This document shows positions 1-64,000 of a stretch of 64,000 bases of DNA, piece by piece. The position numbers and the translations under genes are program-made. The notes below the pieces were generated by a model. It did no database searches. It was not told the DNA's origin and saw nothing but the letters and a program-made list of their open reading frames with translations. The stretch lies in the IMG/VR virus record IMGVR_UViG_3300045988_140636. One strand, 5' to 3'. The first letter of the stretch is position 1; each line of letters opens with the position of its first letter. The stretch comes from a virus.

Positions 1-297
1 GAAGCAACAAACATGTTCAAGGGGTGCTCGGCTTTGTCGTCGATCGGCGATGTGATCTTCTTACATACTGCTCTATCGCTGGCAGATTCCCCGAATATCG
101 ATGAAGATACGTTAAATCGATTTGGAGGATTTGCCTATGCTGCCGGAGAAAGCGGTGTAGCTCCTTTAAAAACTTTGGGACTACCGGCTGCTGCGTTGAC
201 ATTCAACACGGCTGCGCAAACCTTCTTAGAATCGGAAGGTATCATAGCGAAACTGATGGAGGAGAATTGGACGGTTAATTTCGCCGATTCAATGTAA
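1..297 (+). CDS. C-terminal fragment of a protein that continues upstream of the window; BspA-type leucine-rich-repeat-like motif (FKGCSALSSIGD); noticeably GC-richer than the rest of the window
   Basis: Open frame runs from position 1 to stop at 295-297; FxGCxxLxSI motif typical of Bacteroidales BspA-like LRR proteins; local GC ~50% versus ~33% elsewhere. Confidence 0.3.
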   Translation, partial: EATNMFKGCSALSSIGDVIFLHTALSLADSPNIDEDTLNRFGGFAYAAGESGVAPLKTLGLPAAALTFNTAAQTFLESEGIIAKLMEENWTVNFADSM

Positions 298-345
298 GGG
301 AGAAAAGAACTCAATCAAACAAAACCACATAAAAAACAAATACCC

Positions 346-582
346 ATGAATATAGAAGAAAAAACTTATCAAAAGATTACTCCCGCAACGGAAGGTAATT
401 ACCTGACTACCTACCAAGAAGGCGATGATATAAAGACTTACGAGGGAGTAAAAGCGATGTACACGCCGGCGGACTTCGACGCTTCAACCGTGCGGGAGAT
501 TACACCGGAGCAACATCTAAGCTATCAAAAAGCCAAAGAACAGGCTTTGCAGGAGGAAACAGAACAGGGAAATAATGCTTAA
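346..582 (+). CDS. hypothetical small protein (78 aa)
   Basis: ORF only; intermediate GC content. Confidence 0.25.
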   Translation: MNIEEKTYQKITPATEGNYLTTYQEGDDIKTYEGVKAMYTPADFDASTVREITPEQHLSYQKAKEQALQEETEQGNNA

Positions 583-604
583 AATGCAACTAATAAGATA
601 ATAA

Positions 605-1243
605 ATGTTAGTATGTATGATCAGTACTATCAAGAAATATTTATGGATTATACTAGTAATAGTATTAGGTCTGCTTATGGTTAGTACTTGTGTACTATAC
701 AATAGGTCCAGAAATTTAGCTAATGAACTTTCCATTTCATTAGCTAATGAAAAAGCCTTTTCTGCAGAAAATTCTATCTTAAAAGATGAGAGTAGAGTGT
801 TTCAATTTAGAATAGAACAATTAGACTACTACAATGATTCTCTTCTGGAGCAAATGAATAAGGTCAGGAAAGAACTTAAGATAAAAGATAGTAAGTTAAA
901 GCAAATGCAATACCTATTAGCTCAATCTTCTAAGAAAGATACTATATTCTATAGAGACACTATATTTAAGGATGCAACTATTAATATGGATACTGTGCTA
1001 GGGGATAAATGGTATAAGTTACAATTAGGCTTGAGATATCCTAACACCATAATAGTTAATCCAGAATTTACTACTGAAACTAATATAGTTTGGAGTGTAG
1101 ATAAGGAAACTATAAAGCCTCCCCACAAATGCTGGCTTGTTAGATTATTTCAGAAAAAACATAATGTATTGAAAGTTGATATTATAGAAAATAATCCTTA
1201 TTCTACAGTTAGAAAAAGTAGATTTATAGAGGTGATAAAGTAA
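605..1243 (+). CDS. membrane-anchored protein with N-terminal TM helix and coiled-coil region (possible lysis/spanin-like or morphogenesis protein)
   Basis: Hydrophobic N-terminus (IKKYLWIILVIVLGLLMVSTCVL) followed by charged heptad-like region. Confidence 0.35.
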   Translation: MLVCMISTIKKYLWIILVIVLGLLMVSTCVLYNRSRNLANELSISLANEKAFSAENSILKDESRVFQFRIEQLDYYNDSLLEQMNKVRKELKIKDSKLKQMQYLLAQSSKKDTIFYRDTIFKDATINMDTVLGDKWYKLQLGLRYPNTIIVNPEFTTETNIVWSVDKETIKPPHKCWLVRLFQKKHNVLKVDIIENNPYSTVRKSRFIEVIK

Positions 1244-1320
1244 TAGTAAATATTTTATTTATATAATTGATTATATCAAACTATTTGTATATCTTTGTTT
1301 ATCTTTAATAGGCATATAAA

Positions 1321-1578
1321 ATGGATAATAGAATTATAAATAGAGCAGAGGTTATTAATTCTCTGCAAGTGAGTGTACTAAGAAATATACCAGCAGGTGA
1401 TTTTAACCCTGGGATTGGATTTTTAGTGAAAAATATTACTGAGGGGAATATACAACTTCAAGTGAGACCTGCTGGTCAATCAGAGTTTATAACTACTGTC
1501 TTATATCCTGGCTGGAATCCAGAGATTTATTCTGAGATTAAAGGAGTATTAGCAAATACCTTGCAATATGGATATTAA
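1321..1578 (+). CDS. hypothetical protein (85 aa)
   Basis: ORF with AT-rich upstream region containing TAtcTTTG-like box at ~1287-1296. Confidence 0.3.
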   Translation: MDNRIINRAEVINSLQVSVLRNIPAGDFNPGIGFLVKNITEGNIQLQVRPAGQSEFITTVLYPGWNPEIYSEIKGVLANTLQYGY

Positions 1579-1851
1579 ATACTAGGTAGGAATAATCTTG
1601 TACCTATCAATACTAATAGAGCTGTAACCTATCTAACTAAATTCAACTATCATAATAGTAATTATGTGTTAAATATTCAAGCTAGTACCTTTACAGGAGG
1701 AAGTAGGCTATGTATAGGAGGAAAAGTAGATGGTCAAACCGCTGGAGATATGTTTTTTTTTCACAAACTTCTTCTGTATCCTTATTCTATGCATGTAGAT
1801 CTTTTAAAAATACAATTAAAGAAATTGAAAGTAAAAAATAATTTTTAATAT

Positions 1852-2235
1852 ATGGATCCAAGTTTAATTACAGGAATTGTAACTTTGTGTACTAACCTAG
1901 CTACAGGTATAGTAACCTGGTTACTAGCCAGAAGAAAATATAATACGGAAGTAGACTCTAATGAGATAGAAAACTTAAAGAAATCTCTAGAGTTTTATGA
2001 GGATATAGTAAGAGATAATAATAGAAAGCTTCAATTCTATATTAAACTTGCTGAAGATAATAGAGTAGGAGTATATAGATTGAAGGGTATTATTCATAGA
2101 TTATTAAACAATTCCTGCTTGGATAATATTTGTACTAAAAGACAATTCTATACTGAGGATCAAATTAGGGATATATTAGGGGAGATAGCTCCTGACTTAG
2201 AGGAAAAGAATATTAAAGATGGAACTGAGTCTTAG
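1852..2235 (+). CDS. holin-like small membrane protein (single N-terminal TM helix plus charged C-terminus)
   Basis: N-terminal hydrophobic segment ITGIVTLCTNLATGIVTWLLA then RRKYN and a highly charged tail; immediately upstream of a putative cell-wall enzyme. Confidence 0.35.
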   Translation: MDPSLITGIVTLCTNLATGIVTWLLARRKYNTEVDSNEIENLKKSLEFYEDIVRDNNRKLQFYIKLAEDNRVGVYRLKGIIHRLLNNSCLDNICTKRQFYTEDQIRDILGEIAPDLEEKNIKDGTES

Positions 2236-2680
2236 AAGAAAATATCTTGGAGATACTTATACAATAGGAGACTTATACATAGATGGAAAGTTCTTTTCTA
2301 ATACTCTTGAAGATGTAGATAGAGGCTTAGATAGCTCAATGACCATAGAGGAAATTAAGGGTAAGAAGATATATGGAAATACGGCTATTCCTAAAGGAGT
2401 TTATGAGATTACTTTAGATATAATAAGTTCTAAATTTAAGAATAGATCATGGGCTAAATTCTGTAATGGAAAACTACCTAGATTGCTTAATGTAAAAGGT
2501 TATGAAGGAGTTCTTATTCATGTAGGAAACAATAGTAGTGATACTCTTGGATGTATTCTGGTTGGAGAGAATACTAGTAAGGGAGTTATTACTAATAGTA
2601 CTATTACATTTAAGAAGCTTTATTCATATCTTCTAGTAGCTAAGGAAAAAGGAGATAAGTTAACTATTAAAATAGAGTGA
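2219..2680 (+). CDS. putative peptidoglycan-acting enzyme with L,D-transpeptidase (YkuD)-like catalytic signature; endolysin candidate
   Basis: Motif IHVGNNSSDTLGCILVGEN resembles the YkuD H...(S/T)xGC(I/V)R catalytic His/Cys signature; overlaps holin-like gene in operon fashion. Confidence 0.4.
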   Translation: MELSLRRKYLGDTYTIGDLYIDGKFFSNTLEDVDRGLDSSMTIEEIKGKKIYGNTAIPKGVYEITLDIISSKFKNRSWAKFCNGKLPRLLNVKGYEGVLIHVGNNSSDTLGCILVGENTSKGVITNSTITFKKLYSYLLVAKEKGDKLTIKIE

Positions 2681-2711
2681 TCAATATGAAAAGAAGTGGA
2701 TGTAAAGGAAA

Positions 2712-2742
2712 AGGTAAAGGTAAAAAAGGTAAAGGTAAATAA
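2712..2742 (+). repeat. short tandem aaaggt(aaa) repeat encoding a KGKGKGKKGKGK peptide within a 15-codon micro-ORF (2696-2743)
   Basis: Direct hexanucleotide-like repetition aaaggtaaaggtaaaaaaggtaaaggtaaa. Confidence 0.4.
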
Positions 2743-3013
2743 TTATGGGAAGACCTAGAGCACTAAATGGCACAACTGGAGCTTCTTCTCTTAGAAGAAG
2801 AAGAGAGTTGAAGAGAAAAAAGAAGAAATAAGATTTGCCATGAGAAGAATAGTTATCTATAAATTGGAATTAATCTGTATAAAGTATATTCCAATAATTG
2901 TAGCTCTTCTTAGTTTATAGGATTCAGTATTCCTCTTACCGATAAGAAGTTAGTATTTGATACAACAGATTTAGAGAGTTTCAAAGAGATGTTAATTACT
3001 AAAGAATAATATT

Positions 3014-3646
3014 ATGGATGAACTTATGTTGATGGAATATCTCAGAAGTAAAGGTATAAGTGAACAAGAATTCATGCATAAATTCAAGGAATTTATGTCT
3101 GGACATACTAGAAATAATCATTCTAGTAACGATGACTATCATTTGATGTATGGAAGTGCTTATGACTCCAACAGACATCATGATATATCAAGTTCATTTA
3201 ACCCAGAGAGAAGTAGAGGAGGTCTCTTTGAAAGATTTAACAGAATGTCCGATAGCTTGACTGAAGAAGATATGTATGAAATAATGAAAATGGCTAGGGA
3301 GAAGAAAAACTCTGGAAATGAACATTTTAATGAATCATATGCAAAATATCTGGTATCTAACATGTACCATTATGAAGGTGGTAGAAAATATGTTGGTGAA
3401 AAATTCAGTATGGCTAAGGCTGAAGAAGTGTGTGAAAGATATAGAGGAGTTATCCCACAATCTTTTACTCATGCAGATACGTATGTAGCTATTAATGAGC
3501 ATTATCATAACTGTAGTGAATTATTCAAGTCATGGTTTGGAGAAGATATAGACCAGAAAGTCATTGAAGCAGCTATATTATACTGGTTCAAAGATGATGA
3601 TTGTAAGAGTAATTCAAAATTGTGGAATCATTTCAAGGAAAACTAA
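3014..3646 (+). CDS. hypothetical protein (210 aa)
   Basis: ORF followed by a clear intrinsic terminator. Confidence 0.4.
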   Translation: MDELMLMEYLRSKGISEQEFMHKFKEFMSGHTRNNHSSNDDYHLMYGSAYDSNRHHDISSSFNPERSRGGLFERFNRMSDSLTEEDMYEIMKMAREKKNSGNEHFNESYAKYLVSNMYHYEGGRKYVGEKFSMAKAEEVCERYRGVIPQSFTHADTYVAINEHYHNCSELFKSWFGEDIDQKVIEAAILYWFKDDDCKSNSKLWNHFKEN

Positions 3647-3651
3647 TTATA

Positions 3652-3685
3652 AAGGGCAGGTTATCTTGCCCTTTATTTTTTTTTA
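3652..3685 (+). terminator. rho-independent terminator (GC stem aagggcag...ctgccctt followed by T-run)
   Basis: Inverted repeat then ttatttttttttt directly after stop of 3014-3646. Confidence 0.6.
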
Positions 3686-3740
3686 CTTATCCTAAGTGTA
3701 AATAATTTACTTATATTATTAATATAACTCCTCTTTAATA

Positions 3741-3772
3741 CTTGTTGCGAATTTGGTTTATATATATCTTTG
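3741..3772 (+). promoter_or_regulatory. Bacteroidetes-type promoter candidate: CTTGTTGC - 16 nt - TATCTTTG, 31 nt upstream of ATG 3804
   Basis: TAnnTTTG -7 box (tatctttg 3765-3772) plus upstream TTG-rich box; identical architecture and spacing recurs at 12523-12554. Confidence 0.45.
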
Positions 3773-3803
3773 CATTGTTTATTAATAAATAGGAGAAACA
3801 AAT

Positions 3804-4976
3804 ATGACTGAAGAGCTTAGTTTAGACAATATTCTGGGATCAGATGAAATAGAAAATCTATTCTCAGAGGAAGAAGAAACACAGGAGGTTCCCCAAGATA
3901 ACGATGGGGACAATCCTGAAGAAAATAAAAATGATAAAGATAATGAAACTACTGAGGTTATTGATGTAGATAATTTATTTACTGATTCACCAGAGAGCGT
4001 AGGTAGTGGAAAAGAGGATAACACAGGGGATAGGGAAGATACTTCTCCTAAAGAGGATAAGGATGCTTCTCCCAATAAACACTTCTACTCTTCCGTTGCC
4101 AAAGCCTTGAAAGAAGAAGGTATCTTCCAAACCCTTGAAGATAATGAAGTTGAAGGAATATCTTCAGCTGAAGACTTTGCTGAGATTATAGATAAGCAAA
4201 TTCACTCTATGTTAGATGACAGACAGAAGAGAATAGATGAGGCTCTAAATGCTGGAGTGGATATTTCAGAAATTCAGAAATATGAGAAAGCTCTAGAGTT
4301 CTTTAACTCTCTTCAAGAGAGTGAAATTACTGATGAGAGTGATAAAGGGGAAAGATTAAGAAAACGGCTTATTTATACTGATTTTATAAATAGAGGGTAT
4401 AGTGCTGAAAGAGCTCAAAGAGAAGTGCAAAAATCATTTAGCTCTGGCACTGATATAGAGGATGCTAAAGAGGCTCTGACAAGTAATAAAGAATTCTTCC
4501 AAACAGAATATGATAATATTATAAAGGAAGCAAAGGAAGAAGAACAAAAGGAAGTGGAAAAGAGAAAAAAACAGGCAGAAGATTTAAAAAGATCAATTCT
4601 TGAAGATACTAAAATATTTGGAGACTTACAAGTAGACAAGGTAACTAGAAGAAAGATTTATGATAATATAAGTAAGCCTGTTTATAAAGACCCGGAGACT
4701 GGAGAATTATTCACAGCTATTCAGAGATATGAAATGGAGAATAGAACTGAATTTCTTAAGAATATTGGGTTGCTTTTTACACTAACTGATGGCTTTAAAA
4801 ATTTGGATAATTTAGTAAAGAATAAAGTGAGAAAAGAAGTAAAGAAAGGTCTTAGAGAGCTAGAACACACTCTCAACAACACATCAAGAACATCAGACGG
4901 AAATTTAAAATTTGTAAGTGGGGTTGAAGATGATCCAGAGTCCTTTATTGGAAAAGGATGGGAAATAGATGTGTAG
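3804..4976 (+). CDS. highly acidic protein (390 aa), scaffold-like by composition and position directly upstream of capsid-sized gene
   Basis: D/E-rich N-terminal third, predicted helical charged remainder; promoter upstream; immediately precedes intron-containing structural gene. Confidence 0.35.
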   Translation: MTEELSLDNILGSDEIENLFSEEEETQEVPQDNDGDNPEENKNDKDNETTEVIDVDNLFTDSPESVGSGKEDNTGDREDTSPKEDKDASPNKHFYSSVAKALKEEGIFQTLEDNEVEGISSAEDFAEIIDKQIHSMLDDRQKRIDEALNAGVDISEIQKYEKALEFFNSLQESEITDESDKGERLRKRLIYTDFINRGYSAERAQREVQKSFSSGTDIEDAKEALTSNKEFFQTEYDNIIKEAKEEEQKEVEKRKKQAEDLKRSILEDTKIFGDLQVDKVTRRKIYDNISKPVYKDPETGELFTAIQRYEMENRTEFLKNIGLLFTLTDGFKNLDNLVKNKVRKEVKKGLRELEHTLNNTSRTSDGNLKFVSGVEDDPESFIGKGWEIDV

Positions 4977-4984
4977 TCTAAGTC

Positions 4985-5364
4985 TTTCATAATTTTATGA
5001 AACATATCTAACTATTAAAAAACAACAGAAATGGCAGGAAAATTAGGAAAATTCCAGATGGTAGGTTTCCAACATTGGAAGGGTTGACTCACAAGTTAAG
5101 CCCTTGTAAAATTGGGTAAAATCGGTGAAGCCCTCCAAATAAAATTAAAGGGTAATACCGAGCTAACCTTTATAATAATATATAAAGGTAGTGTAACGCA
5201 TAGAAGATGAAACTATGATTAGAAAAGCATGTATTTATAATCACATAGAATATAATTCTTCCACGAGTATCCAACATACTGAATAGTATGAAAATGTATG
5301 CTGAACTTACACAATGGTAAAGTGTAAGAACTAAGAGATAAAAAGCTCTCAGGATAACAGATTG
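4985..5364 (+). ncRNA. candidate minimal (endonuclease-free) group I intron upstream of structural-gene exon; 5' boundary unresolved
   Basis: 5' part (5141-5215) is collinear with the 5' part of the GIY-YIG intron (shared ggtaataccgagctaac ... tagtgta ... gaaact); 3' end gataacagattg| matches the TAACAnnnTG| 3' ends of the other introns; putative P7 shows compensatory change (R-like acgcata / S-like tatgc). Confidence 0.35.
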
Positions 5365-6214
5365 TTAACAAAAGAGAACCACTTGGGTTCTATCTTCCAA
5401 TTAGCTCCACAAAAAGCTACCAACCTTATGGTTCAATTGCTTGCCTATTACAGAGGTAAAACCCTTGACACATTCCTAAATCAGTTCCCAGTTAGAGAAT
5501 TTGAAGATGATACTGAGTATTACTGGGATGTAATAGGTTCTTCAAGGAGAAATATTCCTCTTGTAGAGGCAAGAGATGAGAATGGCACTCCTGTTACTGC
5601 AGGAAGCCCTAATGTTGGTGTTGGTACTACTCCTTTTTATTTAGTCTTCCCTGAAGACTGGTTTGCTGATGGAGAAGTAATTGTTGGTCATTTGAACCAA
5701 GTATATCCATTCAGAATACTAGGTGACCCCAGAATGGAGGGAACTAATGCGGTGTACAAAGTTGAGCTGATGGGAGGTAATACTGCAGGATGCCCTGCAG
5801 AGAGACTCCTTGCAGGGGAAAGATTCTCTGTAGATTTCGCTCCAGTAGAGAAGGAATTATCAAGGAAAGTAGGTGATGTTAGATTCACTAGTCCTGTTTC
5901 CATGAGAAATGAGTGGTCTACAATAAGAATTCAACATAAGGTTCCAGGTTCTGCTCTTACAAAGAAACTTGCTGTGGGCATACCTATGACTAAAGCAACT
6001 GAGAACGGAGGACTTACCAAGTCTATAGCTACAATGTGGATGCATAATGTAGATTGGGAAGTTGAACAACAATTCTCTGAATACAAAAACAATGCTCTTG
6101 CGTTTGGTACTTCTAACAGAAATTCCAATGGGGAGTATATGAATATCGGTAAATCAGGCAATGCGATTAAGACAGGTGCTGGTTTAAAGGCTCAAATAGG
6201 CCAGCTAGCTGCAT
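5365..6214 (+). CDS. capsid-sized structural protein (major capsid protein candidate), exon A; ORF-track start 5362 is a TTG at the intron 3' end, not a real start
   Basis: Long ORF ending with T of TAA at 6214 where a group I intron begins (t|aagcag); spliced product ~500 aa with its own terminator; true N-terminus unresolved (possibly internal ATG ~5428 or an upstream exon). Confidence 0.5.
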
Positions 6215-7099
6215 AAGCAGTCAAGAAATTAAAATTAACAAAACTAAGTCGGTGGAAGTCCTGAGATGGATAATACCGAGCTAACTATAGGAACTAAAAA
6301 GCTTATAGTAGTGTAGAGACTAGAGGTTGAAACTCTTTATATTATGACTAAATATGGTAGAATCTATATAATAAGAAATACTATAAATAATAAGGTTTAT
6401 ATAGGACAGACTAAAGTAAGCTTAAAATTGAGATTTCAAAATCATTTATCTGCTGCAAGAAATAACAAAGATTATGTTATAGGTAAAGCGATAAGAAAAT
6501 ATGGTGAAGAAAACTTTTATATAGAATTACTTGAAGAGTGTACTATAGAAGAACTTAATGATAGAGAAAAGTATTGGATTTCTTATTTTAATTCTACTGA
6601 TAATAAATTTGGTTATAATATGTCTATTGGGGGTAATGTTATTAGAACCACTAAAGAATTAGACAAGGACTTAATAATAAACATGTTTAATTCTGGGATT
6701 CCAGCATATAAAATAGCTAAAATTTTGCATACTGGAGTACCTAATATTACTAGTCTATTAAAGAGATCTAATATAATTTATGGCTTAGGTTTGCAAAAGA
6801 CTAATAAACTTGAGGAGTCTATGATAATAGATTTATATTTAGATGGTTATAGTACAGTAGACATAGGAAAAAAGTTTGGTAAAAATAAGAGTACGATAAG
6901 AAGAATACTCTTGAGGAATGATATTAAACTTAGAGCCTTTAAAGAGACTAAAAACTTGGGAAGAGATCTCCCAACATTACAATAGTAATGCTCCACGAGA
7001 GTTTTGCATTTAGATGTGGTAATCTAAATGAATATATAGTCCGAACTTCATAGTAATATGAAGAAATAGTGGATAAAGAGCCACTATGATAACATAATG
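6215..7099 (+). ncRNA. group I intron containing GIY-YIG homing endonuclease gene
   Basis: 5' part with ataccgagctaac and R-like gtgtagagactagagg (6305-6320); S element aatatatagtccgaac at 7025-7040; P9-like hairpins ttcatagtaatatgaa and atagtggataaagagccactat; ends gataacataatg| at 7099. Confidence 0.7.
6344..6985 (+). CDS. GIY-YIG homing endonuclease (I-TevI-like) with C-terminal DNA-binding region, intron-encoded
   Basis: YGRIYIIRNTINNKVYIGQT ... R ... E ... N motifs of GIY-YIG; located between intron core elements. Confidence 0.8.
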   Translation: MTKYGRIYIIRNTINNKVYIGQTKVSLKLRFQNHLSAARNNKDYVIGKAIRKYGEENFYIELLEECTIEELNDREKYWISYFNSTDNKFGYNMSIGGNVIRTTKELDKDLIINMFNSGIPAYKIAKILHTGVPNITSLLKRSNIIYGLGLQKTNKLEESMIIDLYLDGYSTVDIGKKFGKNKSTIRRILLRNDIKLRAFKETKNLGRDLPTLQ

Positions 7100-7600
7100 T
7101 ATTTGAGCAAATGGAAGTAGCTAATACTATGTATTATAATACTTTCAGCTTGAAACTTCTTGAAGATGCCTTGTATGAATTATCTGCATCCAAGTTGGAT
7201 TTTGGTGATAGATATTTCTTAATCAAAACAGGTGAAAGAGGAGCTATCCAATTCCATAAAGCTGTATTGAATGTAGTTTCAGGTTGGACCCAATTTGTAT
7301 TGGATAACAGTTCTACTAGAGTAGTAGAGAAAACCCAGTCTAGATTACATACAAATGCATTGTCTGCAGGATTCCAATTTGTCGAGTACAAAGCTCCCAA
7401 TGGAGTCAGAGTTAAAATTGATGTAGATCCTATGTATGATGATCCAGTTAGAAATAAGATACTTCATCCTCTTGGAGGAGTGGCTTATTCCTACAGATAT
7501 GATATTATGTATATCGGAACAATGGATCAGCCGAATATCTTTAAGTGTAAGATTAAAGGTGATACAGAATATAGAGGGTATCAATGGGGGTTAACGGCGT
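7100..7600 (+). CDS. capsid-sized structural protein, exon B (joins exon A in frame: ...GQLAA-L-FEQMEVANTMYY...)
   Basis: 3' splice after g7099; one nt from exon A (t6214) plus ta 7100-7101 gives Leu codon; exon ends at T7600 of TAA where next intron starts (t|aagcc). Confidence 0.55.
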
Positions 7601-8433
7601 AAGCCTTTACACATTTCTCAGCTCCCAAAGTTCTCCCCTAGAAACAGAAGTAGAGCTAGTAAAGAAAAACAAGGTTAATTGCTGGAAGTTCCTTAGAGCT
7701 TTCACTGCTTTTTAAACTTCAAACATTTAAATATGGAAGTTAAAGAATTATGGAAGCCTCTGCTAGAATATAAAGGCATAGAGGTAAGCTCAATTGGTAG
7801 AATAAGAAAAGCTGCTAATAAGAGTAGAAAAGAGAGAATCTTGACTGAATTTCCTAAAGATAGAGATGGTTACTACAGATGCTCTGTGCAAAGACTTGAT
7901 GGAACATGGACTTCTCAACCAGTCCATAGATTAGTTGCCAAAGCATTTATCCCTAGAACTAAGAATAGAGATATAGTTAATCATATAGATGGGAATAGAA
8001 CTAATAACAGAATAGAAAATCTTGAATGGGTAACTCCAAAAGAAAATGTCATTCATTCATTTAAATTTGGTTCAAGAAAAATTTGTAAACAAGTTCCCAA
8101 GAAGACTATTCTAACAGATTTCCAAGTTAATCAGATAGGGAAATTAAGAGAATTATATACAGTCAATCAAATAGCTAAACTTTTTAATATAGAATATCAG
8201 TCTCTCAAAAATATAATTCATAAAAAGAAACAATGTGAAAGATTGGATGATCAGCAGCCAAGCATATATACTAGTGTATATGAAGGTTCAGAGACTATCC
8301 CAGATGGGAGTAAGTAGTAAGTACTACTGAAACGCCTTGCTCACTTAATATTAAGTGATGAAGATATAGTCCGAACTCTAATGAAAGTTAGAGATAATAC
8401 ATGGAAACGATGTATTAGCAACATAAAAAAAAT
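7601..8433 (+). ncRNA. group I intron containing HNH homing endonuclease gene
   Basis: P-like ggttaattgctggaag at ~7674-7689; S element gaagatatagtccgaac at 8346-8365; hairpins tctaatgaaagttaga and aatacatggaaacgatgtatt; ends aacataaaaaaaatg| at 8433. Confidence 0.7.
7733..8317 (+). CDS. HNH homing endonuclease (NUMOD4-HNH_3-HTH architecture), intron-encoded
   Basis: [10 protein letters not shown]...[26 protein letters not shown] core; N-terminal SIGRIR NUMOD4-like; C-terminal helix-turn-helix-like repeats. Confidence 0.8.
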
Positions 8434-8582
8434 GTGAGAAATCCTTTTACAGGACAGAAGGGTAATCCCTATATGTCTTTTGATGAGGACTCGGCAGTTA
8501 TTCATAGAATGGCCACTTTAGGTATCTGTGTTCTTGATCCTACGAGAACTATGTCAATTATTCCTGCTATACTGCAGGGTTA
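8434..8582 (+). CDS. capsid-sized structural protein, exon C (49 codons, ...DPTRTMSIIPAILQG*)
   Basis: Frame restored by t7600 + tg 8434-8435 (Leu); open to TAA 8580-8582; strong terminator immediately downstream. Confidence 0.5.
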
Positions 8583-8588
8583 ATATAA

Positions 8589-8619
8589 TGGGAGTAGGTA
8601 CTCCTACTCCCTATTTTTT
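8589..8619 (+). terminator. rho-independent terminator (gggagtagg tact cctactccc + T-run)
   Basis: Perfect 9-bp GC-rich stem then tattttttt; 6 nt after inferred exon C stop. Confidence 0.7.
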
Positions 8620-8634
8620 TAGAAAGGAGAAGAT

Positions 8635-9675
8635 ATGGCAAAAAATAAAGTAGAAGAAAATATAAATTACGAGACACCTGAATTTGAAATAGATGAAGAT
8701 TCTATCAGAGAAGTCTCTATGAGAGAGGTTTCAAAGTTGCATCACAATCTTGAAGGAGAGAGCAATGCTTCTGAAGTGTTGGAGAAATCTAACACTGTAA
8801 AGAATAATGCTCTAATTAATTGTTTGAGAAAAGAGAGAGTTATAGTAAGACATATACCAAAAGAAGGAGGAATGATCACAAACCCCAAACATGTGTTATA
8901 TGGAGGAATGGCTGAAAGTGCTAGCAGAACATTCGTAGTTCCTAGATTATCTTCTGGTATGTTTGTAAATGTTCTTACAGATGCTGAGAAAGCTTTTCTA
9001 GAGGAAATTATGGGGCTTGAATATAACTCATTAAGTATCTACAAGAAAGTCGATAATTTCTGGGATGACTCTAACGAAAATGGAATTTCAAAGGTAACAT
9101 TGAAGAAGCAAGATAATTATTTTGATTTATCTAACCCGGAGGATTATATAAGATATAAGATACTACTAGCCAATAAAGATTTTATCGCTTCTTCATTACA
9201 GGAATTACAGGACCATCCAAAAGCTACCTATCAGTTTGTTATTGTAACAGAAGGTGATGAGATTAAATCTGCTAGAGGAAATATGAGTAATACTATGAGA
9301 TGCTATAAGGAATTCGGTAAGGTAGAAAATGATATAGATACATTAAGAGTAATAATAGAATCTATAGACGGAAGACCTACATCTCCCACTGCTAAACTGG
9401 AATTTTTGCAAACGAAAATTAATAGTCTTATTCAAGCAGACAGCAAACTCTTTTTAAGAGTGATTACTGATCCCCTGCTTAGTACTAAGGTTCTTATAAA
9501 GAAAAGTATTGAAGCAGGCCTCATTTCAAGTAGAGGAAACTATTTATACTTGAAGAGTGATAATACTCCCCTATGTGAGATTAATGAGGAACCTACTCTG
9601 AATATAGCTGCTAGATTCCTTAATTCTCCTAAGCATCAGGAATTGAAATTTTCTTTAGAAGCAAAGTTAAAATAG
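8635..9675 (+). CDS. virion/structural-module protein (346 aa), function unknown
   Basis: ORF with aggagaagat Shine-Dalgarno-like spacing before ATG; part of + strand structural operon. Confidence 0.45.
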   Translation: MAKNKVEENINYETPEFEIDEDSIREVSMREVSKLHHNLEGESNASEVLEKSNTVKNNALINCLRKERVIVRHIPKEGGMITNPKHVLYGGMAESASRTFVVPRLSSGMFVNVLTDAEKAFLEEIMGLEYNSLSIYKKVDNFWDDSNENGISKVTLKKQDNYFDLSNPEDYIRYKILLANKDFIASSLQELQDHPKATYQFVIVTEGDEIKSARGNMSNTMRCYKEFGKVENDIDTLRVIIESIDGRPTSPTAKLEFLQTKINSLIQADSKLFLRVITDPLLSTKVLIKKSIEAGLISSRGNYLYLKSDNTPLCEINEEPTLNIAARFLNSPKHQELKFSLEAKLK

Positions 9676-9676
9676 T

Positions 9677-10345
9677 ATGAATAATAAAGAATTCTCTAAT
9701 GAGTTTGACATACTTTATAATAATCTAATGAGTAATAATGCAGCTCCATTGAATGAGTATGAGAAGAGTGTCTTACTTACTCAATCCCAAGAATCTATAG
9801 TGATAGATATATATAATGGGAGATTCAATGGGGAATCCTTTGAAAATACTGAAGAAGTTACAGAATATATAAGTAACTTAGTTAAAGAAGTTACTTTAAG
9901 TGATAAGATAGAGAATGAGGCTCATAAGAATTCTATATTCTTTCAACTACCGGAAGATCTATGGTTTATAACTTATGAATCTGTTAACTTAAGTGATGAA
10001 TCTCTAGGATGTGCAAACAATAAAGATGTAATCGTAGTTCCAGTATCTCAAGACAACTTTTATAATGTATCGAGGAACCCATTTAGGGGTCCCAATGATA
10101 GAAGGGTTTTGAGATTAACTATTGGAACTAAAGCAGAATTAGTTAGTAAATACAATATAAAATCCTACACTGTCAGGTATCTTTCTAGACCAGATCCTAT
10201 CATCTTAGAGGATCTGACAGGCTATGGGGTAAGTATAAATAATGAAACAAAAGTAACAGAGTGTAAACTAAATCCTGTAATCCATAGGGCTATACTTAAT
10301 AGAGCAGTTTCTCTTGCTAAGGCTATATGGTCATCAGGTGCATAA
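9677..10345 (+). CDS. structural-module protein (222 aa), function unknown
   Basis: ORF tightly packed (1-nt gap) after previous gene. Confidence 0.4.
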   Translation: MNNKEFSNEFDILYNNLMSNNAAPLNEYEKSVLLTQSQESIVIDIYNGRFNGESFENTEEVTEYISNLVKEVTLSDKIENEAHKNSIFFQLPEDLWFITYESVNLSDESLGCANNKDVIVVPVSQDNFYNVSRNPFRGPNDRRVLRLTIGTKAELVSKYNIKSYTVRYLSRPDPIILEDLTGYGVSINNETKVTECKLNPVIHRAILNRAVSLAKAIWSSGA

Positions 10346-10379
10346 ATAATCTATTGTATAATTTAATATATATATTAAA

Positions 10380-11651
10380 ATGGCGACATTTAGTACAAAT
10401 CAAGCAAGACAACTTTATGTAGCAGAAGCATTAAAACCCTCTAATGTTATTTCAACTGACGCAGTCGGCTCTATTGCAGTAAAATCTGACACAGCAAAAA
10501 ATCACCTGTATTTTGAATACATGGGAGCTGGAGGTATGCTAAGAAGTGACCTAATAGATATTAAAAATATCATGTATGCTAAAGCAACAGATGCTGATGA
10601 TCTGGCTCATGAATTAGCTAAATACAAGGTAACTTTAGATCCTACTGTGAATGGCGGATCTCCGGTGGCTGGTCAGGATTATATCCTTAGAATTGCCTTT
10701 AGAAACTATATTGGTATGTCTGAGGAAGATCAATACTTTAAATATGGCATAGTCCATGCAGTGTCAGGAATGACAGCAGGCAGTTTTTATCAAGAGCTTT
10801 ACAAGTCACTGAAAAAGAACTTCTCAAGAGAAACAGAACAGTTGTTGGACTTTAGCTTGGAAGGAACTGCAGCTAAAGTTACTATGACTACTAATACTGG
10901 TATTACAGTAACTGCAGTAGAAAATGGGGTAATAGGGAACTCTATTAAATTTGCTGTAGAATCTATTACTGCTACAAATGCAGGTTTCAGAGTAACACAA
11001 GAAGATGGATTTACCGTTATCAGGGCTTCCTTGACAGCTGCTAAGAAAACTATCAAAGATTTGAAGGATTTGGTTGCTGCTAATCCAGGTATAGCAGCTA
11101 TGATTTCTATAGCTGGTACAGATGGAACAGCAGTACAATTAGAGGCTACTCCTGTAGCTCTTACTGGTGGAGATGCAAGTGGCTTGATAGTAGAAGAGGT
11201 TCCTCAAGAATGGATACTTGGTACATTCCCTCAAGTCCCTGTAAATTTCACTCTTATGCCAGATACTATTGTAGTTAATAGTGATGATAGAATTTGGGGT
11301 TTGGTAGAGAAACAAGCTTCAACTAATAGTATTCCCGATGGACATAAAATTGCAGATCTTGAATACTTCTGTATGGGTGAGAGAGGAGATGTTTATAGAA
11401 TGGTGGGATTCCCTAACGTTATCAGAACCAAGTACTTGGTGAACCCCGATTTGAAATATAATACTATCGACATTCACTATGCCTATGTTGGTTCTAATGA
11501 GGCTGTTCAGAAATCAGAGAAGGATATTACAATCGTAGTTCCTAAGGTTGGAGATAATAATCAGACTAGTAATAAACTTACTAATGACATTATCACAGCT
11601 ATTAATACTGCTACTGGATTAACGATTACAGCACTTGATGTCTCTGAATAG
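10380..11651 (+). CDS. abundant virion protein candidate (423 aa, beta-rich, Thr/Val/Gly-rich; head-decoration/auxiliary capsid or tail protein)
   Basis: ORF followed by strong intrinsic terminator, consistent with high expression; composition typical of Ig-like/beta structural proteins. Confidence 0.4.
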   Translation: MATFSTNQARQLYVAEALKPSNVISTDAVGSIAVKSDTAKNHLYFEYMGAGGMLRSDLIDIKNIMYAKATDADDLAHELAKYKVTLDPTVNGGSPVAGQDYILRIAFRNYIGMSEEDQYFKYGIVHAVSGMTAGSFYQELYKSLKKNFSRETEQLLDFSLEGTAAKVTMTTNTGITVTAVENGVIGNSIKFAVESITATNAGFRVTQEDGFTVIRASLTAAKKTIKDLKDLVAANPGIAAMISIAGTDGTAVQLEATPVALTGGDASGLIVEEVPQEWILGTFPQVPVNFTLMPDTIVVNSDDRIWGLVEKQASTNSIPDGHKIADLEYFCMGERGDVYRMVGFPNVIRTKYLVNPDLKYNTIDIHYAYVGSNEAVQKSEKDITIVVPKVGDNNQTSNKLTNDIITAINTATGLTITALDVSE

Positions 11652-11668
11652 GGCTATTAAATAATTAA

Positions 11669-11697
11669 GGGAGACTAATGTCTCCCTATTTTTTTTT
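11669..11697 (+). terminator. rho-independent terminator (gggagac taat gtctccc + T-run)
   Basis: 7-bp stem and 11-nt T-run after stop at 11651. Confidence 0.65.
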
Positions 11698-11719
11698 ATT
11701 ACCTTTATAATAGAGTGCT

Positions 11720-12223
11720 ATGAAATTTAATGAATTATATGTTAATCCAGAAGGAACATTATTGGTAATAGAGGTTCAATGCACAGATACTGAGGGTATT
11801 TATCCTAAACAAGTGGTGATAGATAATCAAGATACTTATACTGAAGGGATGCCTAGTTCGTCTCCTATATATCAAAGCATTAATTCTGATCAGTCTAAAG
11901 TTTTTAGACTAGAGATTCCCAAAGAATCTTTGGATATATCTGATAACTTACTATTTGTGTACTGCAGAAGTGATAAAGATGACATAATTATGTGTCCTGT
12001 ATGTAACTTTTTTAGAATAAACCAAAGTTTCATGCCGTCTGTAAAAACTATTGGAACATCATGCTGTTGCCCTCCGAAAGTGTTTATAGATTATATCTTA
12101 AGATTTAAAGCTTTTGAACTATCTATCAAAGCAGGAAATTATCTTCAAGCTATACAATTTTGGAACAAATTCTTTAGGAATAAAGAATTAAAAAATTTAT
12201 TTGGTAATGGATGCTGTAAATAA
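11720..12223 (+). CDS. cysteine-rich hypothetical protein (167 aa)
   Basis: ORF; CPVC...CCCPPK cysteine cluster. Confidence 0.35.
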   Translation: MKFNELYVNPEGTLLVIEVQCTDTEGIYPKQVVIDNQDTYTEGMPSSSPIYQSINSDQSKVFRLEIPKESLDISDNLLFVYCRSDKDDIIMCPVCNFFRINQSFMPSVKTIGTSCCCPPKVFIDYILRFKAFELSIKAGNYLQAIQFWNKFFRNKELKNLFGNGCCK

Positions 12224-12485
12224 ATACTTGTCGAACTCATTGATTTCTTATTTTAATGCTTTGACAAAACTTGGATACATATCCTATGGAAAAGTAAATA
12301 GGTTAATAGCAGTGCTATTTATTACAGAAATGTTAGAGATAGGCTATAATAAAACTATAACTGAAGAAGATTATAGAGCTATTGGAGAAGCTTTAACCTG
12401 CTTATTTGGATCGAATTGTTTATTACCATATCCAGAGTTTATAAGAAATGTTACAGAAACTGTAAAATATAATCCATTTCTATAA
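12201..12485 (+). CDS. hypothetical protein (94 aa)
   Basis: ORF overlapping previous by 23 nt. Confidence 0.3.
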   Translation: MVMDAVNKYLSNSLISYFNALTKLGYISYGKVNRLIAVLFITEMLEIGYNKTITEEDYRAIGEALTCLFGSNCLLPYPEFIRNVTETVKYNPFL

Positions 12486-12522
12486 TAATTAATATAATAT
12501 TTATACTAGAAAAATGATAATA

Positions 12523-12554
12523 TCCTTGTTGCAAGAATAAATTTTACTTATCTT
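12523..12554 (+). promoter_or_regulatory. Bacteroidetes-type promoter candidate: CTTGTTGC - 16 nt - TATCTTTG, 31 nt upstream of ATG 12585
   Basis: Same bipartite motif and spacing as 3741-3772. Confidence 0.45.
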
Positions 12555-12584
12555 TGCAATAAGGATTTTTTATTATATACAAAT

Positions 12585-13316
12585 ATGAGTACATTTAGAG
12601 AGTTGACTTATTTAGTTTTGGATGAACTTAAACTACATTCTGATGATTCTACATTCACTGAAGACCATGTTATGATTCTTCTTGATAAATATAGGGCCTT
12701 TCTACTTAAGCAAAGATATTCAAGTGTTAAGAAACGAATGCCTTCCAGTAATTATCAGACTATATGCTTAGATTTAATTCAGGTTCCTGCTATATCCGGT
12801 GAACCTTGTGAGGGAGGAATCTATCTTAGAAGCAAAGATAAGATACCATTTCTTATGCAAATTGGGACACCTAAGGTTTATCCAGTTGATTATTACCAAG
12901 GTGACATAGCTTATGTTAGTAGAGATAGGATGAGATATGTAGGGTATAACAAATTTCTAAAGAACATTATTTATTGTTCCATCGGTCCTGACAACTATTT
13001 ATATTTTAAGTCTTGTAATCCGCAACATCTATACCTTGAGCATGTAAGACTTACTGGGATATTCTTTAATTCCATCAGAGCCTCTGACCTCCAGTGCCCT
13101 GATGAAGAAGGTAAAATCCCATGCGATATATTAGATAGAGAATTTCCTATAGAGGATTCCCTTATTTCCCCTCTTGTAGAGCTGACAGTTAAAGAGCTCT
13201 TGGGAGCTTCTTACAGACCAGCTGATCCTGATAACAATGCTAAGGACGATTTATCTGATATGGCTTCTTTTATAGCTAGGAATACAAAGAGTAATTTTCA
13301 AAAACAATTAGAATAA
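12585..13316 (+). CDS. structural-module protein (243 aa), function unknown
   Basis: ORF downstream of promoter candidate. Confidence 0.4.
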   Translation: MSTFRELTYLVLDELKLHSDDSTFTEDHVMILLDKYRAFLLKQRYSSVKKRMPSSNYQTICLDLIQVPAISGEPCEGGIYLRSKDKIPFLMQIGTPKVYPVDYYQGDIAYVSRDRMRYVGYNKFLKNIIYCSIGPDNYLYFKSCNPQHLYLEHVRLTGIFFNSIRASDLQCPDEEGKIPCDILDREFPIEDSLISPLVELTVKELLGASYRPADPDNNAKDDLSDMASFIARNTKSNFQKQLE

Positions 13317-13320
13317 TACT

Positions 13321-13872
13321 ATGGCTAATCCAGAAGAGGTAATAAGCTATGAAGAGTTTAGAGGTCTAGTTAATAAAGTAAAAGGAAGTAGACATCATAA
13401 AATAAAAAACTCATATGGAGTTTATGACGGATATAAATTTTACAGGAAGACTAAACCAAAAGAACCTAAATATATACTTACAGAATCTCAGTATTTTTCT
13501 ATTATTAGAAAAGTAAATAAATTGTTAGCTGATTTATTATCAAAAGGTGATGATATTACGTTACCATGTAGATTGGGAAAATTAGAGATAAGAAAATATA
13601 AAGCCAATATTGCTTTAGAAGGAAATAAAATCAAGACTAATCTCCCTATCGACTGGGATAGAACTCTTAAATTATGGTATGAAGATGAGGAATCCTATAA
13701 GAATAAAACACTTATTAAAGTGGAAGAAAAAGAAATATTTAAAATCTACTATAATAGAAATGTAGCTAATTTTACTAATAAATCTTTCTATACTTTTCAT
13801 CTAAATAGAAATATAAAGAAAGAACTAAAGCAAAATATAAAGGAGGGAATAGTAGATAGTTTTATGATATAA
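13321..13872 (+). CDS. hypothetical basic protein (183 aa)
   Basis: ORF, lysine-rich. Confidence 0.35.
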   Translation: MANPEEVISYEEFRGLVNKVKGSRHHKIKNSYGVYDGYKFYRKTKPKEPKYILTESQYFSIIRKVNKLLADLLSKGDDITLPCRLGKLEIRKYKANIALEGNKIKTNLPIDWDRTLKLWYEDEESYKNKTLIKVEEKEIFKIYYNRNVANFTNKSFYTFHLNRNIKKELKQNIKEGIVDSFMI

Positions 13873-13883
13873 ATTATTTAGAT

Positions 13884-14576
13884 ATGGCTGAACAATATTC
13901 AAGTATAAAATTAATTTTAGATAAAATACTCAGACATCCTCTTATGCAAGATATAACATTAGAGACAGCAGTTGACTACTGTGTAGATTTCATGAGGATT
14001 GTTGGAACACCTAGTATATTTGAAGAAAAAACAGAAATAATTAGGGTGAAAGAATATAGGGCTATTCTTCCTTGTGACTATTACCAAGTTATTCAAATAA
14101 GGAAAGTTGGAGGAGCAGCCTTCAGATATTCTACAGACTCATTCCATATGAGTGAATGTAAGCATGATTATAAAAGAGGTGTAAACGATTTAACCTATAA
14201 AATACAGGGCAATATTATATATACATCTATTGAAGACGGAGATATAGAGATATCCTATGAAGCTATAGCTACTGATGAAGATGGATACCCTCTTATTCCA
14301 GATAATAGTAGCTTTACTAGAGCACTTGAACTCTATATTAAGAAAAAACAGTTTACTGTACTATTTGATTTGGGGGAGATAAGTCCAGCTGTACTGCAAA
14401 ATGTACAACAAGAGTATGCTTGGGCTGTAGGAGATTGTGAATCTGAGTTCAATAGATTATCTATTGATAAAGCTGAATCCTTCTTTAACTCCTGGAGGAC
14501 TCTTATTATAAGGGATGGGGAGCATAGAACTGGCTTTAAAAACAATGGAAGTAAGGAAAGATTAAAACTATATTAA
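13884..14576 (+). CDS. structural-module protein (230 aa), function unknown
   Basis: ORF, 1-nt spacing to next gene. Confidence 0.4.
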   Translation: MAEQYSSIKLILDKILRHPLMQDITLETAVDYCVDFMRIVGTPSIFEEKTEIIRVKEYRAILPCDYYQVIQIRKVGGAAFRYSTDSFHMSECKHDYKRGVNDLTYKIQGNIIYTSIEDGDIEISYEAIATDEDGYPLIPDNSSFTRALELYIKKKQFTVLFDLGEISPAVLQNVQQEYAWAVGDCESEFNRLSIDKAESFFNSWRTLIIRDGEHRTGFKNNGSKERLKLY

Positions 14577-14577
14577 T

Positions 14578-17500
14578 ATGCAGCAGGGACAATCTATTTT
14601 CAAAATTAGAGGGATGCAGAGAGATTTAAGTGTTTCTGCATTTAACTCTCAATATTCTTATGAAAATAAGAATATTAGAATAATGTCTACGGATGATAAT
14701 ACTCTGCTAAGTATATCTAATGAGAAGGGGAATATATCCCATTATATTTATGGGATAGGGGATTCTATAAAAGGTATTCCAATTGGACAGTCCCTTCTTA
14801 ATGATGAATTAGTAATATTCTCATCTGGGCAGATAATTATCCGGATGATAAAAGATATAGACGCCTCATCTAGCATCATAAATGATTTGACAGTTTCTGA
14901 GAAGGATATTAAAGATATTGATCACAAAGATTTTGAAGATAAAATATATAAGATATGGCTAGATGGATTAAATGTAAGAGGAAAAATCTTATTCTCTGGT
15001 AATTTAAAATTTAACCCAAGGTATCCTATAGAAGCTATCTCATTATATGAAAATGAAAATTCAAAAAAGGTGTATTGGGTAGATGGTATAAATCAACCTA
15101 GGGTTATAAACATAGCCTCTGAAACAGAATGGAAGGATAACTCCTTTAATTTCGTGAAAGAGGTAATACCTCCTGATAGTGTTACTATAGATACAATAGA
15201 TGGGGGAGGACAATTCTCTAGTGGAGTAATACAGTATTGTCTAACATATGTTAGTGAATATTTACAAGAGAGCAATATAGTTTACACATCTCCTCTGTAT
15301 TTTACCTCTTCTGGAGGTAAAGGAGGTTCTCCAGAAGAGATATCTAATAATTCTTTTAGGATAAATATATACAATCCTGACACATCTTGGGACTATGTGA
15401 GAATCTACAGTATATTTAGGTCTTCTATTAATGCAACTGCTGAAGTTAAAAGAGTTGTAGACTTAAGCATAGGAACATCTACTGGTGGTAGTTTAACTTA
15501 TACAGATTCTGGGAATTATGGAGATATTGAAGATCCTACAAAGCTCTTATATGTTGGAGGAGTAGAGGCTGTATTTGGTACTATATCACATAAGGACGGT
15601 ACATTATTCCTTGGAGACATTAAGGTTAGTGATGATCACTTGTGGGTAGAAAATAATACAAAGGCTAATACAGTATTTGGCACAGAGAGAATTTTAGATA
15701 GGCTTCCACTCCAGCAAGGAGTTTATAGTTATGGGAATACCTTACCTAATCCAACAGAGAGAATATTTAAATATGGGGAAACTTATAGACTTGGAATACA
15801 ATTCCAAGATAAAGTAGGTAATTGGACTAATCCTATATTTATAACGGATATAGTAAATAATATTAAACCAACTGGCGGAAGAGAAATAAGTACTGGAAGT
15901 GGTACTGATAAACAGAATGTTGGATGCTTTTGCGGTATATTTGATAACCATAACATCCTAACTAAATATCTAAAGGAACATGGATATATTAGTGCTAGAC
16001 CTCTGGTGGTTTATCCCAAATTTTCAGAAAGAACTATCATAGCTCAAGGAATAGTGTGCCCTACTGTATTTAGAGTTTCTGACAGATACAATAATGCTCC
16101 TTATGCTCAGTCCTCTTGGATATTTAGACCATTTGGAATAGGAGAACAGGGTAATATGGGTACTGCCAATTTTAACAGCCGTGGTTATAGGGCTGAGTTT
16201 AGGCACTGTATGCATTTACCTCCAGTGAACTATAGAGAGTGTGAAATACAAAATGCAGGACTCGATAGTTTGAGTTCTGTTACTCCATTTATAACTTCTA
16301 ACCATTCTAATTGGGTCAATAATTACGGAGATGAGTTCTTTGTAGATCATTCAATTTTCACTTTTCATTCTCCAGATATTGAATTGGGGGACGAATTTAC
16401 AATGGATAATCTATATAACTATAGGATAAGAGTAGTAGGGATTGTTCCTATAAGTTCAAAATATGTTACCAGAACTTTGTCCACTTCTTCCCCCACTTTA
16501 ACTTATACATATACTGGAGGAAGCTCAACTGGATATGGAAGGCATATCGAAGGACAGGAAATTTCTTTAGATTCTAAATTGGATATAGCACAAGCATGGT
16601 ATAGTATTGGAGCTGATGTTTTGTGGATGGATTATGCTGTTAAAGGAAATAAGGTAGTAGCTAGGGAAGGAAATTACTCCTGGGGATATCTTACATACTT
16701 ATGGCATAGAAATGGATCTCTTAATAATGATAATAGTGGAGGATCTGCTAAGTTAAAATCCAAAACTGAAGCGATGCTGAGATTCTCCTATAATACTTAT
16801 TATCTAGATACTCCGGTGCTAGTACGAAGTAGTAAAGATTTTCCTGATATGTCTATATGGGATTCTAATGAGATATCTGCTATATATGTGGGGGATAAAA
16901 CATATTATGGTAATATAGACTCTATAATATCTCCGGTAAAGGGAGGAACAGGAAACTATAATTATCCGGTAATTGTAACTGGATCATCTAGTGATCGAGG
17001 TATACCAAGAGATATATATAGAGGTCATGCAAGAAAACCTGAATATACTAATCCAGGTTCTGGAGGCAGTGTTCCTGTGATGGATACTAGGTTAACTGGT
17101 GCTGTTAGCATGAAATATAAATCTCCCAAACACTTAGTCATAAATTTGGGAGATATATATACTGATAGCAATAGTCAAACGAATTATACTCAATGGATAC
17201 TTCCACAAATTAAATCTGAAAATGGTGACATTATAAATCTTCCTTATGGCGAAACCCAGTCTAGCCCTCCCTTCTGGACAAATATAAGTTCAGGAAATAC
17301 TATATTTAATTATAGAAGTATAGAAATACCAGATGATATAGGAGATTATTTCAGTCCTGGTTATAATACATCCGCTGGAGGAGGAGTTATGTATCTATGT
17401 GATATAATAAGAGACAATATAGATGAAACCACTCTATTTGGAGGAATGACTAAGAATGCTATGTTAGCTAATGAATGGCTTATAGCTGGAGAAGATGTAA

Positions 17501-18861
17501 CTCTACAGAACATATCTGAAAATGAAGGATTTTATGTGTATTGGAATTGGGGGGATACCTACTATCAAAGATACGACTGCTTAAAGACTTACCCATTTGA
17601 TTCAGAATCCCAAAATAATGTAGTAGATGTTTTATCTTTCATGTGTGAGACTAGGATAAATTTAGATGGGAGGTATGATGATAATAGGGGTACTAAAAAT
17701 CTACTCAATATTAACATAGACAACTTCAATAAGATAAATAAAGTATATTCTCAGGATAACAATTACTTTATCTATAGAATGACTGACTCTTCAACTGAAG
17801 TTAGAGAATTTCCCAATTCTATAACTTGGACAAAGACTAAGACTAATGGAGAACTAACTGATTCCTGGACTAATATAACTTTAGCTTCTGTTCTAGACTT
17901 GGATGGAGATAAAGGAAAAATAAGAGCCTTAAGAAGATTTAATAATGAGCTTATAGCTTTTCAAGACAGAGGAATAAGTAATATATTATATAATTCAAGG
18001 ACTCCATTATCCTCTACAGATGGTATTCCCATAGAGTTAGCGAATTCAGGAAAAGTAGATGGAAAGAGATATTTATCAGATAAAATAGGATGTACGAATA
18101 AATGGTCCATAAGAGAAACTCCTAATGGAATTTATTTTATAGATGATATATCAAAAGGTATATTCTTATTTAGTGGAGAAATAGCTAATTTATCTGATAA
18201 GTTAGGTTTCCACTCCTGGATAAATAGTAGATCCACAGATGTGAATATATGGAATCCAATAGACTTTGAAGGTTTTGTAACATACTATGACAAAGTAAAT
18301 GGAGATGTATTTTTCATCTCTAAAGAGGAATGTTTGGCATTCTCAGAACCTCTAGGTCAATTCTCTTCCTTTTATAGCTATGAAAATACTCCGTTTTTCT
18401 CTAATATAAGAGATAGAGGTCTTTTTATAAGACCTTCCTCTGAAGAATCTAACTATAAATTATGGCTCCATAATGAGGGGGATTATAACATGTACTTCGA
18501 TAAATATCAACCATTCTATATTACAGTGATAGTAAACGAGAACCCTATTCTAGATAAAATATTTACTAATATTGAATTTAGATCAGATTCATGGAAATCC
18601 GGGGAATTAATTAACTCAACTTTTGATACCTTAAATGTATGGAATGAATATCAGAAAGGAGTAACAAAACTATCTAATCTATCATCAATCCCCTCTTCTT
18701 TGAAAGAAAGATTTAGGATATGGAGGGCTAATATTCCAAGAGATTGTTTTAATCATAGAGATAGAATTAGGAATCCTTGGATATATCTTAAGCTCTCCAG
18801 AACAACAGAGAATACTAACAGAACTATACTCCATGATTTAATAGTTAAGTATCTATATTAG
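14578..18861 (+). CDS. large virion protein (1427 aa), tail fibre/spike-like by size and beta-rich composition
   Basis: Long uninterrupted ORF, Gly/Asn/Ser/Tyr-rich; terminator downstream. Confidence 0.45.
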   Translation: MQQGQSIFKIRGMQRDLSVSAFNSQYSYENKNIRIMSTDDNTLLSISNEKGNISHYIYGIGDSIKGIPIGQSLLNDELVIFSSGQIIIRMIKDIDASSSIINDLTVSEKDIKDIDHKDFEDKIYKIWLDGLNVRGKILFSGNLKFNPRYPIEAISLYENENSKKVYWVDGINQPRVINIASETEWKDNSFNFVKEVIPPDSVTIDTIDGGGQFSSGVIQYCLTYVSEYLQESNIVYTSPLYFTSSGGKGGSPEEISNNSFRINIYNPDTSWDYVRIYSIFRSSINATAEVKRVVDLSIGTSTGGSLTYTDSGNYGDIEDPTKLLYVGGVEAVFGTISHKDGTLFLGDIKVSDDHLWVENNTKANTVFGTERILDRLPLQQGVYSYGNTLPNPTERIFKYGETYRLGIQFQDKVGNWTNPIFITDIVNNIKPTGGREISTGSGTDKQNVGCFCGIFDNHNILTKYLKEHGYISARPLVVYPKFSERTIIAQGIVCPTVFRVSDRYNNAPYAQSSWIFRPFGIGEQGNMGTANFNSRGYRAEFRHCMHLPPVNYRECEIQNAGLDSLSSVTPFITSNHSNWVNNYGDEFFVDHSIFTFHSPDIELGDEFTMDNLYNYRIRVVGIVPISSKYVTRTLSTSSPTLTYTYTGGSSTGYGRHIEGQEISLDSKLDIAQAWYSIGADVLWMDYAVKGNKVVAREGNYSWGYLTYLWHRNGSLNNDNSGGSAKLKSKTEAMLRFSYNTYYLDTPVLVRSSKDFPDMSIWDSNEISAIYVGDKTYYGNIDSIISPVKGGTGNYNYPVIVTGSSSDRGIPRDIYRGHARKPEYTNPGSGGSVPVMDTRLTGAVSMKYKSPKHLVINLGDIYTDSNSQTNYTQWILPQIKSENGDIINLPYGETQSSPPFWTNISSGNTIFNYRSIEIPDDIGDYFSPGYNTSAGGGVMYLCDIIRDNIDETTLFGGMTKNAMLANEWLIAGEDVTLQNISENEGFYVYWNWGDTYYQRYDCLKTYPFDSESQNNVVDVLSFMCETRINLDGRYDDNRGTKNLLNINIDNFNKINKVYSQDNNYFIYRMTDSSTEVREFPNSITWTKTKTNGELTDSWTNITLASVLDLDGDKGKIRALRRFNNELIAFQDRGISNILYNSRTPLSSTDGIPIELANSGKVDGKRYLSDKIGCTNKWSIRETPNGIYFIDDISKGIFLFSGEIANLSDKLGFHSWINSRSTDVNIWNPIDFEGFVTYYDKVNGDVFFISKEECLAFSEPLGQFSSFYSYENTPFFSNIRDRGLFIRPSSEESNYKLWLHNEGDYNMYFDKYQPFYITVIVNENPILDKIFTNIEFRSDSWKSGELINSTFDTLNVWNEYQKGVTKLSNLSSIPSSLKERFRIWRANIPRDCFNHRDRIRNPWIYLKLSRTTENTNRTILHDLIVKYLY

Positions 18862-18872
18862 TTACAATCAAA

Positions 18873-18917
18873 GTAACAATGAGTAAAGAATTGTTTTATT
18901 CATTGTTACTTTTTTTG
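18873..18917 (+). terminator. rho-independent terminator (gtaacaatga ... tcattgttac + ttttttt)
   Basis: 10-bp inverted repeat with T-run, 12 nt after stop 18861. Confidence 0.55.
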
Positions 18918-18921
18918 TATA

Positions 18922-18956
18922 AATCTTGCATAAAATATAAGTTTGATTTATATTTG
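18922..18956 (+). promoter_or_regulatory. promoter candidate (TTTG ... TAtaTTTG at 18949-18956) preceding ATG 18975
   Basis: TAnnTTTG box 19 nt upstream of ATG; TTTG about 22 nt further upstream. Confidence 0.35.
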
Positions 18957-18974
18957 CAAATAAAATATTATTGT

Positions 18975-21740
18975 ATGAATAAGAGATATCAAACTGGATA
19001 TATAAAGCAAAAACCTTATTCGCTTAATACTCCATCTTTTAATCTTGCAGATCTTAGACTAGAAGATATACCTGAAACACCTTCTATATTAAATTCTAAT
19101 GATTGGTTAAATAATATAGGGTCTATTGCAGGGGGGATTAGTGGAGTAATTGGGACATCTCTGCAGAATTCTAGAATAGGTGATACTCCTGATGTGGAAG
19201 ATCAAATAAATTCTGCTGCTAATTATAAGGTAGGAGCCTACTCTAATGAGTCACTACTTGATGAGTGGGGCAATTATAATCCATTAGATTATGTGACTTA
19301 CTCAGATATTAGAGGAGGAAACGTAGCTCAAAGAGGGTTAAATACTTTATCCTCGATAGGTTCTGGAGCAATGGGTGGAGCCTCTATTGGAGGCCCTATA
19401 GGAGCTATTGTAGGAGGAGTTGCAGGCCTTGGAAGTTCTATAGCTGGTTGGCTGACTGGAAATGCTAAGGCTAGAAGAAAAGTTAAAGAGTTAAATGATA
19501 AAATAGATGCGGCAAATAGACATGTACAGAGTTCATTTGTCAACTCAGCTAGATCTATAGATGAAATCAATGATATGAGCATATTATCTAATTATTCAGC
19601 TTATGGGGGTCCTATAAATATGAGATCATTCTCACCTATGTCTCCTTTTGGAAATAGATATAGTAAAGGAGGATCTATAAGAATTAAACCTAGTAAGAGA
19701 GGAACCTTCACAGCTGCTGCGAAGAAACATGGTAAATCAGTGCAGGCTTTTGCTTCTCAAGTATTAGCAAATAAGGAAAACTACTCTCCAGCTATGGTTA
19801 AGAAAGCTAACTTTGCTAGAAATGCAGCTAAATGGAAACATGCTGATGGAGGCCCCAATAAAGTATCTCCTCTAGGTAGAGCTACGTCTGTAGCCTACTT
19901 GTATGATTTAGAAAATCCACTAAGATATGATGTATCTCTCACAGATAATACTGCTAAATTATACGATGATAACACATTAGGAGCAGGAGTGGATATTAGA
20001 TATTATGGTAAGCCCTATAGAGGAAGATTACTTAGAGGAGAGCTTATACCATTAGATGAGGTAGACGAAACTGCTTATCAAGCTATTTCTGATTATGATA
20101 GAGCTTTGATGAAAGAGGCTAGTAAACACACAAACAGGCCTGATACTATAAGTCAAAGTCCTAGACTATATACTGCACAAGCTTCTTACCATTATGGTCC
20201 TTATTCTAAAGAAGATAGAAAGAAGCTAGGGAAAGCTTTAGCTACTGGAGATACAAGAACTATGGAGAAGATAGTTAGAGGTAAAGCTGAAGGTTGGGGA
20301 AGAAGGAAAGAAGCCATCAAATCACCTTATAGTATTAAACCTTCTTTTGAAGAATGGAAAAATGCTCTTCCTTCAAACTTAAGAAATACAGACCCTGCAT
20401 TTTATAACCTTAGGGGTGCATATGAGGGAGGATTAGAGCCTGTATTAGAGGAAGATGGCTATTATCATCTTGGCAGTAGAAACCCAATTACAGGAGAAAT
20501 ATTAAAGACTGCATTACATCCTACCTTTAATGATACGATTCTTGAGGAATCACTTAGAGGAAACTATCCAACATATAAAAATGGAAAGTGGTACACCTTA
20601 GATTGGGGGGATATTCTAGAGGGTAATAAAAGAGCTAAAGGAGGTCCTATAAACACTCATGGAGGAGTATTTGATAATGGTGTCACCATTGTAGGTAATG
20701 GTGGAACTCATGAGGAGAACCCATTAGAAGGTGTACAGATGGGTGTAGATGAACAGGGAATACCTAACCTAGTTGAAGAAGGAGAAGTAATATTTAACGA
20801 CTATGTATTTAGTAATAGAATAGAAGCTCCTAAGAATCTCAAAAAAAGATATAAATTTAAAGGAAAAACCTTTGCTGACGTAGCTAAATCTATTCAAAAG
20901 GAAAGTGAAGAAAGACCTAATGACCCTATTAGCAAAGCTGGACTAGATGTTAATATGGCTAGATTAGCAATGTCTCAGGAAGAGGTAAGAAATAGTAAGA
21001 TGAAAAAGAGAACTTCAAATAAATATGCTGGAGGAGGAGTATTGCCATATATGAGATATGCTCCAGCTGTAGGGGCTGGAATAAATGCTTTGACAGACCT
21101 TATTGGCTCAACAAATAAATATGACTATTCTAATGTAGATTTAATTCAAGATGTAATAGATAATCTACAGACTGTGAGTTATAAGCCTGTAGGAAATTAT
21201 CTTACATATAGACCTTTTGATAGAAATTTCTATATAAATAAACTTAATTCTCAAGCTTCTGCTACAAGAAGAGCAATAGAGGGATTATCTGGTGGAAATA
21301 GAGCAACTAAAATAGCAGGAATAGTAGCCTCTGATTATAATACACAGGGGAGACTAGGTGATTTAGCTAGACAAGCTGAGGAATATAACTTAGCTCAAAG
21401 AGAAAGAGTTGAAGCCTTTAATAGAGGAACTAACCAACTTAATTCTGAAATGGGTCTGAGAGCAGGTCAAATAAATAAACAGAATGATGAACTAAGACTT
21501 AAATCAGCTATTACTCAAGCTCAACTTAGAGATCAGATTGATTCTGCTGTATCTGCTGCTAGATCTGCTAACTTAAATAACTTCCTGGACTCTTTAGGGG
21601 ATATTGGAAGAGAAGAGACTATATTCAATTTAATAAATAGTAATCCAGGACTCAGATATGGATATACTGGCAGAACTGGAAATATAGGATATAAGACCAG
21701 ATCTAAAGGTGGTTATTTAACTATTAAAAGGAAGAAGTAA
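18975..21740 (+). CDS. large virion protein (~921 aa from ATG 18975; ORF track extends to 18879 through terminator/promoter, probably spurious), Gly-rich N-terminal region
   Basis: Long ORF; upstream 96 nt contain a terminator hairpin and promoter boxes so the real start is likely MNKRYQ at 18975. Confidence 0.45.
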   Translation: MNKRYQTGYIKQKPYSLNTPSFNLADLRLEDIPETPSILNSNDWLNNIGSIAGGISGVIGTSLQNSRIGDTPDVEDQINSAANYKVGAYSNESLLDEWGNYNPLDYVTYSDIRGGNVAQRGLNTLSSIGSGAMGGASIGGPIGAIVGGVAGLGSSIAGWLTGNAKARRKVKELNDKIDAANRHVQSSFVNSARSIDEINDMSILSNYSAYGGPINMRSFSPMSPFGNRYSKGGSIRIKPSKRGTFTAAAKKHGKSVQAFASQVLANKENYSPAMVKKANFARNAAKWKHADGGPNKVSPLGRATSVAYLYDLENPLRYDVSLTDNTAKLYDDNTLGAGVDIRYYGKPYRGRLLRGELIPLDEVDETAYQAISDYDRALMKEASKHTNRPDTISQSPRLYTAQASYHYGPYSKEDRKKLGKALATGDTRTMEKIVRGKAEGWGRRKEAIKSPYSIKPSFEEWKNALPSNLRNTDPAFYNLRGAYEGGLEPVLEEDGYYHLGSRNPITGEILKTALHPTFNDTILEESLRGNYPTYKNGKWYTLDWGDILEGNKRAKGGPINTHGGVFDNGVTIVGNGGTHEENPLEGVQMGVDEQGIPNLVEEGEVIFNDYVFSNRIEAPKNLKKRYKFKGKTFADVAKSIQKESEERPNDPISKAGLDVNMARLAMSQEEVRNSKMKKRTSNKYAGGGVLPYMRYAPAVGAGINALTDLIGSTNKYDYSNVDLIQDVIDNLQTVSYKPVGNYLTYRPFDRNFYINKLNSQASATRRAIEGLSGGNRATKIAGIVASDYNTQGRLGDLARQAEEYNLAQRERVEAFNRGTNQLNSEMGLRAGQINKQNDELRLKSAITQAQLRDQIDSAVSAARSANLNNFLDSLGDIGREETIFNLINSNPGLRYGYTGRTGNIGYKTRSKGGYLTIKRKK

Positions 21741-21741
21741 T

Positions 21742-23457
21742 ATGGCAAGATATGTAATAACCGGTAGTAAATTCAAACCCTTTTCTTATGCTGAATTAAT
21801 ACAACCTATACAGCTTGCTGAAGCTGCTCACCAAGCTGTAGAAGATCAGTATAATGAATTGTCTACTAAGGCTAATGTATGGGAAAATATAGCTAGTGAA
21901 CAGGATTCTCCATACACATACAATATGTATAAGACCTATGCAGATGACTTAAAATACCAGGCTGACCAGCTAGCTACTTCAGGTCTTACTCCTGCTTCCA
22001 GACAAGGTTTGAATAATATGAGAACTAGATATAGTCAGCAGATAGTACCTATCGAGCAAGGGTATGCAGCTAAAGTAAGAGATATAGAAGCTCAGAAACA
22101 AGCTAAGTTAAAGGATAACACTTTGATGTTTGATAGAGAAGCAGCCTTTACTAATCTAGATGATTACGTAAGAAATCCTAACTTAAGTTACACTGCTTAT
22201 TCAGGACAGACTATAGCATCTCAAACTTCTCAAATGGCCAGAAATTTAGCTAAGGAGTTAAAAGAATATAAGAAAGGTAAACCTATCGATGCTTATACTA
22301 ACACCTTCCTGACTAAATATAATGTATCTTCTGATGATGTTCTATATGCAATAGAACATCCTAATGACAAAAGAAGTAATAAAGCATTAAGAGCTATAAT
22401 GGATGCAGCTGTAAATGCTTCTCCTATTCCTTCTTGGGGAGATATGGATACATTAGATAGAGCTCACCAGTATGCAGGAATGGGATTATGGGATGCTATT
22501 GGAGAGGGAAGAGTAACACCTATAGAGAATTATGGAGCAAGACTAGCTGCTAGACAAGCTGCTAGAAGCTCTTCTTCAGCAACAGTTCCTAGAGTACCAT
22601 GGAGAGCCATACCTATAACTAGAACTAATGAACAAATAAGGAATACTACTCAAATGAAGAGTGATGCTGAATTTCTAAGAGAGTTAGCAAGTAATCCATC
22701 AAAAGCTCTTGATGTTCAAAAGACCTATTACCCTGGGGTAAAAGGTAGAGGAGAGCCAGGTAGTGCTGATATTAATATTGCTCCAGTATATGTTGTAGCA
22801 CAATCTTATATGAAGAGACTTTCCGATATAAGTAAAAAATATGGTATAAACATTAACTTTAGTGTAGGAGATAACGGAAATAATTCTACAGAAGGGTTAA
22901 TTAAAGCAGCAGAAGAATTAGAATCTAGAATAAGAAAGAGTGCTATAAGAAGTACAGGCTATGCTCTTACAAACACGAACTTTGATTTAGGGTCTAGAAT
23001 ACTAGCAGAGAATATCAGATCCAGAAGTCAAAGAGCAAATGATGACACTGGAGCATTTGAAATAGAGGATGGAAAAGTAAAAAGTAAACCTTCTAAGTTA
23101 GAAGACGTAATTGGTTATATTAATAAAGATGCACAGATTGAGTTTGATCCTTCATTGGGTGTGGTGCTTAGAGGAAGCATTCAAGATGGTAAAACATATA
23201 AGACTAAATCATTCCTTCTTGACCCAGAAGTAATAGCTGGAGAATCTATAAATGTTGGAGGGAGAATCTATAATAGATATCAATACCTTATAGATTTAAT
23301 TAATGTGAGTATGGAGAATAATGATGTAGAAGCTGCTACTGCTATATCTACTAGATTAATGGAAGATTTAGATAGTTACTTTAATTCTATAGCAAAGACA
23401 CAAGGAAATACTATGTCAGCAAAAGAAGAGGAAGCAGCTTCTTATTATAGAAATTAA
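21742..23457 (+). CDS. virion protein (571 aa), function unknown
   Basis: ORF starting 2 nt after previous stop. Confidence 0.4.
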   Translation: MARYVITGSKFKPFSYAELIQPIQLAEAAHQAVEDQYNELSTKANVWENIASEQDSPYTYNMYKTYADDLKYQADQLATSGLTPASRQGLNNMRTRYSQQIVPIEQGYAAKVRDIEAQKQAKLKDNTLMFDREAAFTNLDDYVRNPNLSYTAYSGQTIASQTSQMARNLAKELKEYKKGKPIDAYTNTFLTKYNVSSDDVLYAIEHPNDKRSNKALRAIMDAAVNASPIPSWGDMDTLDRAHQYAGMGLWDAIGEGRVTPIENYGARLAARQAARSSSSATVPRVPWRAIPITRTNEQIRNTTQMKSDAEFLRELASNPSKALDVQKTYYPGVKGRGEPGSADINIAPVYVVAQSYMKRLSDISKKYGININFSVGDNGNNSTEGLIKAAEELESRIRKSAIRSTGYALTNTNFDLGSRILAENIRSRSQRANDDTGAFEIEDGKVKSKPSKLEDVIGYINKDAQIEFDPSLGVVLRGSIQDGKTYKTKSFLLDPEVIAGESINVGGRIYNRYQYLIDLINVSMENNDVEAATAISTRLMEDLDSYFNSIAKTQGNTMSAKEEEAASYYRN

Positions 23458-23468
23458 AATTAATCATA

Positions 23469-26400
23469 ATGGCAAATGGAATAAATGATCCTTCTAAAAG
23501 GGGAATTTCTGGATTAAAAGGTTTAAATACCACTGAAGGGATAAATAGATATCTAGATGAACTTGGATATAGTAGGAGTATACCAGAATATAAAATGAGA
23601 AAGGCTGCATCTCCAGAACCTATAATTCAAGAGGTTGGAGAGGTAGGAGTAGGAGATTCTTATTTCGATAGAGGTATAACTTCTCTTACTCAATTACAAG
23701 ATTTAGAAAATACCAGGGGAGAGTTACAACCCTGGTATTCTCAAATATCAAATGGTTTAGCTAAAGGTGCAGTTCTAGCAGGTACTACATTCTTAAATGG
23801 TACTCTTGGATTATTGTTTGGTGCTGAAACAGCTATAGAGGAAGGAAGATGGTCAGGACTATGGGATAATCCCTTTGATAAAGCATTACAGTCAGTTAAT
23901 GAGTGGGCTGAAGAAGCCCTTCCCAATTACTACACCAGAGAAGAGCAAGAAGGCCCTTGGTATGATAATATATTTACTGCCAACTTTATAGGGGACAAGT
24001 TTATAAAAAACCTAGGATTTGCAGTAGGAGCTTTTTATGGAGGTAGTCTCATCTCTAAGACCTTGAAATTAACTAGGCTACCTCAAATAATAGGTACTAT
24101 AACAAAGAGCTCAAAAGCTCCAAAGCTTGTAACATCTGGAGTAGGAGTTGTAGCATCTGCTGTTAATGAAAGTATAATGGAAGCATTAAATAATTCAACT
24201 GATTGGTTTAATTTACAGAAAGCACAGATCGATGATGATTATACTAGTAGATTAGATGCTATAGGTCAATCTTATGTGAGAGGAGAAAATGGTACTATTA
24301 CTTTAACTGGGAATATAAAAGAATTTAGTCTAGCTCTACAAGAGGCTCATTCATCGTCTATCAGTAGATTAACTGAAGATAGATTGAAGATGGGTAATAT
24401 GGATCTATTGATGAACCTACCAATACTTACAGCTTCTAATATTATCCAGTTCGGTAAGATGTATGCTAATGGATTTAAGACAGCAAGAAAGGCAACTAAC
24501 ATAGTTGGAGAAGCTGGAGAATATACTACTAAAAGAACTATAGGTAGAGGGGTAGCTAAATCTACTATGGTAGCCCTCTCTGAAGGTCTTGAAGAGATTT
24601 CACAAGCAGCAGCAAGTAGAATATCTGGTAATTATTATGAAGATGATGTAAACAATTTCTATAAAGCTAAAATAGATCCGCAAGCTGAACAAGAGACATT
24701 AAGTTGGATAAAATCCTCTGCTCAAGGAATTAATGAAACAGTGAATGATGGATCATCTTGGGAAGAATTTTTTATAGGTACTCTTACTGGAGCTCTTGGC
24801 ATTCCTAAATTCAGAGGAGTGAGAAGTAGTGATGGTAGATTACAGTCTCCTATTACTCTTGAGGGAGGAATCCATGGTAGATTTAGGGAGTATATGGATA
24901 AGATAAACAGAGAGACTGAAATAGTTAATTATATGAACAATAGAGTTCAGTCTCCTGAATTCAAGAATTATTACCAAGGGCTCATTAGACATAATAAATA
25001 TCAAACTGATATGAACCAGGCTGTAGAAGAGAATAATGAGTTTGAGTTCAAAAATGCTGAATATGCTCAGTTAGTTTCTGATATTGCGATGTTTGATAAT
25101 GCGGGAAAACTTGAGGATTTAACTACTCTAATTAATGCCGCCTATGATACCTCTGATGAAAACCTTGCATCTATAGTTGAAAATACTACTTCCACTATAA
25201 CTGATGAAAGTGGTAAAGAAGTTAAAGTTGGTCCATTTATTGACAGAAATGGTAATCCCATGTATAGTACTCCAGAAGGAAAGCAGGAAATGATAGATAA
25301 GCTGACTCAAACAAAAGATGAGATGCTTAATACTATCACAAACTATACTAAGATTAAAGATGATATTGATGTAAGAACAGGACAACAGTTAAATGATGAA
25401 CAGCTTGAAGAATTAACATGGCTAAAAGCTCAAATTGGTAATTGGCAGGATAGGGCTAATCAACTTTCAAGTGAGATTAAACCTACTATAGGTACTATAT
25501 TAGGAAGTATGTCTCAGCTTGCTAATATGTATAATTCAGTTAAGACTGAGGAAGGTAGAGCTCATGCAGGATTAACTGATTTGTATAATTCTGCTGATAA
25601 GAATGAAAGGCAGATAAGAAAGAACATGTCTATCCTTGAGACTGTAAGAAATCTTGATGATAAAACCTTTACTTATCTTTTATCAAAAGATCCTAAGTTA
25701 GTAGAAGGAATCAAGTCAGTAGTAGAAAGTCCTCTTAGTGGTGTAGCTGCTGATGATGCACAAGTATTCAATGAAAAGATTGATGATATTGTGAAGTTAG
25801 TAAATGCAACTGCTAATTATAATACTAAACTAAAGGAGTATCTTGAGAATCCTACTAAACTTCAAGAAGACATAGTATCCTCTACTGAGGAGGTTGCTAA
25901 GAAGAAATCTAAGAGAAAATCTGATAATCTAAAGAGTAAGTTACTTTCAGCTACTAATTTATCTGAGTTTAGGCAGGCTCTTAATGAGGAAGAAGATATT
26001 GCTATAAAAGAAGAAACACTTAAATCTCTTGAGGATGAAGGTAATGAGATGTCTAAGAATTATGAAGAAACAAACTCATATAATACAGAAGTACAAAGAG
26101 TAATTAATTCTCTCAATGAAAGTCCAGATGTTAAAATGGATGCTCTTAAACTTCTTCAAGACCAATTTGAGAACTCTTCTAATTTAGAAGAGATAGCAAA
26201 TCCTAACTCTATATATATTGATAACTCGTATGCTTTATATGATGACAATTTAACTCTTGAGGAGAATACTATTAAATTTCAAGAGGCTCAATATGCTCTT
26301 CTCAGAGCAATGAATCAAGTCAATAATGAAAATAGATTTAAAAATAGATTCTCACAAGATTATAGAACATTAAGGGAAAAAGGTAAACCAAATCCTTCAG

Positions 26401-29400
26401 CTCCTACAAAAGACACTACAGGAGATAGTGAAACCTCTACTATTCCTTCAGTTGATACTGGAGGGTTTCCTGTTACTACTTATGAGCCTCCTGCAGGTAA
26501 TATAACTTCAACTCAAGTAAGAGATGAGAATAAGGAAACTAATGACAGAATAGAGACTCCACAATCACTTGATAGTAAACAAAAGGGTAAAAGGCCTTAT
26601 TATAGACCTTCAATACCTGAACTGCATATTCAAGCAAGCAAGGAGGGAGATTTTAGACCATTCAATATAGTAGCTGCTGAAAGGGAGCATGGGGTAAATT
26701 TTGATGAGTTATATAACTATCTAAAAGGTAATGGTGCATTTACTTATGTGAATGAGAGTAATCTAAAGGTAGGTGATGAGCTTGGATTTATGATTGACCC
26801 TGAATTCAATGACCATACAATTTTCATTGTAGATAGAAGAAACAATCAGATTGTAGGTAGTCTTGACGAATCTGACTATTCAGTAAGTAGATATGAAGGT
26901 CTTGCTGGTCTTGAAGAGAAGATAAAAGCTGAATTTACACAAAGAGGTGATAAAACTAAGAAATTCATTGCTACTCCTACCACAAGAGTATCACAAATAA
27001 TGGTAGGTAGAATACCTTATAGTACTGAGGAAAGAAGCTTGGCTAATATACCTAATGTATTAGGGGAAGGTAGAGAACCTATCTTTGGTATAATCAAGAA
27101 TGGTACTCTTTCTACTAATGGTAAAATAGATGATAGTCTTATTATCAAACCAGTAGATATGGCTCAAAAAGAGGGTAGAATGTATCTACTTATTCCTAAT
27201 GCTGCTGGTAAATATTCACCTGCTGCTTTAAGAGTGAAGCACTTCAATAAAACTGAATTCAATCCTGATGATATTGAAATACAAAGCGCACAGATGTATA
27301 AAAATATACAGGAGTCTATTGAAGCACTTGCTAATTCATTGAGTGAAGATGACTTAAATAATGCAGTAAAGTCTCTTTCAACTAACCTTTACACTGGAGA
27401 TTTGCATATTGATTGGTTTACATCAGATGCAGGTAATGGTATTAGATTTACTAAAGTACAAAGAGATGCTCAAGGTAATGAGATATATGAAGAGAAAGAT
27501 GGTAAAAGGATAAGGAAGGAGACTGTAAAAACAGTATTCTTGACTGAAAAATGGGACCAAAATACTCTATATTCTATTATAGGAGATAAGGAGATACAGA
27601 CAGGACCTGCTTTAAAAAATATTGATGATATCTCGAAGGAAATAAGGGAAATTCTTCTTGACTTCAATTTACTTCTTCAAGTGAATCTAGGTATGTTGAA
27701 TAAAGGTGGGTACAATAATATGCTTATCAATTCTAATGTACTTACATCAAATATCTCAGATGCAAGGGTAATAAGTAGTTGGTTTACTACTGATTACTTT
27801 GATATAGAGGGTAACCTACATCAAGCTATAAGTCCTGCATCCATATCTCCAGATACTACAAGGAAGATAGAAACCCCTGTAGGTGGAACTGAAGGTGTTA
27901 TCACAGGTACTAAGGTGGTTATTGATGGTGTTACTTATGGAGTAGACTTAACTACTGGTATTATATACGATAGTAATAATCAGAGAATATATCCTGAAAA
28001 TGCTCAATTAATCAGTGACTTAGCTTGGGCAAATGCTAACTTTGGTGATGCTACCAATGGCTCTTTGATATGGAATAACAAAATTCTATTACCAAGTGGT
28101 CAGGTATTGGATAGAGGAACCCAAAAATATTTAACAGGTGAAAATGCTCAGAAGGTTAAAGATAAGATTGCTGGAAGAGAAAGAACTGTAGGAGATAGTA
28201 AGAAAGTCATAGCACAAATAGCTGAGAACCAAAAGAAAGTAGATAAGGCAAGAACTGATAGTGAATTCTACTATATACTTGAGGAAGATGGCCAGTATCA
28301 TGCATATGAAAGAGTACATAATAGATTAGGAAGTAATTGGGTTGAGTCAAAGAAACAGTCTGATTCTCTCAAAGATATAAGAGTAAAATTATCTCAATTA
28401 TCAGATAATGTTACTCAGTATAATAACTATTTGAAGTATTTAGGTAATCACTGGAAAGTTGATTTAAGTGCTTTTAGTGGGAAGATTGATGTAAGAAATA
28501 GAGATACTATTGTAAACATTATAAGGGATAGTATGTCTGAAACTAAGTCACAGAGAGCTCTAAATGCTGGCACTGCCGTAGATAGTGTAATCAGGAACTT
28601 CTTTACATCGAATGATACCCCTATAAGACCTGATAATATGAATGAGAAAGCCTTTGCAGACTTAATTTCTTCACTTACAGAAATTAGATCTAATATTGAA
28701 TCAAGAGGTGAGAGATTTTTAACTAATAATATTGTACTATTTCAAAAGTATGCTGATGGAACAAGAGTTGCAGGAGAAGTTGATATTCTTTCAGTTGATG
28801 CAGATGGAAATTTTAGAATATATGATGTAAAAACAAGTAGGTATAGTTTTTATGACTTTATAGATAGATATGGTAACAAAGTAAATTACTTTACTAATCC
28901 ATCAGCCACTCAAAGAATAAGTACTAGAGACTATTATACTCTACAATTATCTGCATACAAAAATCTATTTGAGTCTCAGTATCATGCTCCTGTTACAACA
29001 CTTGCTATTTTACCATTTGTTACTAGCTATAATAAGGATATTGTTGAGGGAGTAACAAAGGAGAAGGGTATAATAATTACTTATAATCCTAGTGTTAATG
29101 TGCCATTAGTAGGTGCTGTAAAAGCAAGTGAGCCTACTTCTACTAATTCAACAGTACCAGTCTTTAATAGTGCTCTTGAAACACAAGATCCTATTAATAA
29201 TGTACTTCCTGAATATAGTCTTGAGGATAGCAAAGTAGGCTATTTCGTAAGAGATAGTAAGTTGCATAAGAGCTACTTAACTCCTATTGGTAAAGTGAAT
29301 GGTGTTGATGTGTATATGGCTAAGATACCTAATATAACTAAGGGATTTGGTAGACAGGGTGAAGAAGCTCATGTTGCAAGTAATTCATATATGGCGATAT

Positions 29401-30632
29401 TTCCTAATGGTAATTCAATTACTCTTATTAAGAATGACCCAATGACTCTTACTGAACAGCAAGCTAAGGATACTATCAGGAAGATACTTAATGGTAATCC
29501 TCAGAGAGTGCTAGATATATCAAATGAGAAAACTCTTATATTCGATCCTTCATCTGCTCCTGCAGTTGAAGTACCTAAACCTGAGACTCCTGCTAATATA
29601 TTATCCACCTCTACTGAGTCTGGAGCAGCTAAAACAGCACAAGCTGAACAAACAGTAAACAATAGAAAGGCTTCTAGAACTAGACATAAGTTAAGAGAAG
29701 TAGATAATAAAACAAGAGATGTTTGGAATCAAGAAAAGGAACTTGCATGGGTAAGAAAGATACTTCCTCAATTATCAGAAGATAATAGAATAAGAGTGGT
29801 AAAAGGTCTCATTAGAGTTGGTAGCCAAGGAACTTTAGCTTGGGGGCAATTTAACAATGGTATAGTTACTCTATCTGATATAGCTGCAGAAGGAACTGTC
29901 TATCATGAAGCATTCCATGTTGTCTTCAACCTCCTTCTGGACCAAACAGAAAGGCAAGGATTATTAGCTGAGGCTAGAGAAATGTACGGAGATAAATCTG
30001 AGTTAGATCTTGAAGAAGATATGGCAGAAGGCTTCAGAGAATATATGCAAACTAGACAAGCTAAAGGGCTTTTTGATAGGATAAAAAATTTCTTCAGAGA
30101 CCTATATGTAAAAGTAACAAATTGGAATAGGGTACAGCCACATCTTATTGCTTATTATCAGATGATAAATGAGGGCAAATATGCTGGAGATAACCTTAAT
30201 ATTTTCTCAATTAATCAATCTAGGAATAGAATAGTGTCTCCAGAAGAGCTAGAAAAAGCATTGAATGATGAATTCAAGAAGGCTAATGAAGAATTAAGAA
30301 AACTCAATTATAAAACTTATTATACTGTAGATGCAGCAATGAGAGCCTTTCGTAATAGTAATATAAGAGAAGCATTTTTATATAGAATTACTAGAGAAGG
30401 AGCCAATAATGCTGTAGGTCATAAGATTCAACTATTAACTGTCCCAATGTTTAATAGATATAAGGAAAGAGAATTGAACAGACTTAGAAAATCTACAGGA
30501 ATTGAGTTGTTATTTGATTCTTTAGATTCAGATATTCAAATGCAGTTACTTAATAAGGGATGGACTAAAGAGCAATTTGACTCTATCTCTATAGCCGAGA
30601 GAGATCAAGCTATTGCATGTCTAGCCATCTGA
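23469..30632 (+). CDS. giant virion protein (2387 aa) with C-terminal HExxH zinc-metallopeptidase-like motif (VYHEAFHVVFN)
   Basis: Single 7.2 kb ORF; HEAFH motif near aa ~2150; followed by bidirectional terminator. Confidence 0.5.
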   Translation: MANGINDPSKRGISGLKGLNTTEGINRYLDELGYSRSIPEYKMRKAASPEPIIQEVGEVGVGDSYFDRGITSLTQLQDLENTRGELQPWYSQISNGLAKGAVLAGTTFLNGTLGLLFGAETAIEEGRWSGLWDNPFDKALQSVNEWAEEALPNYYTREEQEGPWYDNIFTANFIGDKFIKNLGFAVGAFYGGSLISKTLKLTRLPQIIGTITKSSKAPKLVTSGVGVVASAVNESIMEALNNSTDWFNLQKAQIDDDYTSRLDAIGQSYVRGENGTITLTGNIKEFSLALQEAHSSSISRLTEDRLKMGNMDLLMNLPILTASNIIQFGKMYANGFKTARKATNIVGEAGEYTTKRTIGRGVAKSTMVALSEGLEEISQAAASRISGNYYEDDVNNFYKAKIDPQAEQETLSWIKSSAQGINETVNDGSSWEEFFIGTLTGALGIPKFRGVRSSDGRLQSPITLEGGIHGRFREYMDKINRETEIVNYMNNRVQSPEFKNYYQGLIRHNKYQTDMNQAVEENNEFEFKNAEYAQLVSDIAMFDNAGKLEDLTTLINAAYDTSDENLASIVENTTSTITDESGKEVKVGPFIDRNGNPMYSTPEGKQEMIDKLTQTKDEMLNTITNYTKIKDDIDVRTGQQLNDEQLEELTWLKAQIGNWQDRANQLSSEIKPTIGTILGSMSQLANMYNSVKTEEGRAHAGLTDLYNSADKNERQIRKNMSILETVRNLDDKTFTYLLSKDPKLVEGIKSVVESPLSGVAADDAQVFNEKIDDIVKLVNATANYNTKLKEYLENPTKLQEDIVSSTEEVAKKKSKRKSDNLKSKLLSATNLSEFRQALNEEEDIAIKEETLKSLEDEGNEMSKNYEETNSYNTEVQRVINSLNESPDVKMDALKLLQDQFENSSNLEEIANPNSIYIDNSYALYDDNLTLEENTIKFQEAQYALLRAMNQVNNENRFKNRFSQDYRTLREKGKPNPSAPTKDTTGDSETSTIPSVDTGGFPVTTYEPPAGNITSTQVRDENKETNDRIETPQSLDSKQKGKRPYYRPSIPELHIQASKEGDFRPFNIVAAEREHGVNFDELYNYLKGNGAFTYVNESNLKVGDELGFMIDPEFNDHTIFIVDRRNNQIVGSLDESDYSVSRYEGLAGLEEKIKAEFTQRGDKTKKFIATPTTRVSQIMVGRIPYSTEERSLANIPNVLGEGREPIFGIIKNGTLSTNGKIDDSLIIKPVDMAQKEGRMYLLIPNAAGKYSPAALRVKHFNKTEFNPDDIEIQSAQMYKNIQESIEALANSLSEDDLNNAVKSLSTNLYTGDLHIDWFTSDAGNGIRFTKVQRDAQGNEIYEEKDGKRIRKETVKTVFLTEKWDQNTLYSIIGDKEIQTGPALKNIDDISKEIREILLDFNLLLQVNLGMLNKGGYNNMLINSNVLTSNISDARVISSWFTTDYFDIEGNLHQAISPASISPDTTRKIETPVGGTEGVITGTKVVIDGVTYGVDLTTGIIYDSNNQRIYPENAQLISDLAWANANFGDATNGSLIWNNKILLPSGQVLDRGTQKYLTGENAQKVKDKIAGRERTVGDSKKVIAQIAENQKKVDKARTDSEFYYILEEDGQYHAYERVHNRLGSNWVESKKQSDSLKDIRVKLSQLSDNVTQYNNYLKYLGNHWKVDLSAFSGKIDVRNRDTIVNIIRDSMSETKSQRALNAGTAVDSVIRNFFTSNDTPIRPDNMNEKAFADLISSLTEIRSNIESRGERFLTNNIVLFQKYADGTRVAGEVDILSVDADGNFRIYDVKTSRYSFYDFIDRYGNKVNYFTNPSATQRISTRDYYTLQLSAYKNLFESQYHAPVTTLAILPFVTSYNKDIVEGVTKEKGIIITYNPSVNVPLVGAVKASEPTSTNSTVPVFNSALETQDPINNVLPEYSLEDSKVGYFVRDSKLHKSYLTPIGKVNGVDVYMAKIPNITKGFGRQGEEAHVASNSYMAIFPNGNSITLIKNDPMTLTEQQAKDTIRKILNGNPQRVLDISNEKTLIFDPSSAPAVEVPKPETPANILSTSTESGAAKTAQAEQTVNNRKASRTRHKLREVDNKTRDVWNQEKELAWVRKILPQLSEDNRIRVVKGLIRVGSQGTLAWGQFNNGIVTLSDIAAEGTVYHEAFHVVFNLLLDQTERQGLLAEAREMYGDKSELDLEEDMAEGFREYMQTRQAKGLFDRIKNFFRDLYVKVTNWNRVQPHLIAYYQMINEGKYAGDNLNIFSINQSRNRIVSPEELEKALNDEFKKANEELRKLNYKTYYTVDAAMRAFRNSNIREAFLYRITREGANNAVGHKIQLLTVPMFNRYKERELNRLRKSTGIELLFDSLDSDIQMQLLNKGWTKEQFDSISIAERDQAIACLAI

Positions 30633-30664
30633 ACATTATGGTGAAATTTTTTATTAGGGAGAAA

Positions 30665-30702
30665 GCAAAAAAAAAGGAGGAATATTGTTCCTCCTTTTTT
30701 TA
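30665..30702. terminator. bidirectional intrinsic terminator between convergent genes (A-run, aggaggaa tattg ttcctcct, T-run)
   Basis: 8-bp stem flanked by aaaaaaaaa and ttttttt; sits between + gene end 30632 and - gene end 30731. Confidence 0.65.
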
Positions 30703-30730
30703 TCTACAATATGCTTCATTAGTAGACACT

Positions 30731-33700
30731 TCATTGTTTAAAGAATGGAATTCCTGTTTCTGGATGTAATCCCCTGTATATAGTTCTATTCATTGGAATT
30801 ACAGGAGATTCAAAGAATGACTTATATGCTGTGCTATGTCCTTCATATCTGCCTGATTGTATCTCATCTGTATAGTTCCAAGGATTGAGTAATTTAGTTA
30901 AATCCAGTATATTTTCTATTGTATTTACACCAGCAGCAGGAGATTTAACGATCTTTAAGCCTTCTGAAATCATAGATTTTCCAGGTATCATAGCACCTAA
31001 TTCAGTATATAATCTTCTCGTCTGGTATTCAGTCATTCTGACTAGCCATGGCCTATCCTTATCATCAGACCACTTAATGAGACCTATAATAGCCATTACT
31101 GCTAAGAAATGCCCTGTTTCAGTTAAGGCTCTTTTTATATTAGCTTTTTCAGTAGAAGTAAGTTCATTCCACCTAGCGGCAATATTAAATTGAGTCTCTC
31201 TTAAATCTCTTGCGAGCTGCAATAGAAATCTACCACTCGTTCTATAATAACCTTCAGTCCAAGCATCTAAGTCATAGTTATATGAAGCTGATTTGAATCT
31301 TCTATTCAAAGATGGTTTTATCCACTTCCTGAACATCATACCCATTCTACCAATAGCCAATCTCTGTACTGCAGATCTATCAGCTTTATTATAAATACCG
31401 TGCATTCTCTGATTAATCGCAGCACTTCTTCGACTAAATTTAATAATATCATCTTGTGTGAAATCAGAACCATCAGCTTTTTTATAACCCTGCTTTAATT
31501 GAAGTTTAGTCCCTAGTTTCTTATTATTTTTATCAATAGGTACTACCTCCATGGCATCCCATAGACTAACAATCTTACCATTAGGAGCTTTCATCTTATA
31601 AGCATCTGCTAATGCTAAAGAAGTTCTATTCTGCATCCAGTGTTCTCCTGCATTATTCATAAAGAATAATGTAGATGTGCCAAACATTCTGCTGAACCAA
31701 GTCTTCCTATCAAAGTTCACTTCTCTGACATCCTGCTCATATTCCTGCATTACATTGAACAACTCATCCCATAGGGCAAGTTTGCTTGTCTTTACTCTAT
31801 TGCCTATCTCAGCAAGATATGCAGGAAGAGATTGACCATATATCCTATCAGCAGTAATTGTATTCTTCTCATTGAAGAACTCACCAGCAAATGACTCAAT
31901 TCTCATCATCACTTTACCAGTAGCTATATTGGAAATACCTGAAAGAACATTGAGTGCTAAGTTGTTCATAGAAGTAACTCTATTTGCAAAGTTAGCAACT
32001 TTACCCTTATCAATATTTGTCTTGCCAAATGTACCTTCATCTGCCATGTATCTTCCATATACTTGCATTTCAAAGAAGTCATTCAGTCTTTGGACAAATC
32101 TTGTAGCTTCTCCTTCTTTGGTTAATTTACTCTCAACCTTTCTACCTACTGCCTTGAACTTTTCTACAAGTGGCTTACCCCCTTGAGTTTGAATTACTTG
32201 CCTTTCTCTTAACAAGTCTCTACCTAATTCAAGCACATCAATAACCTTGTTCATTTCATCAAAGTCATTAGCCATTGCAGCATAGGCTGTGAGAGTACTT
32301 ACAATGTCAGTAGACAAGTCATTTGCACTTTCTCCCTCTTTCAGTTTAGTAAAGTATATAGGAAGAGTCTGTACCTCATTGCCTTCAAAGTCCTTCACTG
32401 TAGCTCTGTCTCCAAAGTCCACATCATCAGTTCTTCTAATAAACTCATCCTTGATACTTTTCCATATCTGCTTTGCCCCTGACCTCACACCATCAGATGA
32501 CTTAACTCTCTCAAGTAAGTCCTTTCTTATCTTGACAGCATTAGTAAGTGTAGTGTACTTCTCAGGCAAATAAGAATCCAACTGGGACTTAATGTTCATC
32601 ACTGTATCATAATACTCTTTCTGAGCTGCATTTAGTCTTTGGTATTGCTTATTACCATAGATTGACATCTTAGGTACTTTCTTACCATTGACTATTTCCA
32701 TATTGGCATCAAACCAAGCTTGTCTTTCTTTCTTATACTTCTCAGCATTTTCACCAACAGGGTTCTTTCCATACTTCTCATTAAGAGATTTGAACATTTC
32801 CCTTACTTTCTCCTTGAACAGGGCTTGATTGATTTCAGAGATGTAATTACCACTTAAATTACCCTTACTATCCCTCTCAAACATCCAGTCAGTATTCTTA
32901 ATACCAGCCTTTTCAAGTTTGATAGTAGCAGCCTGTAATTGTTTCATCACATCAATGGTTCTTGATCTTGCCTGTTCTTTACTCTTCTTGACAGCTTGAT
33001 CCATTACCTTTAACATATAATCCGAAGAATCTGCCATACTATCCAGCCATCTATCAAAGAAAGATATATCCTTATCAGCCATCTTCACCAAATCCTCGGC
33101 CTTAATTACTTTACCCTTAAATTTGCCAAAAGGTATCATAATATTTTCCCCTACAAAAGGTTTGATAAAGTCTACAAATAATGGCATAGACACACTATTA
33201 TATTTAACAAATAAGTCTCCAAGCAAGTTAGAAGTATCATTTAATAATACTCTCACTCTTTGACCATACCTATTGTCATCATATCTCTCTTCATCCACTA
33301 GTGCCTTCCTTATGTCCTCTATAATATTCTTATAAGAGTACATATAATTCCTCACATCCCTTAATACAGAAGCTCTCTTATTTACATTAGTTGCCGGAGT
33401 ATCCCTTAGTAATTCAAGTCTGTAACTTACTTTTTGTAACTCTTCAAGAGCATTATCAAGAAAAGAGTAAATTCCTTCAATTTCATTGTTATCATATAGC
33501 TCCATTTCTAGTCTATCAATAAGGAGCCTTTGATTGGTACTAAATTGACTATTAGGATTTCTCTTTTCGTAAATCTTAAGTCTTCTAAGCTCATTATTAA
33601 TAATATTCTGTAGTACTTTTCTATCTCTTTGAATTCTTTCATTGGTTTGATAGAATAGATCAGATGACTTGATATTATCTATACTTATCTCCTCATCCAT

Positions 33701-34768
33701 TCTACCATTAAGGATATCCCTTGCTAATCTACTAAAATCTTTATCTGCTTCATATATAGCTTTTTGTATCTGGTTGACATTTATGGTCTTGAAGAAGGAT
33801 TTAATAGCTGAGATAACTCTCTCCAATAAGTTCTTATAGGGTTTCTGTTCTATGGGTTCTGATTTTAACAAATGTTTTGCAAGTAATTTACCTGCTGCTT
33901 CCTTGGCTAATTTAGAAGTATCTCCATTATAGAGTGTATTATATGTATCATATTCATCACCAAGTATTTCATCTACGAGACCATTTGAATTTAGGTTATT
34001 GATTAATCTATTAATAATAGGAGACTCTCCCATAGCTTCAATAGCAAAGTGAGCAAACTCTTCAGGAAGAGCTTTCTCTCCTTCAATACCATTAGCCAAC
34101 CTAATCATCTCTACTAATCCATTAGCTGCTGTTTTTGCTGTATCAAAATCAGTAACCCCATTAATACCCATTCTTTTCTCAAGATTTGTAAGAACTCCTG
34201 TTGTAACACCGTTAGCTGCTAGAATATCTCTTAATCTATTATTGAGATTGGAATTGTATATCATTTTATCAGCTTCAATTGAATTGAGCCTATTTCTCTT
34301 TTCAACTTTTACTCCTATGAGTATTCTTGGTGATTCAGTATCTTGAATCTTAATGATTCTAGCTACATAATCATCTCTGAAATCTGAGGTTTGATTGAAT
34401 GAGATTGCTTTCTGTAATAGTGTCTGATAGTTCTCATCATTATTTATCCAAAGAGCGGGTCTATTCATTCCTCTCTTATAGTATCCAATATCTCTATTCA
34501 GCTTTTCAAGTACTTTAGACTCAGGAATAACATCACTAAAATTAGTCTTTTTCAGCAAACTATTGATTGTGGGTTCATTGTTTTCATCTAATGTTAGCTT
34601 AGAATTCCAATTCTTAATAAATTCACTACTCTTAGTAATTAAATAAAGTCTGGTAGCTTCTGATCTATTATTCCCAGTGTAGGCAAGCAAGCCCTTGAAG
34701 AGCTTGCTGTCTACTATCTGGCCTTTATCATTTCTCACTTGAGGAATAATTGCACAATTTCTTGACAT
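30731..34768 (-). CDS. giant virion protein (1345 aa), function unknown; immediately downstream of the virion RNA polymerase gene
   Basis: 4 kb ORF, 6-nt gap to upstream gene. Confidence 0.45.
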   Translation of the reverse strand: MSRNCAIIPQVRNDKGQIVDSKLFKGLLAYTGNNRSEATRLYLITKSSEFIKNWNSKLTLDENNEPTINSLLKKTNFSDVIPESKVLEKLNRDIGYYKRGMNRPALWINNDENYQTLLQKAISFNQTSDFRDDYVARIIKIQDTESPRILIGVKVEKRNRLNSIEADKMIYNSNLNNRLRDILAANGVTTGVLTNLEKRMGINGVTDFDTAKTAANGLVEMIRLANGIEGEKALPEEFAHFAIEAMGESPIINRLINNLNSNGLVDEILGDEYDTYNTLYNGDTSKLAKEAAGKLLAKHLLKSEPIEQKPYKNLLERVISAIKSFFKTINVNQIQKAIYEADKDFSRLARDILNGRMDEEISIDNIKSSDLFYQTNERIQRDRKVLQNIINNELRRLKIYEKRNPNSQFSTNQRLLIDRLEMELYDNNEIEGIYSFLDNALEELQKVSYRLELLRDTPATNVNKRASVLRDVRNYMYSYKNIIEDIRKALVDEERYDDNRYGQRVRVLLNDTSNLLGDLFVKYNSVSMPLFVDFIKPFVGENIMIPFGKFKGKVIKAEDLVKMADKDISFFDRWLDSMADSSDYMLKVMDQAVKKSKEQARSRTIDVMKQLQAATIKLEKAGIKNTDWMFERDSKGNLSGNYISEINQALFKEKVREMFKSLNEKYGKNPVGENAEKYKKERQAWFDANMEIVNGKKVPKMSIYGNKQYQRLNAAQKEYYDTVMNIKSQLDSYLPEKYTTLTNAVKIRKDLLERVKSSDGVRSGAKQIWKSIKDEFIRRTDDVDFGDRATVKDFEGNEVQTLPIYFTKLKEGESANDLSTDIVSTLTAYAAMANDFDEMNKVIDVLELGRDLLRERQVIQTQGGKPLVEKFKAVGRKVESKLTKEGEATRFVQRLNDFFEMQVYGRYMADEGTFGKTNIDKGKVANFANRVTSMNNLALNVLSGISNIATGKVMMRIESFAGEFFNEKNTITADRIYGQSLPAYLAEIGNRVKTSKLALWDELFNVMQEYEQDVREVNFDRKTWFSRMFGTSTLFFMNNAGEHWMQNRTSLALADAYKMKAPNGKIVSLWDAMEVVPIDKNNKKLGTKLQLKQGYKKADGSDFTQDDIIKFSRRSAAINQRMHGIYNKADRSAVQRLAIGRMGMMFRKWIKPSLNRRFKSASYNYDLDAWTEGYYRTSGRFLLQLARDLRETQFNIAARWNELTSTEKANIKRALTETGHFLAVMAIIGLIKWSDDKDRPWLVRMTEYQTRRLYTELGAMIPGKSMISEGLKIVKSPAAGVNTIENILDLTKLLNPWNYTDEIQSGRYEGHSTAYKSFFESPVIPMNRTIYRGLHPETGIPFFKQ

Positions 34769-34774
34769 ATCTTA

Positions 34775-37630
34775 TTAACTTAATAAATTTATTGTACCAC
34801 AAATACTGTCACCATTTTCATCTCTATAATCTACATTAGGCTGAATAGACGTTACATCATTTTCTGAACCTGAGGGAATTTCAAGGGAAGAGCCATATAT
34901 ATCTTCATAAGCCTGTCTTAATGCATCCTCACTAAAGGCCTCTCTGTACATTTCAGAATAAGCCAAATCCTCTTCTGTCATTTGAGGAGTTTCATAAGAA
35001 GTAACTGCTTCATCAATAACAGCATTAGGATTATAACCTTTCTTGTTCTTATCAATTACAGAAGTCATTTCACTTGCTTCCTTACCATACTCATATTCAA
35101 TAAAGCTATTCTTGAATCCAAGTGGCTCAATCCTTCTATAGACGGCTACATTAGACTCTTCAACTCTATCTGCAGTTAATCTGTAATAAATATAGTTACC
35201 TTTGTTTCTTCTTGCAATGAAATCAAAGAAGTCATATACAGGACCATCAGGAGTATCTATTCTCTTCTTGATGATTTTTTTATCCCCAAAATTAGCATTT
35301 TCATCTATTACAAATGTAACTTCATCCTTAATCCCATTATCTTCACCTCTAAATAAAGTTGAAGCATCATCAGGAATTTCAGGAACAAGCTTTCTATTAT
35401 CAAGATGATTGTAGACATACTGTTCAACAAAGTCACTATAGTCATCCTCGGATGTAAGGAGACTTCTTAGTGTTTCAATATACTCTGGAACTGCACTTCT
35501 TACAGCTACAGGAGCTAAATGAATAAAGGTATTAGGACCAAATGCAAAGCCATTTCTGTAGAAGCTGTATCTGAATAAGTTAAGAGCAAGCTTTTGAGCT
35601 TCTGGGTTACTCATATATAATAGAGAAGTCCAGTCTCTCATATATCTTTCTCTTAGAGTGGGACTCAATTGACCAACATTCTTAAACACCACAGTGTCCA
35701 CAGGATTTGTATCATTTGCCCTTATCACTCTAAGTCTCTTAATAAACTCAAGGTCAGCTATATCCTCATTCTCTGCAACCACTTTCTTGAAGTAAGTTGG
35801 GAAATTATTGATGAAGTCCCTTCTCTTGTCAGCAGATGTAATCATCTTTGTAGGATTACCATTCTCATCTACTGAACTCCAATCAGGTTCTGCACCAAAG
35901 AAATCTGTCTTAGACATTATATAAGCAAGCAAATCATTGTAAATACTATTCATAGTCTTCACATTTAATCTACCTGTCTTTGTCATGTTTCTAAGAACAT
36001 CAACTACCTCATCAAATGACTCAGTGAATTGAGGGAAATACTTGCTTAACATTCTCTCTGATTGCTTCAATCCAAGTGTGTAGAATGCCTGTAAGAAAGG
36101 CAATTTACTTGCAAGCAATTGCTCTCTTATGTTGTCAATGTCATCATTAAGAGAAATACTGTCACTGATTACATCTGCCCCTACAAGTGGAAACTTGTCA
36201 TTCTCCTCCATATCTTTCAAGAAGTCTTGAACCTTTTGGATTTTGAGCTTTGTATCAGCAATAGTTGGACCTGCTGCACCACCTTGAGTATCAGACCTTG
36301 TAGCTTGCACAAGCTGACCAAGGCTATCAGCAGTTCTCATTATTCTCTTAAATAGGAATCCTACAGCAACTTGTTTCTTATAGAACTCAACCTTACTGTA
36401 ATCAGAAGTCTGATGGGCACTTGTGATGCCTGCCATTTCCTTTGCAATAAGGATGTTGTTGGCAAGGTCTTCAATTAGGAAGTCATTATTCTTATAGTTA
36501 TCATAAGTAACTTCTTCCATCATTGCAGCCTTCTTCTTATATTCTACAAGGATTTCATCAATCACAGTGTCCTTACCTTTACCTTCTCTACTCTCCCTAA
36601 AATAAGTCTGGGTAATATCCATAACAATAGGTTGTGTCATAAGCAAACCTATCTCAATAGGGTTATAACCTAGTCTTGAAAGAAGCATAGAAGCATCAGC
36701 AGTGAATGTATTTTGGTTAATACCAGCCAACACAGGATCTTTCACATTATCCACAGATGCAGCCAAGAAACCTGCATTATTCTTTGATATAAACTCTTTG
36801 TCTTCATTCATAATGTTATGTAAAGAAATAAGTCTCTTCCCATTCAATATAAATGAGCCATTCTCTACATCAAGGCCTAATTCAGTATGTTGCATTAAAG
36901 CATGATTAGCATTATGATTTGCATATATACCTATCAGTTTTGCACCAGTCATATTCTGTTGATGAAGTTGTACTTGAGTTCTTGGAGAAATAGGGTCAAG
37001 TCTTTTCTTAGTTTTTTCAGTAAGCCTATCAAGTTCTTTTAAATCCATTGAAAGTAACTTAGTAATAATCGAGCCATCAGAAATATTTAAGTCTCTTTTT
37101 AAATCTGATTCATAGCTCGAACTAAGAATACTAATAATTCTTGCAGCTTTCTTTTGATAATCAAAACCACCTGGGTTAAGAATCTTAGAGGCTGTATCTG
37201 TATTCGTTAGAACTCCCCACATCATATCTATCATCAAGTTGTTTCTTGCTTCAAGACTATTTTCTTGTGGAGTTTTATTAAAGTCATACTTTACTTTTCT
37301 AATCTTGTATGTATCAAGTCTGTACTTTTCCTTGTTTTCTTCAAACCATTTCTTAAACTCTACAGGTGCATTTGCAAAGTCCTCTAATAGATTTCCTGCC
37401 CTAAATAAGGTAGCTAATTCATCAAGTATTTCTTGCTCACCTTTAAAGTCCTGTTTTGCTCTTCTGAAGTCAAACTTATCTACCTTGAATTCAGGAAGCA
37501 TAATATACATCTTATCCACATCAAAGTCAGAACCTGACAGAGTGGTAATCTCAGCAGGAAGCATAATTGCAGAACCATTCTGTTGAGGTAAGAATCCTTT
37601 GATATACAAAGGAGCCATTGAGTACTTATC
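34775..37630 (-). CDS. virion-packaged RNA polymerase candidate (crAss-type, DFDVD motif), exon 2; precise 3' splice site within ~37625-37640 unresolved; ORF-track start 37696 is a GTG inside the intron
   Basis: Frame open from intron 3' region; SGSDFDVDKMY motif resembles DxDxD catalytic motif of crAss-like virion RNAP; S element and P9 hairpins lie at 37640-37716 so true exon starts downstream of annotated M. Confidence 0.5.
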   Translation of the reverse strand, partial: DKYSMAPLYIKGFLPQQNGSAIMLPAEITTLSGSDFDVDKMYIMLPEFKVDKFDFRRAKQDFKGEQEILDELATLFRAGNLLEDFANAPVEFKKWFEENKEKYRLDTYKIRKVKYDFNKTPQENSLEARNNLMIDMMWGVLTNTDTASKILNPGGFDYQKKAARIISILSSSYESDLKRDLNISDGSIITKLLSMDLKELDRLTEKTKKRLDPISPRTQVQLHQQNMTGAKLIGIYANHNANHALMQHTELGLDVENGSFILNGKRLISLHNIMNEDKEFISKNNAGFLAASVDNVKDPVLAGINQNTFTADASMLLSRLGYNPIEIGLLMTQPIVMDITQTYFRESREGKGKDTVIDEILVEYKKKAAMMEEVTYDNYKNNDFLIEDLANNILIAKEMAGITSAHQTSDYSKVEFYKKQVAVGFLFKRIMRTADSLGQLVQATRSDTQGGAAGPTIADTKLKIQKVQDFLKDMEENDKFPLVGADVISDSISLNDDIDNIREQLLASKLPFLQAFYTLGLKQSERMLSKYFPQFTESFDEVVDVLRNMTKTGRLNVKTMNSIYNDLLAYIMSKTDFFGAEPDWSSVDENGNPTKMITSADKRRDFINNFPTYFKKVVAENEDIADLEFIKRLRVIRANDTNPVDTVVFKNVGQLSPTLRERYMRDWTSLLYMSNPEAQKLALNLFRYSFYRNGFAFGPNTFIHLAPVAVRSAVPEYIETLRSLLTSEDDYSDFVEQYVYNHLDNRKLVPEIPDDASTLFRGEDNGIKDEVTFVIDENANFGDKKIIKKRIDTPDGPVYDFFDFIARRNKGNYIYYRLTADRVEESNVAVYRRIEPLGFKNSFIEYEYGKEASEMTSVIDKNKKGYNPNAVIDEAVTSYETPQMTEEDLAYSEMYREAFSEDALRQAYEDIYGSSLEIPSGSENDVTSIQPNVDYRDENGDSICGTINLLS

Positions 37631-38540
37631 TTCAGTTGGTTGTTTTGTTATCTTACAGATGTTTATTCTGTAATTCTTTATGTTTCCATAAAGCACGGAC
37701 TATATCTTCATCCTATAAGGATGTTGGGCACTCGTGGGTATATTATATTCTATTTTCATAGTTTCAATACCTAGTCTCTGAACCTTTTATAACCATTTAA
37801 GTTATAACTTGGCTGCTGATTGTCCCTACTTATTGAATTGTCACACACTTGCATATTCCCAGTAATAACCATATCTTTTCTGATGAGTTTTAATACCACT
37901 AATTATGTTAGCATCTTTCCTAATATTTCCTAATTGTCTGGCAGCTTCTCTAATAGATTGGTAAGTATTTATAATATTACCATCATTATCTATTTGATTA
38001 ATCTGTCTTTTATTAGGATTAGATTCTCTAAGTTTTAATCCTATTTTAACTGCTTTATTTCCATAACAGTTATTATAAGACTTAGTACACCATTCAAGAT
38101 TTTCTACAGAATTATTAGTCTTATTTTCATCTTTGTGGTTTATACATTCCAAATTGTTAGGATTTGGAATAAAAGTATCAGCTACTATTCTATGTACTGC
38201 AATAGTTCTTTTCTTGTTAGTGTCATCGTATAATTTCACTATAGGATAGCCACTACTATCAAGTACTGAGGATAAAGGTTTCAAAATGTTACCTTGTCTA
38301 TAACTAAATACTTTACCACTTTTAGTTACTTTATAGCTTGGATATTCTCCAAATCTACTTTTAATATTAAATAGTTCTTCTTCCATATAATGTTTTTGTG
38401 TAGATTTATATGTGCAAAGATACTATAAATATTTGAATTATGCAAATTTTGTATCAATAATCTAACAGGATGTTCCAGCAATTCACCCAATTTATTATTC
38501 TTTAGTATTACTACTAAAGCGAGTCCCAATCTTTCGATTA
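37631..38540 (-). ncRNA. group I intron with HNH homing endonuclease inserted between P and Q elements (boundaries approximate)
   Basis: Minus-strand reading: P gggtgaattgctggaac (38496-38480), Q caatcagcagcc (37822-37811), R ggttcagagactagg (~37785-37771), S gaagatatagtccgtg (37716-37701), P9 hairpin ctttatggaaacataaag; exon 1 ORF stop at 38538-38540. Confidence 0.65.
37841..38386 (-). CDS. HNH homing endonuclease (HNH_3/NUMOD), intron-encoded
   Basis: AVHRIVADTFIPNP...INHKDENKTNNSVENLEWCT HNH signature. Confidence 0.8.
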   Translation of the reverse strand: MEEELFNIKSRFGEYPSYKVTKSGKVFSYRQGNILKPLSSVLDSSGYPIVKLYDDTNKKRTIAVHRIVADTFIPNPNNLECINHKDENKTNNSVENLEWCTKSYNNCYGNKAVKIGLKLRESNPNKRQINQIDNDGNIINTYQSIREAARQLGNIRKDANIISGIKTHQKRYGYYWEYASV

Positions 38541-41500
38541 AACTCTATAACCAATCAACTTCCTAAGATCTTTAGGAAGTTTGGTAATATCAAGTTCATG
38601 AGTTCCTTCCTTCATAAGGGGTTCATAGAACTCTCTTGAATAAGCTGGCATGTAACATTCAAGATATTTAATTCTCTTGTTCTCACCTTCCCCTTCAAAT
38701 ACCACATGAAGTTCATCAGTTAAGCCATAATCAGATACCTGAATCAATGCTCCACCTCTAATCTTCTGTTTGGTGATTTTGCTCTTGATGATACTATTAA
38801 GAAGAGTCTGTACTCTTTGAGATTGTACAGGATCAAATAATGGAATATTGAACTGACCATTCTCATTAAGGGTACAGGCTCTGACCATATCAATTCCATA
38901 TCTCTGATTACCTCTAATCTCTTCAAGTAGTGCCTCCTCTATCTTCTTAGGGTCTTTGAATATATCATTCACATTCTTGAATGCTTGCAAGATATTCTCA
39001 GTATTGATTGCATTATACAGGTCCAGCCATTCCTGCTTGGTCATTTTCTTACCATCAACCTCAATGATAGCATCTGATGCAATATCAGCAGTAATCAACT
39101 TTCTAATCTGAGTACCTACAAGCTGCACAGCATCAATAGCATGTTCAGGAGTTGCAGTCTGAATACCATAATCTTCATAGCTTATTTTATGTACTACATT
39201 AGGATTCTCAATACCATTAGGCATAGTAGTATTCTTCAATACCTCCTTTACTTGCCTGAAGTCACTAACCTCGTTAAGGTCAATAACACCTTGCTTCCCG
39301 ACTTTAGTAGTAGATTCAAATTGAACTACATCAATATTGTTCTCTTCCATGAATTCATTAATAGCTTTAAGCTTGCTTGATTTACTAAGTGGACCAGCTA
39401 TTAACTCATGCATGGCAAGTAATAAGAATTCAGAGTTCTTATGCTGTACAGGAGTCTTAATACCAGTATGACCTTCTACACCACTCATGTTGCTAATTTG
39501 GGTATATACATAAGGTTTCTTAGTCTGCCAGATGATATTAAAGTCAGCAATGTTCCAAGTACCATTTTTGAAATTATTATATGCCTGCTCCATCTCATCT
39601 GTCCATTGGCCAGACATACCAAGTATTGCTCTATAGGAGCTTAAACTTCTATAAGCCTGTGCATCTGCAACATTAACTGCCTTAAACTTGTTAATAATAT
39701 TATCTCTATCCATCTTGGGCATTTCACCTTTCTTAACTCTCTCATCAAGAACTGTTTCAATATCACTCAGTACTGAAGATACAACCTCATCATCCTTCAA
39801 GTAGATAGTTCTTTCCCAATCTCTACCAATTCTTTCTCCCTTATAAGTAGCTTTGGTATTCATTCTAAGAGCTGGGGCATGAACCTCCTTATATCTCTTC
39901 TGAAAGTCCTCTACATTCTTATAGAAAGCTAAGTCGGTAGTAGTTAACTCAATAATTTGAGAAGTAGCTAATTTACTATTCCAGTAATACTCTCTTAATG
40001 CAGCTTTTGTATTATTCTTTACTATAAGGTTTTTGTTAATACTATCTGCTTCTTGTTTAGTAATATCTCCTCTTATAGACTTCTGATTTATTAAGTCTTT
40101 AATTTGTTGGAACAAATCTGTAGCAACTCTATCATCTACTGGATTATTGTTGTTATAATCTTTCAATAACAACTCCATATCAGTAGTCCATAAAGTAGTA
40201 CCAAGGATTTCTTTAGCTTTGATAAGAGACTTTGCAGTTCTTGAGTTCTGCTGTGATTGACCTGCAAAAGGTAAGTACTTATACTTTCCATTTGGTAACT
40301 CATCAAATAAACCAATTCTTGCCCAGTCTCTATATGCCTCTTCAAAGCCATTATCCATAACTTCTCTAAGAGTATCTCTAATGAATTCCTTTAACTCAGC
40401 ACCACTGCCTTCCCTGCTCAATCTACTCAATCTGTCAAGGAATGTTTCTCCATTATTATATCTAATGGAATTAAGTGCAGGTAAGAACTTAAACTCAGCT
40501 CCCCCTATACTCTTAATACTTCCATCCTTCTTCCTGGAAATATCATAGTTTGCTATAGGGGAGATGTTTGGATTATTATTCTGAAATTCCTCATCTCTTG
40601 CTCTGACAAGCATTATTCTGTCATATTCTTGATTGACTAAATCAGTTAGTTTATCAAGGATAATATCATCATAAGTCAGCTTGTTCCCATTCTCATCATA
40701 TTCAACTCCACTTACATATTTTCTGAATCTAATGAATTCAGCAGAAGGAGAATCTGAAAGAATAGGGACATGATACCAGGCCCACTTCACACTTGTTCTA
40801 CTATCTTCTGGGTCTCCCCAATATTCAGTAAGAAGTGCTAAGGTATAATCTAAGTCATCCCAGTTAGTGTAGTCCACTTTATCAGAGTTCAATACTACTT
40901 TATGATTTAGGCCTCTTCTCATTTCCTCAGAGTTAACCAGTTGCTCTAACCAGTCACTTCTCCATCTCCCATCTTTAAAGAACCACTCATATTGCTTAAA
41001 CTCAGTATTAATAAATTCTTCAAATCTCTTCCTATCTCCTCTTACATTCTTAAGCTGTTTAATTAACTTTCCAAGATAATTTGGGGTGACATGAGAGTAA
41101 TAAGACTTATCATTCTCTCTAACACTACTTTCAATAGCATCTTCAGTTACATTAGCCATCATATTTGCAATCGCACTATAAGCTGAACCAAATGTATTGA
41201 TTAAGTCTCCTCTCTTCTCTATTCCATCTTCTCCTGTTTCTGACTTTATTTCCCCCTTCTTGATTCCTTTGAATATAATATTCAATTGAGGTAGTAGGAC
41301 CATAATAGGGTCAGTAAACTTAGCTGTATCAGAAGTTCTAATATCAGTTAGTGCATTTCTTAATATAGAGGGATTGGCATCAATACCAATCATATTCAAC
41401 AGCTTTAGTATAGTTTTCCAGATCCTATCATCCTCAAGAAGTTCTAATCTTGCTTCAGTATCCAAATTAGAGAATTTATTGTTTAGAGTTTCGACCCACT

Positions 41501-42890
41501 TAAGACCTTTTTCAGCATTTTCAATATTTATGTCCCCATTCTTCTCATATACACTATCATTATCAAGTTGCATACCATTCTCATAGTTATCTCTCCAAGC
41601 ATCAAGAAGGTAATATACACCTTCAGGCTTGTTAATAGCAATGGTTTGCATCTTGAATGTACCATCAAGCATCGTCTTTTTCTTCTGGATCCAATAGGGT
41701 ACGAAATCCTTTCTGAAATCTTGATAGAATTGAGAAAATAGCGTATCATCCTCCTCAAGCAATTCTCTTACTTGAGTCACCCAAGGTTTATTCCTTTCGA
41801 GCCCCTGTATAAGAGGGATCATATCTTCAGAAGTAATCATATCTCTCAACTTGTCGATAAGAGTTGCATGAACATAATCAGCATCTAAATACCTTAGATT
41901 ACCCAAATCATCTTCCTTATACATTCCTTCATAGTCAAGCCTGGGTATTTCCCTAATAACTTTTCTAACTGCTTGAGATAAAGATTCATGGGAACTAACT
42001 TGTCTAAAGTTAGTCATCCAGCCATCTTTAAAAGTCTCTTCCTTATTATAATCATCAGCTTGCTCATCAAGCTCACTGTATCCTTCAGGAGTATCATCAT
42101 TTAAGTTAGCATCTTTAGGAGCACTATAGTTCAAGTCAATTCTAACTCCTTCTGTCATTACGAGTAATGTGCTAGCTTCTTCTGCCAAAGGTTTAAAGTT
42201 ATCAACAACTTTTCTATAAGCTTGTTCCTTATATACAGCTTTTCTTCTTGCAGCATCCAATTTTTGTTCATCAGAGAATCTTTCAGATTCATCTATAACA
42301 CCCTCATCAATTAATGTCTGCTCTCTTGCATTTATTGCCCCAAGTTCAATTTGTACTCTATTCTCTTCTGTATCGTTGATATAGGATTGAAATATATCCA
42401 ATACTCTGTCAAATAATCCAGCAGGGGTGTATTTCTTTATGGCATCAAATCTATTAAGGGAGCTTAACTCCATCTGTAATTGTAATCTTTCTTCATCAGA
42501 AGCTGTATCCATTCTCTTATTAAGAGAATCATTCATTTCCTGTAGTGCTTTATCTACCTCATTACTAAAGAATCTAGCAATAAGGCTTACTCTATCTCTT
42601 CTAGTTCTTGGGTCAAAGTCTAAATCAACCTTAGCTTGCTCTTCAATAGAAGAGATCTTAGGAGTGTCAAATGAAGTAGATAATGCTTCATCAAGCATTT
42701 CTATTGTATCTGCACTTCTGAGTTTAAATCTGAAATCATTAAGTTCCTTTGCAGAAGGATACTCTTCAATAGATTTATTATTCTCTTTTTGCCATAAAGC
42801 TACAAGGCCCTTTACAGATTCTTCTGTCTCACCTTGTAACTTCTCAGTTAAGTGCCTAATCTCTTTAGTTGCTACTAAACAATTATTCAT
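38541..42890 (-). CDS. virion-packaged RNA polymerase candidate, exon 1 (1450 aa); together with exon 2 ~2400 aa
   Basis: Long ORF ending ...KLIGYRV immediately before intron core; promoter-like TAccTTTG 30 nt upstream of ATG. Confidence 0.5.
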
Positions 42891-42919
42891 ATAATATACT
42901 TGTTAAATAAAAACAATAG

Positions 42920-42960
42920 CAAAGGTAAGTATTTATCCTTAATAAACCAAGGTATTAAGT
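42920..42960 (-). promoter_or_regulatory. promoter candidate for RNA polymerase gene (taccTTTG box at 42927-42920 on minus strand)
   Basis: TAnnTTTG 30 nt upstream of ATG 42890; 308-nt AT-rich intergenic region. Confidence 0.3.
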
Positions 42961-43110
42961 GTGAAAGTTGTCATTAATTAATTTGATTACTAATTATAGT
43001 ATGAAGAAATAAGAGATCAATTTATATATTTACATCTAACCTCTTAAGATACTTATATCAATCCACTTTACTAGAATAAGGTAACATTTTGAATTCTTAT
43101 TTGACTTTAA

Positions 43111-43157
43111 GAGAAAAAAAATTACTAAGGGAGTAACAGGATTTCTCCGTTACTCCC
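43111..43157 (-). terminator. rho-independent terminator for gene 43199-43825 (gggagtaac ... gttactccc with T-run on minus strand)
   Basis: 9-bp perfect stem; on minus strand followed by tttttttt. Confidence 0.6.
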
Positions 43158-43198
43158 ATTTGAAAACTTTCTAACATGGTCAAGAAGAGGTGTAAAGA

Positions 43199-43825
43199 TT
43201 ACTCTACCACATATTTTACTCCATTATAAATGAGATGTGAAATCGTATTTATATTTACATATCTCTCTCCGGTCTCTTTCTCTGTTCTTTTAATGTCCAT
43301 ATCCATACATTTATATTTACCATCTCTTGAAACGAATTGCATCTTGTAACCTCTTAGTACTCTATCCTCTCCTTCAATATAATCCTTTACAGGATTGTTT
43401 TGAATGAATTCTAGAGCTTCCTTGTAGGCTACAGCCATGGATTTCTTTTGTCTTTTAGCTTTATCTATTAACGCAATAGCCTCAGCTCTTTGAGATTCTC
43501 TCTCAGACTCAAACTGTTTCTTAGCCTTAGCCTTGTCTTGTTTCTTGAAGACCACAGTGAATACCTCAGAGGACTTAATACCTTCAAAGATAGTTCTTAT
43601 ACCCGGAGTACCATCTTTCTTATCTTCCTTAGTAACCTTTACTTCTTTTTCATACTGGTCAGAAGTATTGAGCATATCATAAATATATGCATTGCTCAGA
43701 CTTACAGTCTTACCACTCTCAAGATGTTCAAATACAACACTATCCTTCTTTATTTCTTTTACAATGTAATGAGACTCTTCTGAGAAGACGTCACCTACTT
43801 CAATTTCTGTAAGATTTATTTTCAT
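43199..43825 (-). CDS. hypothetical protein (208 aa)
   Basis: ORF. Confidence 0.35.
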   Translation of the reverse strand: MKINLTEIEVGDVFSEESHYIVKEIKKDSVVFEHLESGKTVSLSNAYIYDMLNTSDQYEKEVKVTKEDKKDGTPGIRTIFEGIKSSEVFTVVFKKQDKAKAKKQFESERESQRAEAIALIDKAKRQKKSMAVAYKEALEFIQNNPVKDYIEGEDRVLRGYKMQFVSRDGKYKCMDMDIKRTEKETGERYVNINTISHLIYNGVKYVVE

Positions 43826-43837
43826 GTTTTTATTATT

Positions 43838-44590
43838 TTAGTATATTATTTCTTTTAAATAAGCTGCATATACAGCAGTCATTTCAATATCACCACTTGC
43901 TTCAAAGCTATCCATAGTAGTCTTATAAAGACCTCTTGTCTTTTCCCCTCCTCTTGCTAATGCAGCAGCTTCGACCAGCTGTGAAGTCTTTGAGCTTGTG
44001 CTGAATGGAACACTCACACCTTTAGTAATACTTGAGAGTTCCTTATACCACGTAGCTCCTATAGTTAAGGTATCAAACTTGATTCCTTTTTCAGCAGCTT
44101 TTTTAGCTTCCTCTCTCCAATCAATTTGATTATTAATCACTTTATCTCCATAATTATATCCCACTTCATGTGGTGATGCATCTGCAATGAGAAGAACTGC
44201 TTTGATAGAACCTTCTCTCCAGTTAGTTTCCTCTACTATCTTCTTGATAACAAGTTCATAGAATTCATCTGAATCACCTCCATATGTGTTTTCGACACTA
44301 TTAATAAACTCTATAAGTGTAGCCTCATTATTAGTAAGCTCACATACTTGATACGCCTTACCAAATACATCTTTTCTTGGCATATCAAAATAATCACCAA
44401 AGGCCACTACTCCTATCTTCAAGTTAGGATTCTGCTTAAGAAGTTTAGGAATCAGTTCCTTTACATATAACTTAACTGCATTGATGTAAGCCCTCATAGA
44501 GCCAGTAGTATCAAATGCAATCACCATATCAAGCACACCATCATTTAAAGGTGATTTTGTATCTTTTTTCTTAACTAAATTCGTTCTCAT
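43838..44590 (-). CDS. von Willebrand factor A (vWA) domain protein
   Basis: MIDAS-like DTTGSM motif in VIAFDTTGSMRAYI and vWA-like hydrophobic pattern. Confidence 0.5.
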   Translation of the reverse strand: MRTNLVKKKDTKSPLNDGVLDMVIAFDTTGSMRAYINAVKLYVKELIPKLLKQNPNLKIGVVAFGDYFDMPRKDVFGKAYQVCELTNNEATLIEFINSVENTYGGDSDEFYELVIKKIVEETNWREGSIKAVLLIADASPHEVGYNYGDKVINNQIDWREEAKKAAEKGIKFDTLTIGATWYKELSSITKGVSVPFSTSSKTSQLVEAAALARGGEKTRGLYKTTMDSFEASGDIEMTAVYAAYLKEIIY

Positions 44591-44765
44591 ATTCTTTTTC
44601 TACTAAATACATTTCATCATTTTCAGCATCATATGCGACAGCAGAGTTATAGGGAGTAAACTTGTGAGCCCAACAGAATTGAACAAAATTAAAAATATTT
44701 GAAAAGCAGAATATTTTAGGATTATCCTGCAGCCAGGCTTCTCTTAATTTATCTATATTCATCAT
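44571..44765 (-). CDS. hypothetical small protein (64 aa)
   Basis: ORF overlapping neighbours. Confidence 0.25.
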   Translation of the reverse strand: MMNIDKLREAWLQDNPKIFCFSNIFNFVQFCWAHKFTPYNSAVAYDAENDEMYLVEKEYENEFS

Positions 44766-45598
44766 ACCAGTCCTCTTTTAATAAATTCTTGTCTTAATGG
44801 CTCTATTAGTTCTACTACAGTAGGATGAGGATTACCTGTTCTAGCTATTTCACTTCTTAAATCAAAGAAATGTTTGTAGTCAGAAATAAATCCAGTCATA
44901 ATAATTTCTGCTTTAGTCCCCTGAATTAAGAAATATGCAGCTTGTTGAGGTTGCCACCCTTTCTTAATCCACTTGAAATATAAAGACTCAATAACTCTTA
45001 AATCTTCTTCAAATTCTAATTCCTCTTCTTCTTTTAACCATATAGGAGTAGCGAATGATATACTGGAGCCAAATTTTTGCTTCATATAATTACAGAACCG
45101 AGTGGACTCAATAGCCCAGGAGAATACCCTATGCCTTGTAATATCTTTATAGAAGTGAATATCAGATACATATCTTACACAGACTCTCTTCTCATGGTAC
45201 TCTGTAGGCTCACAGATATACTGCAAGTCACCAAGCCAATCATTTTCTACTAACACTCTGAGATTAGTAGTAACAGCTACTCTCCTCTGACCATTAACTT
45301 CACATACCTTGAATCCTTTTGAATAAGGATTCTTAGTATATTTACCCCAGCCATTAGCTTCTATAGGTATTATAGTCTCCATAGGCATAGCTAGATACAC
45401 TGTACCATGCTCCAACATAGCACCATGACCAGACTTAATCATTCTATCTACAAATGGCTTGGCTGAGTTCTCTGTAATCTTATCTTCAGACTTATAACAG
45501 GTTCTTCCAGCTCTTTCTATGGCTTTGTATATTCCATCTATCCCAGATTCCTGTTCTAAGATTTCCCATGAAGGTTTAATTAATTCCATATACAACAA
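44762..45598 (-). CDS. thyX: flavin-dependent thymidylate synthase ThyX
   Basis: ThyX signature RHRVFSWAIES (RHRX7S) and length 278 aa. Confidence 0.75.
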   Translation of the reverse strand: MLYMELIKPSWEILEQESGIDGIYKAIERAGRTCYKSEDKITENSAKPFVDRMIKSGHGAMLEHGTVYLAMPMETIIPIEANGWGKYTKNPYSKGFKVCEVNGQRRVAVTTNLRVLVENDWLGDLQYICEPTEYHEKRVCVRYVSDIHFYKDITRHRVFSWAIESTRFCNYMKQKFGSSISFATPIWLKEEEELEFEEDLRVIESLYFKWIKKGWQPQQAAYFLIQGTKAEIIMTGFISDYKHFFDLRSEIARTGNPHPTVVELIEPLRQEFIKRGLV

Positions 45599-45844
45599 TT
45601 ATTGATAAATAAATTCTACTAGCTTCTCCTTTGATACCATTCCAGACAACTTTCTTAAAAGATTACCTTCATTGTCTGTAATTAATAGTGTAGGGAGTGA
45701 TTTAATATTATATTTGAGAGAGAGTCCTTCTCCATCCATAGAGTCTATATTAACACTTTCATGTTCAATATTACACTCTTTCAATAACTTTTCTAACTCT
45801 TTACATGGTCCACACCAATCAGCATATATCTTTATTACTTTCAT
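45599..45844 (-). CDS. thioredoxin
   Basis: WCGPC active site in KIYADWCGPCKEL; 81 aa. Confidence 0.8.
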   Translation of the reverse strand: MKVIKIYADWCGPCKELEKLLKECNIEHESVNIDSMDGEGLSLKYNIKSLPTLLITDNEGNLLRKLSGMVSKEKLVEFIYQ

Positions 45845-46289
45845 CTATCTCCTCCTCTTCTGCAATATCCTCTATTTCCATACAATCTTCACACCAGTAT
45901 TCATTATTTGCCCAATCTTCCTGTGCAAATTCTAAAGTATTAGCATCTACCCATGCATGCTTCAGAATATTTGTACCTCCACAATTATTACAATGTAAAG
46001 GTCTTACATTATCTTTACAGTTTCTCTCTTTTAGAGATTTTAATATTAACTCCCTAGGTTCTTCATCTTCCCATTTTACTTCCGGGAACATATTACCATC
46101 AATCTCAGAACAATGAAAAGTCCCGTCCATTACCCACCAAGAATTTTCTAATTTCTTTGGCTTCTTATCGAATATGAACAAACTGCCATATTTATCTCTT
46201 GCTATCCACATAACTTTATTCTTTTTTTTAATAATTTCATCACTAATAAAAGCAATAAAAATTTCTTCATATTTACTCCTCCCACTCAA
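45819..46289 (-). CDS. hypothetical protein with C-terminal zinc-ribbon-like CNNCGG...CEDC
   Basis: ORF; paired CxxC motifs. Confidence 0.3.
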   Translation of the reverse strand: MSGRSKYEEIFIAFISDEIIKKKNKVMWIARDKYGSLFIFDKKPKKLENSWWVMDGTFHCSEIDGNMFPEVKWEDEEPRELILKSLKERNCKDNVRPLHCNNCGGTNILKHAWVDANTLEFAQEDWANNEYWCEDCMEIEDIAEEEEIDESNKDIC

Positions 46290-47007
46290 TTTTAGTTGTA
46301 TTGATATAATTTCCCAGTGATTTTGTTATCCCTTGTATTGCTTCTTCTTTTGAAGGAAAAATAGTATTACTACTATATCTATCACCTACTCTTGGATTAG
46401 TGTATATATTTACATATCCCTCTTTCTTTTCGATAAGCATCATAAGGTCAGTACCCTGTGTTTCATAAATTCTGGCTTTTCCATCTTTATCACATGCACT
46501 AATCATTTCTTCACCATTCTCATATTCTATAAGAGCAACAATGGGATATTCCCAGTTTCTATCAAAGCAAATAATCCTTGCCTTTCTACCATCACGAGTA
46601 CATACTGGCTTGCCATCTTTGGCTGCTTCAAGGTCAAAGGGTTTAAGATTTAATTTCTTTTCTTCCATATCTTCTTTGTTTTGTTTGATTTCTATTGCTA
46701 TTCTTCCATTTTGACAATCCATCATAACTACATGTCTATTGTCATCGTAGATATAACTTGCATTTGCAAGGATGTATTCTTGGACTATTATGATACCCAT
46801 ACCTCGAATAAAGTATTCGTAAGGCTCTCCTACCTTTTCAAGTTTCTTGAATATGACATTCTTCTTATCACTTCTACATGTACAATGCGGATTATTAGCA
46901 ATGCAAATATTCTTATCATAAAAGGCACATTTATAACATCCTGTTCCTTCCACGCACTGATACCACTCACCGTTGTACTCAAATATTTCTCCTACTTGTC
47001 TTTCCAT
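46273..47007 (-). CDS. cysteine-rich hypothetical protein (244 aa)
   Basis: ORF. Confidence 0.3.
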   Translation of the reverse strand: MERQVGEIFEYNGEWYQCVEGTGCYKCAFYDKNICIANNPHCTCRSDKKNVIFKKLEKVGEPYEYFIRGMGIIIVQEYILANASYIYDDNRHVVMMDCQNGRIAIEIKQNKEDMEEKKLNLKPFDLEAAKDGKPVCTRDGRKARIICFDRNWEYPIVALIEYENGEEMISACDKDGKARIYETQGTDLMMLIEKKEGYVNIYTNPRVGDRYSSNTIFPSKEEAIQGITKSLGNYINTTKIEWEE

Positions 47008-47104
47008 ATCTTTATCCTTTCATTCGTCCTAAAAATTCCAAGTACAGCACATTATGTACTTCACCTGTCGATTTAATTTTTGCTTTCATTTCTTTATTAT
47101 ATCA

Positions 47105-47416
47105 TCAACATTTCTTAATTTCTACTTCTAGACTATCTACCTTCCACTCATTTAAATTACCTTTATCTGGTAGTATAATTTGGTCTCTTACTGCTCCTTC
47201 TATATCACACTCTGAGTAGTCTATATCTTCGAAGTAATCCCCATCTTCATCTACTCCTGAATCCACTATTGTATAGTCATCTACCCATATCGACACTATC
47301 TTACTTAATGTTATAATAGCTTCAACCTCAATTTTCCTACTTGAATTTGATTTCATATTCCATGGGGAATGATCATTATGTTCCACTCCTTCTGGATAAT
47401 ATCCACTTTCAGTCAT
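47105..47416 (-). CDS. acidic small protein downstream of HicA-like gene (possible antitoxin partner, not HicB-like by sequence)
   Basis: 8-nt overlap with HicA-like ORF; D/E-rich. Confidence 0.3.
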   Translation of the reverse strand: MTESGYYPEGVEHNDHSPWNMKSNSSRKIEVEAIITLSKIVSIWVDDYTIVDSGVDEDGDYFEDIDYSECDIEGAVRDQIILPDKGNLNEWKVDSLEVEIKKC

Positions 47417-47621
47417 TTCTTCTTTTCTTTAGGTTCGTATCTAGGTTATTCTCCTTAATCAACCTCCTAATAATCACGTCCTTAATGTTCTTCGGGATGC
47501 TGATATGCCTCCCTTCACTATTTATGTAAATAGAATGGCTTCCATTACATCTATCATAATAGAAGCCATTACTCTCTACCATTTTAATAAATTCTCTCCT
47601 TGTATATTGTTTTCTTTGCAT
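47409..47621 (-). CDS. hicA: HicA-like (YcfA family) mRNA interferase toxin domain protein
   Basis: REFIKMVESNGF...NGSHSIYINSEGRHISIPKN...IRRLIKE aligns with HicA pattern EFxxWLESxG...GSxH...GRRxxxP...I(L/R)K. Confidence 0.5.
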   Translation of the reverse strand: MQRKQYTRREFIKMVESNGFYYDRCNGSHSIYINSEGRHISIPKNIKDVIIRRLIKENNLDTNLKKRRND

Positions 47622-47637
47622 GGAATCTTTTTAAAAT

Positions 47638-48051
47638 CTACAAAATTCCTCTCATCTTTAGTAAAATCTCTACTCCATTCCAATCCACATAGGGTAATGT
47701 ACTATATTCATCATGCTTTAGTGGTATCCCAAGAGCACTATCATCTATATAAATATGTGCAAATATCTTTTTAGAGGAAGTCCAATTATGTTGGGTAGGA
47801 TTTTCATTGACACCATATAGAGGAATCTCGTTTTTACGAAACCAATCAATAGCTTCCTGAAGAGTATCCACAAGTCTAACACCCTCATTGGTAACACATT
47901 TATTGTTACAGTGACTCCTCATAGTATATAAGATAATTTGATGTTCTTTCTCTACTAGTTTTCTCAATACAGGTATTGCACCTATATCTTTACCTATTTT
48001 AGGGAACTCATGAGTTACACAAGTTCCATCAAAATCTACTGCTATTACCAT
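47638..48051 (-). CDS. HAD-superfamily phosphatase-like protein (nucleotidase candidate)
   Basis: N-terminal DxDGT motif (VIAVDFDGTCV) and YIDDS motif near C-terminus. Confidence 0.45.
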   Translation of the reverse strand: MVIAVDFDGTCVTHEFPKIGKDIGAIPVLRKLVEKEHQIILYTMRSHCNNKCVTNEGVRLVDTLQEAIDWFRKNEIPLYGVNENPTQHNWTSSKKIFAHIYIDDSALGIPLKHDEYSTLPYVDWNGVEILLKMRGIL

Positions 48052-48351
48052 CTACTTCCCTCCTTCGTTACTAGTTAGATATTCTATTTCAAATTCAGAT
48101 TTAGGAATCTCAAAGCAACAGTGAGTCCCAAATTCAACCCATCTTAGTTTATATCCCAAGGATTCAAGCCTTCTAGATAAAGGTGCTTTAGTACTAATGA
48201 TATTCACAAACTTATTATTTCCCATATAGTTTAATCCATTATTTCCTGTACCGTAGGCTTTCCCTATCTTAGACAAATTAGGTCTACCAGGCTTATAGTA
48301 AAGCCCAGTAGCCTTGTGTTTTATTCTATACGGAATCATTACCAGTTTCAT
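48052..48351 (-). CDS. hypothetical protein (99 aa)
   Basis: ORF. Confidence 0.3.
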   Translation of the reverse strand: MKLVMIPYRIKHKATGLYYKPGRPNLSKIGKAYGTGNNGLNYMGNNKFVNIISTKAPLSRRLESLGYKLRWVEFGTHCCFEIPKSEFEIEYLTSNEGGK

Positions 48352-48754
48352 TTTTATCCAACCACATCACAGTCATTATACAATATGAAGCTAAATCAAG
48401 AAGAGTGTCTCTGATAGACTCATCTTTAACCATAGCCTTCTTGTTAATTAATGATTCTAGTCTATTCATCTTATCTCCCATTCTTACCAGACCTGCTATA
48501 AGTCCAAACTTATTGAGAGAGCAATCAAAGGAATTACCATAATCATGGTTCTTAGCTGCATAAACTTTAGCCATATTGGTAGTTATATCCATAAAGGAAT
48601 CTACACTACTGTCCAGTTCCGGTCTTTGTCCTAAAATTTTCAGTTCATTCATTACAGATCTTATGGGATCTAAAGCCTCTATAGATACTCCTGCCCTTAT
48701 AGCATTTTCAAGTTTATCTATAAGATCTTTATACACTTTATTAATTTTTACCAT
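48326..48754 (-). CDS. MazG-like nucleotide pyrophosphohydrolase candidate
   Basis: KNHDYGNSF...GL(I)AGLVRMGDKMNRLESL resembles all-alpha NTP-PPase (MazG/HisE-like) motif. Confidence 0.35.
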   Translation of the reverse strand: MVKINKVYKDLIDKLENAIRAGVSIEALDPIRSVMNELKILGQRPELDSSVDSFMDITTNMAKVYAAKNHDYGNSFDCSLNKFGLIAGLVRMGDKMNRLESLINKKAMVKDESIRDTLLDLASYCIMTVMWLDKNETGNDSV

Positions 48755-48791
48755 TTCCTTAATTTATTTTTTTTTTACTATATTATCTTAA

Positions 48792-49109
48792 TTAATGAAC
48801 CCAGTAGGTTGGAAGAGGACCATTGTCATCAAGATATTCTCTATAGCTCTTTGGTAAGTCCTTTATTTTATAAGACTGATTAGTTCTGATATTTACTAGA
48901 ACATCTTCTCCCATAGAGGCTATAACATCGCCCTTAACCATGATCTTCTCTCCATTAAATTCAAAGTCTCCTATACATAATTTATGTCTGGACACGTCTA
49001 CATCCAACTTTACCCTGTGAACAAAATATGCTCCAGCTTTAACCATTATATCATATAGTACTTTAGCTATATCTTCCGCTATCTCTTCTGGAGCTTCACA
49101 GTTGATTTC
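48792..49109 (-). CDS. family A DNA polymerase, exon 2 (begins with E of motif C: EINCEAPEEIA...; ends ...TYWVH*); ORF-track start 49112 is a GTG at the intron 3' end
   Basis: Alignment to T7/Klenow segment after HDE (EIQVGCRTEEIAQVV / ELVFEVHKDDVDAVAK); intron ends ...taacatatgtg| at 49110. Confidence 0.65.
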   Translation of the reverse strand, partial: EINCEAPEEIAEDIAKVLYDIMVKAGAYFVHRVKLDVDVSRHKLCIGDFEFNGEKIMVKGDVIASMGEDVLVNIRTNQSYKIKDLPKSYREYLDDNGPLPTYWVH

Positions 49110-49973
49110 CACATATGTTACGAATATGTCGATTCCACATATTCTCTTTAGATTTCTCTAAAGGTCGGACTATATCTTATAAAAATCTCCACATATAGGC
49201 TAGTTGCCCATTGGTTAGATTTCTATCAGTGCTTTTCAGCTGCTCTTGCAGCTTACTCCATTTCTGGATAGTCTCTGAACTCCATAATTTATAAGAGTAA
49301 CAATTAATAGGATATTTAGCTAATATAGAATGAATAATATAGGCTCCCTCATATTTATTTATTCCTAAATAATATAATGGTCTGCTATGATTATTATCTA
49401 CTCTTACTTTAGCTTTTACTCCTATACTCTCAAAGAAAGGAATAAATACATTTTCTTGAATATTCAGAGAAAATTTCTGAGTATTAAGGTTGTAATATAA
49501 GTCCCTCTTATGAAGGCTCCCATCATCATAGAACCACAATGCTAAACCTAACTCATCAAGATTACTCACTACTTCTTCTATAGGGAGTTCCTTGATTAAT
49601 TTAAGTGAAAACCAAGCTCCTCCATAATAAGTATATATGGGAGTTTGGTTATAACCATTGCTGTCTACATGATTTATTTTGCCTTTACCAATTAATTGTT
49701 TTTTATACTCTAAGTATTCCTTATGCTTACAATTGGATGTATATATAGTACTACCACTATTAGTAGTAGATATGCAACCATCCCCTAATATAGCAGTAAG
49801 AAAAACCTGAGTTTGCTCTCTTGTAAAATCATAAAGCTGCTTATTGCCTATTTCTCTTAAGTTACTTAAAATCATATTTAATACTTTTACTAGTTTATTA
49901 TTACAATAATTCAGTGATTAAATCTTTAAGGGTTTCAAGCAATTAACACTGTTTTACTACAACAAAATTACTT
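49110..49973 (-). ncRNA. group I intron with LAGLIDADG homing endonuclease, inserted in DNA polymerase motif C
   Basis: S element aagatatagtccgacc (49177-49160 on minus strand), P-like gtgttaattgcttgaaaccc near 5' end, P9 hairpins; 5' splice after t (tacgat|aag), 3' splice after g. Confidence 0.65.
49177..49875 (-). CDS. LAGLIDADG homing endonuclease (double-motif), intron-encoded
   Basis: Two LAGLIDADG-like motifs: FLTAILGDGCI and LALWFYDDGSL. Confidence 0.75.
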   Translation of the reverse strand: MILSNLREIGNKQLYDFTREQTQVFLTAILGDGCISTTNSGSTIYTSNCKHKEYLEYKKQLIGKGKINHVDSNGYNQTPIYTYYGGAWFSLKLIKELPIEEVVSNLDELGLALWFYDDGSLHKRDLYYNLNTQKFSLNIQENVFIPFFESIGVKAKVRVDNNHSRPLYYLGINKYEGAYIIHSILAKYPINCYSYKLWSSETIQKWSKLQEQLKSTDRNLTNGQLAYMWRFL

Positions 49974-51938
49974 ATCGTAGGGTGTTACAGTAATTAACAC
50001 CTTGAATAATAAGTCATTACGTCTTAAGTATTCAAAAAAGTTTATCATACTCACCTTATAACACAATGCTCCAGTATGCTGTATAGGATAATTAACGGAT
50101 TGCCTATCAGAATCAGACTTCCTCTTAAAGAACTCTTTTACCATCTGCACCGTATCACATTTAGGAGCATCTATTTTCATTTCCCTATAGTAATCCCAAA
50201 ACCTAGGTTCCTTAAACTTTACTTGTAGCTTCCTAAGATAGTTCCAATCATAGATATAGGCTCTATATCCAACTTTAGGATTAAGGTCTATATAGCCTTT
50301 ACTGAACCAGTCCTTCTTTCTGAACTCAATATATCTTTTAAGACCATTAAAACCTTTCATATAATTGTCATATATCTCTTTAGCTCTTTTAGCTGTAAGC
50401 CCGAAGTTTCTCATAATGGTGTTGTCATTACCAGCGTAATTAAAAGCAAACTCATAACCTTTAGCCTCACTTCTCAACTTATGATACTGCTTCTTAACTT
50501 CTTTGGCAGGCATATCTTTAGGAATTTCAGGAAATACTATCTTCGCAGTTAGTGTATGTAAGTCCTTCTCACCATAGGTAAGCTCTCTAATCATCTCCTT
50601 ATCATCAGCTACATCAGCCATGATAAATGATTCTTGCCCTGAGTAATCGGCACTTATCCATTTATTGCCACTTTCAGCTATGAAACAAGCCCTAGTCCTA
50701 GCATCAGCAGGCATATTAAGCATATTTACGTACTCAACCTTAGCTGACTTGTCCTTACCTCCTGAGCTTATTCTTGCTGTATCAGTACCCAATGAGTTAA
50801 AGTTGGTATATAGCCTTCCAGTATCCCTATCTATCTGTTTAAGTACATTTGCCCCATAGGTACTGCACAGCTTCTTCATTTCCTTATACCTTATATATAA
50901 GGGAATAAGACCACACTTATCCTTCTGAGGAGCCAATACCTTAGCTCCTATACTATCCTTATCCTCTCCTTCATCTTTGTCAAGAGAAGTTGTATCAACC
51001 CCATATTTCTTAAATAAAGGAATAACTTGTTTGGAGCTATTCCAATTAAGAACCACTTGGGGTTCAGTATTAAAACCTGAGAATAAACTACCTTGCCTAT
51101 CTATTTTAATATACTTTGAATTGGGCTCATGCTCTATAAGCCATCTGTCCATTTCACCTTTAATGCTATCAAGAATAGATTGATCATGTTTCATTTTTTT
51201 CTGCCATTTATCTGTATCCATCTTTATGCCACAATAGCACATATAAGCAATAGGAAGTATAGCCCTGTTCTCATACTCCATAGCAGTAAGAAGTCCTTGC
51301 TTCTCTAATTGTTTCAATTGTAATTCTTGTATTTTCTCAAGATATTTTACATCATTGGCAGCATAGACTATGACATCTTCTGTAAGACCTTTATAGATGA
51401 TTTGCCCTCTTATGGATTTATCGAGCTCTACTCCAAGATACATTTCACCTAGCTTTTTCAGATTCATATATAGAACATATTTAGCTTTTGAACTTTTTTT
51501 ACTAGGGTCTGCCGGTACATAGTCATATCTAGGACATTGTATCTTATCCCATACTTCTGGACTTAATACAGTAGGGTAACCTAACCACATTAGTTTCTCT
51601 GCTAGAAACAAGTCATAGACATTACGAGGAACTATATGGTATTTATAAAGCCACTGTAGATCAAATTTGGCATTATGAAATAAGAAAAGCCTATCAGATT
51701 CAAGATAGTTTTCATATAAAGTAATATCTGTAGTAAGACAATCTATTACTACTTGAAAATCAAAGCACCCTAATTGCAATGACAAGAGCTTATCCTTATG
51801 ACAACTTAATCCACTAGTCTCGGTATCAACTCCTACAATTCTAAGAGGTTTAAGTAGGGATAGACTCTCGTCTACCCCTATTATTTTGTACTTCTCAGGT
51901 TCAAATAATTCTATATTTTTCGTAACTACATATATCAT
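49974..51938 (-). CDS. family A DNA polymerase, exon 1 (3'-5' exonuclease DxE motif GVDTETSGL, motif A DYSGQESFIMA, motif B RSEAKGYEFAFNYAG, ends ...TVTPYD)
   Basis: Conserved PolA motifs in order; ORF stop lies 2 codons inside intron. Confidence 0.7.
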
Positions 51939-52207
51939 TATTCAAATATTATAATATGTCCATACCCTATTGAATAAATAATAGACTTAACAACTGCTCC
52001 AGCTTCTTTCAGGAACTCTCCTTCTATTATCATGGGGCCTCCTGGCGGAGAAATAAATCTCTTAGTCTCTTCTACATACCCAGATTTCACATTTATATAA
52101 TCATGCTTTAATACATAGGTTTTGGAATCTTTTCCACTCATATTCTTGAGTTTTCTTAGACAATTATCTATTCCTCCCCTAGAATTAAGTTTTATTATGT
52201 TATCCAT
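51938..52207 (-). CDS. hypothetical protein (89 aa)
   Basis: ORF. Confidence 0.3.
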   Translation of the reverse strand: MDNIIKLNSRGGIDNCLRKLKNMSGKDSKTYVLKHDYINVKSGYVEETKRFISPPGGPMIIEGEFLKEAGAVVKSIIYSIGYGHIIIFE

Positions 52208-52695
52208 TATTTCATATATGCTATCAAGTTTTCGAAATCAATGACATACTTATATTTTTCAAAGAATCTACTTCCTAAGATTCCATGAAATTGTACACCG
52301 GATTCTTGCTTAATCACTTTAAACGCTGCATCTAAGTCAGCTATATTAAACTCTTCTTCAAATCTTTTTCTCTTATATGTTACTGTAATTCTGCAAGAGC
52401 CAGTACTAACTTCATTCCCTTCAAATCCTATCACACTAGATTCTCCATCAATGATTTCATGGTCTAGAAGAGGTAAAACAGAACTGTTTATATAGGATAA
52501 ATTACTACCTGTGTCCAATAGAAAATTTAATTTCTTTCTATTACAGTTAAATGTTGCTACTGGTAGCTCTGTTAAATCCATAGATTCTTTAAAGGAGATT
52601 TTACTATTGTTTCTATTCCTTACTTCCATGATGGTATTAGCAATAAAAGCTACTGCTAATACCATTAATATCACGATTATTATATCTAATATCAT
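52207..52695 (-). CDS. membrane-anchored protein with retropepsin-like aspartic protease signature (LLDTGSNLSYI)
   Basis: N-terminal TM helix; hydrophobic-hydrophobic-D-T-G-S motif typical of clan AA aspartic peptidases. Confidence 0.35.
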   Translation of the reverse strand: MILDIIIVILMVLAVAFIANTIMEVRNRNNSKISFKESMDLTELPVATFNCNRKKLNFLLDTGSNLSYINSSVLPLLDHEIIDGESSVIGFEGNEVSTGSCRITVTYKRKRFEEEFNIADLDAAFKVIKQESGVQFHGILGSRFFEKYKYVIDFENLIAYMK

Positions 52696-52716
52696 GCCTC
52701 ATAATTTTTTTAGTTA

Positions 52717-53256
52717 TTATCTAAGTCCAGTGGAACCAAGACCTCCTCTTTGTTTTCCTTCCAGATTCTCTACCTCAACCAATTTTATTCCAGAACTTAA
52801 TAGCCATTTTAACTTCTGCCATGTAGAAGCATGTTGACTAAGTCCGATTTCAAATTGGCAGATTCTATCCCCCTTTTTAATAGAGGTTTCTCTCATTGGA
52901 GAACAAATATAGTTCCATTCATCTTCTTCTCCTTTATAAATATTATCTATGAAACCCATACCATTAGGAATGAACAATCCCATCTTTCTAGGTATGCTGC
53001 TTCTTGACAGTATTTTGGCTGTAAATCCTTTTGGTAATTCCATAGCCACTCCAAGTGGTACATAGTAAGTTTCCATTGTTACATTCCTGTATCCAACTTC
53101 ATTTCCATCTTGATCTGCTCTTTTCTTGAGAGTGCCTGATTGAGGAGCAGGAATGTCCATGTCAATAGCACTTTTCAAATCTATACAGTCTCCAAGTTTA
53201 CTAATTTCGGGCATGCAGCCATCTACTAATACTTTCACTTTTATCTTAAGCTTCAT
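52717..53256 (-). CDS. dut: dUTP diphosphatase (dUTPase)
   Basis: Motifs RSS, GFIDNIYKGE (GxIDxDYRG), RICQ, C-terminal RGGLGSTG. Confidence 0.8.
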   Translation of the reverse strand: MKLKIKVKVLVDGCMPEISKLGDCIDLKSAIDMDIPAPQSGTLKKRADQDGNEVGYRNVTMETYYVPLGVAMELPKGFTAKILSRSSIPRKMGLFIPNGMGFIDNIYKGEEDEWNYICSPMRETSIKKGDRICQFEIGLSQHASTWQKLKWLLSSGIKLVEVENLEGKQRGGLGSTGLR

Positions 53257-53279
53257 ATTTATTCTATTTCTTTTTATTA

Positions 53280-53495
53280 TTAAAACAAATAATTGTAATC
53301 TACTATATGAGGGGGAGTCAAAGCCCTCTTCTTTTTAAACATAATTTTACTTCCTACCATAAAAGAGATACTATCTGCGTTATATCCTATAGCTTTAAGG
53401 TACTCTTCTACATTATCTATTTTATTAGCCACCTCCTCTGGTATTTTTATACAATCCACGGTGGAACTTTGATAATCCAATACTACAGTTTCCAT
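53280..53495 (-). CDS. hypothetical protein (71 aa)
   Basis: ORF upstream-adjacent to RNR. Confidence 0.3.
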   Translation of the reverse strand: METVVLDYQSSTVDCIKIPEEVANKIDNVEEYLKAIGYNADSISFMVGSKIMFKKKRALTPPHIVDYNYLF

Positions 53496-53512
53496 AATTA
53501 AATAGTTATTAG

Positions 53513-56500
53513 TTAATCACATCTTGAATAACCACAATTCATGCAGTGTGTACAACCTCCATCTCTAACTAGGTTTCCACCGCACTCTGGGCACACTTCT
53601 CCTTTAATCTCTGAAGATTTAATATACTTGGCTAATATTCTACACATGGCAGAACTGAAGGAAGTTATATTATCATTTACTTTTTTGGCTGTTTTAGTAA
53701 TAAATTCAATGCTAACTCCATGTCTTAATAGCATTGATGAATATAAAGTAGCGGCTTTCTCCTCTATATTAGTATTAGCCAACTGTAAATCAGATAATTG
53801 AATAAACTTACTATCAAAGCTGTAGTGCATTTTACCTTTCTTGATAATCTTTCCTTTATGGGGAGGAATATCAATAGGTCTTAGAGGTCTGAATGCAAAA
53901 ATTTCATAAGGTTTCCCTTCTAACAATCCTACAAGAACGATAAATTGTTCCCCTTTCACTTTGACTTGATGATAGTCAGCTTCAAGCTCTTTAGGTCTCT
54001 TAGGAGCTTGTCTATTACTTATAGTACTAGGCTTTTCTATCTTATTCAAGACTCCTTCCCTACAACCATCTCTATATATAGTCTGTCCTTTATTTCCTGT
54101 TCTCCATGCTTCTATATAAATATCAGCAATCTCCTCTTCAGTAATCTCTTTTGGAAGATTTATTGTAGAACTAATACTATGAGTGATATATTTCTGTACA
54201 ATACCTTGCAACTTGATTCTTTGCTTCCAATCTATCTCTGGTGCTGTAGATCCATAATAAGGACTCTTCTTAAAAGCCTCTTTAAGATATTCCATATCCT
54301 GTAACTTCTCCAAATATTCAGGATCATTGAAGTTCCCTTTGAATGTAGAATAGCATAACCATTTGGCTAAATTAGGATGAACCACTGTGAATAAAGTGTA
54401 TTTTTCTCCTTTTACATCAGTATAATCTACTTTATCATTAGGAGACATACATTTTCTCTTTCTTCTATAGAATGGTAAAAAGACAGGCTCTATTCCAGAG
54501 GAACATTGAGCCATAATACTCACAGTGCCTGTGGGTGCAACAGTCGACCAACTTATATTTCTTCGGCCTAAGCATTTCATTTTAATAGCCTCTGTGTGGA
54601 AATTATCACTAAGGAATTCATACCATTTGTTCTTGCCACGATGGGGTATAACAGTATATTCCTTATGTGAATCCCAAGCTGGAAATGCTCCTCTCTCAAT
54701 AGTCATATCTATTTGAGAGTCCAATTGACCCTTAAATATAATCCTCATCAGATCTTCAATTTTTTGAATACCTTCATCAGAATCATATTTCAGCCCTAAC
54801 ATAGCTATGGCATCTGCCAATCCAGTAAAACCAAGACCAGCTCTTCTACCTCTTCTTGTAGTCTCTCTTATTCTACTCCATAGATTAAATTCTACAAAGT
54901 CAGATTCACCGTTAGCTATATTTATAATTCTGTCTATGGCTTCCAATTCAAGATCTACAAGATCATCTGCTAATCTCATAGCTTCGTAGGAATGCTTGTA
55001 GAGTAAGTCTTTATCAATATAAGATTCTTCCGTAAATGGATCTTTTATATAGCTTGTCAGATTAATATGTATCAATCGGCAACTATCAAAGGGACCCATT
55101 GGTATTTCTCCACAGTTATGAGCAACCATATTATTAGCAATTAAACAATGTGTTCCAGGTACTTGTATATCATATACATCTACTTGTTCACCTTCTTCAA
55201 TGCTAACTATACAATTATCCCACTGATTTCTACACTTAGTAGCTAAGTAATCAGGTAATGGCTCTGTATTTTTCCAAGCTGGGGTTTTTTCACTTGGGAC
55301 AAACCTCCCATCTTCTCCTCTGACCTGGTGATTTTGTGGATTCTGTTCTAATGCTGTAAGTCTAGCATGTTTAGAGTGATCAATAGATTGAAGGTTATTA
55401 ATTACATTATTAAATGGATTTGCATCTAAGTGATGAATATCCTTATCAATCTGCTGACCATATACTCCCTCATAAACAAGTCTATGCTCCATTACATAGT
55501 CCCTATTTCCCTCGGTAGTAAGTTTCACTCCGACATATCTCCTTCCTCTTCTGCTCCTTAGGATATGAGCAATTCTATCTCCTATCTTAAGATTTTGAGC
55601 TTCTATAAATCCCACTCCTTGAACGAACATTTTATGGTTAGGCGTAACCATTATAGAAGATCCATTTCTTAGGACAATCTTTAATGTTTTAGCATTATCT
55701 CTTGTCTTAAAAGCTGCTGTAGAGGGAACTATACAAATATGCCCTTCCTCATTCATGCTATATACATAAGTAGGTTCAGTTATATCAGCAATTCTCTTTC
55801 TGCCTTCTACAGTTTCAATGAGAGTATCAGGATGAAAGCAAGGATTTGTCCCGATCATCTTAAATTCTTCATAAACACCATCAGGAGCATAATCATGCAT
55901 AGCATTTTCAAACATTATTCCAGGTTCAGCTGTATTATATGCACAATGCATTAGAGTATTCCATAACTTTCTTGCTTTAATCTTTTTTAAACAAACTCTT
56001 TTTTCAGCAGGAAGGGCTTCCCCAAAGCAGAGTAATTTATCATATTCCATCTCTTCTAATTGAGAAGGATCATAATTGGCATGTACAGGCCATCTAAGCA
56101 AATAATCTTCATCATTGATTACTGCTCTCATGAACTCATCTGTGACTTTCACACTTATATTGGCTCCAGTTACTTTGGTAAGATCTTGCTTTTTAGTAAT
56201 GAACTCTTCAATGTCAGGGTGATTTATACTAATACTTAACATTAAAGCTCCACGTCTACCATTCTGTGCTACCTCATTGGTGATATCAGAACATACATCC
56301 ATAAAGCTTGCTGCACCAGTAGATGATTTAGCTGCATTATTCACTGCAGCTCCTCTTGGTCTTAGATTAGATAAATCATAACCTACTCCTCCTCTCCTTT
56401 TCATGAGCTGGACTTGCTGGCTTCTGGTATTCATTATACTAGAGTAACTATCTACTGGAGAACCTATTACAAAACAGTTAGATAAAGAGACCAATTTTCC

Positions 56501-56797
56501 TGTACCTAATCCGGACATAACAGAACCTCCAGGGATTATATATTTAAAGTTCTTGAACAGTTCATATATATCCTCCTCTTTTAGCTCTTTCCTTTCATTC
56601 CCATAAGGGGATAATACTAACCTGCCTTTTTGACTCATAGGAGTATTATTCGCATATTCTCTCTCTATTCTACCAAATTCCTTAGCGAGTCTCCTATGCA
56701 TATCATCAGGAGTAGTTTCTCCTTCCATAGCGTACTTGTTTTTCCATGTGGAAGCCGCTAATTCATCTCCATTAAAATAATTCAATAAATCATTCAT
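53513..56797 (-). CDS. nrdJ: ribonucleotide reductase, class II (adenosylcobalamin-dependent, NrdJ-like) with C-terminal zinc ribbon, interrupted by an intein
   Basis: Catalytic NPCGEI region (split by intein), CPECGG...CTHCMNCG zinc ribbon at C-terminus, overall RNR alpha architecture. Confidence 0.7.
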   Translation of the reverse strand: MNDLLNYFNGDELAASTWKNKYAMEGETTPDDMHRRLAKEFGRIEREYANNTPMSQKGRLVLSPYGNERKELKEEDIYELFKNFKYIIPGGSVMSGLGTGKLVSLSNCFVIGSPVDSYSSIMNTRSQQVQLMKRRGGVGYDLSNLRPRGAAVNNAAKSSTGAASFMDVCSDITNEVAQNGRRGALMLSISINHPDIEEFITKKQDLTKVTGANISVKVTDEFMRAVINDEDYLLRWPVHANYDPSQLEEMEYDKLLCFGEALPAEKRVCLKKIKARKLWNTLMHCAYNTAEPGIMFENAMHDYAPDGVYEEFKMIGTNPCFHPDTLIETVEGRKRIADITEPTYVYSMNEEGHICIVPSTAAFKTRDNAKTLKIVLRNGSSIMVTPNHKMFVQGVGFIEAQNLKIGDRIAHILRSRRGRRYVGVKLTTEGNRDYVMEHRLVYEGVYGQQIDKDIHHLDANPFNNVINNLQSIDHSKHARLTALEQNPQNHQVRGEDGRFVPSEKTPAWKNTEPLPDYLATKCRNQWDNCIVSIEEGEQVDVYDIQVPGTHCLIANNMVAHNCGEIPMGPFDSCRLIHINLTSYIKDPFTEESYIDKDLLYKHSYEAMRLADDLVDLELEAIDRIINIANGESDFVEFNLWSRIRETTRRGRRAGLGFTGLADAIAMLGLKYDSDEGIQKIEDLMRIIFKGQLDSQIDMTIERGAFPAWDSHKEYTVIPHRGKNKWYEFLSDNFHTEAIKMKCLGRRNISWSTVAPTGTVSIMAQCSSGIEPVFLPFYRRKRKCMSPNDKVDYTDVKGEKYTLFTVVHPNLAKWLCYSTFKGNFNDPEYLEKLQDMEYLKEAFKKSPYYGSTAPEIDWKQRIKLQGIVQKYITHSISSTINLPKEITEEEIADIYIEAWRTGNKGQTIYRDGCREGVLNKIEKPSTISNRQAPKRPKELEADYHQVKVKGEQFIVLVGLLEGKPYEIFAFRPLRPIDIPPHKGKIIKKGKMHYSFDSKFIQLSDLQLANTNIEEKAATLYSSMLLRHGVSIEFITKTAKKVNDNITSFSSAMCRILAKYIKSSEIKGEVCPECGGNLVRDGGCTHCMNCGYSRCD
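55115..55840 (-). mobile_element. intein (242 aa) with HNH endonuclease domain, inserted between NP and CGE of the RNR active site
   Basis: Begins Cys (CFHPDTLIETVEG), ends HN followed by +1 Cys (MVAHN|CGEI); internal HNH motif DIHHLDANPFNNVINNLQSIDHSKHA. Confidence 0.75.
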
Positions 56798-57830
56798 TAT
56801 TTAACCAATTTGTTATTACGTTAATTTCTGAAATATTTGCAGGATATTCCACATTATGAGTGGAATAATAATGAAGTTCTGATACTATCTTACTCCAATG
56901 CCTGCATAAATACTGTTTATTTCTTCCGTAGACATGGTCTTCGAACTTACTGGTATCATCATAGATCCATACAAGAGGCTTCTTATTATATCTATTGATT
57001 ACTATAAATCTGTAATCCAATAGTTTATAATTTCTATAGAACTCATCTTTGTCCAAGGTCTGTCTTATAAGATACCAATAAAGCTGAGCTTGAATCCAGT
57101 AATTCCAGTCTATAAAAGACTTATAGAATTCCCATTCACTCTTCCCAGATGTTTTTAAATCACAAGGAATGATATATTTCTCCTTATGATTAACTATGAG
57201 TAGGTCAGCCATACATCTTAGCGGAATTTTATTCCATTCCCCTTTGAACTTCAATTGATAAAATCTTTCTACCTCAGGATTGAAAGGATTATTACATTCA
57301 AAGTACCACTTAGTCATTCTATGCGTCTTTAATACTTCCACACATTCACATGCACTAATATAATCTTTGGTAGATACCAGTGTTTTACCTTTAGATAAAA
57401 ATAATAGAGAGTAATAATCTCTACACTCTTCCTTTATCTTTCTTATTCTATAGGAAGCATACTTAGGATTAGAATAATATCCACAAGATTCTCCTATGTC
57501 TGATATAATATTGTCTGGTATTTGCTCTATGCCTTTGCAGGATTCATGATATGTATTAAATAACATTTTAGCTATCTGGGCTAGGGAGTCACTAATATCG
57601 GGAAGTTCAGCTACTTCATATCTTTTATCGAATTCCTTTTGACCATCTGTAAGAAGAGTATCTACCATACTTCCAAATAACAAAGAAGGAGTCTCTATTT
57701 TATCATATAGATTGCCTAAACCATTAAATCCTTCTCTATTAAATCTGGCTATAACAGAATAAGAATAAGCTGGGTCAGATCTATACTCCTCTTCATTCAC
57801 TTTCCAAGAAATATCATACAAAGATTTCAT
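56790..57830 (-). CDS. PD-(D/E)XK nuclease, RecB/Cas4-like exonuclease candidate
   Basis: RCMADLLIV...IIPCDLKTSGK...QAQLYWYL matches D...D/ExK...QxxxY motifs of RecB-family nucleases. Confidence 0.5.
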   Translation of the reverse strand: MKSLYDISWKVNEEEYRSDPAYSYSVIARFNREGFNGLGNLYDKIETPSLLFGSMVDTLLTDGQKEFDKRYEVAELPDISDSLAQIAKMLFNTYHESCKGIEQIPDNIISDIGESCGYYSNPKYASYRIRKIKEECRDYYSLLFLSKGKTLVSTKDYISACECVEVLKTHRMTKWYFECNNPFNPEVERFYQLKFKGEWNKIPLRCMADLLIVNHKEKYIIPCDLKTSGKSEWEFYKSFIDWNYWIQAQLYWYLIRQTLDKDEFYRNYKLLDYRFIVINRYNKKPLVWIYDDTSKFEDHVYGRNKQYLCRHWSKIVSELHYYSTHNVEYPANISEINVITNWLNNE

Positions 57831-57833
57831 ACC

Positions 57834-58106
57834 TTAATACTCTAAATCACTAGGAAAATCAAGTTGCATTAAGTACACATCTACCTCAGACTTTAACACA
57901 TTAAGGCTGTCTAGATCAATCTTTAAATATTCTGGCCTAGGATTTTCTTTCCTTCTGTCCATTCGTATCTTATTTATTGCAGAATCTACTAGCTCCTTCA
58001 ACGAGTAAAAGTCTCTATTATCTAGGAATTTATAGCCTAAATGAATATCCTTTTCAGGAAGTAAACCAATTAATTTCCTAATTCTATCTACAGGTGTGCT
58101 GCTCAT
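57834..58106 (-). CDS. hypothetical protein (90 aa)
   Basis: ORF. Confidence 0.3.
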   Translation of the reverse strand: MSSTPVDRIRKLIGLLPEKDIHLGYKFLDNRDFYSLKELVDSAINKIRMDRRKENPRPEYLKIDLDSLNVLKSEVDVYLMQLDFPSDLEY

Positions 58107-58596
58107 AATTTTTTATAATTTCTATTGCTTGAAGAAGTTGTTTTTTTGTATACACCTCAAAATATATAGATCTTTCACCGCTCTTTGTGTAGAGCTGGTC
58201 CAAGTAATACAAAAACATTTTCTTCTTGATATAAAATACATCATTTTCTATCCCCTTAGCCTCAATATACACATTGAGATTGTTATATTTAAAGTAAAAG
58301 TCTGGAGTATATCTGATTCCTACTATCTTTCCAGTCTTCTGTATTAATATCCTTGAAGGACAATTGTTTATTCCTTCTTCAAGTCTCTTGGCTCTTTGCC
58401 TATCTGTCTCCATATCATAATATGGAGTCATTGGTTGAAATCCATCCCACAAGGTAAAGGTCTTAGGTTCATATTGAGGATCAAATCCATGTTGTAAAAG
58501 GATATTATAAAATCTCTTCTCTATAACACTCTTAAAGGTAATGCTACTATCCTTGCAGACAGTAGCATTCCTTATCTTTTTATTTGCAGTTTTCAT
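58084..58596 (-). CDS. hypothetical protein with possible PD-(D/E)XK endonuclease-like motif (TPDF...YIEAKG)
   Basis: PD...E-x-K spacing; weak. Confidence 0.3.
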   Translation of the reverse strand: MKTANKKIRNATVCKDSSITFKSVIEKRFYNILLQHGFDPQYEPKTFTLWDGFQPMTPYYDMETDRQRAKRLEEGINNCPSRILIQKTGKIVGIRYTPDFYFKYNNLNVYIEAKGIENDVFYIKKKMFLYYLDQLYTKSGERSIYFEVYTKKQLLQAIEIIKNYEQHTCR

Positions 58597-59171
58597 TTAA
58601 AGTCAAAACATTCTTGCGTTAGCAAATTTTGAAACTCTTCCAATAATCCAAGAGCAATTTGGGCTTCTCTGGCAGATCTGAAAGCAGCGAAGTTTTTGTA
58701 ATCCTTGATACATTCTTTTTTCAGGTTATAAACTTTCATACTAATTATATCTGCCATGTATATGTTAGGGCTATTACTAATATGATCTTCATAATTGGCA
58801 TCTAGATCGATAGCTATTTCCCTTAAGAACATAGTATATAGTGAAGCTGGACAAATATTAAGTAAGGTAAAAAGGAATTCTATAGAATTCTCTTCATTTA
58901 GACTGGATTTTTGGCATATTTTCCTAAGATAATACTCTACATCTTTTTCAGATTTAAGGGGTCCTTCTTCTAGATCTTCTCTCTCTACTATTAAACCTTT
59001 TTTAATTAGTTTACTTATGCTATTAGGAAGTACAATAAATTCTTGAATTACAGAAAAGTAATCTCCCCTACGTACTCTTCTTATAACGTCACCCATTTTT
59101 ACTTCTTCACCTGCTTTAGTGTAATACCTTTTCTTATTCATATTTTTCTGTTTAATGTCAATATTCTTCAT
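58593..59171 (-). CDS. hypothetical protein (192 aa)
   Basis: ORF. Confidence 0.3.
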   Translation of the reverse strand: MKNIDIKQKNMNKKRYYTKAGEEVKMGDVIRRVRRGDYFSVIQEFIVLPNSISKLIKKGLIVEREDLEEGPLKSEKDVEYYLRKICQKSSLNEENSIEFLFTLLNICPASLYTMFLREIAIDLDANYEDHISNSPNIYMADIISMKVYNLKKECIKDYKNFAAFRSAREAQIALGLLEEFQNLLTQECFDFK

Positions 59172-59649
59172 ACCATTTTATGGAATACCCATAAATATCT
59201 CTTAATTTTTTATCTATTTCATCAAATAGATAATGAGGCATCTTTGTCCCACTCCTTGCAAAATATGCAGGGTGTTCAATCTTCAAAACATGATTGAAAT
59301 TCTTATTGATATACGGATCAAATGTTCCAGCTTGTTTACCGAATAATACATATACAATAGAACACAAATTTTCCGAAAGATTCTTTAATAATTTAGATAT
59401 GAATGGTCTCCATAACATAACATGGGAGCCTATTTTATTCATCTCCACAGTAAGAGCAGAGTTAATCATTAATATACCCTGCTTAGCCCAGTTCTCTAAA
59501 GTTTGGTCAAAGATAATGCTATCATGTGGAATTTCCAAATTTATCACTGCTTCTTTTAATATTTTTAGAGAAGGCGACAAATCTTCTTCTGAAACTTCTT
59601 TTCTATTTCCAAACAGTACTCCAGTAGCTACTCCCTTTTGTGGATAAGG
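59158..59649 (-). CDS. ung: uracil-DNA glycosylase, exon 2 (starts PYPQKGVATGV..., contains HVLKIEHPAYFARSG C-terminal motif); ORF-track start 59652 is a TTG at intron 3' end
   Basis: Aligns with UDG from PYHGP... through HPSPLS motif; intron ends ggtaacaaattg| at 59650. Confidence 0.75.
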   Translation of the reverse strand, partial: PYPQKGVATGVLFGNRKEVSEEDLSPSLKILKEAVINLEIPHDSIIFDQTLENWAKQGILMINSALTVEMNKIGSHVMLWRPFISKLLKNLSENLCSIVYVLFGKQAGTFDPYINKNFNHVLKIEHPAYFARSGTKMPHYLFDEIDKKLRDIYGYSIKWYEEY

Positions 59650-60579
59650 CAATTTGTTACCCCAAAGGCTCTTTATCCTTTGGTTCTATATATTACTATA
59701 TAGTTCGGACTATATCTTCATTGTTTCCAATGCAGGGCACTCGTGTCAGGTTTATTATTTGAGCTATTCACCTGTTAGTCTCTGAACCTTCTACATACTT
59801 TTATGCTCTTCTGTAGCTTGGCTGCTGATTGACTCATTAAGTTGTTCCAGCAATTCACCCTGTTTATCCAGAACCCTTCTTTTACTATAAGTAATTAGTT
59901 TATATTGCATGGATGGAATAATATAATCTTTAATTAGTTCTACAAACTTAGGAAAATCCTTAGCTTGTAGATACATACTATTATCATGTTTGCCTACAGT
60001 AAAATGTAAGTCAAATTTATTTAATAATATGTTAGCTAACAAAAGCTGTTCTTCAAGAGTAAATGAACAAGTAGATAAGGTACATGAATTTTTAGTTACA
60101 TAACCATCATCCATATACCATATAGCCAAACCTAAAGCATCTATATCTTTTACAAATTCTTCAAAGATTCTTTTATGTCCATTAGAGTCATAATATTTTA
60201 ATCTTATATTTGTAAAAATAGGATGTAATCTAGATTTAAATCTATATCCAACTAATTCATGTAAATATCTTTTATTATTTACATGATATTCAACTATAGG
60301 AGATACTAAGTTATATTTATTTAGTATCTCCCATTTATACTCAAGATATTCTTTTTGTTTTTCAGAGTGCGCTATACTAAGACACATATTTTTAGCTGTT
60401 TTTCCTACTGAACAAAAACATCCATCACCTAACAAACTTCCTATAAGAAGTTGTCTTAGATCATTTTCTACTTTAATTTCCTTGTAATTCTTCATACCAT
60501 TAAGAATTTGGCACAAAGATAAGGTATTTGACCTAATATTGCAATATTCTAGTTAAATTATTTATAGATTATTACCAAA
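59650..60579 (-). ncRNA. group I intron with LAGLIDADG homing endonuclease, splitting the UDG GQD|PY motif
   Basis: Minus-strand P gggtgaattgctggaac (59849-59833), Q caatcagcagcc (59830-59819), R ggttcagagactaac (~59798-59784), S gaagatatagtccgaact (59721-59704), P9 hairpins; 5' splice after caggat|. Confidence 0.7.
59791..60516 (-). CDS. LAGLIDADG homing endonuclease (double-motif), intron-encoded; C-terminus overlaps intron P/Q elements
   Basis: LLIGSLLGDGCF and LAIWYMDDGYV motifs. Confidence 0.75.
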   Translation of the reverse strand: MCQILNGMKNYKEIKVENDLRQLLIGSLLGDGCFCSVGKTAKNMCLSIAHSEKQKEYLEYKWEILNKYNLVSPIVEYHVNNKRYLHELVGYRFKSRLHPIFTNIRLKYYDSNGHKRIFEEFVKDIDALGLAIWYMDDGYVTKNSCTLSTCSFTLEEQLLLANILLNKFDLHFTVGKHDNSMYLQAKDFPKFVELIKDYIIPSMQYKLITYSKRRVLDKQGELLEQLNESISSQATEEHKSM

Positions 60580-60765
60580 ATCCTGCCCTAGAAACACTAC
60601 CTTCAAATCCTCGAATGGACATAACTTAAAAGCCCTAAACACATCAGTTTGCTTAGGGCATACAGGCTTTATCATATACTCCTTAGATAACATATTCATT
60701 ACATGATTAAGCTCTACTTTATCAATGACCTTCATCCAACCTCCAAAATATTCTTCTGTCGTCAT
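60580..60765 (-). CDS. ung: uracil-DNA glycosylase, exon 1 (MTTEEYFGGW...KVVFLGQD)
   Basis: UDG N-terminal region ending in water-activating GQD motif; stop of ORF lies 6 codons inside intron. Confidence 0.75.
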
Positions 60766-61472
60766 TCAAGTGCTAGTAAATCGTCTATATTATTTTCTAA
60801 AAAATTATTTAGAGATTCATTTATATCTTCGCCTTGAGGTGGAGGAATAGTCTTTATGAACTCTTCAGCATTATCTATTTTAACTTCCACTTGGTTTAGG
60901 TATCTATAATCTACCAATTCCGAAAGGAATGCAGGAATAACCCTTTTAATTATATGTTTCTCTAATATACCTGGTCTATCTAATAAGAATAGCGTCGGAG
61001 ACACATGTACTACTATCTTTCTAGTAGGAGTTAACCTGTGATCCTTCAATACGCAACAGGAGTTAACCATTAGTAACATATTCATGCATCTATCTAATAT
61101 TATTCCTCTACATCCATAGTACACCTGATCTTTACAAGACACTTTACTCAAGGAGAATGAATCAAATAAGGCTCTAATTAATGAGTTACTTCCTAATGCA
61201 GTATTCTCTTTTGAGTTTAAGAACACAGGAGTAACTATTCTACATTTTCTTGACAACAGCTCATCGAACTCACTCCCAGATAGTTTAGAGAATTGGCTCC
61301 TCAGTATAGTGGGAATCTCTATATTCATATCCTCTCTTAGAGTAGCTTCAACAAGAATTCTATACGGGTTTGTATTGTTACTTCCATATAGTGAAGGGAC
61401 AGATACTGAGGGTCTACTAATTGATATTGCTTTGTATAAGTCCTCTATATATTTTTCTGAAAAAATCATCAT
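60762..61472 (-). CDS. hypothetical protein (236 aa) translationally coupled to E1-like gene; candidate accessory (E2-like?) component, unproven
   Basis: ATGA-type 4-nt overlap with upstream E1-like ORF; several conserved-looking Cys. Confidence 0.3.
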   Translation of the reverse strand: MMIFSEKYIEDLYKAISISRPSVSVPSLYGSNNTNPYRILVEATLREDMNIEIPTILRSQFSKLSGSEFDELLSRKCRIVTPVFLNSKENTALGSNSLIRALFDSFSLSKVSCKDQVYYGCRGIILDRCMNMLLMVNSCCVLKDHRLTPTRKIVVHVSPTLFLLDRPGILEKHIIKRVIPAFLSELVDYRYLNQVEVKIDNAEEFIKTIPPPQGEDINESLNNFLENNIDDLLALE

Positions 61473-62419
61473 GATATAGTTTTAAAATACATAGTTTCTG
61501 CATTATATTCAGTATAGAACGGAAGGTCCCTGTCTATAAGTGGATTACATTTATTTGCTATAAAATTGACAAACAAATTAACTATAACAGATCCAATCAT
61601 ATTAGCCATAAAAGTAGTTTGTTTATAACTGCATACAGTAGGATCGGCCTCAAAGTCTGAGAACAAATAAGGCTCATATCTTCGTATATTATCCATATCG
61701 TCTCCTTTTATACAGAACACTTGAAATTCTTCTGCTGCCAATCTGCCATCTATAAACAGACATTCTTCTCGCCTCTCTTTGGGTAATTCTAACACCCTAT
61801 CAGTCCAATTCTTAAAAGCATCCTTTCTAGCTTTCATATTATCGAACCCACAAATAGTTATTCCAGTTATAGCTGAAGAGGTATCCAGTTTTTTAGTTAG
61901 AGCTGAAACACTATGATAGTCTGAATAATTTTCTATCATATCTGCTATAGCATCTGCCTTATAAAGACCTATTTGAGACTTACTATATAACTGTCCGGAC
62001 AAATTAACTGTTTCTACTTTATCTGGGTCATATAAAGTTAGTGACCTGACATCCATTCTAGATAACATAAATACTACATAGCTTCCTATCCCTCCTAATC
62101 CAGCTACAGTAATATTTTGCTTAAGTATCTTATCAAACCAAAGGGCAGAGTTAAATCTAGATGTCCCTTCTTTTATTAATAAGGTCTTAGAATTTTCAGG
62201 AATTTTATCTATAACCAAATCCTGATCTATTAGTGCAGATATTAACATAGAATGTTCTTCTTCATCAAGATAAAATTTACTACCCTCTACAGTAATTTCA
62301 CTAACAAATTCTCCATCCATAATAACTTGCCTAATACTGGAAATAGCCTTTCCTTTGATTAACTCTATTAAGTCCCCTACAGCTAGTGATTCATTAGGGC
62401 TTTGATCTAATCTTTTCAT
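61469..62419 (-). CDS. E1-like (ThiF/MoeB/UBA-family) adenylyltransferase with ~95 aa N-terminal extra domain
   Basis: Rossmann GxGxxG (VAGLGGIGSYVV), DPDKVETVNLSGQ, crossover-region ICGFDNMKARK (DN..R) motifs. Confidence 0.65.
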   Translation of the reverse strand: MKRLDQSPNESLAVGDLIELIKGKAISSIRQVIMDGEFVSEITVEGSKFYLDEEEHSMLISALIDQDLVIDKIPENSKTLLIKEGTSRFNSALWFDKILKQNITVAGLGGIGSYVVFMLSRMDVRSLTLYDPDKVETVNLSGQLYSKSQIGLYKADAIADMIENYSDYHSVSALTKKLDTSSAITGITICGFDNMKARKDAFKNWTDRVLELPKERREECLFIDGRLAAEEFQVFCIKGDDMDNIRRYEPYLFSDFEADPTVCSYKQTTFMANMIGSVIVNLFVNFIANKCNPLIDRDLPFYTEYNAETMYFKTIS

Positions 62420-62434
62420 ATTATCATTTCTCCT

Positions 62435-63619
62435 TTAAAAAATATAATCACATAATATTTTAATATATTCTCCTATATATATATTACTATCAAGCTTCTC
62501 TAATTCTTCTTTGATTGCAGTAGCACATAATGTAACTATCTCATCGTCATCCACTCCTTGTTTAACCAAATCCTCATCTATTGTATACCAACATAGGAAT
62601 TCTATAAATCCTTCAGCCCACTTCTTGAACATCTCCAGTCCTTCTTCTCCCTTCCCAAATCTTCTTTCATATATAGGTATCATTCCTGCTACCCAAGATT
62701 TTATATTTATTTTACTTTCTCTAGGGATAACCACACTTCCTGTTACTAATTGAAGGGCTAAAGACTTTGCCAGACCTTTATCAAAACTATGCTTCTTTGT
62801 ATCATCTCTAAATTTTAAAGTCTGCTGTCTCTGACTTAAATCATCTTCTTCCATTAGATTATATGTATCCTTTTGTGTCAATGATTCAAACTTGGAAAAA
62901 GGCTTATACGTGTGAAGAGGAGGATCAAATCTACTATTTATTTTCTGAATCTTAGACTCCTCTATCTCTTTAAGTCTGGATTCTAACTCTGTATATTCAC
63001 TACACCCTTCTACTTCTATATCAAGGTAGTAATATTCCAATTCCTCAGTATTAGTTCCTTCAAAATTTCGAACTTCCTTGATTTGTGTGTTACCAAAACT
63101 AGGATAACAGAAACTTTCCACAATACACTTGTTAACCAATCTTCTAGTTATGGCTGCTGTATAATTCCCTCTATTATTAACTATTAAGGAAACAAAGTGA
63201 TTCCTATCCAATCCTTCCTCTTTCAGAGTTCTTATATCTGTTCCACTGAAGGAGGTATCCATGTTATTATGTGAATGGATTAATCCCATATGACAATCTA
63301 ACAGCTCAGGGTTGTTCACTACATAACTGCATACATCAGGAGACATATCAAACTCCGTATAAGCAGAACTTCCGATATCCATAACACATATATCTTCACA
63401 TTTTATGATTAGACTTCTATCTTCAAAGGATCCCTCAGATGTAAAAAATAGAACTCCGGACCACTCATCTTTCCATACCTTTCTACATATGTATATTATT
63501 TTTTCTTCTACTTTCTTCGGTATTATCATTTTATAAGTAGTAGAATTCTCGGTCATCTGAATTGTTTGTTTCTCTACTTTTTTCTGACTCGTCTCTAAGA
63601 CTTGATTTATTCCTTCCAT
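62435..63619 (-). CDS. JAB/MPN (JAMM) metalloprotease domain protein with ~200 aa C-terminal domain of unknown function; likely real start at M31 (~63529)
   Basis: JAMM motif HSHNNMDTSFSGTD (HxHx7Sx2D) with upstream Glu; 15-nt gap to E1-like gene. Confidence 0.6.
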   Translation of the reverse strand: MEGINQVLETSQKKVEKQTIQMTENSTTYKMIIPKKVEEKIIYICRKVWKDEWSGVLFFTSEGSFEDRSLIIKCEDICVMDIGSSAYTEFDMSPDVCSYVVNNPELLDCHMGLIHSHNNMDTSFSGTDIRTLKEEGLDRNHFVSLIVNNRGNYTAAITRRLVNKCIVESFCYPSFGNTQIKEVRNFEGTNTEELEYYYLDIEVEGCSEYTELESRLKEIEESKIQKINSRFDPPLHTYKPFSKFESLTQKDTYNLMEEDDLSQRQQTLKFRDDTKKHSFDKGLAKSLALQLVTGSVVIPRESKINIKSWVAGMIPIYERRFGKGEEGLEMFKKWAEGFIEFLCWYTIDEDLVKQGVDDDEIVTLCATAIKEELEKLDSNIYIGEYIKILCDYIF

Positions 63620-63971
63620 ATTTACAATTTACTAATTTTAATATTCTATTCAGTAAAAAACCTATTATCCCTGGATTTAAGATGGTAGTAATATAATTAT
63701 TAATAGTATCTCCTTCTACTATATGAACTACTACTTCTTTCCCCTTAAATGTGCCCATCACTCCTAGATTAGATTTATCAATCTCTAAAATACCCAGGAT
63801 ATTAGTGATTCTGTAAATAATACCCTTCGATACAAATACTTTGGTTAAAATATTTTCTAGAGACTCTTCCTCTTTTCTTATCATTCCTTTTTGATATATA
63901 TATCTTCCTTTGGTATTAAACCAATTGATAAATTCATTACTTACTAGTAGTATAAATTTCGTTATACTCAT
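63531..63971 (-). CDS. hypothetical protein (146 aa) immediately upstream of JAB gene (possible Ubl/beta-grasp partner, unproven)
   Basis: Tight coupling to JAB ORF; no GG terminus. Confidence 0.25.
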   Translation of the reverse strand: MSITKFILLVSNEFINWFNTKGRYIYQKGMIRKEEESLENILTKVFVSKGIIYRITNILGILEIDKSNLGVMGTFKGKEVVVHIVEGDTINNYITTILNPGIIGFLLNRILKLVNCKYGRNKSSLRDESEKSRETNNSDDREFYYL

Positions 63972-64000
63972 ACCAATAGAATAACCCCCATTTTTGTAAT

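What the first reader, a model, noticed from the sequence alone, without database searches (positions are those of the whole stretch)
59158..60765. Uracil-DNA glycosylase split inside its GQD|PY water-activating motif by a LAGLIDADG-bearing group I intron
Exon 1 (65 aa) ends ...KVVFLGQD and exon 2 begins PYPQKGVATGVLFGN..., reconstituting a ~228 aa UDG with the HPAYFARSG C-terminal motif. All four intron core elements plus two P9 hairpins are present and homologous to the RNAP-gene intron. Here the HEG lies upstream of P rather than between P and Q, so related introns have acquired different endonucleases at different positions. The insertion site is one of the most conserved tetrapeptides of the enzyme, typical of homing-endonuclease targets.
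Basis: partly seen in the sequence, partly recalled or inferred. Interest (0 to 1): 0.6.

Follow-up and report, generated by a model that had tools for sequence, protein, structure and literature searches.

The report
Mobile group I intron splitting phage UDG
A crAss-like gut phage has its uracil-DNA glycosylase gene cut in two, in the middle of the catalytic motif, by a 930-base self-splicing group I intron that carries its own LAGLIDADG homing endonuclease; it is a well-formed but ordinary selfish element in a phage group already known to be rich in introns.

Summary
On the minus strand, exon 1 (60765-60580, 62 aa, not 65) ends GQD. A 930-nt insert follows (60579-59650). Exon 2 (59649-59158, 163 aa) starts PYPQ. 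The joined protein is 225 aa, not ~228.

- **Insertion site.** Thirty related crAss-like phage loci encode the same 225-aa family-1 UDG uninterrupted, and DNA homology breaks exactly at GAT|CCT.
- **Ribozyme.** The insert holds a group I core (Rfam RF00028, 80.9 bits). P3-P9.1 are backed by many compensatory changes. A U-G pair sits at the 5' splice site, the last intron base is G, and the guide sequence pairs with both exons.
- **Endonuclease.** The intron encodes an I-SceI-like double-motif LAGLIDADG protein.
- **Spread.** The same intron sits at the same site in 21 other phage contigs and is more conserved than its exons. Copies carry full, truncated or expanded ORFs, which is the pattern expected of homing.
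- **New detail.** The ORF lies in the P1 loop, there is no P2, and its last 29 codons read through the guide sequence and P3-P6.

No splicing or cleavage was tested. Verdict: a new member of a known kind, of modest interest. One side observation is unexplained: three related contigs end the intron in A instead of G.

The parts
60580..60765 (-). UDG exon 1: 62 codons, ATG 60765 to the last exon base U 60580; ends ...VVFLGQD
   Evidence: Translation. Collinear with residues 1-62 of uninterrupted UDGs of cr128_1 and 29 other loci.
59650..60579 (-). Group I intron, 930 nt. It starts UUUGG after an exon U and ends ...AAAUUG, so the terminal base is G at 59650.
   Evidence: Homology with intronless alleles breaks exactly at GAT|CCT. 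Rfam RF00028 scores 80.9 bits. Covariation.
59158..59649 (-). UDG exon 2: 163 codons plus stop; begins PYPQKGV and contains the LMINSALT and HPAYFARSG motifs
   Evidence: Translation. The megablast match to cr128_1 begins exactly at 59649. PDB UNG alignments.
59791..60495 (-). Intron-encoded double-motif LAGLIDADG homing endonuclease: 234 aa from ATG 60495 (an upstream TTG at 60516 would give 241 aa), stop UAG 59793-59791. Motifs LLIGSLLGDG and LAIWYMDDG.
   Evidence: Pfam PF03161 E 2.7e-33. I-SceI E 3e-13 and 6x1j E 2e-15. ATG start conserved in 7 of 9 aligned copies.
60577..60585 (-). P1 5' strand: exon CAGGAU (60585-60580) plus intron UUU (60579-60577); U 60580 forms the U-G wobble at the 5' splice site
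   Evidence: Pairs listed. 100% paired in all copies. All 22 intron-bearing alleles read CAGGAT, while 22 of 30 intronless alleles end in GAC.
59869..59878 (-). Internal guide sequence 5'-AAGG|GUUCUG-3'. GUUCUG pairs with exon 1 (P1) and AAGG pairs with the first four bases of exon 2, CCUU 59649-59646 (P10). It lies about 690 nt downstream of the 5' splice site, so the ORF is in the P1 loop. P3 follows after 6 nt, so there is no P2.
   Evidence: One-sided U-to-C changes keep the pairing. In the PhiCrAssBcn18 helicase intron, which has the same layout, exon CGUGAU pairs with GUCACG at the same position.
59650..59862 (-). Ribozyme core and 3' domain (5' strand / 3' strand): P3 59862-58 / 59737-33; P4 59852-47 / 59828-23; P5 59842-39 / 59835-32; P6 59821-20 / 59788-87; P6a 59816-12 / 59795-91; P7 59780-76 / 59712-08; P7.1 59774-70 / 59751-47; P8 59732-28 / 59723-19; P9 59703-697 / 59692-686; P9.1 59683-77 / 59668-62
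   Evidence: Helix coordinates. 99.6% of cells paired and 14 pairs with compensatory change, against 0-1 in the slid controls. RNAalifold on 14 distinct copies recovers the same helices, with 25 of 53 pairs compensatory.
59791..59877 (-). Overlap of the endonuclease ORF (last 29 codons) with the ribozyme (guide sequence, P3, P4, P5, P6/P6a); the stop codon lies in the 3' strand of P6a
   Evidence: Homology to solved LAGLIDADG enzymes ends at residue 201. A 2-nt deletion in L026/L027 replaces the tail with SKKGSV* while the RNA helices stay intact.
60514..60521 (-). TATCTTTG, a match to the Bacteroidetes -7 promoter box TAnnTTTG, 18 nt before the endonuclease ATG. It is only a candidate internal promoter (speculative).
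   Evidence: Conserved in 7 of 9 copies. The same CTTATCTTTGTAC lies upstream of the LAGLIDADG ORF of the PhiCrAssBcn18 helicase intron. The motif is only weakly enriched upstream of ORFs in the window, and the longer motif is not enriched.

Best explanation
This is a mobile, self-splicing group I intron of the phage IA type (it has a P7.1 hairpin). It is inserted between the Asp and Pro codons of the GQDPY water-activating motif of a family-1 uracil-DNA glycosylase gene in a crAss-like phage. The nearest deposited relative is cr128_1 (Steigviridae).

**Inferred mechanism.** The gene is transcribed through the intron. The guide sequence AAGG|GUUCUG, located just 5' of P3, pairs with the end of exon 1 (CAGGAU, with a U-G wobble at the splice site) and with the start of exon 2 (CCUU). 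An external guanosine cuts after U 60580. The terminal G 59650 then occupies the G site in P7 and the exons are joined. This restores GQD-PY and a 225-aa active UDG.

**The endonuclease.** An I-SceI-like monomeric LAGLIDADG protein is encoded inside the roughly 690-nt loop of P1. Its reading frame runs on through the guide sequence and P3-P6 until the first stop. In mixed infections it would cut intronless UDG alleles at or near GGGCAGGAT|CCTTATCC. Repair from the intron-bearing genome would then copy the intron and adjacent exon bases into the cut allele.

**Shown here:** the exact insertion site, the ribozyme fold with covariation, the splice-site base identities, the family of the ORF, the patchy distribution, and intron conservation higher than exon conservation.

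**Inferred only:** actual splicing, endonuclease activity and target, and how the ORF is expressed.
For: **Insertion site.**
- 30 of 38 related UDG loci are uninterrupted 225-aa genes. The spliced product is 88% identical to cr128_1 UDG.
- DNA homology ends exactly at GGAT and resumes at CCT.

**Ribozyme.**
- Rfam RF00028 scores 80.9 bits against a gathering score of 50.
- The hand-drawn P1-P10 structure is 99.6% paired over 9 copies, with 14 compensatory pairs. Slid controls give 28-45% paired and 0-1 compensatory pairs.
- RNAalifold on 14 distinct cores independently recovers P3-P9.1 and the guide/exon-2 pairing, with 25 of 53 pairs compensatory.

**Splice-site rules.**
- The exon ends in U opposite a G, and the intron ends in G.
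- All 22 intron-bearing alleles keep CAGGAT|CCTTA or CCCTA. Intronless alleles vary synonymously; 22 of 30 end in GAC.

**Guide sequence position.** In the PhiCrAssBcn18 helicase intron, which has the same layout, the guide sequence at the same position is complementary to a different exon (CGUGAU/GUCACG).

**Endonuclease.** Pfam PF03161 E 2.7e-33 and I-SceI E 3e-13, with both acidic motifs present.

**Mobility.**
- 21 further IMG/VR loci carry this intron, all at this site, in UDG alleles down to 47% aa identity.
- The intron is always more conserved than the exons. Examples: 99.0% against 85.1% for L003-L008, and 86.3% against 73.6% for window-L030.
- Copies with truncated ORFs exist (introns of 583 and 500 nt), as does an expanded 1685-nt copy.
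Against: - No RNA or biochemical data exist, so splicing and cleavage are untested.
- P1 and P10 never vary among UDG copies. Their support rests on one-sided changes, on the contrast with intronless alleles, and on a single related intron in another gene.
- A 9-bp P1 closing a roughly 690-nt loop, with no P2, is a demanding fold.
- Ribosomes reading the last 29 codons of the ORF would unfold P1-P6, so the timing of translation and splicing is unclear.
- Three related contigs carry the intron with a terminal A instead of G. This shows that not every copy obeys the textbook rule.
Confidence: 0.9

Rival explanations
1. The UDG gene is dead. A free-standing homing endonuclease gene, or a decayed intron that no longer splices, has inserted into it, and the two halves are pseudogene remnants.
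For: Nothing here shows splicing. UDG is not universal in crAss-like phages (PMC7886860), so its loss could be tolerated. Three related contigs lack the terminal G.
Against: - Both exons are intact and keep every family-1 motif.
- In the window the ribozyme is complete, with a U-G wobble at the 5' site, a terminal G, and P10.
- The helices are maintained by compensatory substitutions across 14 diverged copies.
- Intron-bearing alleles hold the exon bases needed for P1 and P10 fixed, while intronless alleles drift at those positions.
Confidence: 0.06
2. These are two separate genes. Exon 2 is translated on its own from TTG 59652, and exon 1 encodes an independent small protein (a naturally split UDG).
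For: A mechanical ORF caller lists a 164-aa ORF starting at TTG 59652 and a 67-aa ORF covering exon 1.
Against: - The TTG is the conserved 3' end of the intron (UUG).
- Intronless relatives have no start codon there and encode one continuous protein.
- The exon-2 product would lack the catalytic Asp of GQD.
- The sequence between the halves is a high-scoring group I ribozyme.
Confidence: 0.02
3. The intron splices but is now fixed and immobile. Its endonuclease would act only as a maturase, or be inactive, and the patchy distribution would come from repeated loss.
For: Some copies have truncated ORFs (L060, L061) or lack the usual ATG (L030, L031). LAGLIDADG proteins of other introns can act as maturases (established knowledge).
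Against: - The intron is markedly more similar between phages than the exons around it, which loss alone does not explain.
- Most copies keep a full ORF with both catalytic motifs.
- The flanking exon bases are uniform in all intron-bearing alleles, as co-conversion would produce.
Confidence: 0.1

Closest known systems
Phage group I introns of subgroup IA with homing endonucleases (T4 td/nrdB/nrdD, Bacillus SPO1 DNA polymerase, Staphylococcus Twort/K, Streptococcus thermophilus lysin, cyanophage Pf-WMP3 polymerase, PMC3428280)
   Same: - The conserved P/Q/R/S core is the same. The core gives blastn matches of about 67-80% identity in the listed rows to introns of Clostridium, Proteus, Flavobacterium and Streptococcus phages, and Staphylococcus phages account for 54 of the 105 matching records.
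- There is an extra hairpin between P7 and P3'.
- The insertion lies in a highly conserved motif of a DNA-metabolism gene.
- The intron encodes its own endonuclease.
- Its distribution among close relatives is patchy.
   Different: - The host gene is UDG. I found no report of an intron in a UDG gene, and no deposited phage genome has a close copy of this endonuclease (best 34% identity).
- The ORF lies in the P1 loop and P2 is absent. In the T4 introns the ORFs loop out of P6 or P9 (from memory).
- Only one hairpin (P7.1) is evident where IA2 introns have P7.1 and P7.2.
Introns of crAss-like phages described by Yutin et al. 2021 (PMC7886860)
   Same: The phage order is the same. That paper reports group I introns with LAGLIDADG, HNH and other endonucleases in core genes (MCP, PolB, primase, RNAP). 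This window also carries related introns in the RNAP and capsid genes.
   Different: [quoted passage not shown] By its nearest relative, this window belongs to Steigviridae.
PhiCrAssBcn18 replicative-helicase intron (OQ221553, L039)
   Same: - The architecture is the same: 5' splice site, then LAGLIDADG ORF (34% identical), then guide sequence directly before P3, with no P2.
- The P9.1 and 3' tail are similar.
- The same CTTATCTTTGTAC motif precedes the ORF.
   Different: It has a different host gene and a different guide sequence. Its core is more diverged; Rfam finds nothing at E 0.01 or below. In GenBank the ORF is annotated only as a hypothetical protein.
I-SceI and related monomeric LAGLIDADG homing endonucleases (PDB 1r7m, 6x1j)
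   Same: It is a single chain of similar size with two LAGLIDADG motifs. Alignment covers residues 2-201 (E 3e-13 and 2e-15).
   Different: It is phage-encoded rather than mitochondrial. It has a 31-aa C-terminal tail encoded by ribozyme sequence. Its target site is unknown.

Membership tests
Group I intron (Rfam RF00028) | Conserved catalytic core P3-P8 with the P/Q/R/S elements, scoring above the curated threshold | tested here: met
   80.9 bits against a gathering score of 50, E 5.4e-19
Group I intron (Rfam RF00028) | Helices supported by compensatory base changes among homologues | tested here: met
   14 compensatory pairs in 9 copies, with slid controls at 0-1; 25 of 53 pairs compensatory in 14 copies by RNAalifold
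Group I intron (Rfam RF00028) | 5' splice site follows a U that pairs with a G of the internal guide sequence (P1) | tested here: met
   Exon CAGGAU pairs with GUUCUG, with U 60580 opposite G. U at -1 occurs in 22 of 22 intron-bearing alleles against 8 of 30 intronless alleles. The helicase intron covaries.
Group I intron (Rfam RF00028) | Intron ends in G (the terminal guanosine) | tested here: met
   G 59650 in the window and in 18 related loci. Three related contigs end in A instead.
Group I intron (Rfam RF00028) | Removal restores an intact, collinear host gene | tested here: met
   The joined 225-aa protein aligns without gaps to uninterrupted UDGs and to solved UNGs across the junction
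Group I intron (Rfam RF00028) | Guanosine-dependent self-splicing | not testable with these tools
   Needs in vitro transcription and splicing, or RNA data
Subgroup IA2 (phage type) | Extra P7.1 and P7.2 helices between P7 and P3'; P2 present | tested here: inconclusive
   One covarying hairpin (P7.1, 59774-59747) is present. No second hairpin and no P2 were found. The core is similar to IA-type phage introns by blastn.
LAGLIDADG homing endonuclease (Pfam PF03161, I-SceI-like) | Two LAGLIDADG motifs, each with a conserved acidic residue, in one chain | tested here: met
   LLIGSLLGDG and LAIWYMDDG; PF03161 E 2.7e-33; aligned to I-SceI and 6x1j
LAGLIDADG homing endonuclease (Pfam PF03161, I-SceI-like) | Site-specific cleavage of the intronless allele | not testable with these tools
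   Only indirect support: patchy distribution, the intron more conserved than the exons, and uniform flanking exon bases
Family-1 uracil-DNA glycosylase (UNG) | GQDPY water-activating loop with the catalytic Asp, Asn of the uracil pocket, and His of the HPSPLS-type loop | tested here: met
   GQDPYP is restored by splicing; LMINSALT and HPAYFARSG are present. Best PDB matches are 3tr7 (E 1e-25) and E. coli UNG (E 1e-23). Pfam PF03167. The loop variants (YP for YH, AYF for SPL) are shared by all crAss relatives.

The most novel reading that the evidence does not exclude
This intron and the PhiCrAssBcn18 helicase intron may define a distinct architectural class of crAss-phage group I introns.
- They lack P2, and a LAGLIDADG gene sits inside the P1 loop.
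- The reading frame runs through the guide sequence and P3-P6, so translation of the endonuclease and folding of the ribozyme would be mutually exclusive on one RNA.
- The endonuclease would be expressed from its own Bacteroides-type promoter inside the intron.

Within the UDG lineage, a sub-clade has replaced the universally conserved terminal G by A while still maintaining the ribozyme fold by compensatory changes. That would mean natural splicing, or some other selected ribozyme activity, without a terminal G.
Probability: 0.12. Interest if true: 0.6.

Novelty: new member of a known kind. Interest (0 to 1): 0.3.

Why it matters
- **Annotation.** Gene callers split this UDG into a 67-aa and a 164-aa ORF and miss the intron. 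The same applies to at least 21 public crAss-like contigs.
- **Host-gene list.** UDG is added to the list of phage genes colonised by homing introns. It is a clean natural series: intronless alleles, a full endonuclease, a decayed endonuclease, and an expanded intron. This series could be used to study the homing cycle in the most abundant human gut phages.
- **Possible tool.** The endonuclease is a new I-SceI-like enzyme with a predictable target of about 20 bp, and might be usable as a rare-cutting tool.

None of this changes current understanding of group I introns.

Tried and rejected
1. **Guide sequence near the 5' end.** I looked for a conventional P1 hairpin followed by P2 holding the ORF. 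No G-containing complement of CAGGAU exists in the first 90 nt. That region is not conserved (L030/L031 differ completely), and its local hairpins do not covary. Rejected in favour of the invariant GGGUUCUG next to P3.
2. **First structure count.** It used one bracket type and mis-nested P3 and P7, which form a pseudoknot. I repeated it with separate brackets.
3. **Rfam's alignment of the 5' part of its model.** It falls inside the ORF (59932-59880) and is spurious. The same happens for the RNAP intron, whose true P3/P4 5' strands lie upstream of the HNH ORF.
4. **Rfam on the PhiCrAssBcn18 and cr116_1 loci.** Nothing was found at E 0.01 or below. I read the helicase intron by eye instead.
5. 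**The motif TTATCTTTGTA as a recurrent promoter.** It is not enriched in the window (5 found, 4.75 expected). The shorter TAnnTTTG is only weakly enriched upstream of ORFs. It is kept only as a speculation.
6. **Literature searches.** Searches for an intron in a UDG gene and for natural introns lacking the terminal G found nothing specific. One search failed on syntax.
7. **Scripts.** Two earlier scripts stopped on wrong search offsets.
Full report
**What is in the sequence.**

The gene lies on the minus strand. From ATG 60765 the frame reads 62 codons ending ...KVVFLGQD at T 60580, then runs into FGNNL and a stop. From 59649 the frame reads PYPQKGVATGVLFGN...HPAYFARSG...WYEEY and stops at 59158, giving 163 codons. 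The 930 bases between them (60579-59650) start UUUGG and end AAAUUG.

Its lengths (65 aa and ~228 aa) should be 62 aa and 225 aa.

**Is it a split UDG?**

The joined 225-aa protein matches Pfam UDG (E 1e-11). It also matches solved family-1 UNGs, and the alignment runs unbroken across the junction: VVFLGQDPYPQKGVATGVLF against [20 protein letters not shown], with 3tr7 at E 1e-25 and E. coli UNG at E 1e-23.

The window is a crAss-like phage. Its nearest deposited genome, cr128_1 (Steigviridae), matches the window from exactly 59649 onward. That genome has an uninterrupted 225-aa UDG that is 88% identical to the joined product, in the same gene neighbourhood. DNA homology with cr128_1 and with bajarodcaudo virus breaks precisely after GGAT.

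Of 38 related loci, 30 have the two halves directly abutting. Eight have an insert of 934-950 nt at the same point.

**Is the insert a group I intron?**

Rfam RF00028 scores 80.9 bits (gathering score 50, E 5e-19) at 59686-59932. I drew the structure by hand and located the helices:
- P1: exon CAGGAU plus intron UUU, paired with AGGGUUCUG.
- P10: AAGG paired with exon-2 CCUU.
- P3, P4, P5, P6/P6a and P7.
- A P7.1 hairpin between P7 and P3', which is the mark of subgroup IA.
- P8 with a GAAA loop and P9 with a GUAA loop.
- P9.1.

On nine copies this structure is 99.6% paired, with 14 pairs showing compensatory change. Sliding the partners by 1-3 columns gives 28-45% paired and 0-1 compensatory pairs. 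On 14 distinct cores, RNAalifold recovers the same helices without guidance, and 25 of 53 pairs are compensatory.

The exon ends in U opposite a G, and the intron ends in G.

All 22 intron-bearing alleles read CAGGAT|CCTTA (one reads CCCTA). The 30 intronless alleles vary freely at the synonymous positions: 22 end in GAC, and many have CAA or CCA. This fits a requirement for P1 and P10, co-conversion during homing, or both.

**Where the ORF sits.**

The ORF (ATG 60495 to stop 59791, 234 aa) is a double-motif LAGLIDADG protein. It matches PF03161 at E 2.7e-33, I-SceI at E 3e-13 and 6x1j at E 2e-15.

The only sequence able to pair with the exon end lies about 690 nt downstream, six bases before P3, and it is invariant in all copies. 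The ORF therefore occupies the loop of P1, and there is no P2.

A related intron provides an independent test. The replicative helicase intron of PhiCrAssBcn18 has the same layout, and its guide sequence at the same position (GUCACG) is complementary to its own exon end (CGUGAU).

The last 29 codons of the ORF overlap the guide sequence and P3-P6, and the stop codon lies in P6a. Homology to solved enzymes ends at residue 201. A 2-nt deletion in L026/L027 changes the tail but not the helices. The tail is therefore conserved as RNA, not as protein.

An HMM of the UDG intron core hits the RNAP-gene intron in two pieces: 38495-38467 (P3/P4 5' strands) and 37844-37645 (P4 3' strand onward). The two pieces are separated by an HNH ORF at 38386-37841. 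That intron has a normal P1 hairpin (GAAA loop) and a P2 (GUAA loop).

**Mobility.**

A scan of IMG/VR with the endonuclease found 21 loci with 60-94% identical copies. Every one lies in a UDG gene at this site, in UDG alleles as far as 47% identical to the window's.

The intron is always more conserved than its exons:

| Pair | Intron identity | Exon identity |
|---|---|---|
| L003-L008 | 99.0% | 85.1% |
| window-L030 | 86.3% | 73.6% |
| L041-L045 | 91.3% | 74.4% |

Two copies have lost most of the ORF (introns of 583 and 500 nt), and one is expanded to 1685 nt. This is the expected picture of a homing cycle. Cleavage itself is untested.

**Comparison with what is known.**

Group I introns with LAGLIDADG, HNH and other endonucleases are already described in crAss-like phages (PMC7886860). 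[quoted passage not shown]

I found no report of an intron in a UDG gene. No deposited phage genome has a close relative of this endonuclease; the best match is 34% identical.

By blastn the core resembles introns of Clostridium, Staphylococcus, Flavobacterium, Proteus and Streptococcus phages, and of the prototype crAssphage.

**Verdict.**

It is a new member of a known kind, of modest interest.

**Unexplained side observation.**

Three related contigs carry this intron with a terminal A instead of G. Their P7 is unchanged, their UDG exons are intact, and compensatory changes between them maintain the fold.

Noticed in passing
L026/L053 (IMGVR_UViG_3300045988_008424), L027/L054 (_008409), L052 (_044059); 3' intron end, e.g. 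L053:2326-2346: Three related contigs carry the same UDG intron, but the last intron base is A (...AACAATATTA|CCTTATCC and ...AACAAAATTA|CCTTATCC) instead of the otherwise universal G. The P7 G-binding pair is unchanged and the UDG exons are intact. L052 and L053 differ by compensatory changes in P5, P6a, P8 and P9.1, so the fold still appears to be under selection. The nearest upstream G is 12 nt away in both, which is in frame. No explanation was found.
   Followed up: partly
window 37645-38537 (-): A group I intron lies in the giant RNA polymerase gene, between ORFs 38538-42890 and 34775-37696. It has a normal P1 and P2, and an HNH/NUMOD endonuclease ORF (38386-37841) inserted between the P4 5' and P4 3' strands. 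Rfam scores it 54.4 bits, but the 5' part of that alignment is misplaced inside the ORF.
   Followed up: partly
window 5232-8411 (+): The major capsid gene region is fragmented: 7111-7602 covers positions 290-450 of the 496-position Crass_capsid profile. It holds a GIY-YIG ORF (6344-6985) and an HNH ORF (7733-8317). Matches to the 3' half or to the middle of the UDG-intron core occur at 5252-5364, 6982-7096 and 8248-8392 (Rfam 43.1 bits at 8181-8393, below threshold). This suggests at least three more introns.
   Followed up: partly
window 49083-49966 (-): There are weak matches to the UDG-intron core HMM at 49280-49146 (E 0.03) and 49956-49915 (E 0.4). They may mark a further, diverged intron, or they may be chance.
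   Followed up: no
window 30660-30705: AAAAAAAAGGAGGAATATTGTTCCTCCTTTTTTT is a perfect hairpin flanked by an A run and a T run, most simply a two-way intrinsic terminator. It explains the sub-threshold Rfam hits there (PrrB_RsmZ and Plastid-psbA-2 on both strands).
   Followed up: partly
L039:1628-2836 (Bacteroides phage PhiCrAssBcn18, OQ221553): The replicative DNA helicase of this cultured phage is annotated as two CDSs with a 'hypothetical protein' between them. It is actually split by a group I intron carrying a LAGLIDADG ORF in the P1 loop. Exon 1 ends ...ACTCGTGAT and exon 2 starts GCAAATTTAGTA. Rfam does not detect the core.
   Followed up: partly
window 61469-62419 (-): A ThiF/E1-like protein (PF00899, E 6e-18) is encoded two genes upstream of the UDG. 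It is conserved in the same position in cr128_1 and in bajarodcaudo virus, where it is annotated as an E1 enzyme family protein.
   Followed up: no
L056:1417-3101 (IMGVR_UViG_3300032007_000037): This copy of the UDG intron is 1685 nt long. Its core is split into two pieces (2115-2215 and 2990-3096) by about 770 extra nt, so it may hold a second insertion or a nested element. Another core-like match lies upstream at 718-863.
   Followed up: no
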